64,000 nucleotides of DNA from Massalongia carnosa. Its lineage: Eukaryota. The position numbers were made by a program, and so were the translations under genes. How positions within the stretch are numbered: position 1 is the first letter of the stretch; each line of letters begins with the position of its first letter. The stretch is taken from the NCBI GenBank assembly GCA_965645245.1, contig OZ287076.1, forward strand, positions 1,674,001 through 1,738,000, read 5' to 3'. Positions 1 through 64,000 of the stretch are shown here, piece by piece. The notes below the pieces were generated by a model. It did no database searches. It was not told the DNA's origin and was given only the letters and a program-made list of their open reading frames with translations.

Positions 1-1
1 G

Positions 2-415
2 CATCTTCTTCGGCGCGTGGACGCACCGGGGGCTGCCAGCTCCAACGGAATCATATTTGCCGCCCCACCAACCACCGTTGACACCGCTCCCAGCCCTCCT
101 CAAGCCACACCCACCGCAGATATCATTGCGCCACTTCCATCGCCCCGCATAAACCCTTCGGCTCCGTCCAACACCAACGGTGTCCCTGCCAAAGCGACAG
201 ATTTCGCCCGCGTGGCCGTTCTCTTCATCTTGCAAGAAAAAACCCTCAACACAGCCATTGCGGCCAACAAGAATCTGCAGGAAAAACTCGCCGACTCCAA
301 AACTTGGAACACAAGCGCCGTGTTTGCTGGGGAGGCCGTCTTGGTCGATTTTGGGAAGTGGACCGTGGATCTAGGGAACGGAACGGTTTTTGGGGGAACG
401 GCGGGCAACGGGTAG
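2..415 (+). CDS. 3' part of a Pro/Thr/Ala-rich hypothetical protein, truncated by the window start
   Basis: Open frame from position 2 to TAG at 413-415, GC-rich and coding-like; no recognisable domain. Confidence 0.45.
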   Translation, partial: HLLRRVDAPGAASSNGIIFAAPPTTVDTAPSPPQATPTADIIAPLPSPRINPSAPSNTNGVPAKATDFARVAVLFILQEKTLNTAIAANKNLQEKLADSKTWNTSAVFAGEAVLVDFGKWTVDLGNGTVFGGTAGNG

Positions 416-882
416 CTGTCGGTGTGAGTACGTGTGATTCGCAATTTGATATTCTATATTTTGTATATGTGCCACGACGGATGAACTGGAGCTGGGGGGA
501 TTTGCTGTATATAGACGGGTGTGTACGATTCACCAGGGGTAGACGAGACGAGGGACGTAAAAGAGATGGGTGGAGGTGATTCGGTATCTGTCATATCTAT
601 ATCCTTGTTCTATTTATACTCCAGTTCTTCGTCCCGCAGCATAGCCGCCGCGTTTAGCGTTCAACTAGCATAGCGTAGTTAGTTAGGTATCCGTATCCTT
701 GATGCGCAGGGCCCAAAACCGCTCGTTGTTTGTTATTCCCCCATTTTTTTGTCCCCAGTCTCCTGGTTTCTCTTTCCTCTATCTAATCGACTTTTAACAT
801 GCTTGCTCTTATTTCATACTTGAGCAAACACCGCTTACATGATCTACGTTTCTTATCTTCTTTAATCTTGAGTTTCTAGCTT

Positions 883-914
883 TAGCCCTAGCCCTAGCCC
901 TAGCCCTAGCCCTA
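883..914 (+). repeat. (TAGCCC)5 hexamer microsatellite, telomere-repeat-like variant
   Basis: Reads tagccctagccctagccctagccctagcccta, differing from CCCTAA by one base per unit. Confidence 0.85.
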
Positions 915-1878
915 ATCCTCTCATACAGGTATTGTACACGTAATTAAATATAATCCATCCGTAAACGAGCCATCATATATCTTCAAATCATTGTAGCTGG
1001 TTTCTTTGCAAAACCATCACCCTAAGCCACCTCGTTACGCATACGTTAGTTACACAGCGTGTCCACGAGAAATCTCCTTGACCGCCTAACCACTGTCCTT
1101 CAAGTATCCCACATAACTACCTATCTATTGCCAGTGACGAGGAGGAGGTAGGGATACATGTAATGAGACGGTTAATCCAATCCGAAAACCATTTACCTAT
1201 CTGCCTATCTCTCTATTTATTTATTTCTCGTGCAGTGGACCCTTATTCGGTCTCATAATGAAGGGCTGCATGCATCATACCGAGCAAGCTGCAGGCTACC
1301 ATTGATTAAAACCAGCTAATTAGCAATTTCCTACATATTGGTATCCAGTAACAGGGCCTACCTTTCCCAGATGAGTGAATGCCAAACCCCCTGATCGGTC
1401 AGCCATATAAGAACTTTGCGGCAAGCTTCAACCATACCAGAAAACTTTGGATCATGTCCGCATAACGAAATGCGACTGTGCATCATCAACTCTTGCAGCC
1501 AATAGGTTTCCAACAAGTCAACTAATCCTGCCTCAAGATTCTATGGAAGAACTGCGGTTGGCTGCAAAGCTGTTTGATCTGATTCGGATCACGGCTAGGA
1601 TGAGAGGAACAATCCTTAGCCCTAAATCCTCTTCTTGATACTCTGGTCCTTATCCTTGTTGCATCATACATCCATCACCAAGCTAAAGTGCACTAGCTAT
1701 TCAACGCTAGATCTAACGAATAATGTGGTTTATGTGGGAATTTAAGGAAACTTATCTTCTCAGCTAGTGAGCATTGAGATCTCAACAGAGTTGACCATGC
1801 CACAACTGGATGTTGCGTCAGAAGATTCAGAAGCCCATGACTACCATTAATCTCAAATCCAAAGCTTAGAAGCCAGAT

Positions 1879-2556
1879 TCAGAGCCTACACATCGCAACG
1901 TACATAAGTCTCGTTGCGTCTGTAAACCCCATGTCTCCAATATAGCCCATGTAGCCATTGAAATACTTACCAAAGGCCGCCGGACATACATCCCATATCT
2001 CCCCAGCAAGGTTTCTGAACAAGTAAACTTGCTCCTCGGTGGGAACGTCGGAGAGACACATAGCACAAGCCAACCAAGACTCCTCTAAAGCTTCAAATTG
2101 AGATCTGGTGCGTATGGCTATAGATGCTGGGTTGCGTGCCCAGAGCCCATCGACCGTGCCCAAAGTGGTTGGTTCCGTAAACCTCCAAGGGCAATTAAAC
2201 ACCATCTCCATCATGATATTCATCATCGGAAACCCGTCAGAAGTATCAAACCTCCAAAGATATCCTCCAAGCACAACGGAACCCCCATGACGGACAAAAC
2301 GGAGGACCATGTTTATCAACCCATCGTAAGGGGTGTCAATAAGACAGGGATCTGCAATTATGACTGCCTTGACAATGGGCGGATCAAGAATATTGGAAAT
2401 AGTGAACATAGCTAAAACAAGCTTCTCTAAATCAATCGTTACCTCCAAGACCCAGACCTGAGGCCGGAGCCCATGGAAATAGTTCCTGCTATTTTGTAGT
2501 AGCCCTGGCTCCCTCGAGCTGTGAAGGAGAAGAACAGAGGGATGAATATTTGGCAT
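1879..2556 (-). CDS. Hypothetical fungal protein, 225 aa
   Basis: Uninterrupted ATG-to-TAA ORF with globular composition (KAVIIADP...FVRHGGSVVLGG...CPAAFGKYFNGYMGYIGD). Confidence 0.7.
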   Translation of the reverse strand: MPNIHPSVLLLHSSREPGLLQNSRNYFHGLRPQVWVLEVTIDLEKLVLAMFTISNILDPPIVKAVIIADPCLIDTPYDGLINMVLRFVRHGGSVVLGGYLWRFDTSDGFPMMNIMMEMVFNCPWRFTEPTTLGTVDGLWARNPASIAIRTRSQFEALEESWLACAMCLSDVPTEEQVYLFRNLAGEIWDVCPAAFGKYFNGYMGYIGDMGFTDATRLMYVAMCRL

Positions 2557-3146
2557 GACGGATTACCCAAGGAGTGACTAGACAAGTTTCGAAGGTTGTA
2601 TGCAAGTGGGATTCTTCCACAAGAAGAGAAGAAACATGAAATATGTAGATATCGAAATTCAGATTAACATTGTATCAGTTTGCAGAAGTGTTCCGGACGA
2701 CCTAGGCATGTGCGGTTTCGCAATCAACAAATCAGGTTGGGATTTTGAACAGGGTAAAGAAAATGGTTGGAAATAGTAACAAGTAACTATACAAGCAATC
2801 CTTTGATTATGCGCATCACAAACTCATGAAGGAATCTACATTTTTAGGCACAAATGATCGATAAGAAATTGATCATCCCACAGGATTAGGTTTGACGGAT
2901 GACTCTATGAGACAAAAGCAAGCTTCGAATTGGGGATTCAGGTGACAAAACTCTTTTAGGTGTTCAAACTGCAGAGTGCGGATTGGATTAGATTAGATTA
3001 GATCCATGCAAGTAATGATGTCATTCTCCATTTCAAAGTGAACCATTTTGTTTTGACCAGGGAATCTTTACCCTCGTGGCCCTTTGGCTTCGACGATGTG
3101 AGCCGCCCAGTAAAACACCATTGCCTAGTTCAAACCTAATCAAAGG

Positions 3147-3945
3147 ATGGCTGATCTACAGCAGCCGCCCTTAAACTGGGAAGCTTCAGCTACAACCACT
3201 CATCCCCAGATTTCTACTTCACTTCCTCCAGAGGTCGAAGCTTGCCTCAAGAGCGCTCGATTTGTGAGACGACCCTTGGCCTCTAGCTGTGAAAGAGGTT
3301 GACCTGTTTTCATAGCTTCATCTTGCAACATGCGACAATCTGTTCCCTCATGTTTCCCTAATGAATTACACATACCTTCGCTCTACCCCTTTCGACCCAA
3401 ACCCAGTCATCATTATGACAACGAATCCATCATCAAAAAAGACACTTAACTTGATCAACAATCCTCGTGTTTCGTTACTGGTCCATGATTGGGTCTCACA
3501 TCGCCCACCAACTCGAGCTCCAGATCCAACTCGGGAAGGTTCCCCCCCTCCGCAGGCTACTCGATCGAGCTTGGCTAGCCTTTTGCTCAATATCAATACG
3601 AGCGCACTCAGTAGCATAAGCGCCACTATCAATGGCGAAGCTAGGATTGTCGAGCATGGAAGTGAGGAGGAGAAGTGGTGCAAGGAGAAGCATTTGGAGA
3701 ACAACACGTTCGGTGATCAAGCTCGAGAAGAGCAAGGGTTCTTTGGAGCACCACAAAGTGCTGGTACAAGCGAAGGCGATGGTGGAACCAGTTGTTTTAT
3801 TGAGGGGGAGGAGGTGAGGGTGGTTATAGTCGGAGTTCGGGAAGGAAGAATAGCGGACTGGAAAGGTGGCGTGAAAGATTGGGCCATTGTGTCTCCCGAG
3901 GAAGATGGCCAGAGGGGACGTTATGGAATGACCAATGGCTTTTAA
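3147..3945 (+). CDS. Pyridoxamine 5'-phosphate oxidase-like FMN-binding split-barrel protein; 2 exons (3147-3263, 3316-3945)
   Basis: LPPEVEACLKSARF|LHLATCDNLFPHVSLMNYTY...KKTLNLINNPRVSLLVHDW; GT-AG intron 3264-3315 keeps the frame. Confidence 0.88.
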
Positions 3946-4260
3946 GAGGGTATGACGGTACAAGGCTTATGACTAATGGTGCACTGGATGCTCTGTGGCG
4001 TTCGATAAATGTTTTTCCAGCCACTCGTGCCACTCAGCGGAGTATCTTTGAAGTTAACTAAGCGCCCGAAGCCCGATCCCAGAACGTCATCCCGCATTGT
4101 CGCGTAAACCTAGAACGCCCTTCGCGACTAACCTGAAGTTGGCAGTCGGCATATTTTGAGTATCTTGGAATCATTCAGTTCAGATTCCTTGCTCAACTCG
4201 ATTAGATTCTTGAAGTTTTCTCTGTAAGTTTGAGATTTCCCAATCTGTTGATAATTCAAT

Positions 4261-5863
4261 ATGGTCTACATTCGCCAAAGGAACCTAGCGGGCTTGCATC
4301 CATATAAATATGCTGGAGTCGATCACTCTCTTGTTTCTCGCTACGTCCTGAAGCCGTTTTACAACAATGTGGTCATCAATTGCTTCCCAATTTCGATGGC
4401 GTGAGTCTGATCATACTCTCAATGCCCAACTTTCAATCGTCATAGCTAATCTTTCTTTACACACAGACCCAATGCCGTAAGTCTTTGCCAGAGCCCGCCC
4501 TTTGGCAATTCGCCTAACTGGAGTGTCATTTTAGATTACGTTATCAGGATTCAGTTTCGTGATCATCAACCTCCTGACGTTACTATGGTACAATCCTACC
4601 CTGGACCGAGATATGCCCTCTTGGGTATACGCTTCTTGGGCGATTGGGCTTTTCCTATATCAGACCTTTGATGCGGTGGATGGGACACAAGCGTAGGCTA
4701 GATTGATTGCGAATGGCGAATTAATATGCTAACTTAGTGTCGCAGACGGAGAACGCATCAGAGCGGTCCCTTAGGAGAGCTGTTTGACCACGGTAAGCCA
4801 TAGGGACGATTTTTGATACGTTATGCTGATTAGTTTAAAGGCGTTGACGCCCTCAACACCGTCCTCGAGGTGCTTCTATTTGCTGCCGCAATGAATCTTG
4901 GCCAAAGCTGGAATACGGTTCTTACATTATTTGGAGGTACGTAGGAATCTAGAAATACCCAATATAGTAGCTCATATCTGGAACCAGCTACATTGACCTT
5001 CTATGTTCAGACCTGGGATGAATACTACACCCAAACTCTCATTCTTGGAATCGTTTCAGGTCCAGTGGAGGGCATTCTCACCTTGTGCATTGTGTACGCT
5101 TTCACTGCGGTGAAGGGTGGTGGTAGCTTCTGGCAGCAGTCAATGCTTGAGACATTCGGAATAGCAAAGCACGGCATAATCCCAGACTACATTTACGAGT
5201 TGCCTTTCAATGAGTGGTACATGGTTTACGGAGGAATAGTCCTCGTACTCAACACAGTACAGAGGTAATCATCTTTTTTAACCGGTTCTCAATGTCCTAG
5301 GCAAACTAATATTTGGGTACGCAGCGCCTATCATGTAATGCAGGTCCGCAAGGAACGGAACCAAAGTGTCACGACACCTCTGGCTGGCCTTCTTCCTTTT
5401 TTTGCAACTTGGACTCTCGTACCCTTCTACCTCTATCAACACCCAGTCATCCTTCATCATCATCTGATACCATTTGTCTTCTACGTCGGGCTAATCAACG
5501 CATACTCTGTTGGTCAAATCATTACTGCTCACTTGACCAAATCCCCCGATTTTCCTAATTACAATGTTCTTACCCTACCACTTGGCCTTGCAGTCATTGA
5601 TTCGTTGGGACCAATCCTAGGTGCCTGGCCTAGCGTCCTAGGCAATGGAACATATCAAATTGCCTTTGTATTTTCATGTTTGGGGTTGGCAGTGGGCGTA
5701 TATGGAAGTTTTGTTGTAAGTGAAAAAAAAACCTTCATGTAGGCTGCTAACTAACAGGCGGTAGTTTGATATTATCACGACCATCTGCGACTATCTTGAC
5801 ATTTGGTGCTTGACGATCAAGCATCCCTACAACGAAAAGGACGAGCTGAGAAAGGCAAAATAA
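4261..5863 (+). CDS. EPT1: Choline/ethanolamine phosphotransferase (CDP-alcohol phosphatidyltransferase); about 9 exons
   Basis: N-terminus MVYIRQ..YKYAGVDHSLVSRYVLKPFY; signature DAVDGTQARRT..SGPLGELFDHGVD across exons; C-terminus FDIITTICDYLDIWCLTIKHP; canonical GT-AG introns with CTAAC-like branch sites. Could be the CPT1 paralogue. Confidence 0.93.
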
Positions 5864-6814
5864 CAAGTCCTTCACTGCCCTGGGGATTATCAGCACTGGG
5901 TAGACATGGCTAAATCTATGTGTAAATGCCATGAATTAAATCGCCTAGATCGCAGGCAAGCTCTATGTCGATGTGAGTTTATTCGTGGATTGATCGACGT
6001 CCTCATTTCCAATTGCCCTTACAGCATAGCCAGAAAATTATACAATACAGCCGCTAGACTCTTAACATGCACCAAGGACGCCCCTTCAATCGCTGCCTGG
6101 GACCCTTTGGATGAGCTATATAACCTAAATAGTTAGACAAATGGATTAATAAAATCACGAATTTCCGTTCTATATCAACGCTTCGATTCCATGGTCCCCC
6201 TACGTATAAAAGTCTAGAAAATACGTCATCCTATTTCTCAAATAAAGGTTATATATCAGATCACTCCCCCAAATTTTGCTACCGACTTATCCTCCCCTTT
6301 CCATAACAAGGGAGACACATACTCGATAAAGCCCCATCCTACACTCCGTATCTAACTGGGCAGATGATTTCAACAAACACCACGCTCGCAAAGACAGTGA
6401 GTAAACCCCCATTACTCCTCCTCCTCATCCTTTCTTACTTGCTTATGCCTAGAGTCAAAGTGTCATGAAAATTACTCCTATCCAGAAATCCGAATCGATA
6501 CCCTTTTAGTTGCTCGTCTCCCTCACTATCCCTTCCCTTGCGCGTACATACATACCTATATAGTACATCGTATATCCAACAAGAATCATATTCCCCGACA
6601 CTGAGTAGTATCTATATGAACAAGTCAAGCTTTTTTGCCCATTTACATAACTAGTTACACCCACCTTTATCTGATATGCAGTATGTATGCAGCGAAAAAC
6701 TGCCGAGGCCCCTATATATATAATAACGCTTACGCACGCTTACCCTACCCCCCCCTAAACGCCATAAACGTGAAAAATAAGAACCTGCTCTTGGAAAATT
6801 AGCTTCTACGTGAT

Positions 6815-7864
6815 CTAAAACGGCACATCCATCTCTTCTGCTCCCTCCTCTTCTCTCCCCATTCTCCTATTTTTCTCTTTGCCGCCATTCCTATTCACAC
6901 TCCTATCCCCACCCGCCTCCCTCAAAATCCCTCTAACAAACCCGCCCACAGCCCCGACCCAAACCCGCTGGCACGGCACGAAATGACCCCCAGGATGCAC
7001 AACCAGCTTCCCCCCCTCAAACGCCTCGAACAGCTCCCTTCCCCTTCCCTCCTCCACCACCGAGTCGACCGCGCCCCACACATGCATCGTCGGCGTGCTG
7101 ATTCCCCTCCCCTCCCCATCGTGCTGGAAAAACCCCGCGCACCGCTTATCGCCCGCTTTGAATCCCGAGTACAATACCCCGAATTTTAGCGGTCCCTGCT
7201 GCTGCTCCTGTTCCGCTGACGGTAGGAATAGCGCGGAGAGAAGATCCTCGTGCACTGCTGCAGCGGGGAGGTTGTGGTCGGAGGAGGGAATGCGCCGCTC
7301 GAGCGCGGAGATTAGGAGCGCGGCTAGCGCTGCGCCTTGGCTGAACCCGATCACCCCGTCGAACGGCCCCTCGGTGCGAATCATGAGCGCGAGTGCCACG
7401 AACGTTTCCCGCAAGCCATCGTACACAGGCTCACCCTTGTGATCGTTGTTGCGGCGCCACCAGCCGAAATTATCTCCTTGTTCTTGTTCTTCCTCTTTTT
7501 CGTTTTCAGGCGGGAGCTCGTGAGTGGAGGAGGAGGAAGAGGAGGTGGAGAAGGACGGGGAAAAGGACGGTTGGTCGGCTAGCAGCAGGCGGTGCGGGGC
7601 GGTGGGGAAGCTGAAGAGGAGGGAAGTGGGGAGGAGAGACTTGGCCAGGGATTTCTGAAGAGCGCGGGTTTTGGCGTGGAAAGTTGGGCCGGATTGTGTG
7701 TAGCCTTGACATTTTATTATTATTGAGAATAGGTTATCCCGAGGGAGGTTTGGGGGGAAGGGTTGTTGTGTGTTGGTTCGGGAGGGGGAGGGGGAGAGAG
7801 GGTCGAGAAGGAAAGGGGGGGATAGATACATACCGTGGAGCATAAGGATTTTGATATGGGGCAT
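6815..7864 (-). CDS. FSH/OVCA2-family serine hydrolase; in-frame intron 7705-7833
   Basis: ILMLHG|YTQSG, GPFDGVIGFSQGAA (GxSxG), PTMHVWGAVD, HPGGHFVP catalytic-triad motifs. Confidence 0.92.
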   Translation of the reverse strand: MPHIKILMLHGMYLSPPFLLDPLSPSPSRTNTQQPFPPNLPRDNLFSIIIKCQGYTQSGPTFHAKTRALQKSLAKSLLPTSLLFSFPTAPHRLLLADQPSFSPSFSTSSSSSSTHELPPENEKEEEQEQGDNFGWWRRNNDHKGEPVYDGLRETFVALALMIRTEGPFDGVIGFSQGAALAALLISALERRIPSSDHNLPAAAVHEDLLSALFLPSAEQEQQQGPLKFGVLYSGFKAGDKRCAGFFQHDGEGRGISTPTMHVWGAVDSVVEEGRGRELFEAFEGGKLVVHPGGHFVPCQRVWVGAVGGFVRGILREAGGDRSVNRNGGKEKNRRMGREEEGAEEMDVPF

Positions 7865-8566
7865 GGTGAATAAGGAGGGCTAGAGTGGGGGCTGCGGGAA
7901 AGGGAGAAGAAGGAGGGGAGTAAGGCGATTGGTTGAATAGGCAATTGAGGACTTTGGTTGGGATAACGTTCTCTTATCGATAAGGGGTTCTTAAACCGGT
8001 GAGGTAGGGCTGAAATGAACTAAAGTAGGTAGCAAACGCCAGAGCTCAGCCACATGTAACCAGTTAACTTCCGGAGCCAACATCGTTAAGCCCTAAGCGA
8101 AGTTTGTCAGGAAAATAACGGTAAAATTACACGGAATGATAAATCATCCAAAACGTGATGTGCCAAGTCAAAGTCCTAGCGAACTGACAACCCAATTATC
8201 TAGTTATGTGTTGCTTTTCTGGCACCAACAGAACGAACAACAACAACAAGATCAGGAAGCGCTAGGTTCTTCTCTTGGATCTTTTTTTGGTTGGGAAGGA
8301 GGGGCCCTGGCGACAAGAGTCCCTAGGTTACTAGAGCAGGAAAGTCAGTGGTTTGGTCATAACATGAAATATTTAGTTGTCCCCCTCCTCTCTGAAGAGA
8401 GCAAGCGAGGATTATATATCTGTGTTCTCCAACTGTGCGCGCAAATACCTCCATTCAAGAATCGTGTGCTATAGGTTACCTGGAGACGTGTTGAATATCC
8501 AATTCCTACCAGCACAATGAACACCTATCAGTACGATGAACATAGCACCTACGGCTGCCCTAGATG

Positions 8567-11500
8567 CAGTGTTCGCAATGGAGTGATTCTTAATGGATAT
8601 CCACTCCATTTAATCCACTCCAATCCACTCCAAAGGTTTTTTTTTTAAATGGAGTCCATCCAATAAGGTTTTAGGCTTAATGGAGTCACTCCAATAAGGA
8701 TTTATCTAATGGAGTGGACTCCATGGAGTCCAATGGATTAGGGCCTAAAAATAGGTGGTGTTTTAGGTATAGCTCCAGGGGCCTTAAAGCTATGGTAATT
8801 CCCACATTTTAAGTGATATTTCACTTGTTTTACTGCTTTTATTCGTGTCAACCTACAAATATCACTTGCTATGGACTGAATTTGCTTCTATTTAAACTAG
8901 AAACCACCAAAATCCGTCCCGAACCGTACTTGCAGTGATGTCTGATATTAGTGACGATACAACTACAACCCGCCCCGACCCTGGCGAGACAGAGTCAGTA
9001 TTTGAGCTTCCTGGAGCATGTGATATCGACGTTCCTGAACGTATTACGCGTGGCAGAAAGCGTACGGTTGGTTCAGCAGAGCTTGGGAATGAAGCTTCAA
9101 GAGTATTGATCCATATCCTTTATTTAATCAAGCTTATATATTAATATATGGCAGAGGTCTCCATCCCAGTCAGCCCTGAGCTTTTCTCGACGTTCCCCTG
9201 CACCCTCCACGACTTCCCAAGCTACGGAGCGTCCCCATATCATCCTGAGCGGCACTATATACTCTGAGAACGACAGGAACGCTCCTGGTAACCATTCCAG
9301 CAGCCCTTCTAGGCCGTCACCTATAACCTCTATTGAAGGCAGGGTTATTGGTGGCCGGTTTTCGTCTCCTACAAGTGGAATAGCTTCAAAGAGAGCTAGA
9401 GCGAGCCGTAGTTGGATATGGGATTGGGGCACCAAGGCAGAGAGGGAGGGCAAGGCCTATTGGGTGTGTAACAAATGTAAAGTACCAGATTTATACTTAT
9501 TTGCCATGTTTGCTATGAAAATTTGTATAGAACTCAGTGTAATTCCGCCCATTTTATATGTACCGAACCATCGAGTTGTCATTTTGACATTTACTATACA
9601 TTTGTCCAATATCTATTTAATTTATATTAACGATTATTAAAGCTAATTAACTACAGGTGTTGCAGACGGTTCTAATACTGAGTATATGATCACAAACGGC
9701 ACTGCTTCATGTGGAGAGCACTTACGAAAGGACCATAATCTTGTTCCACCTAAGGAAGCAGCTGCTAGGGCATCTATCTCTGTTGTTGAACATCTTCAAC
9801 AAGGGGTAGTAGTTGCTCCTTTTAGTCCAGAAGTCTTTCGACAAAAGCTCTTACGATTTCTTTGTATTTGTCATATTCCTTTTGCCATTGTAGAGCAGCG
9901 TGCTTTTCGAGACCTGCTTTTATATTCAAGTCCGTATTTACGAGGCAATGATACACTCCCCAAGTCGGGCAATTCCATTAAAGCTGCACTATTAGAGATA
10001 TTTCTAGCTTGTCAACTTGTATTGATTCAGTTATTAGTGGAAAGCAACTGCCAAGTCCATATATCCTTTGACTTATGGTCGTCTCCTAATAATTTCTCTA
10101 TGCTAGGTCTTTGCTGTCACTTTATTGATCGTTCCTGGCAAGCACGTACAGTGATTCTTGGCATGAAGCGTCTTATTGGACCCCATAGTGGAGAGAATAT
10201 GTCAAAATTAATAGTCAAGGCCCTTGAAGTTTATAAACTAGGGGGTAGGCTCGGCTACTGTGTTTTGGATAATGCCGGTGATAATGACACTTGCTTGAGA
10301 GCAGTCGAGGAACATCTCCTTTTGCAGGGAGTTAGGTGGGACGCTGATACTCACCGACTACGTTGTTTCGGCCATATCGTTAATCTCGTGGCAACTGCAT
10401 TCTTAGAGAACAAACCTACGAAGCAAGCGCGTCAACGACTCCCAGGGGAGCCCAAGGCAGTCTGGAAACGTCCAATAGATGCTATTACGAAGCTTCATGT
10501 GATTATTGTCTTTATAATGGCCACCGCTCAAAGGATCGAGCAGTTTGAAGGGATTAATAAGACGATTCAAGACCCTCTCTTGCATCCAATTAAAGAGCAA
10601 ATCACTAGATGGTTTTCAACTCTTAATATGCTTCGACGGGCCATTCAAATCAAAGACTCTCTTGATCTATTCGTCCATCGTAACTCTGAGCAATCATTTA
10701 CTGAGAAGACTCTTTTTGATTCGCAAATGACGGTTGACGATTGGAACTACGCCAAGGAAGTGATTGCTTTTATGGAACCACTCGAAGAGCTTATGATGAG
10801 TTTACAAGGAAGAGAGATGTCTGGTATATTATATAAGCTTTAAATAACTCGATAATCACTAAGCTTTTAATAGGAAATAATGGTTACGCTCACCAAGTGC
10901 TCCCTTCATATGATTTAATAAAAAAGGGGATGGAAGAGCAGCTATTTGGCTTTGAGCTTGATGAAGTCGATCAGTCAAACCCACAGGAACTAGCTAGTAA
11001 ACGACTGGAACTGAACATTATTAACGCCATGCAAAAGCTAGAGAAATACCGTCAACTACTCACTTCCCCTATTTATTTAGTGGCCGTCGTCCTGATGCCC
11101 TGGTATAAGTGGACTTATTTTGAGGATAGTATGAGTGCTAGTGACCTTGCTCAAGCTCGTACGAAGGTCCAAAAACTTTGGCAAGACTTATATGCAAATA
11201 TAGAGGTTGCTGAAGATGATACACCGTCACCTGGAAGTCAAAATAATAAGGTATATTAACACTTATTAATATAAAAACACGGCTAACTATATTTGTAGCA
11301 CGCTAAGCCCTCCCTTTTGAAGGAACACCTTAAAAGGAGTACAAACAAAGCTAAATCCACTGTCAGAGATGAATATAGACGGTACTGTAATACAGAACCA
11401 GTTGATGAAGATGGTTGCGGGTTCTCTGGCCACTTAGAATGGTGGAAAGCTCACGAGCCTCACTATCCTAGACTAGCTCAAATGGCCAGGGATATATTCT

Positions 11501-12375
11501 CTGTGCCTGGCATGAGTGCAGAGGTCGAACGCTTGTTCTCTTCGTCCAAATTGATGATTCCAGATCATAGGAATCGTCTAAAACCCGACTTTATTGAGGC
11601 AGGAGAGTGTATTAGAAGCTGGGCCATGGGTGGGCTAGTTCTAGGAGACTATTTCGAGTACTTACCAGCGTACCAGAAGGCAGGAGAGAAGTTCGGGGAT
11701 CAAGGGAACCCATAGGAGGTGGGATGAGTGCATGGTTGCCAAGGGGACTAGAAGTTGATATTTGCTATGTTTGATGGCAAATTTGGCATTGCTGGAAAGG
11801 TTCTTTTAGGTATCTTTTGAATTTTTCCTAGTTAATTTTAGTTGAAAGGTTCAAAAACTACTTTGAGTTCGTGGAGAACAAATGCAAAAACACTCCTTCC
11901 TCATCACTTCAACATCGCAACCTCAATCTACCACCTATATTTCAGACTCTACCCCCTAGCCGAGGTTTACCGGGCCATGGAAGGTGCGAAAATCCAGCCA
12001 AAATCATCAAAACACAAAGGTCGTCGTCCTCGCTTAGCTGGGTCGTCGTCTCGATTAGGCAATTTATATCTACTACAAAGTGGTTTTACGCTCGAGGGAG
12101 GTTCCTGAAAGGTTTGTACGCACTGCACTTCAGTGGAGTCCATGGAGTCCATGGATTAAATGGATTAAATGGATTTAATCCAGTGGAGTCCACTGGATTT
12201 ACTCCACTGGAGATCCATGGACTCCGATCCACTCCATCCATTAAATATATTCCTTAATGGAGTCCAATCCATTAAGGTTTAATCTTAATGGACTCCAATC
12301 CATATAGGTCTAGACTTAATGGATTGGATTGGAGCGCCACTCCAATCCAATCCAGTCACTCCATTGCGAACACTG
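8567..12375 (+). mobile_element. Full-length hAT DNA transposon
   Basis: Perfect 20-bp TIR CAGTGTTCGCAATGGAGTGA (8567-8586, 12356-12375); 8-bp TSD CCTAGATG (8559-8566, 12376-12383); dense subterminal ACTCC/GGAGT/AATGGA repeats. Confidence 0.97.
8938..11715 (+). CDS. hAT transposase; 5 exons (about 8938-9102, 9155-9476, 9657-10823, 10874-11250, 11299-11715)
   Basis: Splicing assembles a BED finger (SWIW..YWVCNKC..HLRKDH), DLWSS, VLDNAGDN, RLRCFGHIVNL, TRWFS and the hAT dimerisation domain (WWK...YPRLAQMARDIFSVPGMSAEVERLFS). Confidence 0.93.
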
Positions 12376-13429
12376 CCTAGATGGACAGATCATCTACGGA
12401 AACCGTAGATGCCGCATTAGGCTTAGTCCCAAGATAAGATAAGATCACCTCGCTTAGAAGGGGGTGACCAGTAATAGGAAAAGATTGCTGCCTAGCAACT
12501 CTTCATCCTTAACATCACGGTCATACATACCTTTATTATTACATAGCCATATAGCCATAGTCATATATCTATTTCAACAAGACGTTTGAAATGAATTTAG
12601 GGGCTCAATTGAGTGAGAAATGAGGAACAAGAAAACCCCCCCTTCTCAAGAGAAATGTTTGGCTTTGAGGTAGATGTAATATTTGAATTAGTAATTCAAC
12701 AACTCTAACTTGACAGTGCTAGAGAGACGAGCCGACGGAGAAAGAAAACGATCAAAGACAACAGCTGCTTAAAACGGCAAGCAAAAAAACTGGAACACCC
12801 CTTTGCATACCCAAAATGAAACTTGCCACACGAGGCTTTGGGCATTAACACGACAACCCTATCCTATTGAGGCGGATTGTACTTGTTTGTGAGTAAAGTT
12901 GCCTGCCCGGTCTTTCTGCCTCTCGTTTCCAACGACTGCATGCTTTGAAGCTATTCAACCAAGAGAAGAGAGGACGATTTCAATGAACAAGAGATTGCGC
13001 CGTGCAAACAGGAGCATGTACGGAGCAGGTAATTAGGGAGTTAGTATAGGCTAGGGACGGCAAGAAGGCAGGAGGGAAAGCATCGGGCTTGGTGAGCAAG
13101 TTGATGATAGTGGTGCTGGTGGTCAGAAGACTCCTCTCTTATTGGAGCATAGAAAAGAAAACATATTCAATAACAGTAAAATTGAGGTACTCATCGCACA
13201 AAGGGTAAATTTGGCTTGAGGCTAAGCTCACGGGCCCAGCCGTTAGTAGGGTGTTTGCCCCGATAATCCTATGCAAAGTTGGATCACTGCGGCGAGGTCG
13301 ATGTATGCAAGACTCCTTAAGACCACCAGCGATTGCGTAAATAATGCATAGTTCGTAACACTTTGACCTCCTCAATTCCATATTAACCTAGCATGACCAT
13401 CACTCTACTCCCGAACTCTTAACATTGTC

Positions 13430-14059
13430 ATGTCATCCCCTTTACCAGAACACCCGCATCCAACATCCTCTTCCTCTCCCATTATATCCTTATCCCTCAG
13501 CCTCAAGCCCTCGGCCCACAGCTACAGCGCCAATCCCGCGCCACCAATCCTTAACCTTCATCTCACCTCTCACGCCTCCCGGCCCGTCACAGTTTTGACC
13601 TGGGGCTCCATACTGCACCCCTCTCTCGCACTCCTTCAGAACGGCTTTTCAATCATCAACACCGCTACTAATTCCCCCGTGTCCCAACACAACATCCGCC
13701 TTAGTCGCGCGTCCATCCGCCGCCAACTAGGCTCCGCTGATGACGAGTATTTCCTCACGCTCTTGCCCGAAACACCGCTTACTATAAGCACACCCTTCGG
13801 GCCGTCGCAGCGCCCCCGACCGGCGGGGGATTTGAAGAGGTTACAGAGATTGGCTGTTGGGGTTGATGGGCTGGAAGCGGGGTATGAGTATCGAGTTGGC
13901 ATCAATGAGGGCCAGAAGTCATCTTGGTGGCGGTATGGCACGCGGGAGGAGGTGCTGGCAGCGCCGGAAAGTTTAGATTGGCAACTGGGGGAATCGGAGC
14001 CAGCGATTTCGTTTGACAAGATAACTGTTCTTGATGTGTTGTTGAGGGTTGAGACTTGA
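13430..14059 (+). CDS. Hypothetical fungal protein, 209 aa
   Basis: Single-exon ATG-to-TGA ORF with motifs PVTVLTWGSILHP, GVDGLEAG..Y, WWRYGTREEVL. Confidence 0.72.
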   Translation: MSSPLPEHPHPTSSSSPIISLSLSLKPSAHSYSANPAPPILNLHLTSHASRPVTVLTWGSILHPSLALLQNGFSIINTATNSPVSQHNIRLSRASIRRQLGSADDEYFLTLLPETPLTISTPFGPSQRPRPAGDLKRLQRLAVGVDGLEAGYEYRVGINEGQKSSWWRYGTREEVLAAPESLDWQLGESEPAISFDKITVLDVLLRVET

Positions 14060-14495
14060 TATCTCGAACTGGGAGGAAAGGGTCTTTTCCGATCAGATAA
14101 TTTACTTAGAGGCGCACATGGCTTATCCCTTCGTGCGCCGGTAACTCATCCACCCCAAAAGGGTTTAATGCATTACCGTAGGGCTGAGGGACGAACATCA
14201 AAATATTTACCTTTTCCACCCGAATACCTATCATTTTTGGGGAAATTACAAATAGGGGCGAAGCATTAAATCTGATTGGTTGACGGTGTGGTAAGATTGG
14301 TAGGGATAAGTTACCGGCGCACAAGGGATAGTAGCCGGCTGTTCGACGAAAGACAAAAAAAACCCTCCAAATAGCTTAGCTTGCAATATTTTATTTTATT
14401 TATAATTTTTTATTATTAAGCGTATGCATCCTAAGGATATGACGCAGTGACTGCTATTTATGTACATAAACAACAAGTCAAGAAGTAGAAACCTA

Positions 14496-17111
14496 ATCGT
14501 CGGCTCGCTTACCTCCGGGATCCGACTTGAAAAAATGTCGACCGCATTTTAGTCGGGGAAAGCGGTTGCATCCCGGAAAGCGGTTGCATCCCCTCAAATT
14601 CAAATTTCTTCATCTTTTTGATCATTGACCAACAACCACATTGATTAAAAATCAGTCGCTACCGTACATAGCTTGAAAATCATCGCCGTCATCATCACCG
14701 TCGTCAAAATCATTTCCCTTGACCCCCCTGACCCTCGTGATTCTCCGCTTACTCCGCATACCCCGCATACCCCGCATTCTACCAATCATTCGCATCTCCT
14801 GGTTGAAAAGATGCTTCTAAATCGAATTCTTTCAATGATTCTTCCAAATCGAAAGATACGAAATCATCTCGTAGCCATGTTTCTCCTTCTAGAAGATCTG
14901 GAAGGATTGAATTATCTCCATGACTAGTGCTATCTACGATAAATGTGACATCTTCCTCATTGACATTGTCACGCGGATTCTTTCTAATTTCCTTCTTCGC
15001 TTCCTCAGCTATCCATACCTCATTCGTGGCCTTCCATAATGCCTCGGGGTCAGGAATCTTCTCATACATCTCAATTGGAATGGGACCGAGTATTTTCTGC
15101 ATTTCTTTCAGCTGTTTGACTCGATCTCTTTCTGTTTTTCGAGCAGCCAATCCCTTGACATGCATTTCGTCTCTTTCTATTCGCCATAGCTTCATGAAGC
15201 TATTATTCGCTCGTTTCTCCTCAGCCTCTTGATCCTGTTGTAGTCTGATGGCTATAGCCTGCTTTGCATCTTCCGCTGTGATTCCCAATCTCCCGGTTTC
15301 TGGTCTCAGACGTTTACGAGACATTCGTCTGTTATTTAACTGACTTCTTCTTGATTCTCGATGCATTTCCAGCTCCATGCCATCGATAATCGTATTCGAA
15401 ACAACTTCATTTGTATTGTCTACAAATGAGTCCCATTCCTCAGCCCGAGCGGGATCACTCCATTGCATGGATTTTCTGATTTTCGGTCCCCATTGATTCA
15501 AACCATACTCAATGTCAGCTACTTTTGTCGGTTGGATTTGACGAGGTGGGGGTAGAGGTAATGAGGGCTCATTATTCGTATTCAGACTGTTTAATGAATC
15601 ATTGGGATCATTGGGATTGAAATTTTTCAGCTGACGAATGCATGCCTTTGGATCAATCGGCCACATTCCCGACTTTTCAAATGCATGCCGAATCGTAGAA
15701 GTCTTGAATGTATGATTTCTGATTTTGGTCAAGTCCTGTATAAATTGAGACAGAGAATACTCGACAAATGACGACGCAACGACTTCCTCAATAGCTTTGC
15801 AATGCCAATGCTTATAAGGCTGAAATACGCCCACATCCAATGGTTGCATGCAATGTGTTAAATGTGGTATAAAGGGAAAGGGTCGAATGCGATTCTCATT
15901 GGCCAAAAGTGAAAATTCAGGGGTTGTATGACTGCCATGATTATCCATCAGCAATAATTGCCATTCCGCATCAGGTCCTGCATTTGTATGTTTGATAAGA
16001 TGCTTCAAATATTCAATTGCTATCTTATCAGATGTAAAACCACTGTTCGAGGGCACGACATACGTGCCCTCGGGCACACCTTCCGAAAACCATGTGGCCA
16101 TGATGTCATGACCCTGTACGATGATCATTGGAGGGGGGGGATAGTCGCCGGCAGCATTGATAGTCTCAATAACTGTCGCAGATCTGCGATTTTTCGGGCT
16201 GACGGCGTAGAATTGTTTGATTTCCTCAGGAACAATGAGTTCCTGACCCCTCATGCATCCAACCCGAAAACCAGCTTCATCAAAGTTCAAAATGTTCCGA
16301 CTTTTTCGAATTTTCAACTCTTTCAACACCTCTCTATACCTTTCAAACCATTCCATCACATCTGATTCTTGGGCAGCTTTATAACGAATCATTGCTAGTG
16401 GTTTTGTCTTTATTTTATGAAGTTTGTTACATTTCCACCAGCTCCGAAACCATCTTCTTGACGGGCCTACCTCGAGGGGGTTATAGGCCTTTTTCAGACT
16501 TACAATAGCCTTGAAAACCATCTGATGTGTAGGAAGAATTCCATGAATCAATAAGGACTTAATAAAGCCAGTAATTGACCTTGCCTCATGCTCCCTCAGT
16601 ATCTGATTTTGTCCTCCAATTTTCCTCCCTTCTGGTCGACGAATGGAAGACGTCAAAGTTTTGACGTTGATATTGTAGATTCTAGCTGCAGTCGTTTTAC
16701 TTTCTTTGGGATGATTTGTCAGAAATTCCTTCGCCTTTTTCAATCTTTCCATGGGGTTGAGAGTAGAGACAAGGGAGGCGTCGTTATCCATGATTCGAAA
16801 GGGGAGATTGGTTCGGGGGATTGATTCGAAAGGAAAGGATTTGAATTGATAATCAGTTGGGTCGGAGAAATGATTTTCAAGCTATGTACGGTATCGGCTG
16901 ATTTTTAATCAATGTGGTTGTTGGTCAATGATCAAAAAGATGAAGAAATTTGAATTTGGGAGGATGCAACCGCTTTCCGGGATGCAACCGCTTTCCGGGA
17001 TGCAACCGCTTTCCGGGATGCAACCGCTTTCCGGGATGCAACCGCTTTCCCCGACTAAAATGCAGTCGACATTTTTTCAAGTCGGATCCCGGAGGTAAGC
17101 GAGCCGACGAT
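14496..17111 (-). mobile_element. Full-length Fot1/pogo (Tc1-mariner) DNA transposon with long TIRs
   Basis: TA TSD (14494-14495, 17112-17113); TIRs about 14496-14682 and 16870-17111 starting ATCGTCGGCTCGCTTACC; internal 18-bp repeat GGATGCAACCGCTTTCCG present 2x left and 5x right. Confidence 0.96.
14779..16791 (-). CDS. Fot1/pogo DDE_1 transposase, intact, 670 aa
   Basis: N-terminal HTH region; NFDEAGFRVG, LLLMDNHGSH and HCMQPLDVGVFQPYK catalytic motifs. Confidence 0.95.
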   Translation of the reverse strand: MDNDASLVSTLNPMERLKKAKEFLTNHPKESKTTAARIYNINVKTLTSSIRRPEGRKIGGQNQILREHEARSITGFIKSLLIHGILPTHQMVFKAIVSLKKAYNPLEVGPSRRWFRSWWKCNKLHKIKTKPLAMIRYKAAQESDVMEWFERYREVLKELKIRKSRNILNFDEAGFRVGCMRGQELIVPEEIKQFYAVSPKNRRSATVIETINAAGDYPPPPMIIVQGHDIMATWFSEGVPEGTYVVPSNSGFTSDKIAIEYLKHLIKHTNAGPDAEWQLLLMDNHGSHTTPEFSLLANENRIRPFPFIPHLTHCMQPLDVGVFQPYKHWHCKAIEEVVASSFVEYSLSQFIQDLTKIRNHTFKTSTIRHAFEKSGMWPIDPKACIRQLKNFNPNDPNDSLNSLNTNNEPSLPLPPPRQIQPTKVADIEYGLNQWGPKIRKSMQWSDPARAEEWDSFVDNTNEVVSNTIIDGMELEMHRESRRSQLNNRRMSRKRLRPETGRLGITAEDAKQAIAIRLQQDQEAEEKRANNSFMKLWRIERDEMHVKGLAARKTERDRVKQLKEMQKILGPIPIEMYEKIPDPEALWKATNEVWIAEEAKKEIRKNPRDNVNEEDVTFIVDSTSHGDNSILPDLLEGETWLRDDFVSFDLEESLKEFDLEASFQPGDANDW

Positions 17112-19259
17112 TAGCCCCCAGGGTAAAATCATTCGCTTATTTCTTGAACGCAACGAAATCGTTCTTCTGCCACGCGGTGCATACACTCAGATCTTCAAGC
17201 GCTAGGAATCCTATAGACTCGATGAACTAGACAGTGTATCTTCACACGTTCGACGAATGTTCTCTCTCTTTAATCGTTTTGACGCAATGAAGGAAAGACT
17301 GATCGTGATCGAGGGCAGATCGTGATGTCGTATATATGAAGGTGTGGAAGTGTGGCCATTTCGAATGAATGGGCTTTTTCGATGTGGTGAAAGGTTATCG
17401 CCTGAGAGGTGTGGTCATTCCGAATGAATGGGCTTTGAATGCCTTCGAAGTGGTGAATGATCAGTAGAGACGTTGATCATTCAAACGGCCATCAAGGTGG
17501 ACTTCCGCGTTGGCGGTGATCAGATATTGGCCACCTTCGAGGAGTTGTTGATAGCCTGCACCACGTAGAGGTTTCTGACCTAGCAGGCCAGAACTTTCTA
17601 TTGATGCCATTCAAAAGCACTGTAAGTTTGCTCTAGGCGATGTATTCTGCAAAAGGAATGCAGAAACTCTAGTTTATTTTAAGACACTACTACAAATTCG
17701 ACAATCTTAAAAATAGAGAAGTTTGTATCTTTCATTCAGAACCTACACATCGTGTGCAACAGACTTAGAACTAAACATTATTATGTCTCTCATCTACTCA
17801 AGTCCAGGATTTCACAACATCTCCTTGTACTCAGTCTCTTTCCAAAGCTTGTCTGACATAATATGTTTAGATTGTTTGCTGCATGTTTGTTTTGTCAAAG
17901 TTGTGTATTGATTTCAAGATAACTAGTCATGGACTCGGGCAGACCGTCCTGCGCTGGTTTAGCTTCGAGGTTTAAGTTGGAGACCCGTTGGCAAGCGGAG
18001 TCTTAAGAAAGCTGTGGGAAGTAGGGGCACAATATATCAACCCAGATTTACTCGCAAGATCGGCAGCTTTGGGACAGTCATCTGAACGTTGTTTCCTGGT
18101 TCTATTCAGCTTTCGTGCCATCTAATGGCTCACACTCTAAATAGGACTGCTGGAAAGAAGAGACCTTACCATATCAAAATAGGCGCAAACAGAGCTTGTC
18201 GACGTGCCACGGCATTAAAAACCAAACCTGCACAACCCTCACACAATCTTCTAACTATCCGCATCAATAGCTTCTATGGCAACACAAATGGTTATTTTTA
18301 GAAACTGTATGATTTGCAGAGCGCTATCTCGACGAAGGGATCTGCCATAATCAAAGTTGTGGACATAAACCTGGGAGGTAGCTTCACTTGCGTAAATTGT
18401 TCAGATCGTCTTGTAGAAAATTCTACTCTAAGAGAAAATGGAGAAGACTTTTTGTCATGGATTTTGTAACCTTTTCAGTATTAGATACACTGTCTGCTCG
18501 ATTTCACATCCATCCTCCCATAACCTTCGAGTTGCAAACGCTACTCAATTTTTTCTCTCCCACTTTGAAACAAGAATATTCCTGTAATGACGATGTATGC
18601 CCTAAATGCCGCATCGAGGCCCAAACAGTATTATTTCTCATTCGAGACTATCGAACGTTAATGCTAAATAGATGACTAGTCCCAGGACTCAGGTAAACTT
18701 TTCCTAATGATCTTTTTGGTAGCATTAGTTTAAGCGGCCAAGGCTTACCCCTTTTGTGTGTATCATCCAAGAAGGATTTGTGGAGCAAATTAGCCTTTTT
18801 TTCGAAAAACAAGGGTGATATACCGTTCTAGTAGGTAGGGTTGGAGCCGACATTCTAACTGATTCTGTCTTAGGCTGAGTAAAAAGCAAACAATATATCT
18901 TTCTGGGCCAGCTTTGATCACTGGACTTTCCCCTAATCTAGTTACTTGCTGCATCATCTACATCGCGGATGTTCTGTGTATGAGGTTATCTCTCTTCAAA
19001 CTGAGTAAATGCAAGGCTCATTTACAACATCCCTCTTCATTCACTTCCTTTCCTATTCATGAAATCGTGTCTCTTATTGGCCTCTTCACCGCCCACAACT
19101 CGTCTCTCAAATCAAAGTCTTTGCACATGCATCAGCACTAGCCCAAGACGTTCTCGCCTTTCAATGTTTCCCCCATATTCAGTCTGTACTACCCTTAGGG
19201 TCTTCCCCTTATATCCTCAATAAATTCTTGGTATGTGAAAATCTAGTCGCCCATATTCT

Positions 19260-20150
19260 TGTTGGAATACTCGCTTAGCCCCATTAGATCTAGCTCAGCC
19301 CTGCAGGCTGCCATGACTGCTATAAGCAGTCACCTCCGTAGTAATTTCAACATGATGCCGTCAACTGTTTATTTAACAGGTTATGAGTCCCGGGTTTGTG
19401 CTTTGCGCCCCTCCGACGGCATCCTTCATGCATAGACTACGTACTATCATGTCGTATCAAGAAGATGATGAGGTGAAAGTTCAGACGTGGAAAGCGCGAA
19501 AACGAAGCGGAAACGACATCGAAAGGGATGAGAAACGAAGCGGAAACGAAGCGGAAACGTCATCGAAAGTGGTGTACGTACGAAACGTGCTGAGGAGGAC
19601 ATCTACAATGGGCGGTGCCTCGAAGACTTCACATCTTGCATTACTGGTCAGATCAGCAAGGGGAGATAAAAGCCCTGCGATCAGGCCACCAACGTCAATG
19701 GTCTACGGGAAAATGTCTAACAGAGACATCGAGAAAAGCCCTGCTCAGGCCATCAACAAAACACGTCCATAGTACTCTTCCCATCCACCCATACACTCAC
19801 AAAAGCTACGTTTCGAGAAATGGTTATGGGTTTAATGAGGCTACAAAGCAGGACAACCAAAGACATAAGAAAGAACTACGTGCTTAGGGAAAATGGAGTC
19901 AGAGGGAGCTAGATTCGTTCCGCAAGGGGAGCGAATCGGACACAGCTGGATGAATCACTTCGCAAGGGGAGTGATAAAAGCTGGATAGTTTCAATTTTGG
20001 AGGCGAAAGGGGAGCCACGCTCGAAGGGGAGTGTTGGAATACTCGCTTAGCCCCATTAGATCTGGCTCAGCCCTGCAGGCTGCCATGACTGCTATAAGCA
20101 GTCACCTCCGTAGTAATTTCAACATTATGCCGTCAACTGTTTATTTAACA
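19260..20150 (+). mobile_element. Miniature non-autonomous copia-derived LTR retroelement (TRIM-like), 891 bp
   Basis: 119-bp LTRs TG...CA at 19260-19378 and 20032-20150 with 2 mismatches; 5-bp TSD ATTCT; PBS-like GGTTATGAGTCC directly after the 5' LTR; PPT GAAGGGGAG before the 3' LTR. Confidence 0.93.
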
Positions 20151-22280
20151 ATTCTCATCATGGCTCATATCGAGATGCTTTTGCACCAAGATCGTTCCCA
20201 TAACGCAATTGGCTGATTAAAAAAATAAGCCAAGCCAGCTCATCTTATTTTATTTGGCTCAGCGACTAAGCGCTAAGATCTTGTTTGAGCAAATTCCCAT
20301 CAAGGGGCTGCGGCTGGAACAGATTCGTTCTATAGAAAATTCCGGATTCTTTTGTTTTGCCTTTATTTCCCCTCTGAACGTAAAATGACAAACTGTTTCC
20401 CATCCTTGCACAACATGTTAGTGATATTTTCACAATATCTCTGCTTGTTCCTTTCTTTTCCTTTTTAGATGTAAAACACATATGCCGCTTGGCAGAGATG
20501 AAATCTGGATATCATGCAATTACTTCACAGTTAGCCTTTCACTAGCTCTTATTCTTTCTCTAGAGAGGCGAGGTAGAAACCGCCATTGGCCCAGCTCAAG
20601 TAAGTTGTTCATCGTACATGTTTATGCGTAATCTGACTGTCATCTGACATAATTTATACCTGTGCTAATCCGATGATGAGTTAGACAACGTTGATGATGA
20701 TGATGATGATGATGATGTATTCATACTCCGATATGTCACCGGCCGTAGGCCGGCCCATGCGGGCAAAGCTATCTAAGTTATGTTACATGGAAACCCTTTT
20801 TCAGGTGTAAAAACCATATCCCTTGATACCTGTCCGATGTGACACCGGGTCAACGTCCGACAGGAGACGCAGAGCGAAAATCATGTGAGAACTGTGACGC
20901 CTTGTGAGATAAGAAGGAAAAGAGAAGTAAAACAACTGTAAATTATACAATAGTGTAGATGCCAGTGAGAATTGGGTCAGTAGACCTGTTTTCATTAACC
21001 AAGTAGTTAATATCTTTAGAGTTTTTGATGTTTCGGTCAGCTGTTGATAGTTATTCGTGCCAGCGGCGCAAAATATCTGTTCTCTATTGTCAATAAGTCT
21101 ACAGAACATAATTACGTGTTCTGGAGTTTGTCTGTGTTAGCCACATGGGCAGGCCGGTGAGGTGACGGCGGGGACCCGTCGCTGGTAGAGGAAGTCAGCT
21201 AGACCGATCTTACCGGTGCGGATCTGTGTTGTCAGGGCGCTTTCTGCCTTTTTTAGCAGCGTGTGTATTTCCAGTCGTTTTTTGCTCAGTGGGACTGATT
21301 GCACTATGGAGGGTTCGGTGACGCGATTTTGATATGCGCTCCACGAGTCGTTCCAGACTTTCAGCTGTCGTGCTTTAATTGTCTGCATTTGTTTTTGACG
21401 AGCCAACGCTGCTACGGAGACTTCGCGGAGATGCGCTGGGGAGGGGTCGGACCATGGTGGGTGTGCTTTGGGTGGTTGAACGATTTTTGCGTCGATCAGT
21501 AGGTTTTTGGCCCAGGTGTGCTTCAGCTCTCCCGGAGTGGGTTTTTGAAGGCGTTTGCGACCTGCCTTGCCTTGAAGTTTGTTAACTATTTTGCTGCATG
21601 CGGAAGAAATGACCTTCGATTGACCTCCGGCTCGGAGTCGATGTCTGGCCTGCGCCTGTAGCGTGTCGAGGTGTACATCTATGGGTGCTATGTATGTCTC
21701 TGCTTCAAGAACTGGAATGGGAGTAGCTTTAAAGGCACCGGCTATGGTGTGAAGGCAGTTGTTTTGCATAACGGAGAGCTTGCTCGTTGACGTTTTTGAC
21801 TTTTTGACTTCTTTGGGCATGTGCCATACGGTTGACCCGTATGTCATGACCGGACGCACTACGGCGCTGTAAACTTGCCTTGCTTTGGTGAAGGTGGCAC
21901 CCCAAGTCGATGTGGAGATTTTTGTCAATGCCATGGATTGTTTGACCATTTTCTTTTGCGTTTTGCGAACGTGCGGTCCCCATTTCAATTTGGTGTCAAT
22001 TTGCAAGCCTAAGGCCCCGTTCGGTAACCTCCTTATTGTCAATAAGGAGCCTCCTTCTTGAAAATATGGAACCTCCTTATAATGAAAAAGGCCTTCCGTT
22101 CGGTTCGGCCTTCTCCTTATTTTTAAGGAGTCTCCTTCGCGGCAAGTTCTATAATTGGTATATTGCAAAGGGTCTGCAGGGATTGTTGCAGGGGGCCAAA
22201 AAAAGGTGTTCGCGAGGTCCTTTTTTTATTAAGGAGGGTTCTATTTGCCGCTGTATTCGACGATTGTATGTCTTTTAAAT

Positions 22281-23450
22281 ATGGAACACTACTTGCAGCG
22301 ACGATCGCAAACAGCGACGGTTATCAATTTAATCTTGATGAGAATTATTCCCAATCTAATTCTGACTACTCAGCATGAGTCGAATAGAGGCAAAGAATAT
22401 ACGACGAGTTTACTTACTGATCATCATCGTCGCATTTTTAACATGCTACGAATGTGTCTCGAGATCTTTGATGCGCTATTGGACTGATTATTAAAAAATA
22501 CTAATTTAGTATCTACTAGATGGATTGATGCGACTAAAAAGGTAACTATGTTTCTCGTCTACGTCGGTCAAGGTGTTTCGTATCGTTTGATATCTGAATG
22601 GTTCGGGCACAGTCTCGATACCGTCAGTAGAGTCTTTAAAGAGGTCTTGTATGCAATTATCACGCTGCATAAACATACTGTAAAGATGCCTCAGTCGAAT
22701 ACTTCATTGTCGTCTCATATAGCTGGAAATCCAAAATATTATCCCTTCTTCAAGGATTGTATTGGGGCGTTGGATGGTTCTCATATATCAGCTTTTGTTC
22801 CATTATCGAAACAGGCCGCTTGGAGGAATCGCAAAGGCTTTATATCTCAAAATGTATTAGCTGCGTGCGATATGGATATGTATTTCGTTTATATACTTGC
22901 TGGATGGGAGGGAACTGCTCATGATGGAAGAGTCTTGAATGATGCCATCAACAAAGGATTTATCGCCCCGTCAGGCAAATACTATCTCGCCGACGCTGGA
23001 TACTCGAACACTCTCATGACTTTGGTCCCCTATCGGGGCGTCAGATATCATCTCAAAGAACAGGCACAGCAGGCATCGAAACCACAGACCAAGCAAGAGC
23101 TGTTTAATCTTCGTCATTCATCGCTAAGAAATGTCATTGAACGACTGTTTGGCGTCATAAAACGAAGATTTCGAATACTGCAAACTGCTCCGGAGCATCC
23201 TATGCGCACACAAGTAGGACTGATATATGCGTTGACGGCGTTGAATAACTTGATTCATCATCATAGTAATGGCATATCTGATGACATAGACAACGAGATA
23301 ACGTCTGAAGAAGCATCAAACGACGTCGAAGATAAAGATGAAGAAGATGAAAGCTCAAATCAGCTTGAGAAAGATAGTAAATTCATAAACGCCAAACGAG
23401 AGGATATTGCTACTCAAATGTGGATGCAATATAGACAACATATAGATTAG
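22281..23450 (+). pseudogene. Harbinger (DDE_Tnp_4/HARBI1-like) transposase with one in-frame TGA at 22485-22487
   Basis: FKDCIGALDGSHI, QNVLAACD, GWEGTAHD, YYLADAGY, FNLRHSSLRNVIERLFG; upstream frame from ATG 22281 is interrupted by a single TGA. Confidence 0.9.
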
Positions 23451-23554
23451 AGCGAAATCCCCATGGAATAGATCAGATTTCAGTGATAACTTGATGCATT
23501 GAGTCGAGAAAGTGCTTCATATGTAGACGTTATTCAACTACTTAAAATAAAATC

Positions 23555-24490
23555 CTATGAATTCTTCTTTATTTCTTCCTGGAATTTTTCCAACTGCCTT
23601 TCCACCCATCGACGTCTGAATTTTGAACTCGTCAAACTTAGAAAGATACGAGCTTTCGTCTCGTCTTCAAACACCTCCGTCCGAATCTGATCCTCCATAT
23701 CCAGATCCTCAAACGCTGGAAAGAACACGCCCAAAGCTCGCTCTATTGGGGTCTCAACATTCTTATCTTTCAATACTTGTGATGTCTGCTGCTCGTTCGA
23801 GGTTGATAGAAAATTGATCGCCTCAGCAAGATGCTCAGAGCCGGTCTTTCTGATTCGTTTGAGACCTTCTGATGGGCCTGATGCAGAAGCGGTTCCAGCA
23901 AGTTTTCTGAGAGAGGGTACCGACGACGCGGCAGATAACGACTGAGAAATGGGGTTGGAAGACTGTGAGAATGACTGTTCTTCATCATACAAGTTATCGA
24001 CAGCTGCTAATCGAAGTCGTGGATCCAGGGCGTCTTCCTCCTCATCCAACATATCTTTATCTTCGCCTTCATCAAAATCATTTACATCTACAGCTTCCTC
24101 GCCAGTAGCCAGAACGTCAAAGAACAGCTTGTTCAACAAAGCCTCATATCTAATTGGTTTTGCGGAGGTTCGAAACTCCTTGGCCTTGGGATGTTTGTCT
24201 AGATATCGATCCCATACCTCGTCGGGTGCGGTGACAGCATTGTTATGTGGATCTCTACCGAAACCAGATTGGCTGGCTAGATGATACCAAGTTTTGTACT
24301 TGATCTTGAAAGCATCATGCTTATTCTTCAACTGATTAATTGATGCGATGATGTTGAGTCGAGTTTTCATGGCCATTTCTACAGCAGTTCAGGCATCTCT
24401 TTTATATCCTGAGTCGGCTCGCAACCCCTTACCCACCTCCTCAACAAGAGTCTCAAAGAGAGTCAAAGAGGATCTCCTCCATTAAGTAAG
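23555..24490 (-). pseudogene. Harbinger Myb/SANT-like DNA-binding protein with a premature stop near 24390
   Basis: LVEEVGKGLRADSGYKRDA*TAV..QLKNK....K..YKTW...SQSGFGRD....VTAPDEVWDRYL..HP. Confidence 0.85.
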
Positions 24491-24979
24491 ACTTGTCAAT
24501 AGCTTCTTATTGTAGCCGCGAATAAGACGCTATAAACGCACGGACACCAGCTTATTCAGGGGTGCAAAAAGGAGCAGTCTTAATGTTACCGAACAGCCCC
24601 TAAGACTCTAATGTCCGTTTTTGGTTCAATTTCGGTGCTTGCAATGTTGATAGATGCAGCCATATTGAATCTTTTGGGATTTCTAGACAAGTGAATGAGT
24701 TCGTACTTCGTCGGAGCGAATAGAGATCCGTGTCGGGAAGCCCACTTTTCGCATTGTCTGTGTATTGACTCCAGAGTCTTGCAATTCTCTTCGGTGCTTT
24801 TTCCGTATGCCAAAATGTTGGCATCGTCTACAAATCCTATGGCACTTGTGTTTGTGCCTGGTCGCTCACATATTTCCAATAGGTCTGCATTATAGAATAG
24901 ATAAAGGATGGATGAGAGAGGGGAGCCCTGTGGTATACCAGTTCTCACCGCGAATCGTCCGGTCGCTTTTCGATCTAAG

Positions 24980-25692
24980 AATGATAAAATAGAGTTGACA
25001 TCTCCTTCGTGAAGTCTCTATCCCAGTTTCGTTCATCTCACTGGTGCGTTTTACGGCCCAAGACTATTGATGAATTCTACGATTGGGGTGAACGACGTCC
25101 CTTTCGCCCAGGTCAAACCCAGTTTACTCCTTAAGCATATATCAAGGGCGAGTCTAGCCGTAGCACATGCGCCGGCGAACCGACGGGGTCTCGTTACGAG
25201 CGAGATAGACATTCCCTGCTCTATATACACCGACATGCGCATACTGTCCTATCGGGCTATGCAGACGGTCTCCGTACGGTGGCTGCCATTGCATACCACG
25301 CCTCACGGGTTTTTTACGCCCACTTCGCGTTATTCATAAAGGTCTCCCGTTTATGAACCGACCATGTCTCGCGGGGATTTCGGCCACTTTGCTCCTGACC
25401 AGGCAGTATAGCACCGATTTTCCGTCCCTACTAACTAAAAGGAGTCGAGGACAACTCGGAGGGGTGCTCGTTTGAAATTCGTCTATTAGCTCAGGGCCTA
25501 GACTGTTATCAATTAACGGGTTCCTCGTATATTGCCCTCTTCTTGTCCCAAGGGTGTCCTATTTGATGACTAGGTTGCTCCACCATCCCCGGTGCGACCC
25601 CGGTTCGGGCCGTGTTGCTCACAGTAGCCATTAATCGGATGGTTTTCATAACCCAAATCCCTTGTATCGTGCAGGGTGTGACCCCACACTAT
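24980..25692 (-). ncRNA. Candidate large structured non-coding RNA, unclassified
   Basis: Many nested helices on the minus strand with UUCG and GNRA loops (cgucgg-UUCG-ccggcg, uucauaaa-c-gg-GAGA-cc-uuuaugaa, cc-GAUA-gg), G-U pairs and no credible ORF. Confidence 0.5.
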
Positions 25693-26153
25693 GTGTCTAT
25701 ATGTTTTATTTCTTTCAGCCGGAGGGCTCCGTGTTGTAGACGAAGGAGACCCGTGTGATAGACATAGCTGACCCGTGTCGTACGTCTCTAGCTCTCAGCC
25801 GATGACTGCATGAAAGGACTTGAACCTTTAAGAGTATGATCGAACGTTGTTAACCAGGTCTATGAAAATCTTATTAACGAGATCTTTGAGAACAATATTA
25901 ACGAAGTTCCGCTGAACTCTTTTCATTCGTTTTGTGATCCATCGAAGTCTACCCGTGTCAAATCCACACCATGCCCGTGTCAAAATGCAATATTTTCAGC
26001 TGATGACTGCTAGAAAGGACTTGAACCTCTAAAAATATGTACTCCGATATTAACGGGGTGCAGATCTGCCTTAACGAGCCCCCGCAGAAACCCCTTCACA
26101 GGGACGTGTTATTGATTTGTGACTGTGTATTGTGACTGTGTGCTTTATGACTA

Positions 26154-28090
26154 ATCGTGTCAAGAAACTAGTAATCGAAGCGAGTCGCCTACTAGTGTCC
26201 GACACCTCAGTGACGCATACAGCTCAGTGACGCACTTTTCCCATTTTACCTACTATTTTACATACAATTTGTGGACAACAATGGTTATGTAAAATTTAAT
26301 TGACTATGACGCTGGTAAAACAGCTTTGCTTGCCTGGGCATAGATCGAGCGATTGCTCTATACTTTCGATCCAGGGCCAATTGCTTCTTTTCAGCAGCTA
26401 GTACGGCACGTTCATAGGCCTGCTTGGTCTTTTCCACCTCATTCTGAGTGCGTTTTGTAACCTTCGCCCGTACATCTCGAACGGTTATGACTCCTCCCTT
26501 CTGGGCCACCTTTCCATCAAGTTTTCGTCGTGCTGTCTTCGCGATGGACAACATCTGATTGGCCCGAAGGTCTCGCTCTGAAATCTGACGTGCATGAGCA
26601 CTGGAGATGGAGCCTTTCACAAATCGTTCCACATGACAGTCCCACTCGGCATTCAAAACATTGTACTTCTTCAGGCTTTTCCGAAGCTTATTTCCATATT
26701 CAACAACTTCTTTGGCTGTGGAAGGTGTTCTGGCGAGCAATGGAGCTGATGGAAGTGGGGGCGGGGTAGCAGGCCTACGGGTCTGAATAGCCTCTACTTT
26801 GCGGAGTACCACTTCTGGATTATAAGGCACCAGACCCGTGTTTCTGAATGAAGCTAGTATGGTAGTTGACGTGAATGTTTGATTTCGCATGTTCTGAAAA
26901 ATCGACAGAAAGTCGAGTTTATCGAAATCAGACCCTCCACCCCGCATCAGTTGATCAATAGCTTCGGAATGATAATGTTTGAAAGGCTGAAAACATTCTA
27001 CATCCAATGGCTGAGTGAGATGTGTGGAATGAGGTGGAAGACGAAACAATTCGATTTTGTTTCGTTTGGCATAGGTAAAAAACTCGAATGTCATATGAGA
27101 TCCATATCCATCCATGATGAGCATGCGCCATGCACCTACCTGCCCCTTTCGACTGTGTTTGTCGAAATGTTTCAACCAATCGAGAGCTAAATCATCATTG
27201 GAATAGGCGGTAGGACTGGTGGTCAGGAGAATATCATCATCCAAGTCATTGTGTTGGGCCCATTTCTCCAGCACCCATGCACCAGCGATTATGATCATGG
27301 GGGGAATATCACGCCCCCCTACACTAATACATTCACACGAGGTGATATATTCTCTATTGTCCGAGTCCGTCAACAGCAAAGACTTTCTAGAATGAGTTGA
27401 AACAACCCAATGAGCTCGCCCACAGCCAATTCGAAAGCCTGTCTCGTCCATGTTCCAAATATCCTCATCCGCTACTCCAAGAGCCTCGCGAGCAGCCCGA
27501 TATGTCTCGAAATATTCCAATATATCATCGACGTTGTGCGCATGTTTTCGCTCGACGGCTAGTGGTTTTTATTTGCGTTTGAGGAATTGAGGATGTCGAG
27601 TCAGAAAACGTTTGGTCCAGGCATTGCTGACGTGAGGAGAAGGAGTGAAAACGTCTGAATGAGCCTCTTGAAGTAGATAAGTTGCTGCCGCCCGAATCAT
27701 TGGAAGTCTGGCAGATTGTTCGGCTTGATCGAGCATTTTAATATATTCACAAAGAGCTAATTCTTGTTCATCAGACAAAGCTTTGTTGGGGGCAGAACGA
27801 CCAATTTTCGAACCACCTCCATTAAGTCTTCTCTGTAGATTACGAATGTCCACGTCGTACTCCAAAGCTACCGCGCGCACACTTCGAAAATCACCCGTGT
27901 CCCACGCGTCAATAGCTTCAAGAATTCGATTCTCCTTACTGAAAGATAAACTGGACATGATGTGGTGGAGTGATTACGTGGTGAAGAGTGGTAGGTAAAA
28001 TGGGAAAAGTGCGTCACTGAGCTGTATGCGTCACTGAGGTGTCGGACACTAGTAGGCGACTCGCTTCGATTACTAGTTTCTTGACACGAT
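26154..28090 (-). mobile_element. Second Fot1/pogo transposon, 1937 bp, nested in the chimera's 5' module
   Basis: TA TSD; about 100-bp TIRs starting ATCGTGTCAAGAAACTAGTAATCG. Confidence 0.95.
26285..27958 (-). pseudogene. Fot1/pogo transposase with one in-frame stop (TAA at 27569-27571, probably from CAA)
   Basis: HTH region, then KRK*KPLAVERK; WNMDETGFRIG, MDGYGSH, HSTHLTQPLDV motifs. Confidence 0.92.
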
Positions 28091-28106
28091 TATGTGCTTT
28101 GTGATA

Positions 28107-28565
28107 GTAATTCGGCTAAGGCGAAAGGTAATGCCGGGACCGAGTGGAGGCAGGCCGCGAAACAGCCGACGAAGGCTGAAGGCCGTGGATAGCCGAAGGA
28201 CCGAGTGGAGGCAGGCCGCGAACAGCCAACAAAGGCCGAAGGACAAAGGAGGATGATGTCCAAAATAGTTGGACAAACAAGGGAGAGAAAGGGCATAAAT
28301 AGGTGGCCTTTTGGCACTCTTCTCCTCATCATCACCAATGATTCGGAGTTCAGCACCAAAAGGTCTTTTGCCCACCCACCCACTCCCTGAATCAGCCGCA
28401 TAGGTAGATGGAGTTTTTCCCCTCACTGCTGCCAAAACAAAGCCATTATAGGAGGGGCCCTCAGCAAAACTGAGCGCCAGCAGGGCAGCAGCGAGGGGAG
28501 AGTTGCCCAAATATAGATAGAAATTATGTATATGTTCAGCTGACACGATGGAGCCCGCGAATTAC
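28107..28565 (+). mobile_element. MITE- or solo-LTR-like repeat, copy 1 (459 bp)
   Basis: 8-bp terminal inverted repeat GTAATTCG/CGAATTAC with TA flanks; about 61-bp internal tandem duplication; near-identical inverted copy at 40808-41205. Confidence 0.85.
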
Positions 28566-29081
28566 TATGTGCTTTGTGACTGTGCTTTGTAACTGTGTGC
28601 TTTGTGTCTGTGTGATTTATGACTATGTGTTTTGTGACTCTGTGTTTTCCTCGATTTTATTTAACAGGCCGGGCCTGTTAAATGAGATATTGTTATTCCG
28701 CTCCGTGATGGAGTTTTCTTGAGGTGGCTTCGCCCCGGTGCCTGTACGCGTTCTGTTGATTCCAGCTGATGACTGCATGGGAGACTTGAACTCTCAGGAG
28801 CTAGAACGCGTGTCAACCGTGCCCGGGTGGGGGGTGATGCGGCTCCTTTGGTCCACATCTTCTTCCAGCTGATGACTGCATGAAGGGACTTGAACCCTTA
28901 GAAGCATGGTGCAGGGACACGCGCATGCGAACCCCCCGGCGTTGGCCTTCGAATCCTCTTCCGTACGTACGTCTGCGACGCGTGTGAGCGCGTTAAATTA
29001 GCATTGTTTTGATGCGAAGAGATGGGAGCAAATCTATGTTTGACGGTTGCCCCACGATGAGGCCTTTGGCGTCTCCGTGGT

Positions 29082-29184
29082 GAGGACCGATGGTGTAGAA
29101 GGAGGAGGACCGATGGTGTAGAAGGAGGAGGACCGATGGTGTAGAAGGAGGAGGACCGATGGTGTAGAAGGAGGAGGACAGATC
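29082..29184. repeat. 23-bp tandem repeat GAGGACCGATGGTGTAGAAGGAG x4 plus a partial copy
   Basis: Directly readable; abuts the right TSD of the chimera. Confidence 0.95.
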
Positions 29185-29549
29185 GTTAGACAGCGTTAAT
29201 GCTTACTATTTTAAAGAAAGTGAAGGCCGGTCTAACAAAGGCCGGCCAGAGCGGTCGCTGCGCTGCGCTGCTTCAAACCCCCGATTTCAAAAAAAAAGTG
29301 GATATGTATATGGTGGTCCCTAACTGCTTCTGATGTAAACATCATTACATTCCCCATCAAGGAGATCAAGGTGCTGACGTGGAACTAGCCCGGGGCAGAC
29401 TATAGGCGTTGAAGAACTGTTCTTTTCCTGTTAAACTTGCTTTTAACTGATTTGCAGCTGAAACCTGTAGGATCTTCCTTTATTTCGATTAGCTGTTCTG
29501 GAAGTAAAAGCTAAAATTCTCATGTGGCTAGGAATATTCCTTGTACGTT

Positions 29550-31250
29550 GCCGCCCATCTGCGAAGCTTAGAGAGAAGTTGCTGTCCCGCCACCTTCATA
29601 CAAGGTTTTTAAGATCTTGGATGTTAAAAATATCAATTCGCCGAGGCTAGGGGTATCTGAATGAAGTGCTATCCGAACCAAATCGCTGTCAATATAGCTC
29701 CGCAAACAGAACCACAACTCTGGGCCGCATATAATATTATAGGTGGTAGCAGGCTGCTCAAGTCTTTCACTACCGTGGGGGTTGGATAGCCGGAGCAGCG
29801 ATTCCGATGAAATAGCGCTGGCACCAGACAAAACGTTCTGAGCTCCCGATAAATATTCCTGACTCATTCACCACTGTTAAAATTATTAAAAGCAAGTATA
29901 AGGTTGGGAGAAAGGAACGGGTCGGAACCATGAGGTTTACGCCGAAGATTTCAGCTAGCGGACGTTAAGCAATGCAAACTTAGAAACTTGGCGGTCAGCA
30001 AACATAGCTCTATCCGAAAGATGAGCTTATTTTTAGAGAGAGCGTATATATCAAGAGACAAACGAGGAAAATACATAGAAAGGGGAAATCTACCTTGAAA
30101 GGGGTTTATCAAGGTTCGAAATGCGAAGATGGATCACAAAGCCAATGACTTTCTGACAGAAAAAGGACGAGACCACTGGTACTTAACACACTCGAAGAAC
30201 TTTGAATGCTCAAAATCCCAGCCTCGGCTGAAATGGAAAACAGATTTGGTAATTTTGTCACTTCATGCCAGAATCTGACGTCTCAAGTAAAATTTAAGAG
30301 AATACATACTATCTCTTGTACTATAACATCAGAAATCCAAGAAAACCTAGTCGTCAACGCTTGATTAAAATCGAAAACCAAGTTCACGGTTTCTGGAATT
30401 GAGCCGGAGAACAAAATGCGATATATTCGAGGCACGAGATATCTCTTGCTATGCCTTAACCGAAAGCCTCTCCTCAAAGAACTGGGGAAAAGGTTATCTG
30501 TCAGTCCTGTATAGCGGTTCGTCAATCCTTGCCAGGAACTAGAAAATTCCAAGAATCTGTCAATTTGACTGAATATTTGGAACCTGAAACGGGGGTTATC
30601 GCTCCTATGCACTTCAAGTTCCGGATAGGGAGGCAGGATACTCCATGTTATTTCATCAGAGACAGTTTTACCAGAAGATGGAATCCCAAACTTTTTCTAG
30701 TTGCCGACCGAAGCTGAGGACGGGAAAGATAAGCCCCGAAACCTTTTTTTGCTACAGTGGAAGAATTCGAGTTCAATAGATTTCTTTGGCGGTTTTCAAG
30801 GCTTCTAAGCTTGGCAAGCTGGTACGGATGGAAAAATTTGTTATGCAAGCCCAAAGACAACGATATATTTTAGCACCCTGATCCACCCCTTGCTTCACTG
30901 TCCTTGCAGCGATTTGAAACCACAACAATAGCCCACTTGGCCTCATTGAATAATTTCATCGGCGATGCTGATACCTGTCGGTTCCCGTATGAGGGAGCAC
31001 ACGAGTGGGCACCATCTTTGTTTTCACTATGCGCTAGGCGCATTGGAGGGAGAACAGGCTAAAGATGTTATTGTGTGGCTCATTAACTGATATAGAATCA
31101 AGACACAAAGGACGTTCGGGAGCTCTGTAGCCGAGCATAGGATGTATGGAGACATTTCTGAGGATTCCAAGCAGCGAAAACAAGTCCAATTTGAAGAAAA
31201 CTTGGGTGATTGGATAGCATTTATAAATCTCTTTAGTAGCTACTAGATAT
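29550..31250 (-). pseudogene. Decayed DUF3723-like gene (Starship-associated family)
   Basis: Collinear fragments in shifting frames: CFRCLESSEMSPYI, YGNRQVSA..LFNEAKWAIVVV, FQIFSQI, LFPSSLRRGFRLRHSKRYL, LLRLSNPHGSE..GPELW..DTPSLGEL. The order matches DUF3723 motifs as I recall them. Confidence 0.55.
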
Positions 31251-33832
31251 CAACGGTGTATGAAGCCCATTCGCCTAGCTACAAAGAACAACAATAGGGG
31301 TTGGGAAATTTAAGAAAATTCTTGGGTTCCCGGCCCCCACCCAACAAGCTAGGGCGGATGCACACTTGAGGTGTGCAGGCTACAAGATCTTCGTTGTACC
31401 TTTTCATAAGGCACGATTCTTGAGCTGCAATTATTTGAAGAGCCAATCGTCCCTTAGTCGATGATTCTGTTACAGAACAGCTTTTCAAACTCCTATAACG
31501 AGGACCTATAAATGGCGCTGAATATAGACCATAGAGTTAGAGATAGTAATCCTTCAACCCCTCTCTCCAATAATGGTAGCCCTAACGACTTCATTCTCAC
31601 GTGACATTCGTTCGATGAAGGTCTACTCAAGCATAGTCTTGTTAGGAGGAAGATCAAACGAAACGAGGTTAGTCCCTAAAACTTGGATTTCTTATCTCTT
31701 TCCGAAAGTGTCTGACTACTACTTAGCATAATCCCACCAGCAACTTGCACAGAAGTAGTAAACCACCTACTCCAGCTTACGTTCTTCAGTGCTGACTATG
31801 TGACTGTTGCACGTCATATGAAGTCTCAGGCTGCATCTCAGACATACTACATGGGCTCTTCATGCTTTGAGACGCTGGCGCTGTTGTCTTTTCAATCACA
31901 AAACAACCTCTCGCAACCGTGGATTGGAAAAATTCAGCTTGCGGCTGCAGCTACGATGCTTCTGACTTTGAGTTCAAGTTGAACCCTCATATTTGCAAGG
32001 CACTACTCCATCTTAATTGTTGAAGGTCTCAGAATAATCCTAGGAATTATAGCAATCTATAGCTTGTAGCTTACTATAATTTTGATTCCGGAACAGCCTT
32101 TCAAGACATCTAAAGTGTTTAGATTAGGCACCTGCGCGGCAGTCCGGATGCTTAAGGAGCTTCAGGCATCGATATAACAGGGAATGAAACAGATATAACA
32201 GTTAAGGGGTAGAAACATATCCTGAGTCCTCCCCTATGGCCACCTTCACGGTTAGCCGCTAATCCTAGACTTGTCTAGAAAGAAATGTGTCATTCAGCTG
32301 TATCTAACCATATGGATTCCGGCCAGAACGATAGAGTATGAGGATAAATTCAGATGTAGAGTCTCTTGGAACAAGTGGCATCCTAGCCTTTCTTATGGCT
32401 AGACTCCACACCCATACGAAAGCTTTCGAGCATTTCTAAGAACCGCGCTGGCATGAACGTATAACCTCAGAAGATAAGGCTAGTAGATTCACAGCCAGCC
32501 GACCGGGGAATCCTTAAGAAAGCTCTCATTCACCTCCTAGGAACCCTCTAAATATTAATAGAATAAAACGAGCTATATACGCTGATATCGTTAGGTTGTT
32601 TTTTCAAGATTTTTCTTCAGTCCTTAGATTTCAGAATTATATTCCGTTGCCGCCGCTATTTGTCACCTGCTTTCAAGGAGTTTTCGTGCTGAAGCGGCCT
32701 ATCTTTCAGTTCTTGTTTTATAGGGCTTTTCAAGCACCAAGTTTTAAAAAATGTAAATGGGACTCATTCCTTTTTCATAGCAAAACAAGAAACCGAATCC
32801 GATGGGATTCTTGCATCGGTTTTATGGCAATTCGGAAGAAGGCTCCACCTATTGTTGTTTCAATACAACCGTAAACCCGTCGGAGCGTCTGATAAGTAAA
32901 GGAGCGGTCGAGATGAAGTCTTCTAAAGTCAATAGCGGATAGTATATCAGGTTCTCGAACACTAGGACTAGCATAATACCTATAATTAAAGAAAAGCCAA
33001 TACACACAAGATGAGCAAGCGCGGAGAACTTGACAAGATATGATTAATGTAGATTATCGGAAGAATTTCACCGCAGAAAACCCCCATTAACGCTATAGCT
33101 CGTGAGACCAAGATAATTTATGATAGCTGCATTCATTCGAATACTGCATAGTCTTTGCGAAATGTCGCAGTATTCTCGTCGTTACCGCGAAGCCCTGGAA
33201 CTGGGCGGCAAATCGCTTTCATACGCACGTGATGTTGCTAACTATCTGCGTCTAACAGAACATTATCTATTACGACCTCTTAAGACAGGTCATGCAGGGC
33301 ATAAGTGCTTTAAAATGAACTCCCTAGAGATAATTAGGACTTTTCAAAGAGAATTGAAGAAATGGCTGCTAGGAGCTCTGTTCGGCTTCTTAACAAGAAA
33401 GCCGCCTCTAAGAGCCTATTGTCTTTTGAATGAGGAGAAAAGATGATCACCCTCGTGATGCGGGGACGCTTGGAAGTTTTAGATCGTATATTTCTTTGAA
33501 TATGATGCTATTATGACAGGGCGAGATTTTGAAGTTATTCACCGACTCACGACTGATGCCGCGCCGATTTGGGGTAGACCCAAAGTCGTATTTGCGGCCT
33601 ATCTTTGGTTTTTTTTAAAAAGAGTTTCAACACAGCATTAATTTATATCTCTGCAAGGCTATTAACAACCTTCAAAATACTTGTCAGATCTCTGATAACT
33701 TTGTTCTCTATCGATTCTCCTTCTCAGCGATAGATCTGTAAGGTAACTACGTTCTTTCTTCAAGGGGAAGGGGAAGGGGAAGGTGAAAACTTGAACGTAA
33801 AGAAACCTGCTAAATGATACTAACAAACCGCT

Positions 33833-34506
33833 ATGACGTCGAATAATGCTCCCTCGCCACTTGGAGTACTGGAGATGCTTCCAATTGAGCTTCGTACCCA
33901 TATCTACCACTTTCACCTAATATCAAATATTTCTTTTCTTCTTCTGCCGGAAGGAGGGCCAAGTGGCCTTAGAACCCATCTGGACCACTGTCCCAACCCT
34001 CCTGATGACCATGCTGTCAACGCACGAGATCGAACGATTAGCTGTATCACTCAGGCTTCATATAGGAGAACAACAATAAAAAACCCATTCTCACGGCTTT
34101 CTTTGGTTGCTGCTAGTAAGATGATCTATCAAGAAGCGGTACCAATATTCTACAAGTACAATTGTATCATCTTCAGCAACGTATCTTTACTAGACCAATT
34201 TATACTCGATTGCCCTAATCACGTCTGTTATCTTGGCAAGTTTTGCTTCCAGTTTCTAAAGTTTCATGCCGGTTGCGAAGGGCTTTTTACCCAATGTCTT
34301 AGAACCTGTGAGAAGTGGGCAACTCTGCGAGTTGGATTTGGTGGCTTGTGTACGATTTAGAGGTGAATACCTTGGCCGCCACCATGACGACAATGCCACT
34401 TCTCGGATTTCAGGGGATGGTAATAGTGGAGTTCCAGACGAAGCACCTTGATATCATGACATGTATTCCCATGATTCTCTTACCAAATAAATGCTTGCAG
34501 TGCTAA
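33833..34506 (+). CDS. Hypothetical protein with an F-box-like N-terminal motif, possibly a pseudogene
   Basis: LEMLPIELRTHIY...LSLVAASKMIYQEAVPIFYKYN pattern; frame breaks at 34360. Confidence 0.5.
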
Positions 34507-37500
34507 AGATCGAATGGAGGAATTTTCAGTTCTATCGGTGCCGCTCTAGCCTGGCGACTTACCTATCACATTCATCTCTCTCTAGCGTGAGTTCATTCTC
34601 ATATTCTACTACTTTACGAGAAAGATAATTTGTGAAAAGAATATTGTTTAGAGTAGAAAGAGAGACTAACGGAATCTCAGGGTTTTACTTCGAAAGATTC
34701 TGATAATAATGGAAGTAAGCGAATATTTAGAAAATTATCTTTTTTCAATCATACTATGATATCAAACATCTCCATAGGTACTCCGTAGACTTGAACGTTC
34801 TTAGAAAAGCTGCTTGTCAAGTTAATGATGTTTCCATTCAAATCTGTACCTGACCTTGTAACTGCAATTCGAGTCCTTTTAAGTCCTTAAGGAGAGATTG
34901 TAGAGCCACGAAATTGCCACTGTTGTACAGCACCTAGAAATTTGACCCTGTTACTATTCCCTAATTACAAGCAAATAGTCAAGCTAACATGTTGCACAAT
35001 ATTTGGTTATATATAACCAAGTTGCTCACTATTAATAGCTACGAATGCCGTCAGTGTAAGAGCCTTAACTATCTATAATGCTCTAGGTTTTATGGCTTCT
35101 ACATGATGAATTATCACAAATACAAGATCTTATTCTTCAAATATTCCGGAAGTGAATGGCTCAGCGTGAAGCCTTCCTCGCTTCTACCGTTCCATTGGCG
35201 AGCTTACCGCATGCTGTGTGCTGTTTCCTCCGATCATCCCATGAAAGCGCTTTCTATTTAATATACCGGTTATCTTTTCACAAAAAAGGCCCTCAATGAT
35301 AATTTCTAGCCATCGCCCTGAGATTTTCTTTTCTTTTGGCTGTTTGGTTTCGCTATATTCCATTACTAGTTTCTGACAGCTTTAGTAAAGAGAAGCTTCT
35401 AAGTTTCTTTGCTTACATTAGTCACATCAGCCTCCGGAGTTTTACATAGCAATTATATCCGATGGAAGCTACGAGTGAAATTCTTGTTACATCGAATAAT
35501 ATCTATATCAGAATTGATTTGGTTAGTCAGTTTCATCGTATTATTCCTTACAAAAATCAACGAAGCAGCAAATTAAAAAAACGTAGGTTGGAACATTAAT
35601 AGAGCAAACCAAGATTAACCAGCTTTAGCTCTTGCTTCGTTTCTACCGTCAGATCTAACAGTCGTTCTGCCTCAGCTCCCGTATGTTCTATAGATGTGCG
35701 ATGCCTCGCAGAGTATACTTTGGTAGCGCCTATGATATTCTACTAATTGGGATCCGGAGGCTTAGGAAAAGAATTCCGCCTTTCTTGCTAGTGTTACACC
35801 GGATGGAGCTATGGGTTCATGCCGTCACTTGAGCATAAATCCCAACTTTTCTCTCTAAATCTCCATACTCTTTTCAATTCAACTTACAGTTCTGATATTG
35901 CCATGCTTTCATTCAAACGAACTAGTAGCATTATTCGATTTTAACTAGGTAGCCGCTTTTTCTTTAACGAGACTGGGAGGAAAACCTTCGCTAATTAAAG
36001 CTTCACTACTCAATGTCGGCATCTATCTTCGAAAAATTCCACCAACCTCCTACCTTCTTTCTACTGCTCTCCTATCTTTCTATGGCTAAAAGGAATGTTC
36101 GTCAATAAGCTACGGCTAATATTCATAACTTATCGCGATATCGACTTCAGCCGCATTAACTATTTGAGAAGGATATTCAACTGCAAAGTGAAGCAGTGTA
36201 TTCTTATATTACATTTCTTCTATCCTCAAAATCCTCCGAAATGAAAGTTCTGAGCAAGGTTTGCAAGTGAGAATGCGCATTTGGGTGGCATCATATGTTT
36301 CGAAAAACAGGGAGTTACTTACGAAAATGTATTTCTGACGAAGATTGGATCGTGATAAAGAGTCAATAGAAAAACATGCTGCGTCAGTGCCGTTTTTATC
36401 CAGCCACTGCTTTTAATACTGAGACTTTTCGGGTGGCTTTTCATAAGCCACTAAGTATGTTCTCGTGCTCGGTTTGCTTGACCAAATCCATAAGGAAGCT
36501 CTTTTAATATCAATGCCGCGTATTACTAGGCATATATATCTCACAAAAAGGTATAAACATATCAATCATAAGTTTTCTGCTTAGATGCTGCCTTAATACG
36601 TTTACTGAATATAATTATAGTACTCCTAATTTAATTACCTCACGACACCGAAGCCGCTTTCGATATCTTATTATGACGCTCCAAAATAATGTTTATTCTA
36701 TCTCCCCAACATAATCTCCACTTAATTCAATAAATAATTATCTCCTTTAGAAAAACAGTCCAGTTCCAGAATTATTCATAACGATGCTCTCCCCGTTTCC
36801 TCCTCGAAAGGCAGGACCGCCATTCGGTAAGCATGGCTTCCTCCCGTCTGTAATTCGAGTTTCCAATATGAATGGTCCTCTGAAAGCAAGCTTTGTTAAT
36901 TCGCTTCTTTTTTTTTTGCTATTCAACTCATCAGCCCGCGGATTGTACCTTCGCTTCCAGGAGCCAGTTTCTTAGGTGGCCCATCTTTCAATATGTATCT
37001 CTGCCAATATTTTGCTGCATTCATCTGAGGTTCTTATACTGCAAAATCAAGTGGAGGTGGAATTGAGTATTTTTGAAATCTTTGTACGGCTTTTTTTGAC
37101 CTATGCCATGAATTTTTCGCAACATTGAGCGAAACTCTTGACAATTTCCCTACAACTTCAATTAAGCTATCGACTAGTAAATCTGGGATGAATAAATTTT
37201 ACCGTCAATTATGAGAGAAAATATAAAGTCAAGAGCACACGAAAGAAAATCCCTTCTGAGGGTTCAGAATTGCATTAGGAGTCTCCAAACTTCTTCCAAT
37301 AAATCAAAATTAATTTTGGAGGAAGTTTGCAGAGTTAGAAAGAGCTCCTCGCCATTAAGCTAAAAATTCTGATATATTCAAGAAAATATAGTTGAAAATT
37401 AACATCATGAAGATTGTGCTATAGTTCTCATACCAACTTTTCAATTCCGTGCTTTTTTTCTTTTCATATATTACTTAAACTTGATTACTTATCGTTTACA

Positions 37501-37789
37501 TACGCTTTTGAAAACATCATTTATATGTCACAACGACTGACTTGTATATCACTAATGAGCGGACAACACAATGGATCCGGATATCACAACCCTAAGAAAG
37601 TTGCCCTAGGCACCTTTTGAAACTGTTTAGTCTTAACGAAATCCATCGTCTGACCTTGATTTGATTTTAAAAGGCCGACCCGTTTCAAAGTTATTTGGTG
37701 GAAAAAACCCAAGAATTTCCCTGGAAAATGTCTTGGAACAGGCTGAGAAGCCCCAACAACAAGCTCCTTACGGGAAAAAATGACTAAGC

Positions 37790-38180
37790 TGCGTAAGGGA
37801 GAGATACCCCATCTATAAAAAAGGGCTATGTGCATTGGTAAAGTTCGTCACGAAACACGACTACTTCTGAAAGCATCTCGTCAACATGGCCGTAATCCAC
37901 ACGGATTACAAGCCTCTTGTAAATTTCCTAAAGTCTAACATTCATGAAGGCATCTATAGACACTGGGCCGACAAACTTAGAAGACTGAATATTGAGATTA
38001 AATATATCCCGGGCAAACGGAATAAGGTAGCAGATGGACTATCTGGAACGCTCTTCTTAGAGGAGGGTTGTTTCCGGATCAGGCTGTTCAAGAAGCAAGC
38101 AACCGACTGGCTGTGGATGGACCATAGTGGATATGGAAAGATGGAAAGACTGGGATTTTTGCACTGGTACTTAACCTAAC
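37790..38180 (+). pseudogene. Ty3/gypsy pol RNase H fragment
   Basis: ERYPIYKKGLCALVKF...VIHTDYKPL...WADKLRRLNIEIKYIPGKRNKVADGLS. Confidence 0.85.
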
Positions 38181-40310
38181 GATGTCTGCTATCAAGGCTT
38201 CATTCTCAATCACACCATGACCGCCAGAAGAATGATGCCCAAAGAAGCCCTCGAAGGTAGATGAACAGATGACCATTTCTACAAGCCGAAAGGCCAGTTT
38301 TATCGAGGCTAACTGAGCTAAATATATGACGAAAGGGATTTGCACAAAGTATTTATGGTGTTGAGACAGAGTATGAAAGACGTACCTCCTACGGATACGT
38401 ACATTCCTGCCTTCTGAGCACCTCCTCCTGGTATCATCATATCACTGAGGGGCAGCAGGCTCAACATCGGGGGCTAATGAACAGACCTCCAATAAGGTTC
38501 TAACCTCGCGGATTTCGGCGTAAGCCGGCCAGAATCAAGACCCGTAACCTGGAGCCACCATTCATTCTTGTGCTCTATGCCGAAGAGCTATTCGCCAAGT
38601 TTGATGCGACTTGGCCTTTCTTATCTAGATTTTTATATCTTTGCCCATATCAATCGGACCTGAAATGTGTCATTGTATCTAAAATACTCAAAAGTTGTCT
38701 ACTTCCGCTACTCGGAATTGACCTAGAGAGGGATAGACCATAAAGCGGCGAAGAGAAAAGCTTAAAGCAATCCATTAGATGAGTGATATTTGCCAAACAA
38801 GCCGTGGAAGCTATTATATTAGTTATGACTAAGTCCTGTCAGAGAGTCAGTTCTCTGCATGGCGGTTCTTCAAACTTAAGATACACGGCAACACTTTCAA
38901 ATCTAAAATAATTATGACTAATAGTAGAATGAAACGTTGCCATTTCTACAAAGACGAGCGGCGAGAGTTTATGGGACACAAGCTTTTTCGTCACGAAATT
39001 GAGCTTCGCTCTCTACAGCAACAACAAAATACTGTTAAAACGGCATTATAAATGACATTACTCGGTATTGAACTGCTATTAATATATAGAATGCTCATCA
39101 TATTTGTATCAAATGCAGAACCTACTTGGAAAATCTAAACTACTAACTCTTTAAACTTTGGTATACAAAGCCCACCTTTCATGAACCTAGGCTGCGAGGA
39201 TTTTTTCCAGTCTATTAAATTGGAAATCCCTGACAAAAATTTCCGGCTTCTTTCTTTCGTCTAAAGTCTAGTTCCAATGTAGCATATGCTCATTCAGAGC
39301 GGTTCCACGCATCAATCATACTCTTGTATCAAGGATTTCGTAAACATCAGGCGAGCGCAAAGAATCAGGCTGCGATCAGAAGCATGAAGAAAGCAAGAAA
39401 ATAAATTGAAGGGTAACACTACGCAAAAAGTATCAATACGAACATGACGAACTTGGTTTAAACAACAGCTCTCCCAAAACCCTAAAAATAATATTTTATA
39501 CTTGTGTCTTTCTGTAATAGCCCGCTTCTATTATTATATCCTGTTAACGGTAGCGCCATATATTTCATTGCTAGCCAAGACTTAGGGAGCTATTCAGACC
39601 TTTAGCTCGTCCTAGTATCTTAAAACGGATATGTCTGCAATACCCGGGCAAGACTGAAGAGACGAGTGTCATATTAAAAAATCCATATTAGCCCCTCGTC
39701 TTGTCTTAAATCTTTCTACCCTCCTTACGTTTTACCATTGCTGTTCCTGCAAATATCCAGCGAGAGGCAGTTCCTTTTCCACGAGCATGAAACGTGATAG
39801 AGAAACATTATGGAGTCTACCGAAAAGCTGGTTTCCTATTTTTGAAGGGACTTTCCCCTTTCGTTAAAAATAGCTATATATCTAATCAAGACTGAACCCA
39901 TTGGGATTTATTATTCTCGATAAATTTTCCTTTTCCTATAACGTCTATAACGCTCCATACAAATATATCAGAAAGAACGAAGAACTTAACATTAAGAATG
40001 CCCACATCTCGCGGCAATTTTGAATTTTAAAATACTCATTCGCAAATCAAAATGATAAAGCGAACAAACGTCAAAACAATCTTAACAAAAAGTTATTTTT
40101 ATGTCGACATTTTTTGTCAATTGACAATAAGCAGCAAGAAAATTTCGTTCATTGAAGTTTATGACATTCAAAAACATACAATGATTTCAAACTAATTTGA
40201 AAAAATCTTATAATTCAAAATATCGAATCTTAAGATTTTCGGACTACTGAAACGCAGCCACCTTGTGTATATTGCTCTTCTAGTGTTTGGGTAAAGTTCT
40301 GGTCCTAGGA

Positions 40311-40609
40311 TGTGATATGACACCGTTCGTGTGCCGTCCGCGCAGGATACGGGGCCGACTCGAGTAGGCTACGTGGTCCATGAACGCTGTAGATGCGAAC
40401 CCTGAGGTCAAGACATACTCCATCTAGCTAAGTGACAGACTATATAGGCAAAAATGGATAAGAGAAACAGCGAAACACGATTTATGATGAGTGTTAATGC
40501 GGAGAAAGAAAGAAGAGAGAGAAGTGGAAGAGGTGAAGAGTTTTCACCTCCCTACTAGCGTCCGGTCCTATCCCGCTCACACACCGGGTGCCCGTCCGTC
40601 GCGGTGACA
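40311..40609 (-). mobile_element. Possible solo LTR of about 300 bp
   Basis: GC-richer island in AT-rich DNA bounded by TGTGAT...GTGACA with a TATA-like core; no clean TSD. Confidence 0.35.
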
Positions 40610-40807
40610 ACTTCATTAGTTCCCAGCAAGCTGGTGCGTTATGATGAAATTATCATACAATATTCTGAATCAAATTCATTGTTGATATTTGAAAAAATCC
40701 GCTTGAAACCATGCAATCATGCAAATGCAATTTTGAAATTTTCCAATGTGGTTTTGCGTCAAACAAATCCAACGAGTTCCCATATTCTTTACCCAAGAAG
40801 TGGAGTA

Positions 40808-41205
40808 GTAATTCGCGGGCTCCATCGTGTCAGCTGAACATATACATAATTTCTATCTATGTTTGGGCAACTCTCCCCTCGCTGCTGCCCTGCTGGCGCT
40901 CAGTTTTGCTGAGGGCCCCTCCTATAATGGCTTTGTTTTGGCAGCAGTGAGGGGAAAAACTCCATCTACCTATGCGTCTGATTCAGGGAGTGGGTGGGTG
41001 GGCAAAAGACCTTTTGGTGCTGAACTCCGAATCATTGGTGATGATGAGGAGAAGAGTGCCCAAAGGCCACCTATTTATGCCCTTTCTCTCCCTTGTTTGT
41101 CCAACTATTTTGGCCATCATCCTCCTTTGTCCTTCGGCCTTTGTTGGCTGTTCGCGGCCTGCCTCCACTCGGTCCCGGCATTACCTTTCGCCTTAGCCGA
41201 ATTAC
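40808..41205 (-). mobile_element. MITE- or solo-LTR-like repeat, copy 2 (398 bp), inverted relative to 28107-28565
   Basis: Near-identical reverse complement of copy 1 without the internal duplication; flanks TA and TC. Confidence 0.85.
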
Positions 41206-41456
41206 TCTTATACAGCCCAGGGCGAGACCTTGGATCACTTCTATCTCTGGGCGTCTAACCGATTTGAGAAAGCATAAAGAAAGCGCTGAAGGAGGATAAA
41301 CTGGGTGGTGTGCGTCTATGAATCAATCGTACTGTCACTGGGCCATCATATGAAAAAGAAATGAATGATCAGGTCATCGTCGTCGTCAAGTTGCTACGTG
41401 CGCACTGACTAGCTGACTAGATGAAGAGATGAAGAGATAAACTGAACAGAAGAAGT

Positions 41457-41640
41457 GGGCGAGCGGGACTATAACTGCCGGCTCAGGGGGCGATCATGTG
41501 GCTGCCGGCAGTGGTGCTCGGTAGCACTGACCCTCGCTTACAGTCATCACACCTGTCATCTGGCCATCTGGTGGAGGTCCACCCCACCCCTCCACAGCGC
41601 TCTAGGAGAAAGAACCCTGCGAGCTTTAGATAGCGCTTCA
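41457..41640 (+). other. Structured GC-rich segment, possible SINE/LINE 5' head
   Basis: Three-way junction (gcgag..ggg/cccucgc; acugccggc/gccggcagu; ggugcu-cggu-agcacu) followed by two hairpins. Confidence 0.4.
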
Positions 41641-41719
41641 GTATAAAATAATTCCAAGACAAGATAGAAAAGTCCACCTAACGGAGAGCAATGACAAAGA
41701 ATAGTAAGAAATGAAAAAT

Positions 41720-42724
41720 AGACCTTTAAAAGAGACGAATATTTTTTACAAGGATTGCATGGTGCATGTCCAAGAGTTTTTTTAAAAAAATTACTGAAGC
41801 CGAAGTTTGCAGAGCGCCTCCAATAAAAACCAAAGTGTTAGGATTGGTGAAGTATGGATACATTGGTTTTGTTTTTTCTGACAACATAAATTGAAGTGAT
41901 CGTCTTAAGCAAGCGTATAAAAGATATAAATCGATCACGATTGGTCGATTAACATAGATTTCAATTTTTTGAAAAACAAATACGTTGACTCTACACCTCT
42001 CAACTACGCAAGTTTCTATATCTAATAGATCGATCATAGATGAGCCAGATTCTTGAATTCAGGACTGGCCGATTATTTAAGCTTACTAGCATCAAGACTT
42101 TGAAAGCGATTCTCTCCGAATTTGAAGCTGCAATCAAGTTTCCGGCGTCCTGAAAATAGACCAGGATGAACGACTTTGGCAGTCTCGTCAGACATGAAAA
42201 CTCGACATAGCTGAAATCGCAATTAATGCGGGCTCGGAGTCGTTAAACCAAGAGGAGCCAGCTACAGAGTAGAGAACACGTTGGGGCCTCGGGGGTGCTT
42301 CACTTGAATTCTTACTATATATCAGCCCATGCGTCCTATAAGTTCATCGGTCGTTTGCTTAACGGATTCGCTCCTTGAGTTTTCGTCCAATATCAAGGGA
42401 AAGGAGAAATCAAACTGCTTAGAGAAATAAATTACCGACAGAAGCTTCATCTCCAATCTTTGCCGCGGAGGCCAAAACCTCACGTGCCACCCAGAGAAAT
42501 ACAACCTCACAGTATCCCAGGAAGATAATGCTGAGCGTGATGTTTTCTTGCGCCGCAAGAAAAGTGCAGGAATCTGAGCGAAGATGTCAGACCCTTTGAC
42601 AGCATTCTAAGCGGACGAGAAGATATATATACAAGCTTTGTCCTAGCGATGCTCTAAAGATAGATTTGGAATAAAATATGTTGAACCGGATTTTTCCCAT
42701 AACACAAAATATATCTTCTTTCAT
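41720..42724 (-). pseudogene. Decayed DUF3435-like (Starship captain-type) tyrosine recombinase, N-terminal half
   Basis: LRFLHF..SWDTVRLYF, LAPLGLT, ERIAFKVLMLVSLNNRP, IQESGSS, IRYRNL, SPILTL/LVFIGGAL, KNIRLF*RS in collinear order with frameshifts. Confidence 0.42.
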
Positions 42725-42990
42725 CGTGTGGAGTTGAGTTTGAGAAGATTTTCGGCTGACTTATATATCGTGAACGGCGTTTTCACAGGCTGCGGCGCGA
42801 TGATGCAAGCAGGCATCGTGCTAGTACTCTTTCAGTAGCGTTTTGCCCCTGTTTGCGAATATTACTTTTGCAGGTTACTTGCATGCCATACTACTTCTTT
42901 TCATCCTCTTTATTCGATACCACATGTTTTGGATCTACATGACATTGTTTACAATTCCAAATATTGACCGGAATGGATACGAATCATCTC

Positions 42991-43600
42991 ATGAACACGA
43001 AGCGGGTAGACATGGCGAGGCCCTTGCTGGAGACCTTCGTGGGTGACTCACAGGAGTCGCCTACAACAAGTGGTCGTTCTTCGGGGTTTTTTGGCACTGA
43101 GAGTTCTGTTTTGGATTCGCCGGCCCCTCGCGGACCTTCTGTTTCTGGTGTGCGCACTGCGCCTCCTCGCGGGGTTACCCCTCTCGCTGGGCGCTCTCCG
43201 GCTTCTCACGAGCTTTCCGCTTCTGCTGTGCATTAGCCGGCCCCTCCGCCTCTATAGGTACAACCCACACCTGATCCGTTTGTCTGCATATATTGTATTA
43301 AACGCGTGATTACCCATGGGCAACAGTGTGAATAGAAGCCACAATACCTCCTCCAAGTGTGAATATTGTGTACATCAGAAGAAGCCGTGTATATCGATGA
43401 GCTAAGGTCCTAGTATTGTTAATGACGAGGTTGTTGAGTAATTTAAGATCCCCAGGCGCTTTCACCGCTCCACGGTGGAAATTCTGAGTATGATAGCTTT
43501 GTTTACCCTGGCGATTTCAACGTTGGTCTCTATCATGACTGTTTTATTTTTCTCTTGAAGAGGCTCTCTATTTACGAACTGCAGATAGTCAATCGTGTTA
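42991..43600 (+). pseudogene. Decayed small gene with a Ser/Pro-rich N-terminus and a KCEYCVHQKKPC Cys motif
   Basis: ORF 42964-43236, then a Cys motif at about 43355-43392 in a broken frame; divergent from the captain-like relic. Confidence 0.35.
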
Positions 43601-45632
43601 AGGTGGGCACCAAGTCTCTTTTGGTGTCTTTGGATGCTCTTGAGAGTTTACAAATAGGAGACCAATTCCGAGACGGTTTGCCAGGATGTTGATTGAGCTT
43701 AACAAGTTTCGGGATGCACCTAGCCTCCATCCTGGATTACCCTAGACAATAAGGAAGAAAATAGTTTCGAAGGATTTTTGCGGCCAAGACGTGGGAAGGT
43801 GAATGAGATTTTATAGGACCTGGAGTGAACTGGTTTGTCAATGAGATAGTGCGAGGTTTTTTTTGTTGCTAGGCTTGGGCTGCAGCGACAGATTTGATCA
43901 TTTTCATTAATAGGGATCCTAAAAGCCGGTATTCAAGAGGGGACGAGGAATGATAATCAAAACTCTGAAACTCTCCTGCGGAGATAGGAACAAAATCAAT
44001 AGAAAAAATGTATAATACCCTCGTCTATATAGTGTCAGAGACTTTTCCAAAACTTTACCAAGAGACACGAAGAGGTCTTCAATGATTCCAAATATTTTGT
44101 CGTTGAAATTCTCGAAACTATCTTGAATAGCATGGAGAATATTGGGACTTCGCCTCGCATGTGATGTTGAATGCGCATTTCAAGCTTGTTGTCTAACACG
44201 AGCGAGGCCAATGTCATTCGAAGCTGATGCCATGAATACTAAAGGCATGGATTATATTTCATAGGAAGTATGGTCCGGGGCGGAGTGTACGGAAGGTTGT
44301 AGATGCCCATAATAGAGAATACCATAACCTTTATATGGTTGGGCATGAGTGCATGCGTGGCACGCCACATTCGCTGGAACCTACCTCAGTATCGAAGCCG
44401 CGATTTTCTCTATATCTCAAATTGCGAGGATTTGACCGGGTTGTTGGACACAAGGATACCCGATCTAAACGAGGGAGTATCTCAGCTAAATCTGGATGAT
44501 TCAGCACAAAGATAAAGAGGAAGGTGGTATCCAATAGAGTTTCATGCTAGTGGTATCTTGCCCATGAAGATCTTTCATAGCCGCGTTTGCCGCGAGCTAT
44601 TGTCGCATGTGGTTAGCATGACCGAACATTTAGTTGCAGAAACAAATATGCCATACTCTACTTCCTTCCTTCCATTAGCAACAAAAGATGGAACAAGGAA
44701 GTAAAGAAATAATCAGTTCCCCACCTTTCCATGCACGAAGTGCTAGAACAAGAACAGAATCAGAAGAAAAATGGCAACGTCGCCGAAGATTGAGAGTGCG
44801 GCGGAGAAAGTAGATACTAAAACAGGAGAAAAGAACGAGAGAGTACAGACAGCCAAAGTAATGTTTGAAGCGCGCTCCTTAGCCTGTTGTGAGTTGTCAC
44901 TTACGGTCTCTGCGATCGAATACTCACATGAATTCGAGATGCGCTTTCATTCTGTTCCCAAGCATCAAATCGAACCCCGATATGATGGGTATGGTTTGCT
45001 AAAGAAAAGAACCAGTTCTCTCAGCCCATGGACTCAAGACGCGCTTGCGTTGGACTATCAATCATCAAATCAAAACCAGGTTATGATGTATCTGTAAGTA
45101 AGAAGTTAGCGAACTATGTTATGCAGAAGCCACATAAATTCAAACTTCGAGCTGAAGCGAGCGATGCTGGTAACTTGGCAAGTCCCCCACGATCCACCAA
45201 TTAAGTTCAATTAAGGTTTGTTGACCTTCTAACATATTTTCGTACTCAAACTATGGCTGCTCTTCACATGTTAGTGGTATCTCTTTAATCGCACATTGTT
45301 GCTTCATCACTATCCTCTTCGCTACATGCCAACTTCAGGGCCTACTTTGGCGACTTCCACTGATGCATCCATTCTATCCTACCGAGATCCGCACTACTTG
45401 CTCCTTATTAAACTCATTTCAGCGTGTTTGCCTACACCAAGAAAGGCCTGAATGCTGTTTTTGCTCACCCTCCTTCTAACCTTTCCTACGCGATGCATAA
45501 GGTTCATTCTTGATAGGTCTTGGATCATTAAAATATGTAGAGCTCTTAGCTAAAGATAGAATCTGACCCGTGGATTCCTCAGATATTCCATTTAATTTAA
45601 AACTTGCTAATAGAAGTAATGAATATCTCAAA

Positions 45633-45675
45633 TAGTAGTCGACTCGCTTCGATTACTACTTTCTTGACACGATTA
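45633..45675 (+). repeat. Orphan TIR tip of the 26154-28090 Fot1 family
   Basis: tagtagtcgactcgcttcgattactactttcttgacacgatTA matches 28050-28092 with 2 mismatches. Confidence 0.85.
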
Positions 45676-46334
45676 AGATCTCCCTAGTCTATCTAATCTA
45701 GTCCCTTTTCACCACTACCACCACCACGATCATGCTCACTCACTCACTCACGGCAAATGCCCTTCTTTCTATGCGGATCTCTCAACCTCCTGGGTCTCGT
45801 CAGAATGAGATGAGGATAGGTCTGTCATCGTGGATTAATCAATCATTTTCACTTTTTCCTCCAAAAATTAAAAATAATATGAAAAGAAACAGACAGAAGA
45901 AGGAAAAAGCCCGCCTTGTGGACCGTGACAGGTTTTGCACAGGCGTCAGTGACTTGGCTGTCGTCGTTGTCGTTGTCGCTGCCGCTGCCGCTAGCTGGGA
46001 TTCAAGAGGGGTGAGAAACAGATGGATGAGTGGTGAGGTTTGGTTATGCTTTCTGGCTTTGGTAGTGGTGTGAGATCTAGCAGCACATGCTACTATATAG
46101 CTTCACCTCTGTCAATTCTCCAAGTAGGTCGTTTTCCGAGCGGAACGGTCTCGTCAAGCCAAGAATCGCCTTCGAGAATGTCTAAACGAACGTATTCTCA
46201 ACCCCCCTCACCCCCCTCCCGAACTTACCCTAATCCGACAAAGCCAGCTCCCCTAAAAAGCAGCATCCACACCGCACTCCCTCGCCTCCAACCCGCCCAG
46301 CCATCGCTATCCCCCTTTCCCACCCAACCATCCC

Positions 46335-47321
46335 TTACTCCGACGTCTCCGGCGCAGCGACCCATGCATCGGTGTCCTCCCAGCCCTTGTAGCTCTCCGT
46401 CGGGTCGACGGCCCTCAAGTCCGCGAGGGTGGATTCCAGTACGTGCATCCCGTAGCCGGCGATAGCCTCGGGGGACGAGTCTTCTGGAACGTCGATGCCG
46501 AGCCCTGGGAGGGTCTTGCGCAGCTGGTCGTTGTAGTCGCCTGCGAGCGACTTGTAGAGGTTGTCGTCTACAGAGAAATGGTGGGCTGGGGCGAGGTGTT
46601 AGTGATTATGTGCTATACAAAGGGTGTTAAGGGGGGGGGGGGGCGGGGGGGGTAGGGGGTGGATTATTGTGATGCGAGAAAGGAGCGAAATTGCTGACCT
46701 GCGGGAGGTGGGCCCTCAGTCGGACTATCGACAAAACTACCCGGTGCAACGGCCCTCCGGCTAATGCTTACGCTGCGTTTCCCGGAGCTGAAGCAGAGCC
46801 CGCACCCGAACGTGTTGCAGCCGTTGTTGCACACGAGGAAGAAGCCCACGCATGTCTGCTTGATCGGAACCTGCGGTTCGCACGCATGTGGGCCGGCTTG
46901 AGGCACTGGCACAACGCCTTGTGGCCCGTCCAGCAGAGCCCGCCGTTGCCGGAGTTGGAGGTGGCGATTTCGCGGTAGCCGTCCAAGCATTGACCTTTGC
47001 AGAAGGGCACGGTGCCCGCCCAGTAGTCCTGGCACGTGCTCGTCGGTTGTGGCGGGTTGCATTCGCAAAATATTTTGTGCCCGCTCAGACACTTTTTGCC
47101 GTCGCCGTGTTTGTCTTCGCGCGTTTGGTGGAAGCCCGGTTTGCAAGATCCGCCGTGGCAGAACGGGGCGGTCCCGTCCCAGTAGTCAATGCAGGCGGTG
47201 GATACTGGGATTTGGGAAATTTTAGGGATTGTTCGGTTTCAGCCAACTTTGTTGCTGATAGGCACCCACCGGCTGCAAAAGCTAGCATTGCTAGACCTGG
47301 GGTAAAAAGCGTAAACTTCAT
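46335..47321 (-). CDS. Secreted cysteine-rich repeat protein; 3 exons, one frameshift at about 46893
   Basis: Signal peptide MKFTLFTPGLAMLAFAAVSTA after splicing intron 47205-47269; two CxDYWxGTxPFCxG..C..G...GxGxxCxxGHKxxCxC modules; third Cys module ending SSGKR; intron 46586-46698; acidic tail to TAA. Confidence 0.75.
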
Positions 47322-47959
47322 GATGGATGAAATGAAGTGATGATCTTTCGAGGTAGATTATTTAGATGGCTGCGCGTTAAGATGTATGTGACTTCGGCTC
47401 GGATTATTTGGAGATCGTCTTTAAGAATGCTCAAGAAGGAGTTCCAATGGATGGCAAGGAGAAATTTAGGGAACAGCCCAACTTTATACTTGCAAAAACT
47501 CGACTCTTGGCCTTTTCGCCACATCATCCACCTCCCTCTTAAGTTTCGCGGCCATACTGGATCGCCAGACTTCCTTGGCGAGAATGCAGAGCGCATGATA
47601 CACTTTGTCAAAATCGGCACTAAAAATGAGGAATGTAACTCCCGCGTTATGGAACAACTTGGCATTCTACTTCTGTGTCTTGATCATTATATCTGGTTTC
47701 TTGATCAGATGCTGGTTCTCGTTTCAATCTTCAAGCAATGAGAGCAAAATATGACGATGTGATGGTTTGTAGCGCTAGCGCCGTTAAGTGTTCTTAAACT
47801 GATGTTATGACGGCTATTGATGCAATGGCAGACTGACGGCTCGGGATACGTCACGGGGATATTACCCGAAAGAGCCGGCCCCCCCTCCACACAGGTTCTA
47901 ATCTAAGTATACCAGCGTCCATCATGTAACCCAAAGGCTAGATTCCCGCTGATTATCTT

Positions 47960-49000
47960 CAAATAACTGCTGATCTCGAGGGGGTTTTCCAGATTTCCAT
48001 AGGAGGCCGCTAGCCATGCCAAGCGGACGTAGCGTGTTCCACTGCAGAAGCAAGTTTACCGTATCGATATTCGGGTTAGCATTCCCCGTGCGTGGGGTCC
48101 GGAACTCAAACCAATTTTCATTCCGGGCCTTGTGCGTGGAGTTGATGATCAGGTCTTGCAAAGTTGTTGAAAAAAGCATATATCGATTTCAGCTACCCCA
48201 GGATCTTTCTTATTAGCAAAAGCATCTTCTCCCTTCTCTTACTGGGCTCTATCAAAGCGGCTTAAGAGTATTCAAGCGTAGATTCACACATAAAAAGCTT
48301 TTTTGGCTCTTGGAGCATGCTCATACAGCTCAAGACCGTAGAAGAATCGTAGCCTTGAATTAAGTAGGATCCTTGATGATATCATGTTGAATAAGGTTGA
48401 TACCCATGGGATCTAGGGAATAGCTTGACCCATAGTCAGTAGATCGTAACCAGATTAACCGAAATGGCTTCGAGAAGAGAAATGCCAAAGATGGTCTGTT
48501 TCCTTTGAATTTCTTTCGCCTCCCGCAATATGAAGGGTTAAACTACGAAAAAATGCACCTAGCTTCTTGATAGCCTTGGAGGATAGAAACGTAGACTAAG
48601 CCAAGAGATCTGGTGTTAGCAAAGACGAGGGAATTTGGCGGTTACTAGTCAGAATTGCACAGAAACCCCTGTTCGGGTTGGGTATTAGAGACCACTGGGA
48701 CCTTCTCATAATAGTTAAAGCGAGTCATAGAGAAATAGACCTAGAACGGGATTGATGAGAAGAAAATTGAAATAGTGATCTGCAATACACCTGAGGCCAT
48801 CGGGGCAGTTGATATAGCTAACATAAACCGCTAAATAGTAACCATTTTAGCATAATCTATAGAAAAAAATGTATTTCTAGATAGTGATGACCAAGCAAAG
48901 CCATATGTAGATGATTAGGAAGGATCTCTAATACGGCTGAATAGATTATCCATCACCGACCGAGAAGAACGTTATGATCCCCGTGTTTCGAAGTTTCGAC
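47960..49000 (+). pseudogene. Second decayed DUF3435-like tyrosine recombinase, catalytic region
   Basis: AFLALGACSYSSRP (about 48296-48338), DIMLNKVD, FLIALEDR, KPLF, RTG..RKLK*.DL, SNHFSIIYRKKCISR (48837-48881), LNRLSITDR in the expected order. Confidence 0.5.
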
Positions 49001-49011
49001 CTCCAATCATC

Positions 49012-49600
49012 TTGAAGACAATTCGAGACGCTATTCCGCACTCACTTGAGTCTGGGTTTGAGTCATTCATGTCCATAGCTAACAGTGAGAACGAATCAGA
49101 ATTAGCCGAATCACAAGAGACGACGACAAGCACTCATTCATCTCAATACACCGCTGGCTTCAAGAAACCGAGAATACCAAAAAATGCCATGCTGCAACAG
49201 GAATTGAACCGGCTGCAGGAACAACTAACGGAAGAGAGAAAACAAGCCAATCTCCTGCTAAGGCAGAAGACTCCATCGACTGCCTGCACAAAAAAGTCAG
49301 AGCTCGAGGGAGAACACGATCGGCTGCAGGAAAAACTAAAGCAACAGAAAGATCAAGTCAATCTCCTGCTGAAACAGCAGACCCTATCAAATACCAGCAC
49401 TGGAAATGAACTAGAGCTCCAAAGAGAAAACGAGCGACAGAGGCAAAAACACGCTCAGGAGAGGGAGAGGCCAAGCAACGACACTTGGAGCTCATGCATT
49501 TGCTGAAGGAGTAGAAGGACTAGCAGAAGGGGCAGATGAAGGATTTGAAGAGAGAAAAGGGGGAGCTTATGGACTTGGTGAAACAGCAAATCTCTAGCAA
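49012..49600 (+). other. Coiled-coil ORF fragment with an internal ~37-aa duplication
   Basis: ELNRLQEQLTEERKQANLLLRQKTPS / EHDRLQEKLKQQKDQVNLLLKQQTLS; frame breaks near 49490. Confidence 0.4.
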
Positions 49601-50560
49601 ACGATTACATTAACAAGGAAGTAACTGCTAACTTTCCCTCGTTATTCTGCTTGAGGGGTATTCAACCTACTACAACTCAACATGTATATTAACAAGCTTA
49701 CATAAGAGCTTTATAGTCTTGCAGTAATGAATGGTGAAGCCCATCTAGATCTTTATGAATGTAAGAGCTTGTCCCATGGTATCTTGGCTGTTCTTACTAC
49801 GGCAAAGATGTGACTCCCGAGCCATGACCCGTGAGGCTCAAGCGGCAAGAACAGATGCTAGCGTAATGGATGTTAGTACACACCCTCTATTGGTCGCTTG
49901 AAGAATTCACCGCTTTCAGTTGAGTTGAAATAGAGAATTGCGTTTGTGCCGTAGCCAGAATGACGGTACTACAGCCAAGTTTACCATGATAGAGTGAAAG
50001 CTTTTCATGGATGTAGGAGAGACCAGCTGTCGTTTTCCCGTAAGTATTACCCAACACCGTGTGTGAATACTTACCTCTTTGCAGATCGCGACGATCTCGA
50101 ACGCTTGCAGCGGATCATCGTACCCCTCTTGTTCTGCGTATTAGTTCCCTCCATCCACCTGCTTACCGCAATGCCAGCAGATTCCGGGAGTCGACTCCGT
50201 CCTCTTGTGCGTCTTTGGGACATTATCGTTCTATGGCCATCTTTTCGTCACATGGAAGAACACTCTACATCTCCGATCTTAAGGCAAGCAGGAATCAGGA
50301 ATTGTGGGCTCATTTAGTGGCCTATGGTGTTTTTATCTGGCTGGCATGAATAAATTAATTCTTGGCGGTCAAATGGGAAGCTCCGCAGTTATCCAAGCGG
50401 AGAGTTCACTCTGTCGACCTTCGAACTCTAATAATATTACTACAGTCGCATAATGAACACGGTACAGAGCACAGTTTAACGTAATTCCCAAATTTTTCTT
50501 CGACGCAGTAAGGATGATGGACCCATGCTAGGCTTATGAGGTATCACTAGCTAAGAGGTA

Positions 50561-52182
50561 TTATTTATTCAATGACTGGATGATCGCAGGTAGAACCTGC
50601 GTTTCTGTGAAGTTCCAGATTAAAGATGAGTCCTGTGTCATCCACGAGGCCCCGGTCCAAAAGGTGTTTTGTTGGCCTTGAAGTCCGTACAAGTCCCTGT
50701 AGAATCCCTTCTTGATGTCCTCCGCCGCTACAAAGGTCCGGAAAGGGGCGTGGTTAGTGAAGAACAGAAACTCGGGAGTGTCCGCAGGAAAGACCCCATT
50801 CGCCTGGAGAGTATTGATCTGTTTAATAATCATTTGCTGCGCAGCCTGACTTGAAACTGTGGGGTCTAAAGTGCCAAAGTAGACTGCGTGTTTATGTAGC
50901 AAGCCAGTAGGTTGTATAGTGAATATACCGGGCAGAACCTGGAGATTGAACGGAGTGTGTGTTCCGATGTTCGTATAGAATTCGGTGTCGTTAATTCCAG
51001 AATGCGTGAAGATTCCACCATAGTAGCCCCTAGCTAGGAACTTCCCAAAGATTGACGTCTCCCTGCTGCTCAAATCAAAGGCATGAAGTAGGTCTAGAAT
51101 AGGCGGTATTGCGACAATCAAACGCTTGGCCCGCACCAGTTTCTTGCCAGTAGGAGTTTGAACGACAAGGCTTACTCCATCACACTCACTTCGATCTAAC
51201 TGCGTAACTTCCGAGCTATACAACACATCTTGCCCGAGTACAGCTGCAGCGCTTGTATACAGATCTTGAGTGTCGCCGCTCGCCGTTGTAAGGAACCCAT
51301 TCAGCGCTGATTGCGCAAGAGTGATATCACAAGCCTTGAGAATCTGCACCGTTGGGACTTCCCAGATATTGCCACTGTTTTGAAGGAGCTGGTTGAAAAT
51401 TTGTACTGCCGCTTGGAGCCCATGCCTCGTGACAAACTCGCCAAAGGGGATCAGGAGCTCCTCCGGAACGGGATCGGGGAGAAAGTAGCCGGCTTGCAAG
51501 TACGAGTAATTCGTTGCGAGGATGTCGATGTAGGCAAGGAGAGCAGCACTAACAGCAGCTTGAGAAGCGGGAATGTATTCAGGCACCGCCAATCCTGTGT
51601 CGAAGTCGAATAACAGCGTTGGATAGTTGTACGGGCCAGGGTTTGTTAATGGGACATTGAGCCGAGCGAAGTAATCTTTCACGAGGGAAGTATTATGGAA
51701 ATCCACAACCCCGACATTCATATGGACTCCTGTATCCTTATCGACTAGGAGCATGCCACAGCCGTTGATTAGCGATGATGGTTCAAAAATTTAGGGCAGA
51801 GGACTATCCGAGGATGATGTCTCAGATTAGACAGCTGTAACGACGACTATGAGAGACTTCAAGTCCGAAGAATCTAGCATCTTCGCCTCTACTGCTTCTG
51901 AACCCAAAACATCGTCTCGCATTATGGGTAGTACTCACTGTATGTATCGGTGTGCCCACCAAGTATAACGTCTTTCTCAATCACAACGACACTTTTACCC
52001 TTGTCCTTGAGTCTCACCGCAGAGTATGTGCCTGCAGAACCCCCACCAATAATAGCGACGTCTCGTTCAATGATATCGGCAGACGCATAACTTTGAGAAG
52101 TAGTGGCATTTTGTGGTTGGAGAGCCGCCAAAGCTCCCCTACTGAGTACAGCCAAGAAGCCAGATACCACAAAACGTTTCAT
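50561..52182 (-). CDS. Secreted FAD-dependent oxidoreductase (flavin amine oxidase / beta-cyclopiazonate dehydrogenase-like); intron 51745-51938
   Basis: Signal peptide; [11 protein letters not shown] (GxGxxG); [17 protein letters not shown]-terminal [20 protein letters not shown]. Confidence 0.9.
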
Positions 52183-52619
52183 ATTGAACAGCGCACAGGA
52201 GAATGATTAAAGCAGTAGATTTTTGGTGGAGGTCGGTCTTGGGTCAAGATGAATGGTAGGACAAAATTGGTACGATTACGGGTATTTTATTTCTTTTGAG
52301 AGACAGAGATAGAGAGAGGAAGACAGGAAAAGAAGTGGAAAAGAGTTTATGCATACAAGCTGTAAAGTTTTCTGGGGCATATAGTAAGCCTGCCACCGCC
52401 ATCTCCGTTGTATTGTGACTTGCCGTGCTTCATCATCATCGGAAGGTGATAAAAGAAGTCGGTCCAATAACTATATCTCGCTAAAGAGAGGGATGTTGGT
52501 CTTGAGTCATAGAAGGATCAGAGTATTTTTTTAATAGTTTATCATTCGCGAGGTATATTCCGTCTTACAACAAGGGAGGATTTTAACTCCCGATATTTAT
52601 AGTATTATAACTACGAAGC

Positions 52620-53040
52620 GGCTCGGGTGGCTGTAATATTACAGCAAGTACTATGCGCTTTTAGCTAGCCCTGAGCTGTCTGAGCTGTCTGAGCTGTCTG
52701 AGCTGTCTGAGCTGTCTGAGCTGTCTGAAAAATGAGAATTTTGATGTTCTTACATGCGCACGAACAGTTACACTTCATCAAATTGTATGTCGTTCAACGA
52801 ACATCAACTTAATTTAAATTATAGTTTCATTTCGATTGATTCACGCAAATCATGACATGTAATGCGCGATAACCATGCGCAATGTGCATACAACGTGTGT
52901 ATGCATGCAAACATAAATTTCTGCAGTCAGCTCGGTACTACTAAGAGTTGCTCGACGCACTTAAGAGGTGCTAAAATAGCTCATGAGTTAAGACATGTGC
53001 ATAATCGGCCGCTGAGTCAATCGGAGCTCTCGAGGCTGAC
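52620..53040 (+). repeat. Diverged ~400-bp repeat, left copy, including (CTGAGCTGT)6
   Basis: Reverse-complement similarity to 57148-57520 over its length, e.g. gctcgacgcactt.aga.gtgctaaaatagctcatga and ccgctgagtcaatcgg.gct. Confidence 0.8.
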
Positions 53041-54154
53041 GTATTATCACAGTATGATAGATCTTGTATGAACCGTCAGTTCGAATTTCACTGTAGACGA
53101 AGACTCTTATCTGTGTTTGTGTGGATAGAAAGCAATCGAAGAATCTTGAAAAAGTCGCTAAGAGACGAGTCTTGAAAATTCCAAAAAACGAGCGTACGAA
53201 TCAGCATGCGGGCTACTATTGGAGCAACCTTAATCTAGGAGTAGTGTAAGATCTACATTACCTTTCGGACCTTGCAGGGTCTGGCCCGTCTAGCCGTCGC
53301 ATGGTCTTTAGTACTTAAGTCATCTTAGGGTGGCGCTATGGGCGCATGCAGGACTTACCGCTAATGAAATCCTCTGAACGGATGACTAAGGACGGCCATT
53401 TGAGCGAGAGCGGTGTGACGTTACATAACGCCTAAGCAGGTACAGTGACGTATCACAGGAGAACTACCATAAAAGGTTAATACTATTAATTAAACTATTA
53501 TACGAAATGAAGAGTTTAAATACTTGACAATTAACAGATATTTTTATAACTGTATTATCGAATTTAATGAAAATGAACTTATTCGTGGTATTAAACTATT
53601 TTTCTAAGGAATTGACATTGTTAATATTATCAATATTAAAACTACAACGAAAGATAGATAAGATATGGAATAAATACACAGTCGAGGTAAGGCAATGGTT
53701 TGGTGACATTCCTCCTCATCCGCGTGCAATTTACGTCTAGACAAATCAACACTTGAGGCTTAAGTAAGCCTTAGAGAGTCAAGGGCGAGTGAAGGTTTTA
53801 GTGAGACAACTAAGAGTTAGTTGCCCGAGAAGAGAGCTTTGAATGGTGGAAGCGAGGTGAACCCTTCACACGGAGCAGAAGATCGCCTTGGAGTTTCACG
53901 ATGCTTTCGTTACCCAGGTCTACAACTACCTCTCCCTCGGCAACCCTTATTTGATAGAGATATCACACAGAAACTTCCCTCTGTAACATAGATTAAAGAG
54001 TCAGACCAGCAGGAAACCGATCGGGATAAGCGAAAGTCTTGATAGGAAAATCTTGTACTTCAAAGGCAGTGCTGATCCGTGAGCAAGCCATAAACTTAAA
54101 GTAAAGAAATGCCTTATATACATGACTCCAACTCTAAAGCGCATCATTCCTTTC

Positions 54155-56021
54155 TTAGGCACCGCCTGCCATATCAAGTTTCTTGCCCTTGACACTCCTC
54201 CATTCATAAAGCAAGCTGCACAGAAATGCAATGCCTGCACAGGCAATAGCAAGAATATACGCATTCGTCACGGCGATATTGTATGCCTCCAAGACTCCAG
54301 GAAGCTGAGCAGGCGTAACGACATTTCGTATGTGTGTAGCACCAGCTTGGACGATGATCTCTGGTTTCACTCCCGGGGCATGTTTGCGAATCTCCTTAAT
54401 CAAGGTGTTGCTGAAGATATTTTGTGCGATTGAGATCGAAATGGCGCCACCCAGACTGTTGAAGAAAATAGTCGTGGAATTGCCGATCGGCATGTCCTTC
54501 TTGTTCAAAACCACCTGTACCGCAATAAAGGGAATTTGCACACACATTCCAGCGCCAAAACCAGCAAGTATTTGGTAGCCGATCCATGTGCCAGTACTCG
54601 TGTCGACTTTCAAAGTATAGATTAAACCAGAGCCAACTGTGAATATGGCACTGCCGACCCAGGTGAATGGTACATAGACGCCGAAAGCTGTGATCAAGCC
54701 TCCCACAACTATCGAAGCAATAGTCATGCTGACCAGGTAAGAGATTGTTCTGATGCCGGAGCCCTCAGCGCTTGTCCCTTTGACGGCCTGAAAGTAGAAT
54801 GGCAGATAATAAATATGTGTGTACAGTGCCATAGCAAGGAAGGAACTGAATAGGGCACATGCAAGGACAGTCCTTTGCTTGACAATAATCCGAGGCGGAA
54901 GGGTAGCAAGATCTCCGCGTCGAATTTGAATGATGATGAACACGATGATAAGAAGGCCGAACCCCAACAAACAGCCCCAAATTCTACTGTCATGCCACGG
55001 GTAGACACTGCCGCCCCATTGAAGAGCAAGCAGGAGACAGACAATAGCACAAATGAGGAAAAACGCACCAAGCAGATCGATTTGCAGGATCTTCTGCTTG
55101 AATGTGAGCTTCGATTCTTTTCGTTCGGGATTTTGGAAGAAGAAGAAAACGATAGCGATCGCAAGCGCTCCAACAGGCAAATTGATATAAAAGCACCATC
55201 GCCATGAGACTCGATCGGTGAAGGCACCACCTGGTAATAATGTTAGCCCTACGAACAAAGCATACAACACGAGAAATCCGTTTGAAATAAAGTCAATGGT
55301 CACACTTACCAAGCAAGGGTCCAACGACAGAAGCAATACCAAAGGTTGAAGAGAGAAGACCGATATAAATGGGGCGCTTTCGTAGAGGTACTGAGTAGGC
55401 GACAATGGTCATTCCGCCCGAGAACAAGGCAGCAGCGCCTATACCAGCAACTGCGCGGCCCACAATCAACATCCTAGTATTGACAGCAGCACCACAAAGG
55501 ACGGAGCCCAGTTCGAAGATGAGCAGAGCCGCGATGTAAGTCCACTTGACATTGAAGAAGGTATATATCTTGCCGAAAGATGGCTGCAATGATGTGGTCG
55601 TGAGCAAGTAAGATGATCCATACCAGCCCACATCATCCAGCGAATTGAAGACTGTCGTGATGCGAGGAATAGCCGTAGAAATGATTGTATTGTCGAGGGC
55701 GACGACGAAAGTGGCGAGGAACAGACCAAATGTAAGCAGATACAACTTAGATCCTTTCATGTATTCTGATTCATTGTCCTCGCCTGGTTCGGCTGCAGAT
55801 GATGCTGTGGCTGTTGACACTGTTCGCTCGAGAGCTTCAGCCTTTTCTGGTTGCTCCTCTGCCTGGGTTGTAGTTTGCGCCTCATTTTCCGCATTCGGTT
55901 TAGTCGCGGCAGTGGCGGTAACCGTTGATTCCTGTCTATCTTGACCTTCGAAATTTGTACTAGAACTTGAGGTTGGCGTTGCCTTTTCAAGCTCTGTCGC
56001 CTTTCTCCGTGGCAGTCCCAT
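54155..56021 (-). CDS. MFS drug:H+ antiporter (DHA2/14-TMS, AflT/efflux-pump-like); intron 55231-55309
   Basis: [65 protein letters not shown]. Confidence 0.95.
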
Positions 56022-57147
56022 GTCGCTACTACAGGCCCGATATTGCTCGTTATAAGAAGGTATGCAAGTCTTGTCGAGCACAGTAAAGTGGAAAACCGAT
56101 GAATGGCAAGATTTAAGGCAGATCTTAGCATTTTGTGGTGAATAGCGCGCTAATCCATAAGGGGAAAAAGGTTACTTTCCAACCCGTTAAACACCGCATT
56201 AGGGGAACACCTAGTCGGTTGGACGAGAGCACCACCACCATCCTTCAGACTTTTTGCTCATCCCTGTCTCGTTTCCGTCAAAACGGCTACTCTGTTCCAA
56301 CACGTTTCGAATCCCCCGACCATCCGGACGGGACTTTCCTTGCTGCCCTGCCCTCTGCTCACAAAGCAAAACAATATCTGACAGGACAAGCATGGCTTCT
56401 GACACAACTGCAAGTTACACGAAAACGTGGGCTTAGATTAACAGAGTACGGAGTACAGTAACTTATTTCCAGCTTATTCAGGGTTCCGTTTAAGGGTTTT
56501 TGGTGCTTTCTTTTATCTCGTCGGGTAAAGATACCTTTAAGCTTCCTAGTGCTTTTCCCGTCCAACTATCACATCTTTGGGTTAGAACTGCAGATCTGCT
56601 CGTTCCCACTTCCAAGGCTCTGGCTGTTGAAGGCAGTTGGTGACTGCGATTACCAGATCAGGCTAGCTTGCATTCTTAGGAGTTTAGATAAAATCTCTGC
56701 AGATAGTAAACAGAAGACCCATCCCTTTAATTATTCATATTATGCACCAAGTGATCAATTCGTTGCCTCAATATTGGCATCCGTGATCTGATGTGAGCCG
56801 ACATCGACGTTGAATCATTTTTGGGGGCCAATGATAAGCAAAAGCGCCACTACAAGAGTTAGCCACCGGCACATGGCGACTAGCCAGCAGCACATGGCGC
56901 TCCGAGTGCAACCTAGTTAAAAACTTAGCGTAAGAATACTAGTTATGGTACATTTTAGAGGCGGTTATTAGGGAGCGGCTGGTAATTACTCAAGCTGGTA
57001 TCGTTGCCACGTTCTAATGCTCAAGGTGTCAGGAATCAACATTAAAAAGCATGAGTCATTTCCCAACTTGCAGATAGCAAAGGGATGGCGCTGGGCTTGG
57101 CCACGTTGCTGACCGGTGAGGGCTTCTACACTATAGCACTTCGGAAA

Positions 57148-57520
57148 TGTCAGCCCCGATTGACTCAGCGGACTTGAGGCCGATTCTGCACACATCATAA
57201 TTCATGAGCTATTTTAGCACTTCTGAAGTGCGTCGAGCTTCCAGAAAAGCTCCGACCGGACTGCTTAAACTTATGTCTGCATGCATGTATGCACAAGTTG
57301 TATGTAGATTGCGTGCACGTTGTATGCATATTGCGCTTATGTCGTATGATTATTGCATGTTATATGTTCTTATTTGCACGAAAATAAATTATAATTTACA
57401 TAACGCTAATTGAATGTTCGTGTGCACACGTACGAACATCAGAATTTTCACTACTCAGAAAGCTCAGACAGCTCAAACAGCTCTACCAGCGCACCAGACT
57501 TGCAGTTTGAGCCTCGAGCT
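57148..57520 (-). repeat. Diverged ~400-bp repeat, right copy (inverted)
   Basis: Reverse complement of 52620-53040. Confidence 0.8.
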
Positions 57521-57574
57521 AACTTTCAGCTAATTCTCAATTTGACGATGTAGAACCGAGTGAATGTTTTGGGG

Positions 57575-58062
57575 TTGTTTTTCAGGAACGTCAAAAGGAC
57601 CATGTTCATTCCAGGAGAAAGATCGAGAAAACATAAACAAAGAGAGTTATACTCAGCGTATCGTATCAATAACTCACGGCTGGATTCGTTTACATCCCGA
57701 GCTTTCTCTGATGTAAGACGGTGCACCTGGTCATTAAATAAAACCGATATTCTAGCCAGCATACTCTCCTAGTTTGATCCAATTGAGGCTATATGGAACC
57801 ACATGAAGGATCTGAGTCAGGAAAATTACGGAGAGAATCTACCGTATAATCAGTTAAAACAAGCTTTTCAAGAGGCGTGGGATCAGGTCTCTCCATGGTT
57901 TCTAGATAAAGTGTTGAATTCTGTGAAGGAACGTTACCAAGCAGTGATTGTTGCGAACGGGTTGCATACTAGCTATTAAAATAGTAGACAGTTAAAATGT
58001 AGAGAAACTAAGCTATTTTACAAATGAAAGACATAGTTTCTCACCTGGTAGCTTAGCACCCT
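57575..58062 (+). pseudogene. Tc1/mariner DDE_3 transposase 3' fragment with probable right TIR
   Basis: FSGTSKGP..INKESYTQRIV..LM*DGAPGH..AYSPSL.PIEAIWNHMK..EAWDQ..AVIVANGLHT; ends ...agcttagcacccTA. Confidence 0.8.
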
Positions 58063-58447
58063 AACATTTAATCTGTTCAGGGGGTGTAATCCTTCTTCAA
58101 GAGCTCAACCTCTAAGACTCCTTGATTACTGCATATCAGAATGTTGGTCAGCGCCAATAGCTCGGATATGAGTCTCTGTTGCGTTTCCTAATGTTTATTC
58201 ACGGCATGATGGCTTTTGGCTGTGCCACCATCACGGCCCCTTTCGCTCACCAATCGTATCCGCCTCTCCAACACGACCCGGCACTCCTGGACGACTTCTT
58301 GAAAAGCACAAATAGTTGCCTAGTAACCACGTTGAGCTCCATATCTTCCAGTTAACTTTCCATCTTCACACAATCATCTTGCTCATATTCGTAAGTTGAG
58401 CCTTGCCGAACTTGGCCACCGTACTGACGCTGGTTAGAACACCCACC

Positions 58448-60130
58448 ATGACTCCTGACGCCCTCCATGAATTCATGGCGGACATGAGCCCATCGATCGT
58501 TGTGACCGCCGCCGTCGGCCTGCTCATGCTCTTGGGTTTTCTTACGTTCAAGTCGGTATCTTTTGACAGTGTCCTTCCTGGGGTCCCTGAACTCAAAGGC
58601 GTTCCCATTTTGGGAGCCATGCCTATATACCTCAAGCATGGAATGCCTCAGCTTCTCGGCAAACTCATTGCCATTGGCAACAATGGCATCTCATACGCCA
58701 ATGTCGTCAACAATGTCCTAGTTTCGGTTCACGATCCCGCCATGGTTCGAGAAGTCCTGGCATATCCCGAAGAAATCGCATCCAGGTAAGGAATTTTCTT
58801 CACTGATTCATATCTGGAGGGTGTACAGCTTGCGCTAACTGTGTTTAGGGAGGGTGATCCCGGACGTATGAGTTGGTCTCCTTTCTGGACTCTTCGGAGA
58901 CTGATTGGCCACTCTCTCTTCAATGACGTCGGCCCTAATACAAGCCACCATCGCAACGTGTTTATTCGTGAATTCAATAGCACGAAGTCGAATTCCGAAA
59001 AGTTTGATACCATCGCAAAGATTGCCACAGTGCACGCCAACGCCTTGACCGGTGAGAGTTCGACAGCTGAGGTTGATGATATCAGATACTCCGCGGACAA
59101 CTTCGCCATTGCACTCTGGGGTGAGACTCTTTACGGAAACCCCAATCACCACGTCGGCGGACGTGTGTTGAGCCTGTCTGAAACGATCATCAACTTAGCC
59201 GGCAACCCTTGGCCATCTGTTTGGTATTCCTTCCTGCTGTTTTTAAAGCTTGTAAATCCAGGTGATCCGACCCGCTCAGAAGCCAAGCTCCGGGCAAAAG
59301 TGGCTGAGGTTGTCAAAAAAAACATCGGAAAACTCGAAGAATACGAGCACAACAACCCAGATGCTCCCCTAAAGACCATCCGGAACCTCTCCGTCAACAC
59401 CGGCGGTGGGAGAACCGGCCCTCTGTCCAAATTCGCCTTCGAATTTACCAACCTCAACCTTTTCGGTTTGTTTCTTTCACTCTTAAAGGAACTCAATCTA
59501 ACGGGCCTCAGGTGGTCATCACAGCATCGGGTTGAATGTTACTTGGTCATTGATCGAGCTCGACAAGCATCCCGAGTGCCTGGTGAAGCTTATGGCCGAA
59601 ATCAACTCTGTCGACACCACTGATTTTACTAACGTCAATTCAAAGATGCCGTATCTCGATGCGGTGATTATGGAAATCAATAGATTGCATCCAACGGTCC
59701 ATGCCACCCTCAGAGTCATCAATCGCGAAATCACGCTCGCCTCCAGCAAGAAGCCCGTTATTCTGAAGCCTGGCATGTTGATTTACCTTTCTTATTTGCA
59801 TTTACACACTTCGCCGAAATTCTGGGGCCCCGATGCAGGTGTATTCGTTCCGGAAAGGTTCCTTGGTGGATACAATAAGGACCAGCCTTTCATGTCATTC
59901 GGATACGGACCACGCAACTGTGTAAGTCTTCCTGGTCCTCCCGACGAAAGAAAAGAAGCTAATATCATCAGGTTGGATACAAATTCGCCACTCTTGCAGC
60001 CAAACTGTATCTTATAACGCTACTTCAGACGTACCAAGTGGACGTCAAGGACCATGACCACGAGATGAAACTCGGCACACTGCTTGAAACCACGAAACCA
60101 GTGGCCGTCAAGGTCTCCCGCCGGTCTTAA
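58448..60130 (+). CDS. Cytochrome P450; 4 exons (about 58448-58785, 58850-59466, 59511-59921, 59972-60130)
   Basis: N-terminal TM plus LPGVP; ExxR (EINR); PERF; heme motif FGYGPRNC|VG; GT-AG introns. Confidence 0.93.
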
Positions 60131-60574
60131 ATGACTTCCAGGTAATCTTCCGTGAAATTAGAACCCGTGGATCATGGCTGAAACGCCCCAGATCGGCCAT
60201 ACGGAGGTTTTTTTAAGAATACATGTCTGCCCGCCGGTGGCGCTGTTACATGTCTTCTGTGTGCGTGCTAGATGTCATTAGATTCGAACCATAAATGCTC
60301 TGGACTTGAAGCTTTGAGGACTAGGTCGTTTGGATTTCATTTCGGACAGAGGGACACTCATTACCCTTTGTATGTAGAGAATGGATGGCTTTAGGAAAAG
60401 ATTCGCTCACCTAGACTCCCGTGCATAGTGACTCCAAGTAAAGGGTGCATTTTGATATTGGCAACTGCGCTCTATGCACGGAATGAGGTTCTGATGATTG
60501 ACAAGCTCCCGAGGTCGGCTAATGATGGCTTCAAATACCATGTCATCAACATTGGCAGCTTACCTTCTCACTAA

Positions 60575-60823
60575 TAACTGCTTCTCAGCGCCGTAATATC
60601 CTGCACTTCCGTCTCCAGCATAACAAGGGTGTTCGCCATTGGGATCGGTGCCTGGCTTGTAGAAGGGAACTGTGTGGATGTCTATGATATGGAGGAATCT
60701 GCCTTGAAGTTTTCTAGACTGTCCTTTCTCAATACTAGCATCAAGAGAGTTAAGAATATGTTGGCTGTCAGCTTGTCTCTCTGCCAGCACTGCAGCAGCG
60801 AATCTGAAAGCTGAGAATAGCAT
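60575..60823 (-). pseudogene. N-terminal fragment of an endopolyphosphatase (PPN1-like metallophosphoesterase)
   Basis: RKLQGRFLHIIDIH..PFYKPG...C..GDGSAGYYGAE, then similarity is lost; no downstream GDxxxH or GNHD motifs. Confidence 0.65.
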
Positions 60824-63800
60824 TAAGCCGCTTCGAAATCCGATTATGGTGCATTAACTGACCAGGGCAGCAGTGAGGACTAACATAGTTAATGTGCAAT
60901 GTGGAAATCGGCCAATGGGTGAGTGTCGAGCATTTTTTTACGAGGCAGTGGCAGTTCGGAAACACTGCTGCCTTTCTTAGAGCGCCGCAGCATCATTATT
61001 CGGAGCTAATAGATTTCTATATCGATCACAACCTTCTCTCTTCTTCTCTGCTAGCTTTAAATTGCCATATCTCAAATGAAAAGGGATGCTGCATAGTCGT
61101 TGTTTATGTTTTCAAAGCACGCTGTCAACGATTGCGAAGTTAGTTGTTTCATCGCTTGTTAAAGTGAGAAGCCTAATTGAAAGTGTGACTGCCACGCCGT
61201 GACAAATGGTTAGCTCATTGGCCGCGTGCTCAAGCATCGTGCTTTCTCTCCGCTAATGCTTTTAGTTTCAGGTCACTACTTCTGCCGCATTCTGTGATTG
61301 ATGCAATGGTGACGGCGGCCGCTATAACAACCTTCAGCAGAGCGCCAAAAGTCTAACCGATTTCAACCCAAGGCCTAATCATCTGACGCCGTTGAATGAG
61401 AGAAGGGAGTTATCGAGGCAGAGGTGTATAAAGATGCAAGCCTTCCCGAGCAAATGCCACAGCCTGCAATTGTTCAATGTGTCTCTATCATTGTTACTGT
61501 CAGCTCTACACATTTCACATCAGTCAACATTGCTCCATTAGCGTGGTTACCACAATGAGTGGCCTTCATGAAAGACTTAGTCCCATACATATCGCCAAGC
61601 ACCACGGTTGAATACTGAGACAACATTAATAGTGTCCTTGTTGCCACTGATATGAACCAGCTTCTGTCCGCCGCGACTGAAGGTTTGGACTCTATAATTA
61701 ATGTTAAGGTGAGACGTCATGATGTTTGGCGAGACATCGTATTTGTTGAATATAATATCAAAGAAAAGCCTTAGAGAATAAGAAGAATATTGACTAAATT
61801 CTACCGGCACGGTGACGAGGAACTCGCATTCATTTAGATCCATTGGCACTATCTAGATGAGCACAAGGCAGGACGAAGCCATTCGCTGGAGTGGTGGTAC
61901 CATAATAAGGCACATTATGAAGATGAAGAGAAGGTATGGATTTGAGGCTGGATCACCGCTAATTAGTAAGTACCCGATAATAGCTCCAATGTTATTTGAG
62001 TCGTTTTACCGTAGTAATTTTAGCGTGTTGCAAATGGGGGTCGCTGCAGAAGGTTCAGACTTTAATGCCATCGGCTTGGCACACGCTAGCCTTCATGGTG
62101 TCAGAACGTAAACTGACACGGCTGACAAAAAATCAGCTGGGGACATCCTCATGTTATCAGAAGCGCATTTACCCTTGGGACCCCATCATCGACGACGGCT
62201 CTCTGAGCTGCCGCCATCGTAGATCCTTCAGCTCCATCGTCGACCACAACGTCTTCAAGAGCTGAATTTCTGATACTCAGGGTCGTCTTATACAGTGATC
62301 GTTACTCCAATAGTGCGGGTGAAGAGAAGATAGAAAAGAAACATCATCGATGCGTACATTTTCGCTAGAAGACCAATAACTTTACGTTCTTGAAGGATTA
62401 CCGAGTAGAGATGTCTTATTTTCTTGAGAGGATTCTCTTCTACCTGTTACTCTTTACGCCATCGGCGAGATGCCGTTCTACCGCATATCGAGGCGTAGCT
62501 CGAATCCCAAACCAACGGCATCCAATTAGCAACTGGCACTCGTACCAAAGAACACTCGTTTATGCATTGAATATATTCACTTCGGTATTCAGAAGTATTG
62601 TCCGGATACCCTCCCCTTTCTCTCTGAAACTCTTCGGCATTGGCCCAATCCCAACTCTGTAGAACCCTGGATCGTCTAAATTAGTCTTTTTCCGAAAAAT
62701 CGGGAATTAAGACTCGTTCCCAAACTGCCTTGATACCTAAGTACATAGCTAGATATACCTAGCACTAGGTATGAAGCCTTCTTCTTTCTTGAAACTTTGG
62801 ACCAAAACTGCCGTAGTTAACTACCTAGTTGATGTGCCACTGGCTGAGAAGAGTCCCAGAACCGGGAGTTTGCCGCCTTTAGCATTGAAAAGCTGAAAAG
62901 CGCCTCCTCCTTCTTCTTCTTTTTCAGACCCCCCTCCCTCAAAACATGCGAGCGCATTACGCTATTCTATTTGATTAATATCATAGCCGCGAGTTTTTTT
63001 TAAAAAAAAAAGACAAAAAAGAAACCCCCTCCTTATTTCCATGCTCTATCGTTTCTTCAGTGTGTACAACCAGCCCGATTTTCGTATCAACATATACCCA
63101 TACATCCATACACACATAAACACTTACTCCTATATGAATATTTTCTCCTCCACTGCTATCCCTTACAAAGACCAAGACACCAAAAAAACCCCTCCTCTTC
63201 CCTTCCCCTTCCCCTTCCATATCGAATCGAGTCCCCTCAAGCCCATAACTACCTACCTATTCATTCACTTACCCATCCTTTAATCCTGGAGAAGTGCGCG
63301 TCGGAGAATCCTTCTTCCGGAGAAGGTCTGCTCTTAGAGTAGTAGGAGGAATAGCTTTCGTTGGAAGGGGATAGCTATGAATATTTTTCTAAGGCCCCGC
63401 AGCTTTTTACACATTGTCTACCATTGTCACCACCACCACCACAATTCCTCTCCTTGCAGTATTTCCTTTTCCTTTTCCGTTTCCGTTTCCCTTTCTTTTC
63501 TATTACCTAGAAATCGTTGCCTAAGTAATAAACATGAACCTGAAATAGAGTTTTGTGTTTTCGATTAGGGCGCAAAGATAGCCTCGGAAATCGAGTGGTA
63601 GAAATAAATCGTTAACGTTGAGGGAAGATAGATAGTGTTCGGAGAAATTAAATAAGACGAAGAGAGACAAGAAATACATAATATTAATTGTCGTTTGATC
63701 TTCTTCTTCTCGTTTGCATCATTGTCGGTTTGAAATCTGGTGTTGGGAGTGTATACTCGGGAGCATCCAATAAGAATATAACAAACTGGGCTGATCGCTT

Positions 63801-64000
63801 CGTAGGACGGGGATGGGGACGGGTATGAGAGAGTGTGTGTGGAGGATAGATTTAAAGGTGTTTTGGGGGTTAATTTTCAGCAGGGGCGAGTTCTGGGGTT
63901 TTTATGTGGAGAAAGAGCGAGGGGATCTGAGGGCTGCGGGGAGAGGGAGAAGTTAGGGTTCGAAATCGATTAAACCAATTCATTGAACTGGACGGCCTTT

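Follow-up and report, generated by a model that had tools for sequence, protein, structure and literature searches.

Elements of the U6-L1 type carry a full-length small RNA 5' of a truncated LINE within one target-site duplication (TSD) and are ascribed to template switching by the reverse transcriptase (RT), spliced integrated L1 elements are an example of internally deleted or spliced LINE copies, and SINEs and other non-autonomous elements can carry a LINE-derived 3' end. Template-switch chimeras of L1 with U6 and other snRNAs occur in mammals, and in fungi a long non-coding 5' partner on chimeric LINEs is, as far as is known, documented only for MINE of Magnaporthe grisea (PMC2104539). 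MINE joins a full-length 1.1-kb WEIRD to MGL 3' fragments of 230-5461 nt and is flanked by 10-20-bp direct repeats; for WEIRD, neither a solo copy nor any similarity outside M. grisea is reported (PMC2104539). Here we describe a unit at positions 20693-29184 (minus strand) of the window, i.e., the whole stretch of 64,000 nucleotides that was analyzed, which is probably a bipartite, MINE-like chimeric non-LTR retroelement derived from one target-primed reverse transcription event.

The sequence-only reading of this DNA had noted a 13-bp direct repeat flanking both the LINE tail and the far end of a set of 23-bp monomers, and had taken it for one TSD enclosing a bipartite insertion; the analysis agrees with it on both points. 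The window contains GTTAGACA[A/G]CGTT just twice, at 20680-20692 and at 29185-29197, each time on the plus strand. A search of the 64-kb window with the pattern GTTAGACARCGTT, allowing at most one mismatch and using 100 shuffles as control, returned two matches, a number reached in none of the shuffles (0/100, shuffle mean 0.11). The copy on the LINE-tail side (GTTAGACAACGTT) and that on the module 5' side (GTTAGACAGCGTT) agree at 12 of 13 positions, the sole mismatch being A/G at position 9. The former adjoins a (TGA/GAT)8.7 array (20692-20717, which is (TCA)n on the minus strand), and the latter lies 5 nt past a 23-bp tandem array of 4.8 copies (29082-29190). Both copies are located on a boundary between repeated and unique sequence, because single-copy flank contigs end at 20682 in all four sequencing runs and resume at 29194 (run X2); the transition from high-copy sequence to single-copy flank falls on both of them. 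No duplication was detected at the internal junction at 24975, the 12/13 repeat being confined to the two outer ends. LINE and module are one bipartite unit within a single TSD, not two parts with one TSD each.

Three later insertions are nested in the unit. A Harbinger/PIF DNA transposon (22013..24600, plus strand; DDE_Tnp_4, E = 1e-21, and Myb_DNA-bind_3) has a TAA duplication at 22010-12 and 24601-03, and LINE copies without it give contig joints from 22007 to 24599 in four of four runs. A Fot1/pogo-type DNA transposon (26152..28092, minus strand; DDE_1 and HTH_Tnp_Tc5; terminal inverted repeats of 102 bp at 100%, TA duplication) is accompanied by a MITE at about 28108..28566, which has the ends TAATTCG..CGAATTA and a 98.9% copy at 40806-41175; copies lacking both yield a contig joint from 26128 to 28581 in run X1. 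As had been proposed, removal of these inserts leaves about 1.7 kb of LINE and about 1.8 kb of non-LINE sequence in the same orientation, with lengths of 1.69 kb (1321 + 371) and about 1.81 kb (1177 + 15 + 617), respectively.

The LINE part (minus strand) consists of a (TCA)n tail (20693..20717; period 3, 8.7 copies, 100% matches) and 1.69 kb of 3' UTR and ORF2, the latter from about aa 640. A GATGATGATGAT tail is also found in run contigs on another copy of this LINE 3' end elsewhere. The 3' UTR (20718..20947), which lies between the tail and the end of ORF2 homology at 20948, has high depth in 4/4 runs. The ORF2 C-terminal part (20948..22012) corresponds to aa 423-777 of the relative P0001 with 85% identity and contains one in-frame stop (21137-21139). 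The reverse-transcriptase part (24604..24974) starts at about aa 640 of a 1120-aa ORF2 and reads ..RKATGRFAVRTGIPQGSP..FVDD.., where the canonical ORF2 reads ..NSFLSDRSTTLAINRKVTGRF..; the RVT_1 match on the minus-strand ORF 24586-25017 covers profile positions 101-202 of 205, and the window copy keeps only the C-terminal half of the RT. ORF2 relatives align at 24978-24598 and 22012-20939, i.e., aa 638-1120 of P0004 (1120 aa), and LINE identity begins abruptly, being 87% to P0001 from RKATGRF onward. The LINE is thus truncated at the 5' side and keeps its native tail (ORF2 aa ~640-1120, 3' UTR, (TCA)8.7). In a survey of 80 metagenomic LINE loci, 29 have a complete ORF2, 20 of them with a CCHC-knuckle ORF1; in full-length relatives ORF2 has an apurinic-type endonuclease (PF03372/PF14529) and RVT_1 (PF00078). 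Judged by RVT_1 and these full-length relatives, the LINE is an APE-type non-LTR retrotransposon, which may be of the fungal Tad1-like kind.

The module, also on the minus strand, is made up of its 3' two-thirds (24975..26151), a minisatellite remnant of 15 nt between two nested inserts (28093..28107) and its 5' third (28567..29184). The junction, previously put at about 24975, was refined to 24975/24974, the 'g' at 24975 still belonging to the module, and the fusion is direct and on the same strand, without tail or duplication at the junction. The 3' two-thirds hold part of a 13-15-bp minisatellite and two T-arm/B-box-like hairpin motifs (25795-25838 and 25996-26039), and the 5' third holds minisatellite sequence at 28564-28648, two more motifs (28760-28801 and 28863-28908) and, at the module 5' terminus, the 23-bp repeats (4.8 copies, 29082-29184). 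In these motifs GGTTCAAGTCC lies in a 5-bp stem with a 7-nt loop and is followed by CAGTCATCAGCTG; three or four of them are conserved. The module has T-runs, which would stop Pol III, and its longest sense-strand ORF is 95 aa. The earlier view, which placed the 5' part outside both the LINE coding sequence and the known RNA families, was supported: tblastn with LINE ORF1 and ORF2 relatives revealed no homology (E > 0.04), no Rfam match above threshold was obtained, and ARAGORN predicted 0 tRNA genes in the window; Rfam and ARAGORN gave the same result for a second module-bearing locus, L012. Comparison with 1.84 billion protein representatives yielded four matches, of which three are short spurious ORFs (67-80 aa) from other module copies and one is an unrelated bacterial repeat protein. 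A tRNA-derived SINE was considered and rejected, given that the module has no tRNA gene, no Rfam match, only a B-box/T-arm-like hairpin, and a length of 1.8 kb versus less than about 600 bp.

L012 is the only one of the 80 LINE loci with a module homologue, which is collinear and stands in front of a different LINE family (best ORF2 match P0017, 42% identical to P0004). Module positions 318-1045 and 1122-1175 match 4242-5010 and 5106-5160 of L012, with 72% identity in a block of 209 nt, and this range (4242-5160) is collinear with the 3' two-thirds in the window. The LINE of L012 begins abruptly at 5162, inside ORF1. Positions 5162-5428 are 95.5% identical to aa 82-170 of P0033, a sister ORF1 copy whose aa 1-81 align with the ORF1 N-terminal part in 13 of 20 relatives and have no counterpart in L012; P0033 keeps normal ORF1 sequence where L012 changes to the module. 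In both loci the module terminates at one and the same base by homology (±1), the window copy reading ..CTTAG and L012 ..CTTG at this point, and two contigs of run X5 likewise depart from the window sequence exactly at this base, 24975. The LINE breakpoint differs between these two loci (ORF2 at about aa 640 versus inside ORF1), and the evidence for varying LINE partners is this one foreign locus. No clear TSD was found in the AT-rich flanks of L012. In the 29 complete-ORF2 loci, ORF1 starts within about 50-500 nt of the 5' end. The sequence-only reading had named a full-length LINE with the module as its normal 5' UTR as the case that would speak against it; no such case was found among the 80 loci, the sole bearer being an ORF1-truncated fusion.

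A cellular gene present in a single copy does not account for the module. In all four runs its depth exceeded that of the flanks by a factor of hundreds and resembled that of the LINE part; in run X1 the module reaches 218k-465k and the LINE 334k-705k, against 0.8k-1.6k in the flanks. Of the capture interpretation offered earlier, the single TSD and the non-LINE 5' part stand, but a cellular lncRNA captured once is disfavoured, as the module is repeated at a high copy number that roughly equals that of the LINE. On balance, we consider the module a separate entity, non-coding, high in copy number and constant at its 3' end, that does not belong to the LINE and is seen only fused to LINE 3' fragments. 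Across the two loci, the constant module 3' end and the changing LINE partner follow the MINE/WEIRD pattern.

A template-switch chimera is favoured over an internally deleted LINE. The LINE enzyme would start on LINE RNA at the (TCA)n tail and copy 1.69 kb, up to about ORF2 codon 640; the RT would then continue onto the 3' end of a different RNA, the ~1.8-kb non-coding module, and copy all of it, including the 23-bp repeats at the 5' end. Second-strand synthesis would yield the 13-bp TSD, and the Harbinger, the Fot1/pogo element and the MITE would have inserted afterwards. The template switch, a free module transcript ending at 24975 and a source gene for the module are what we infer from this arrangement, and the present copy may have arisen directly by the switch or by retrotransposition of an older chimera.

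The internally deleted LINE, which we regard as less likely, would have the module as its normal long 5' UTR and would have lost ORF1 and the first 640 ORF2 codons (~2.8 kb) by an intramolecular RT jump or by later DNA deletion, L012 being a second independent deletion. Known internally deleted LINEs likewise have intact 5' and 3' ends within one TSD with the middle missing. The module lies upstream of the LINE on the same strand in both loci, and in L012 the two share one GC~50% island (6.4 kb, within 13-24% GC flanks). Module depth close to LINE depth also fits a LINE family mostly of full-length copies, and the module resembles a transposon UTR, with a minisatellite and with 5' tandem repeats like LINE promoter monomers. 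The last two points count against the chimera, as does the module end being in frame with the LINE ORF in both loci. No free-standing module and no source gene for it were seen. The continuation of the two X5 contigs past 24975, a 30-nt consensus in which they agree at only 0.67, could be a LINE ORF1 start; the dominant X5 contig (depth 128 of 133 in its bin) extends 85 nt past 24975 into one sequence. However, the 5' part of an internally deleted LINE must be its own 5' UTR, and a module directly upstream of a complete ORF1 was not found among the 80 LINE loci, with none of the 29 complete-ORF2 loci (0/29) carrying the module. Two independent deletions at the same module base (±1) would be needed in families with 42% ORF2 identity, and this shared breakpoint opposes the deletion, as does a non-coding identity of 72% against 42% for ORF2 amino acids, which is unusual for vertically inherited LINE UTRs. 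Furthermore, neither the window copy nor the +T variant has an ATG-initiated open frame running across 24975.

Site-specific insertion has precedents in Tx1L in Tx1D and in R-elements in rDNA, and the LINEs of this clade might similarly target the 3' end of module repeats that were already in place, in line with the window and L012 sharing the module position at which the LINE starts and with the X5 contigs breaking there. In that case the LINE tail should be followed by a duplicate of the module end, which makes this reading highly unlikely here, where unique DNA beyond the module 5' end is duplicated instead; because the post-tail sequence duplicates this unique DNA, module and LINE entered together. 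The same observation weighs against the least likely alternative, a coincidental 13-bp repeat around a module-type repeat and a truncated LINE brought together by two abutting insertions or by DNA rearrangement: a separate LINE should have its own duplication at 24975, but the post-tail sequence matches the far end of the module. The A/G mismatch and the location in a transposon nest would suit coincidence; the absence of two matches from every shuffled window, the position of both copies within a few bases of two repeat/unique boundaries and the same module end joined to a LINE in L012 do not.

The chimera can be compared with the systems named at the outset. Like MINE, the unit has a complete non-coding 5' unit of about 1-2 kb on a 5'-truncated LINE of variable length, a direct same-strand fusion within one direct repeat (10-20 bp in MINE, 13 bp here) and a 5' unit seen so far only fused to LINE; the likeness is one of architecture. 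The present unit differs in its host, probably a lichen-associated ascomycete, in its LINE family with a (TCA)n tail, and in its 1.8-kb module with 5' tandem repeats, a minisatellite and four T-arm-like hairpins. Additionally, the module has very high copy number and a homologue on another LINE family in another organism, in contrast to WEIRD, for which no similarity outside M. grisea is reported. U6-L1 chimeras share an RNA-like 5' part and a 5'-truncated LINE within one TSD, but their partner is an abundant, known cellular RNA whose source gene is clear, while here it is a long repeat for which no source gene was found. SINEs resemble the unit in having a non-coding head and a LINE tail, in principle mobilisable in trans; however, the head here is far longer (1.8 kb) and holds no tRNA, 5S or 7SL gene, and the LINE part of module-bearing units is 1.7-4.4 kb of ORF sequence instead of a short tail.

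More tentatively, the module might be a free-living parasite of LINEs, i.e., a conserved long ncRNA family of lichen-associated ascomycetes without a LINE-derived tail, which would spread only as a 5' passenger by drawing the LINE RT onto its defined 3' end and would have the T-arm/B-box-like hairpins as its functional core. This would explain how it became as numerous as LINEs and came to sit on two or more unrelated LINE families. The putative hairpins could mimic tRNA to aid RNP entry or stability, or could bind TFIIIC and thereby shield the module promoter.

If the unit were an internally deleted LINE, it would be an ordinary defective element with an unusually long, conserved 5' UTR. As a chimera, it offers a 5' partner comparable to that of MINE that is abundant, carries a conserved internal motif and is matched by a recognisable homologue on another LINE family in another organism, and because of these properties the nature of such partners, whether cellular RNAs, LINE UTRs or a separate class of RNA hitchhikers, becomes directly testable.

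The 13-mer GTTAGACA[A/G]CGTT has two matches in the window, at 20680-20692 and 29185-29197, and none elsewhere at up to one mismatch; two matches were reached in none of 100 dinucleotide-preserving shuffles. On the minus strand between the 13-mers, 4.8 copies of a 23-bp repeat begin at 29184, and a (TCA)8.7 array ends at 20693. Contigs of four public sequencing runs (X1, X2, X3 and X5) were placed on 19500-30500, and the best-supported results (15 of 109 joints and 24 of 1361 loose ends) were used. One listed run bears the label lichen metagenome and the others are coded, from which the source would be a lichen-associated ascomycete. The flanks 20234-20600 and 29409-30500 were at single-copy depth (about 0.8k-1.6k in X1), while the whole interval between the 13-mers was hundreds of times deeper in the four runs. 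Single-copy contigs ended at 20682 in all four runs and one restarted at 29194, so the 13-mer lies exactly on both repeat/unique boundaries. We treat this 13-bp direct repeat as a real target-site duplication (TSD). The sequence-only reading had claimed that one TSD surrounds a non-coding module and a LINE 3' end, and these two matches, standing alone in the window and on both boundaries, confirm it. A joint of the empty site (20692 to 29198), in which GTTAGACARCGTT would stand once between 20679 and 29198, was absent from the best 15 of 109 joints. Immediately left of the single-copy flank, 19500-20233 is a further high-copy repeat (X1 depth 260k-406k).

Three nested elements interrupt the interval: a Harbinger/PIF transposon at 22013-24600 (DDE_Tnp_4, E=1e-21; Myb_DNA-bind_3; TAA duplication), a Fot1/pogo element at 26152-28092 (DDE_1 and HTH_Tnp_Tc5; 102-bp perfect inverted repeats; TA duplication), and a MITE of about 460 bp at about 28108-28566 (ends TAATTCG..CGAATTA), of which a second copy lies at 40806-41219 with 98.9% identity over 370 bp (40806-41175). 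Among the joints listed, contigs of other copies skip the Harbinger in all four runs (22007 to 24599) and the Fot1 and MITE in run X1 (26128 to 28581). The three inserts are therefore later arrivals, and the module halves are contiguous elsewhere. The MITE is 15 nt away from the Fot1 insert, both being within a minisatellite of the module. The listed joints also include one from 22411/22415 to 24491 within the Harbinger in all four runs, which indicates that internally deleted, MITE-like Harbinger derivatives (minus about 2.08 kb) are also present in the genomes. A further Fot1-type element, or a solo end, probably lies at 45633-45675, where 43 bp match the outer end of the Fot1/pogo inverted repeat at 95%.

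The LINE part of the element is 1.69 kb long. Positions 101-202 of the 205 in the RVT_1 profile match the minus-strand frame 24586-25017, and full-length ORF2 relatives (1120 aa, with endonuclease and reverse transcriptase) align at 24978-24598 and 22012-20939, corresponding to aa 638-1120, with one leucine codon split by the Harbinger. The closest family is formed by protein P0001 and P0038, a 1096-aa member of its cluster (85-87% identity). Comparison of this family (..NSFLSDRSTTLAINRKVTGRFAV..) with the window at the same place (..NSILSFLDRKATGRFAV..) sets the start of secure LINE homology at RK.TGRF, about 24972-24974. An in-frame stop at 21137-21139 in the C-terminal part of ORF2 (..PACPCG*HRQ..) replaces a W in the relatives; the LINE fragment is defective beyond its truncation. 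Elsewhere in the window, weak tblastn matches (E 0.02-0.9) to LINE ORF2 relatives at about 1108-2476 on the minus strand point to what may be the degenerate remnant of an old LINE.

The module consists of 24975-26151, 28093-28107 and 28567-29184 (1.81 kb in total). Its sense strand has no ORF longer than 95 aa, and tblastn found no similarity to LINE ORF2 (E>1), and none to the ORF1s of 20 related LINEs (best E 0.04, non-collinear); the ORF1-like matches at 25206-25108 (E 0.04-0.075) were set aside because they are not collinear with ORF1. Scans for tRNAs and Rfam families in the window region and the module of L012, a metagenomic LINE locus described below, gave nothing over threshold. A 134-codon module frame, with one stop entered as X, matched four of 1.84 billion protein representatives: one unrelated bacterial repeat protein and three short ORFs (67-80 aa, 78-92% identity) that belong to further copies of the module, in ENA assemblies where the LINE is present too. 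Since these other copies have only short ORFs, the module is non-coding there too. A 54-aa frame spanning the junction yielded no candidate among 5.8 billion proteins, and the odd N-termini of two LINE-related proteins, P0040 and P0044, were not module-derived. The X1 depth was 218k-465k for the module and 334k-705k for the LINE part, with the two being similarly close in all four runs; the module is thus a high-copy repeat and not a single-copy cellular gene. An exact 24-mer of the module had no match in genome contigs. Most other module copies have an extra T after 25026 in X2 (8048/8048 depth), X3 (849/941) and X5 (136/136), while in X1 its share is only 36k/116k, indicating that module subfamilies differ between runs labelled as one organism.

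Metagenome contigs were scanned with an alignment of seven full-length ORF2s, which gave 599 stretches, 462 of them encoding relatives, and 80 loci were kept. Module-like DNA was found in exactly one of the 80, L012. Module positions 318-1045 are collinear with L012 4242-5010 at a transition-tolerant local score of 220; 40 shuffles scored 33 at most, and no alignment came from the reverse-complement control. Module 1122-1175 also aligns with L012 5106-5160 (31 identities and 17 transitions in 55 columns), a score reached by none of 200 shuffles, and plain BLAST gave, as its best block, 209 nt at 72% identity (E=6e-24). The module-like region of L012 immediately precedes LINE ORF1 and ORF2 on the same strand. 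Together they make up a 6.4-kb island of about 50% GC with the terminus (TAAT)7, in surroundings (1-3200 and 9600-10091) of 13-24% GC. The element is full of TAG/TAA stops, which, together with the AT-rich setting, look like the work of repeat-induced point mutation. Its module contains, at 3988-4345, 2.0 tandem copies of a 183-bp unit (93% matches), and this duplication carries the hairpin motif described below. The search for a TSD returned only ambiguous 8-11-mers in the AT-rich flanks, none of them clear.

In 20 related loci, ORF1 has about 200-280 residues N-terminal to its conserved core, and this part is kept between lineages (E 1e-5 to 1e-12). ORF1 homology in L012 starts only at 5162. 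Using the L012 ORF1 core, we found P0033, encoded on a 95.9-kb contig by a second copy of this LINE; aa 82-170 of P0033 match L012 5162-5428 at 95.5% identity. Its aa 1-81 lack a counterpart in L012 and align with the N-terminal part of ORF1 in 13 of the 20 relatives. Because this N-terminus is missing, the LINE of L012 is likewise 5'-truncated and fused to a module, the two meeting abruptly at 5161/5162. In the window (..TTCTTAG|ATCGAAAAG) and in L012 (..TCCTTG|GTGGCG) the module stops at the same homologous base, and the LINE partners differ in both family and breakpoint, the window joining at about aa 640 of ORF2 and L012 in mid-ORF1. The ORF2 of L012 scores best with P0017; P0017 and P0004 share 42% identity. 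Among the loose ends listed, two X5 contigs trace the module down to 24975 and then depart from the window sequence, one of them 618 nt long with depth 128 (bin total 133). As to splicing as a possible origin of the junction, the X5 continuation does not begin with GT. Reading a 30-nt X5 loose end as an ORF1 start ('AAS' vs 'VAAEG') was rejected as too weak, the two contigs agreeing at only 0.67.

A motif of about 45 nt occurs four times on the module sense (minus) strand of the window (25795-25838, 25996-26039, 28760-28801 and 28863-28908) and three times in L012 (about 4067, 4250 and 4586, within about 4040-4100, 4223-4285 and 4560-4620); the other 79 LINE loci have none. Its core GGTTCAAGTCC consists of a 5-bp stem closing the 7-nt loop TTCAAGT and is followed by an invariant GCAGTCA.C.GCTG (GCAGTCATCAGCTG). 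This core has the shape and sequence of the tRNA T-arm and Pol III B box consensus, and no A box or complete tRNA was found beside it. In the seven copies 91% of cells pair, with changes on both sides in three of five stem pairs; support is modest, since 8-10 of 500 shuffles reach these values and a +1 slide control does nearly as well (80% paired). The exact pattern, which is too strict (L012 differs by 3 bases), had no match in metagenome contigs, and a looser one had none in genome and viral contigs. Literature listings on B-box/tRNA-like elements of LINE 5' regions and on transposable elements of lichens contained nothing directly relevant.

We consider it fairly probable that the window element is a bipartite chimera from one target-primed reverse transcription event, because a 5' unit whose 3' end is the same in the window and in L012 is joined to different positions of different LINEs and one TSD surrounds the pair. 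Two models with separate insertions are both very improbable: that the LINE inserted at the module as a site-specific target, and that a coincidental repeat stands around two independent insertions. Both are contradicted by the position of the duplication, since the sequence after the tail matches unique DNA beyond the module 5' end and not the module 3' end. A more serious alternative, though an unlikely one, is a LINE with an internal deletion, the module being its 5'UTR. In its favour, the module resembles transposon UTR sequence in having terminal monomers and a minisatellite, module and LINE are equally deep, and the main X5 contig runs past 24975 into one sequence, possibly ORF1. However, this explanation requires two independent deletions in two LINE families from the same starting base, a module followed by a complete ORF1 was never seen, and 29 loci with complete ORF2 have short 5' regions, with the module in none. 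At an interim stage we had taken the module for a 5'UTR of 1.8 kb belonging to the LINE itself, with a simple internal deletion in the window copy. This was dropped, as L012, the sole module-bearing locus of 80, itself lacks the ORF1 N-terminus that is present in P0033 and conserved among related loci, and as the module has a common end in the window and L012. No full-length LINE with the module as 5'UTR, which the sequence-only reading named as its refuting case, was seen among the 80 loci.

The chimeric reading is partly supported: the TSD, anatomy, copy number, foreign homologue and common module end are shown, and we infer the remaining step, in which the LINE reverse transcriptase would switch templates onto a free module RNA ending at 24975. 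The window copy may itself be a primary chimera, or it may have been copied from a chimeric master; the de Bruijn contigs give no single-junction depth.

Published MINE elements of Magnaporthe join a full-length 1.1-kb non-coding WEIRD copy, at 28 different sites, to MGL (LINE) pieces 230-5461 nt long; they have 10-20-bp repeats on their flanks and are explained by the LINE reverse transcriptase switching templates (PMC2104539). The window element resembles them in its single TSD around the pair and, as seen across the window and L012, in a 5' unit with a constant 3' end and variable LINE joins. The idea of a one-off captured cellular RNA was not borne out; the 5' partner is a repeat that is abundant, conserved and non-coding, and its 3' end is the same in the window and in the one foreign module-bearing locus in evidence.

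Follow-up and report, generated by a model that had tools for sequence, protein, structure and literature searches.

The window, by which we mean the whole stretch of 64,000 nucleotides that was analysed, carries on its minus strand a non-coding head joined to a 5'-truncated LINE (Table 1). The 3' part of the head is a conserved structured RNA domain of ~715 nt with 27 consensus helices (RNAalifold), and the reverse transcriptase (RT) segment of the LINE abuts its last base. This copy is an old, slightly decayed member of its family, which was later struck by three DNA transposons: a PIF/Harbinger-type element splits the LINE, and a pogo/Fot1-type element and a MITE-like repeat sit inside a 13-nt microsatellite of the head. 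A first-pass annotation of the same DNA had proposed a large structured RNA or ribozyme at 24980-25692, limits that nearly coincide with those of the domain found here.

Table 1. Features of the head, the LINE and the later insertions, in coordinates of the window
Feature	Position	Strand	Basis or detail
Structured RNA domain, 3' domain of the non-coding head	24975..25690	-	MAFFT alignment, RNAalifold, pair counts and controls
Helix H1	25686-25683/25675-25672	-	RNAalifold consensus mapped to the window
Helix H2, closes domain I	25664-25659/25554-25549	-	consensus map
Helix H8	25547-25542/25444-25439	-	consensus map
Helix H11, closes the large domain	25438-25433/25028-25023	-	consensus map
Terminal hairpin H26/H27	25021-24989	-	consensus map
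Single-stranded 3' tail, end ...UUCUUAG	24988-24975	-	consensus map
Upstream part of the head	25691..26151	-	same order (motif repeats, then domain) in metagenome loci
44-nt motif, two copies 201 bp apart	25795-25838 and 25996-26039	-	
13-nt microsatellite closing the upstream part	from ~26113		
Probable further 5' part of the head	28568..28930	-	order in a contig of organism B
Microsatellite remainder	28568-28650		
Further copies of the motif	28760-28800 and 28866-28908		
5'-truncated LINE RT segment, abuts last base of head	24598..24974	-	Pfam RVT_1; tblastn with relatives
Rest of the same LINE	20692..22012	-	tblastn; C-terminal ORF part 22012-20940, 3' UTR, (CAT)n tail ~20717-20692
PIF/Harbinger-type DNA transposon, splits the LINE	22014..24597	+	DDE_Tnp_4, Myb_DNA-bind_3, TIR GGCCCCGTTCGGTAAC, TSD TAA
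DDE_Tnp_4 ORF of this transposon	22548-23450	+	
Myb_DNA-bind_3 ORF of this transposon	23555-24376	-	
pogo/Fot1-type DDE_1 transposon in the head microsatellite	26152..28092	-	Pfam; perfect 102-bp TIRs; TA duplication
~460-bp MITE-like repeat in the same microsatellite	28106..28567	+	TIR AGTAATTCG; second copy 40806-41206

The RT segment corresponds to approximately amino acids 638-764 of the 1120-aa relative P0004 (tblastn; alignment span 24978-24598), and the C-terminal ORF part beyond the PIF/Harbinger-type element corresponds to amino acids ~763-1120 of the same protein. The relatives of the RT fragment are LINE proteins of 1120 aa, each encoded by a single ORF and containing Exo_endo_phos and RVT_1 domains, and intact LINE copies elsewhere run past 24974. 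The surrounding sequence is transposon-rich nuclear DNA of a filamentous ascomycete. Pfam matches across the window comprise a TRI12/MFS transporter, a P450, FSH1, DUF7730, a hAT dimerisation domain, two DDE_1 transposases, DDE_Tnp_4 and RVT_1; the best named relatives of the FSH1 protein come from lichen-forming Lecanoromycetes, at 41-48% identity.

The fold of the domain was derived from a MAFFT alignment (A1) of 16 copies taken on the LINE-sense strand, which spans 919 columns and six lineages at 58-75% identity. On this alignment RNAalifold gives a consensus of 135 pairs in 27 helices, long-range closing helices included. Paired cells amount to 96.2% of 2123, and this share falls to 34.5-46.1% when the partners are slid by 1-3 columns. 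Both sides have changed in 59 of the 135 pairs; slid partners give 9-15 such pairs, and shuffles give 33.1 +/- 3.0. The covariation score is 0.368, compared to 0.234 in shuffles, and none of 500 shuffles came up to the observed value. When each lineage is represented by one sequence, the paired share is 94.5% and compensatory changes occur in 57 pairs (3-13 with slid partners). One caveat is that a single alignment served both to derive the consensus and to count its pairs; this is partly covered by the slid controls and by three helices that had been predicted earlier from one sequence. The counts also indicate the strand: the 96.2% of paired cells on the minus strand include 324 G-U cells, and the mirror structure on the other strand reaches only 83.2%, since these G-U cells become C-A. 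This asymmetry identifies the RNA as the minus strand of the window.

Folding energy gave a different picture. On the minus strand (713 nt) the window copy has a minimum free energy (MFE) of -228.1 kcal/mol; 20 dinucleotide shuffles average -223.2 +/- 7.0, which corresponds to a z-score of -0.70, and four of these shuffles folded as well as the window copy. On the plus strand the z-score is +0.16, and two homologues yielded -0.81 and -2.21. With energies this near to those of shuffles, a densely base-paired state, as the first-pass annotation had described the region, is not measurable from one sequence, and thermodynamics alone would have missed this RNA domain. The same annotation had named a folding energy no better than that of shuffled controls as grounds for rejecting a functional RNA; the energy of the window copy is indeed no better, but this is overridden by the positive outcome of the covariation test, which it had likewise suggested. 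Its central claim of a structured functional RNA on the minus strand is borne out by covariation in six lineages, by the G-U asymmetry and by the lack of both an Rfam match and an ORF above chance. What had to be given up is the notion of a stand-alone RNA gene, as the domain is the 3' part of a head joined to a LINE, with RT sequence at 24974 and the fixed end of the head at 24975.

In none of the 16 copies does the structured domain hold an ORF above the shuffle range, and the window region 24901-26151 has no Pfam match in six frames. Applying the family-consensus differences to the window copy likewise produced no ORF longer than chance. Searches with 120 LINE-family proteins (tblastn) returned only chance matches upstream of ~25020; together with the empty Pfam search this rules out decayed LINE coding sequence, an origin that the first-pass annotation had listed among the outcomes that would speak against an RNA. 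Rfam 15, with which it had recommended a comparison, has zero gathering-score matches in the whole window or in 20 homologous loci; in E-value mode (24800-26200 and the homologues) it returned noise, the best hit being a 47-nt bacterial sRNA model at E 0.081, and no intron, RNase P or ribozyme model of Rfam matched the window or the homologues. The domain is an unclassified, conserved structured RNA that lies outside Rfam.

Agreement with the first-pass annotation is more limited at the level of single helices. The hairpins that it had drawn do occur in their places on the minus strand, and each of the 13 helices it named was checked against the remaining 15 sequences of the alignment. Three of them are supported: the 5' hairpin gugugggg/cccugcac (H1; 83% paired, four of eight pairs compensatory), the GAGA-capped uucauaaa..uuuaugaa (H15/H16), whose inner gg/cc is 100% paired and whose outer arm is 60% paired with six of eight pairs compensatory, and the terminal hairpin auagag/cucuau (H26; 99% paired, five of six compensatory). 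Two others, cc-GAUA-gg and cgcg/cgcg, are invariant across the sequences and hence give no covariation signal. The remaining eight are unsupported, being only 45-66% paired elsewhere; these are the hairpins gaguug/cgacuc, cgucgg/ccggcg, ccuuga/uuaagg and ccagu/acugg and the long-range pairings agcacc/ggugcu, ccgua/uacgg, gcgcaugu/gcaugugc and agacu/agucu. In the alignment, the GUGUG start and the UUUU after the last hairpin proved to be peculiar to the window copy, and the ends loosely like those of group II introns are not conserved among homologues; the absence of a convincing domain V, also remarked on at the time, is confirmed by the alignment and the consensus fold. Mapping the columns to the window shows that 113 of 131 consensus pairs are intact in this copy and 18 are broken. 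Its 16 substitutions relative to its own family consensus include 10 in paired columns: four of these mend a broken pair, another four leave the pairing as good or better, and the last two disrupt a pair.

Upstream of the structured domain, the head is rich in repeats. A 44-nt motif consists, in RNA sense, of a T-arm-like hairpin (5-bp stem, UUCAAGU loop) followed by GCAGUCAUCRGCUG, and its stem differs compensatorily between copies and lineages, as judged by eye. The same part (25691..26151) also contains short tandem repeats of 22-24 bp and repeated CCCGTGTC boxes. An apparent end of the family at 26128 is in fact the 13-nt microsatellite that holds the pogo element and the 460-bp MITE. In organism B, one contig has the head, then the microsatellite, then a segment like 28838-28930, as in the window, and the loose ends of contigs from runs X2 and X3 match 28838-28930. 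As the organism B contig continues past the microsatellite, the repeat reaches further in the 5' direction of the minus strand, to a far end that was not located. In the family whose head end was compared in 10 copies, the head measures ~2.0 kb, and its 5' starts agree to within ~25 nt. ARAGORN detected no tRNA in window positions 20000-30000 or in nine loci; the T-arm-like hairpin with its B-box-like loop was recognised by eye only.

The head-LINE family is multi-copy and is present in several organisms. Contigs of four public runs were compared with 24300-26160, and in run X1 alone 2509 contigs matched this interval, LINE fragment and head taken together. Organisms B, C and D share the sequence from 24975 upward at ~97-98% identity and have three different flanks before 24975, which marks this position as the element end. 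A 25-nt pattern from the domain had no match in the metagenome contigs; a degenerate pattern for the 44-nt motif, which has four copies near the domain, fetched 40 metagenome loci, and 33 of these also carry the structured domain, at 60-76% identity to the window region, always with the motif repeats first and the domain after them. The head ends at a constant point. It reads ...ATCCTTGG/TTAG (...CCTTGG/CCTTAG; ...ATATCTATCCTTGG/TTAG) in one family, in all 10 copies examined, and the homologous ends are ...TTCTTGG (L025, L040), ...CGTTGG (L007), ...CTGTTGG (L008) and ...TTCTTAG (window), with a consensus 3' end of ...YCUURG at window position 24975. Three loci (L017, L029, L004) have an extra insertion of ~55 nt before this end.

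The LINE side of the junction varies. A LINE ORF was found by tblastn in 19 of the 40 loci, without exception downstream of the head and co-oriented with it. The joins fall at ~15 protein positions including that of the window, from amino acid ~1 to ~1002: at ~1 (L007/L020), ~6 (L014), ~310 (L010), ~483, ~625, ~638 (window), ~685, ~712, ~717, ~790, ~841, ~908, ~926, ~986 and ~1002. The head stands 345 and 838 nt upstream of the full-length LINE ORF in L007/L020 and L014, respectively. Target site duplications (TSDs) of 13 bp surround the whole composite in L001 (exact) and L022 (one mismatch), and the heads of these two copies are 5'-truncated at different points; the 5' end of the window head was not located, and a search for a TSD of this copy gave none of at least 10 nt. 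The loci L001 and L027 have one junction in common within different flanks, which shows that a composite was re-mobilised. Head and LINE parts of the copies have diverged alike (93.9% vs 95.5%).

Several other identities were tried and discarded. The family continues beyond 26128, so that the supposed tail after this position is internal and a plus-strand SINE with a 3' microsatellite tail does not apply; a tRNA-derived SINE is likewise disfavoured by the ARAGORN search, which found no tRNA-related head in window positions 20000-30000 or in nine loci. A solo LTR, a Helitron and an element with terminal inverted repeats fail because the ends are not TG..CA, the flanks disagree with A|T and terminal inverted repeats are absent. 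Spliceosomal joining is contradicted by the AA that precedes the LINE side of the window junction in intact copies and by the lack of GT after the head end in full-length copies. Site-specific insertion of the LINE into a head gene is less likely in view of the TSDs and of the unrelated downstream flanks of the composites.

The closest architectural parallel comes from Magnaporthe grisea/oryzae, in which 31 MINEs each combine the full-length, non-coding WEIRD sequence of 1.1 kb with an MGL LINE, truncated at 28 sites in all (Gogvadze et al., 2007, PMC2104539). The authors describe these elements as flanked by TSDs, report no solo WEIRD, and attribute the chimeras to template switching by the RT; WEIRD itself is presented there as a well-expressed non-coding RNA of unexplained function and without relatives in other genomes (PMC2104539). 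MINE transcripts are stress-induced according to a second study, which also gives two WEIRD primers (PMC3978060). The composites described here resemble MINEs in their non-coding 5' part, which is at least ~1.1 kb long, has a constant 3' end and is joined to a co-oriented LINE with many different truncation points. Further likenesses are some junctions that are common to several copies, the lack of an obvious solo 5' part and, in the two relatives L001 and L022 although not found for the window copy, TSDs around the whole composite. Unlike WEIRD, for which no structure is described, the head occurs in at least six lineages with a covariation-supported fold; it also carries T-arm-like repeats and precedes full-length LINE ORFs (L007, L014), and the GCC|A/U switch-site motif of the MINEs was not seen at the five junctions that were compared with longer copies. 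Neither of the two published WEIRD primers matched the window head or the 40 loci at up to 5 mismatches, which is a weak test. The proposed likeness to WEIRD and MINE is one of architecture; homology in sequence, for which two primers are the only comparison, is unproven. Fudal et al. 2005, cited in PMC12465478, is reportedly a further source on the MINE elements of Magnaporthe.

With moderate confidence, we regard the head and its 5'-truncated LINE as a MINE-type chimeric retroelement that arises by a template jump of the RT to the head RNA. During target-primed reverse transcription, the LINE RT would copy the LINE RNA from its 3' end, stop at a variable point, jump to the free 3' end of the head RNA and copy the head too; for this step we infer a separate acceptor RNA that ends at the 3' end of the head. 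The head would supply the 5' end of the new copy, with the T-arm-like repeat region as a possible promoter, and the composites could in this way be transcribed and mobilised again via the LINE 3' end. The upstream repeats might act in transcription or in protein binding. The conserved fold most likely gives the head stability, a defined 3' end and an association with the LINE protein, properties that would make it a preferred acceptor for the jump. Some observations count against this explanation: the Magnaporthe switch motif was not seen at the junctions examined, no TSD was found for the window copy and the WEIRD primers had no match; as regards the fold, the MFE z-scores are weak, and two of 10 within-family substitutions in paired columns break a pair.

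The layout of L007/L020 and L014, in which the full-length ORF starts 345-838 nt after the head, could equally be that of a LINE with its own 5' UTR, and a rather unlikely reading extends this to the whole family: the head would be a long structured 5' UTR of a LINE clade with a single ORF of ~1120 aa and without ORF1, and the composites would have arisen from full-length elements by internal deletion. The fold could then act in translation (e.g., as an IRES), in the assembly of RNPs or in second-strand/5'-end integration, in the manner of the R2 5' RNA. Such an origin agrees with the invariable position of the head upstream of the LINE and in its orientation, with the many 1120-aa relatives on contigs of 5.1-5.8 kb, which leave ~1.9 kb of non-ORF sequence, and with the similar divergence of both parts; no clear solo head gene was seen here, nor is one reported for Magnaporthe (PMC2104539). 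Ordinary internal deletions, however, would not all begin at one nucleotide, whereas the head end is fixed in every copy against a LINE end at 15 positions or more, and the spacer of the full-length copies is missing from every truncated composite. A fixed head end still needs a mechanism that uses the 3' end of the head as an RNA end, so that a 5' UTR origin merges with the template jump that we favour.

That RNA end might also be made by the domain itself. It could be or contain a self-processing RNA, either a new large ribozyme or a substrate of tRNA-processing enzymes via the T-arm-like modules, which cuts the head-LINE transcript at ...CUURG and leaves a free 3' end. We consider this improbable, in spite of a nucleotide-precise 3' end with a terminal G that is conserved across lineages at 58-75% identity, and of invariant single-stranded junction blocks (AACGCGAAG, GAGACCGUCU, GGACAGUAUGCGCAUGUCGGU, AUGCUUAAGGAGUAAAC and GGUGGAAAC) that flank covarying helices as they do in catalytic cores. 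It would explain why no solo head gene appears, as in the account of the Magnaporthe elements (PMC2104539). The 3' tail can moreover pair with an invariant UUAAGGA (seven of seven positions in the window and in six copies of the largest family, six of seven in L025 and L023), but both sides are nearly invariant and purine-rich partners abundant, so that a partner scan, three rows of which had incorrect tail ends, did not discriminate; furthermore, none of the ribozyme models of Rfam matches at E-values of up to 10, and ARAGORN found no tRNA-like gene. Finally, the region might have no function whatsoever and contain chance hairpins in transposon debris or decayed coding sequence. The z-scores of the window copy, its 18 broken pairs out of 131 and its position within a transposon nest would all be expected in this case; we nonetheless judge it extremely improbable given covariation far above the controls, a sequence conserved in six lineages, an empty six-frame Pfam search, no ORF above chance in any of the 16 copies and LINE proteins that fail to align to the region.

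The template jump proposed for the head has relatives outside fungi. The authors of the MINE study liken their mechanism to that of mammalian U6-L1 chimeras, and U6 snRNA-L1 and other mammalian chimeric retrogenes are summarised in their paper (PMC2104539). Common to U6-L1 and the composites studied here is a full-length RNA of small or medium size whose 3' end is attached to a co-oriented LINE with a variable 5' truncation, flanked by TSDs (here in two relatives), for which template switching by the RT is invoked. The acceptor in the mammalian case is a known cellular RNA with genes of its own, whereas here it would be an unclassified RNA of ~1.2-2 kb that is mostly, perhaps only, attached to the LINE, and the head is far more frequent relative to the LINE.

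Chimeras of a head and a LINE have so far been known from one fungus, as far as the MINE study documents them (PMC2104539). The same architecture is now found in another fungus and across many metagenome contigs, and it is extended by a large head fold that is maintained by compensatory evolution; a search of one open-access literature collection found no description of conserved structure in such heads. What emerges is a widespread, unclassified structured RNA of ~700 nt that is tied to LINE replication, and the alignment and structure provide the basis for a covariance model. They also open the function of the head to direct assays of RT binding, 3'-end formation and jump acceptance. In a LINE clade, template jumps to a dedicated RNA may be a regular step of the life cycle and no accident. 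We speculate further, on a line that we think unlikely to hold as a whole, that the head is a new class of large (~700 nt), structured and possibly catalytic RNA within a two-RNA replication system shared with an ascomycete LINE clade: it would define its own 3' end, by self-cleavage or through a tRNA-processing enzyme that acts on the T-arm-like modules, and would serve as a programmed jump acceptor, with WEIRD as one diverged member. In such a system, even truncated cDNAs would regain a transcribable 5' end.

Conserved RNAs at the 5' end of LINE-type elements are known from R2, whose 5' protein-binding RNA comes with an HDV-like ribozyme, and from Pr77 of L1Tc/ingi with its derivatives RIME and NARTc. 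These RNAs measure ~80-300 nt, and they cleave or define the 5' end of the element. The head agrees with them in the conserved RNA fold that it places 5' of its LINE and in forming non-autonomous derivatives that retain the 5' head and the 3' tail. It differs in the size of its domain (~715 nt), in the defined 3' end of the latter and in matching neither an HDV-like nor any other ribozyme model of Rfam.

Group II introns, whose marks are a 5' GUGYG, a domain V hairpin with an AGC triad and a GNRA loop, and a 3' AY end, are matched in overall design: the domain is ~700 nt long and multi-domain, with long-range closing helices and a terminal hairpin of 34 columns. The marks themselves diverge: the 5' GUGYG is replaced in other lineages by GCAAG, CGUUG and GGCUG, and the terminal hairpin, with 6 bp and 4 bp around a 7-nt internal loop, is not a domain V. 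Moreover, exons are absent from the flanks, the RT that accompanies the domain is an APE-type LINE protein, and the Rfam models Intron_gpII and group-II-D1D4 have no match in the window or the homologues.

The upstream repeats, in turn, recall the promoter-like 5' modules that are joined to a LINE-derived 3' end in tRNA-derived SINEs and in the monomer repeats of the mouse L1 5' UTR. The head likewise has a promoter-like 5' module, made of tandem repeats of 116-201 bp in variable number with a B-box-like GGUUCAAGUCC in each. Unlike a SINE, it contains no detectable tRNA and is far longer, and its junctions to the LINE were made many times rather than once in a master copy.

The 44-nt module is repeated in the upstream part of the non-coding head that lies directly 5' of, and in the same orientation as, the truncated LINE. 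It also lies within the loop of helix H8 of the structured domain in several metagenome loci, namely the L001-type, L007, L008 and L034 copies. In the RNA sense, the module consists of a 5-bp stem with the constant loop UUCAAGU, followed by GCAGUCAUCRGCUG. The stem differs among copies in a compensatory manner (AAAGG/CCUUU, GGGGG/CCCCC, GGAAG/CUUCC). This arrangement resembles the T-arm and 3' acceptor strand of a tRNA; neither ARAGORN nor Rfam recognized the module.

At the metagenome loci L013/L006 and L003, the structured domain is shared only in its initial portion (window 25700-25547), beside the module, after which the sequences diverge. These loci may represent a shorter variant or truncated heads. 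At two further loci the head is followed by sequence in which no similarity to LINE proteins was detected, over approximately 1130 nt in L008 (past oriented position 1783) and approximately 410 nt in L004 (past position ~3645). These could be solo heads, heads with a long spacer, or heads joined to a LINE 3' UTR alone.

Mobile elements and module copies in the window
Feature	Window position	Characteristics
44-nt module, 4 copies	25795-25838, 25996-26039, 28760-28800, 28866-28908	
pogo/Fot1-type DNA transposon	26152-28092	perfect 102-bp terminal inverted repeats (TIRs), TA duplication
MITE-like repeat, ~460 bp	28106-28567, 40806-41206	short TIRs
PIF/Harbinger-type transposon	22014-24597	nested within LINE; 16-nt TIR, TSD TAA
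Second DDE_1 (pogo/Fot1-like) element	14493-17114	

Both the head and the LINE are interrupted by DNA transposons. The pogo/Fot1-type element in the head contains a DDE_1 ORF of 411 aa (427 aa stop-to-stop) with an N-terminal segment in frame, and looks recently active; its TIR is also present singly, as a 43-bp copy at 45633-45675. The PIF/Harbinger-type element carries two ORFs, DDE_Tnp_4 on the plus strand and Myb_DNA-bind_3 on the minus strand. The two copies of the MITE-like repeat, which share 98.9% identity across 370 bp and have the TIR sequence AGTAATTCG, hold no ORF matching Pfam.

The second DDE_1 element encodes an ORF of 700 aa stop-to-stop (14782-16881, minus strand), with diverged inverted repeats of ~245 bp on either side (16870-17114 versus 14683-14493, 76%). 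Elsewhere in the window, another diverged pair of inverted repeats (52700-53028 versus 57152-57483, 76-83% identity) lies approximately 4 kb apart, and an MFS/TRI12-type transporter gene (54158-56171) sits between them. Closely downstream of the LINE 3' end, a 119-bp direct repeat of 98% identity occupies 19260-19378 and 20032-20150.
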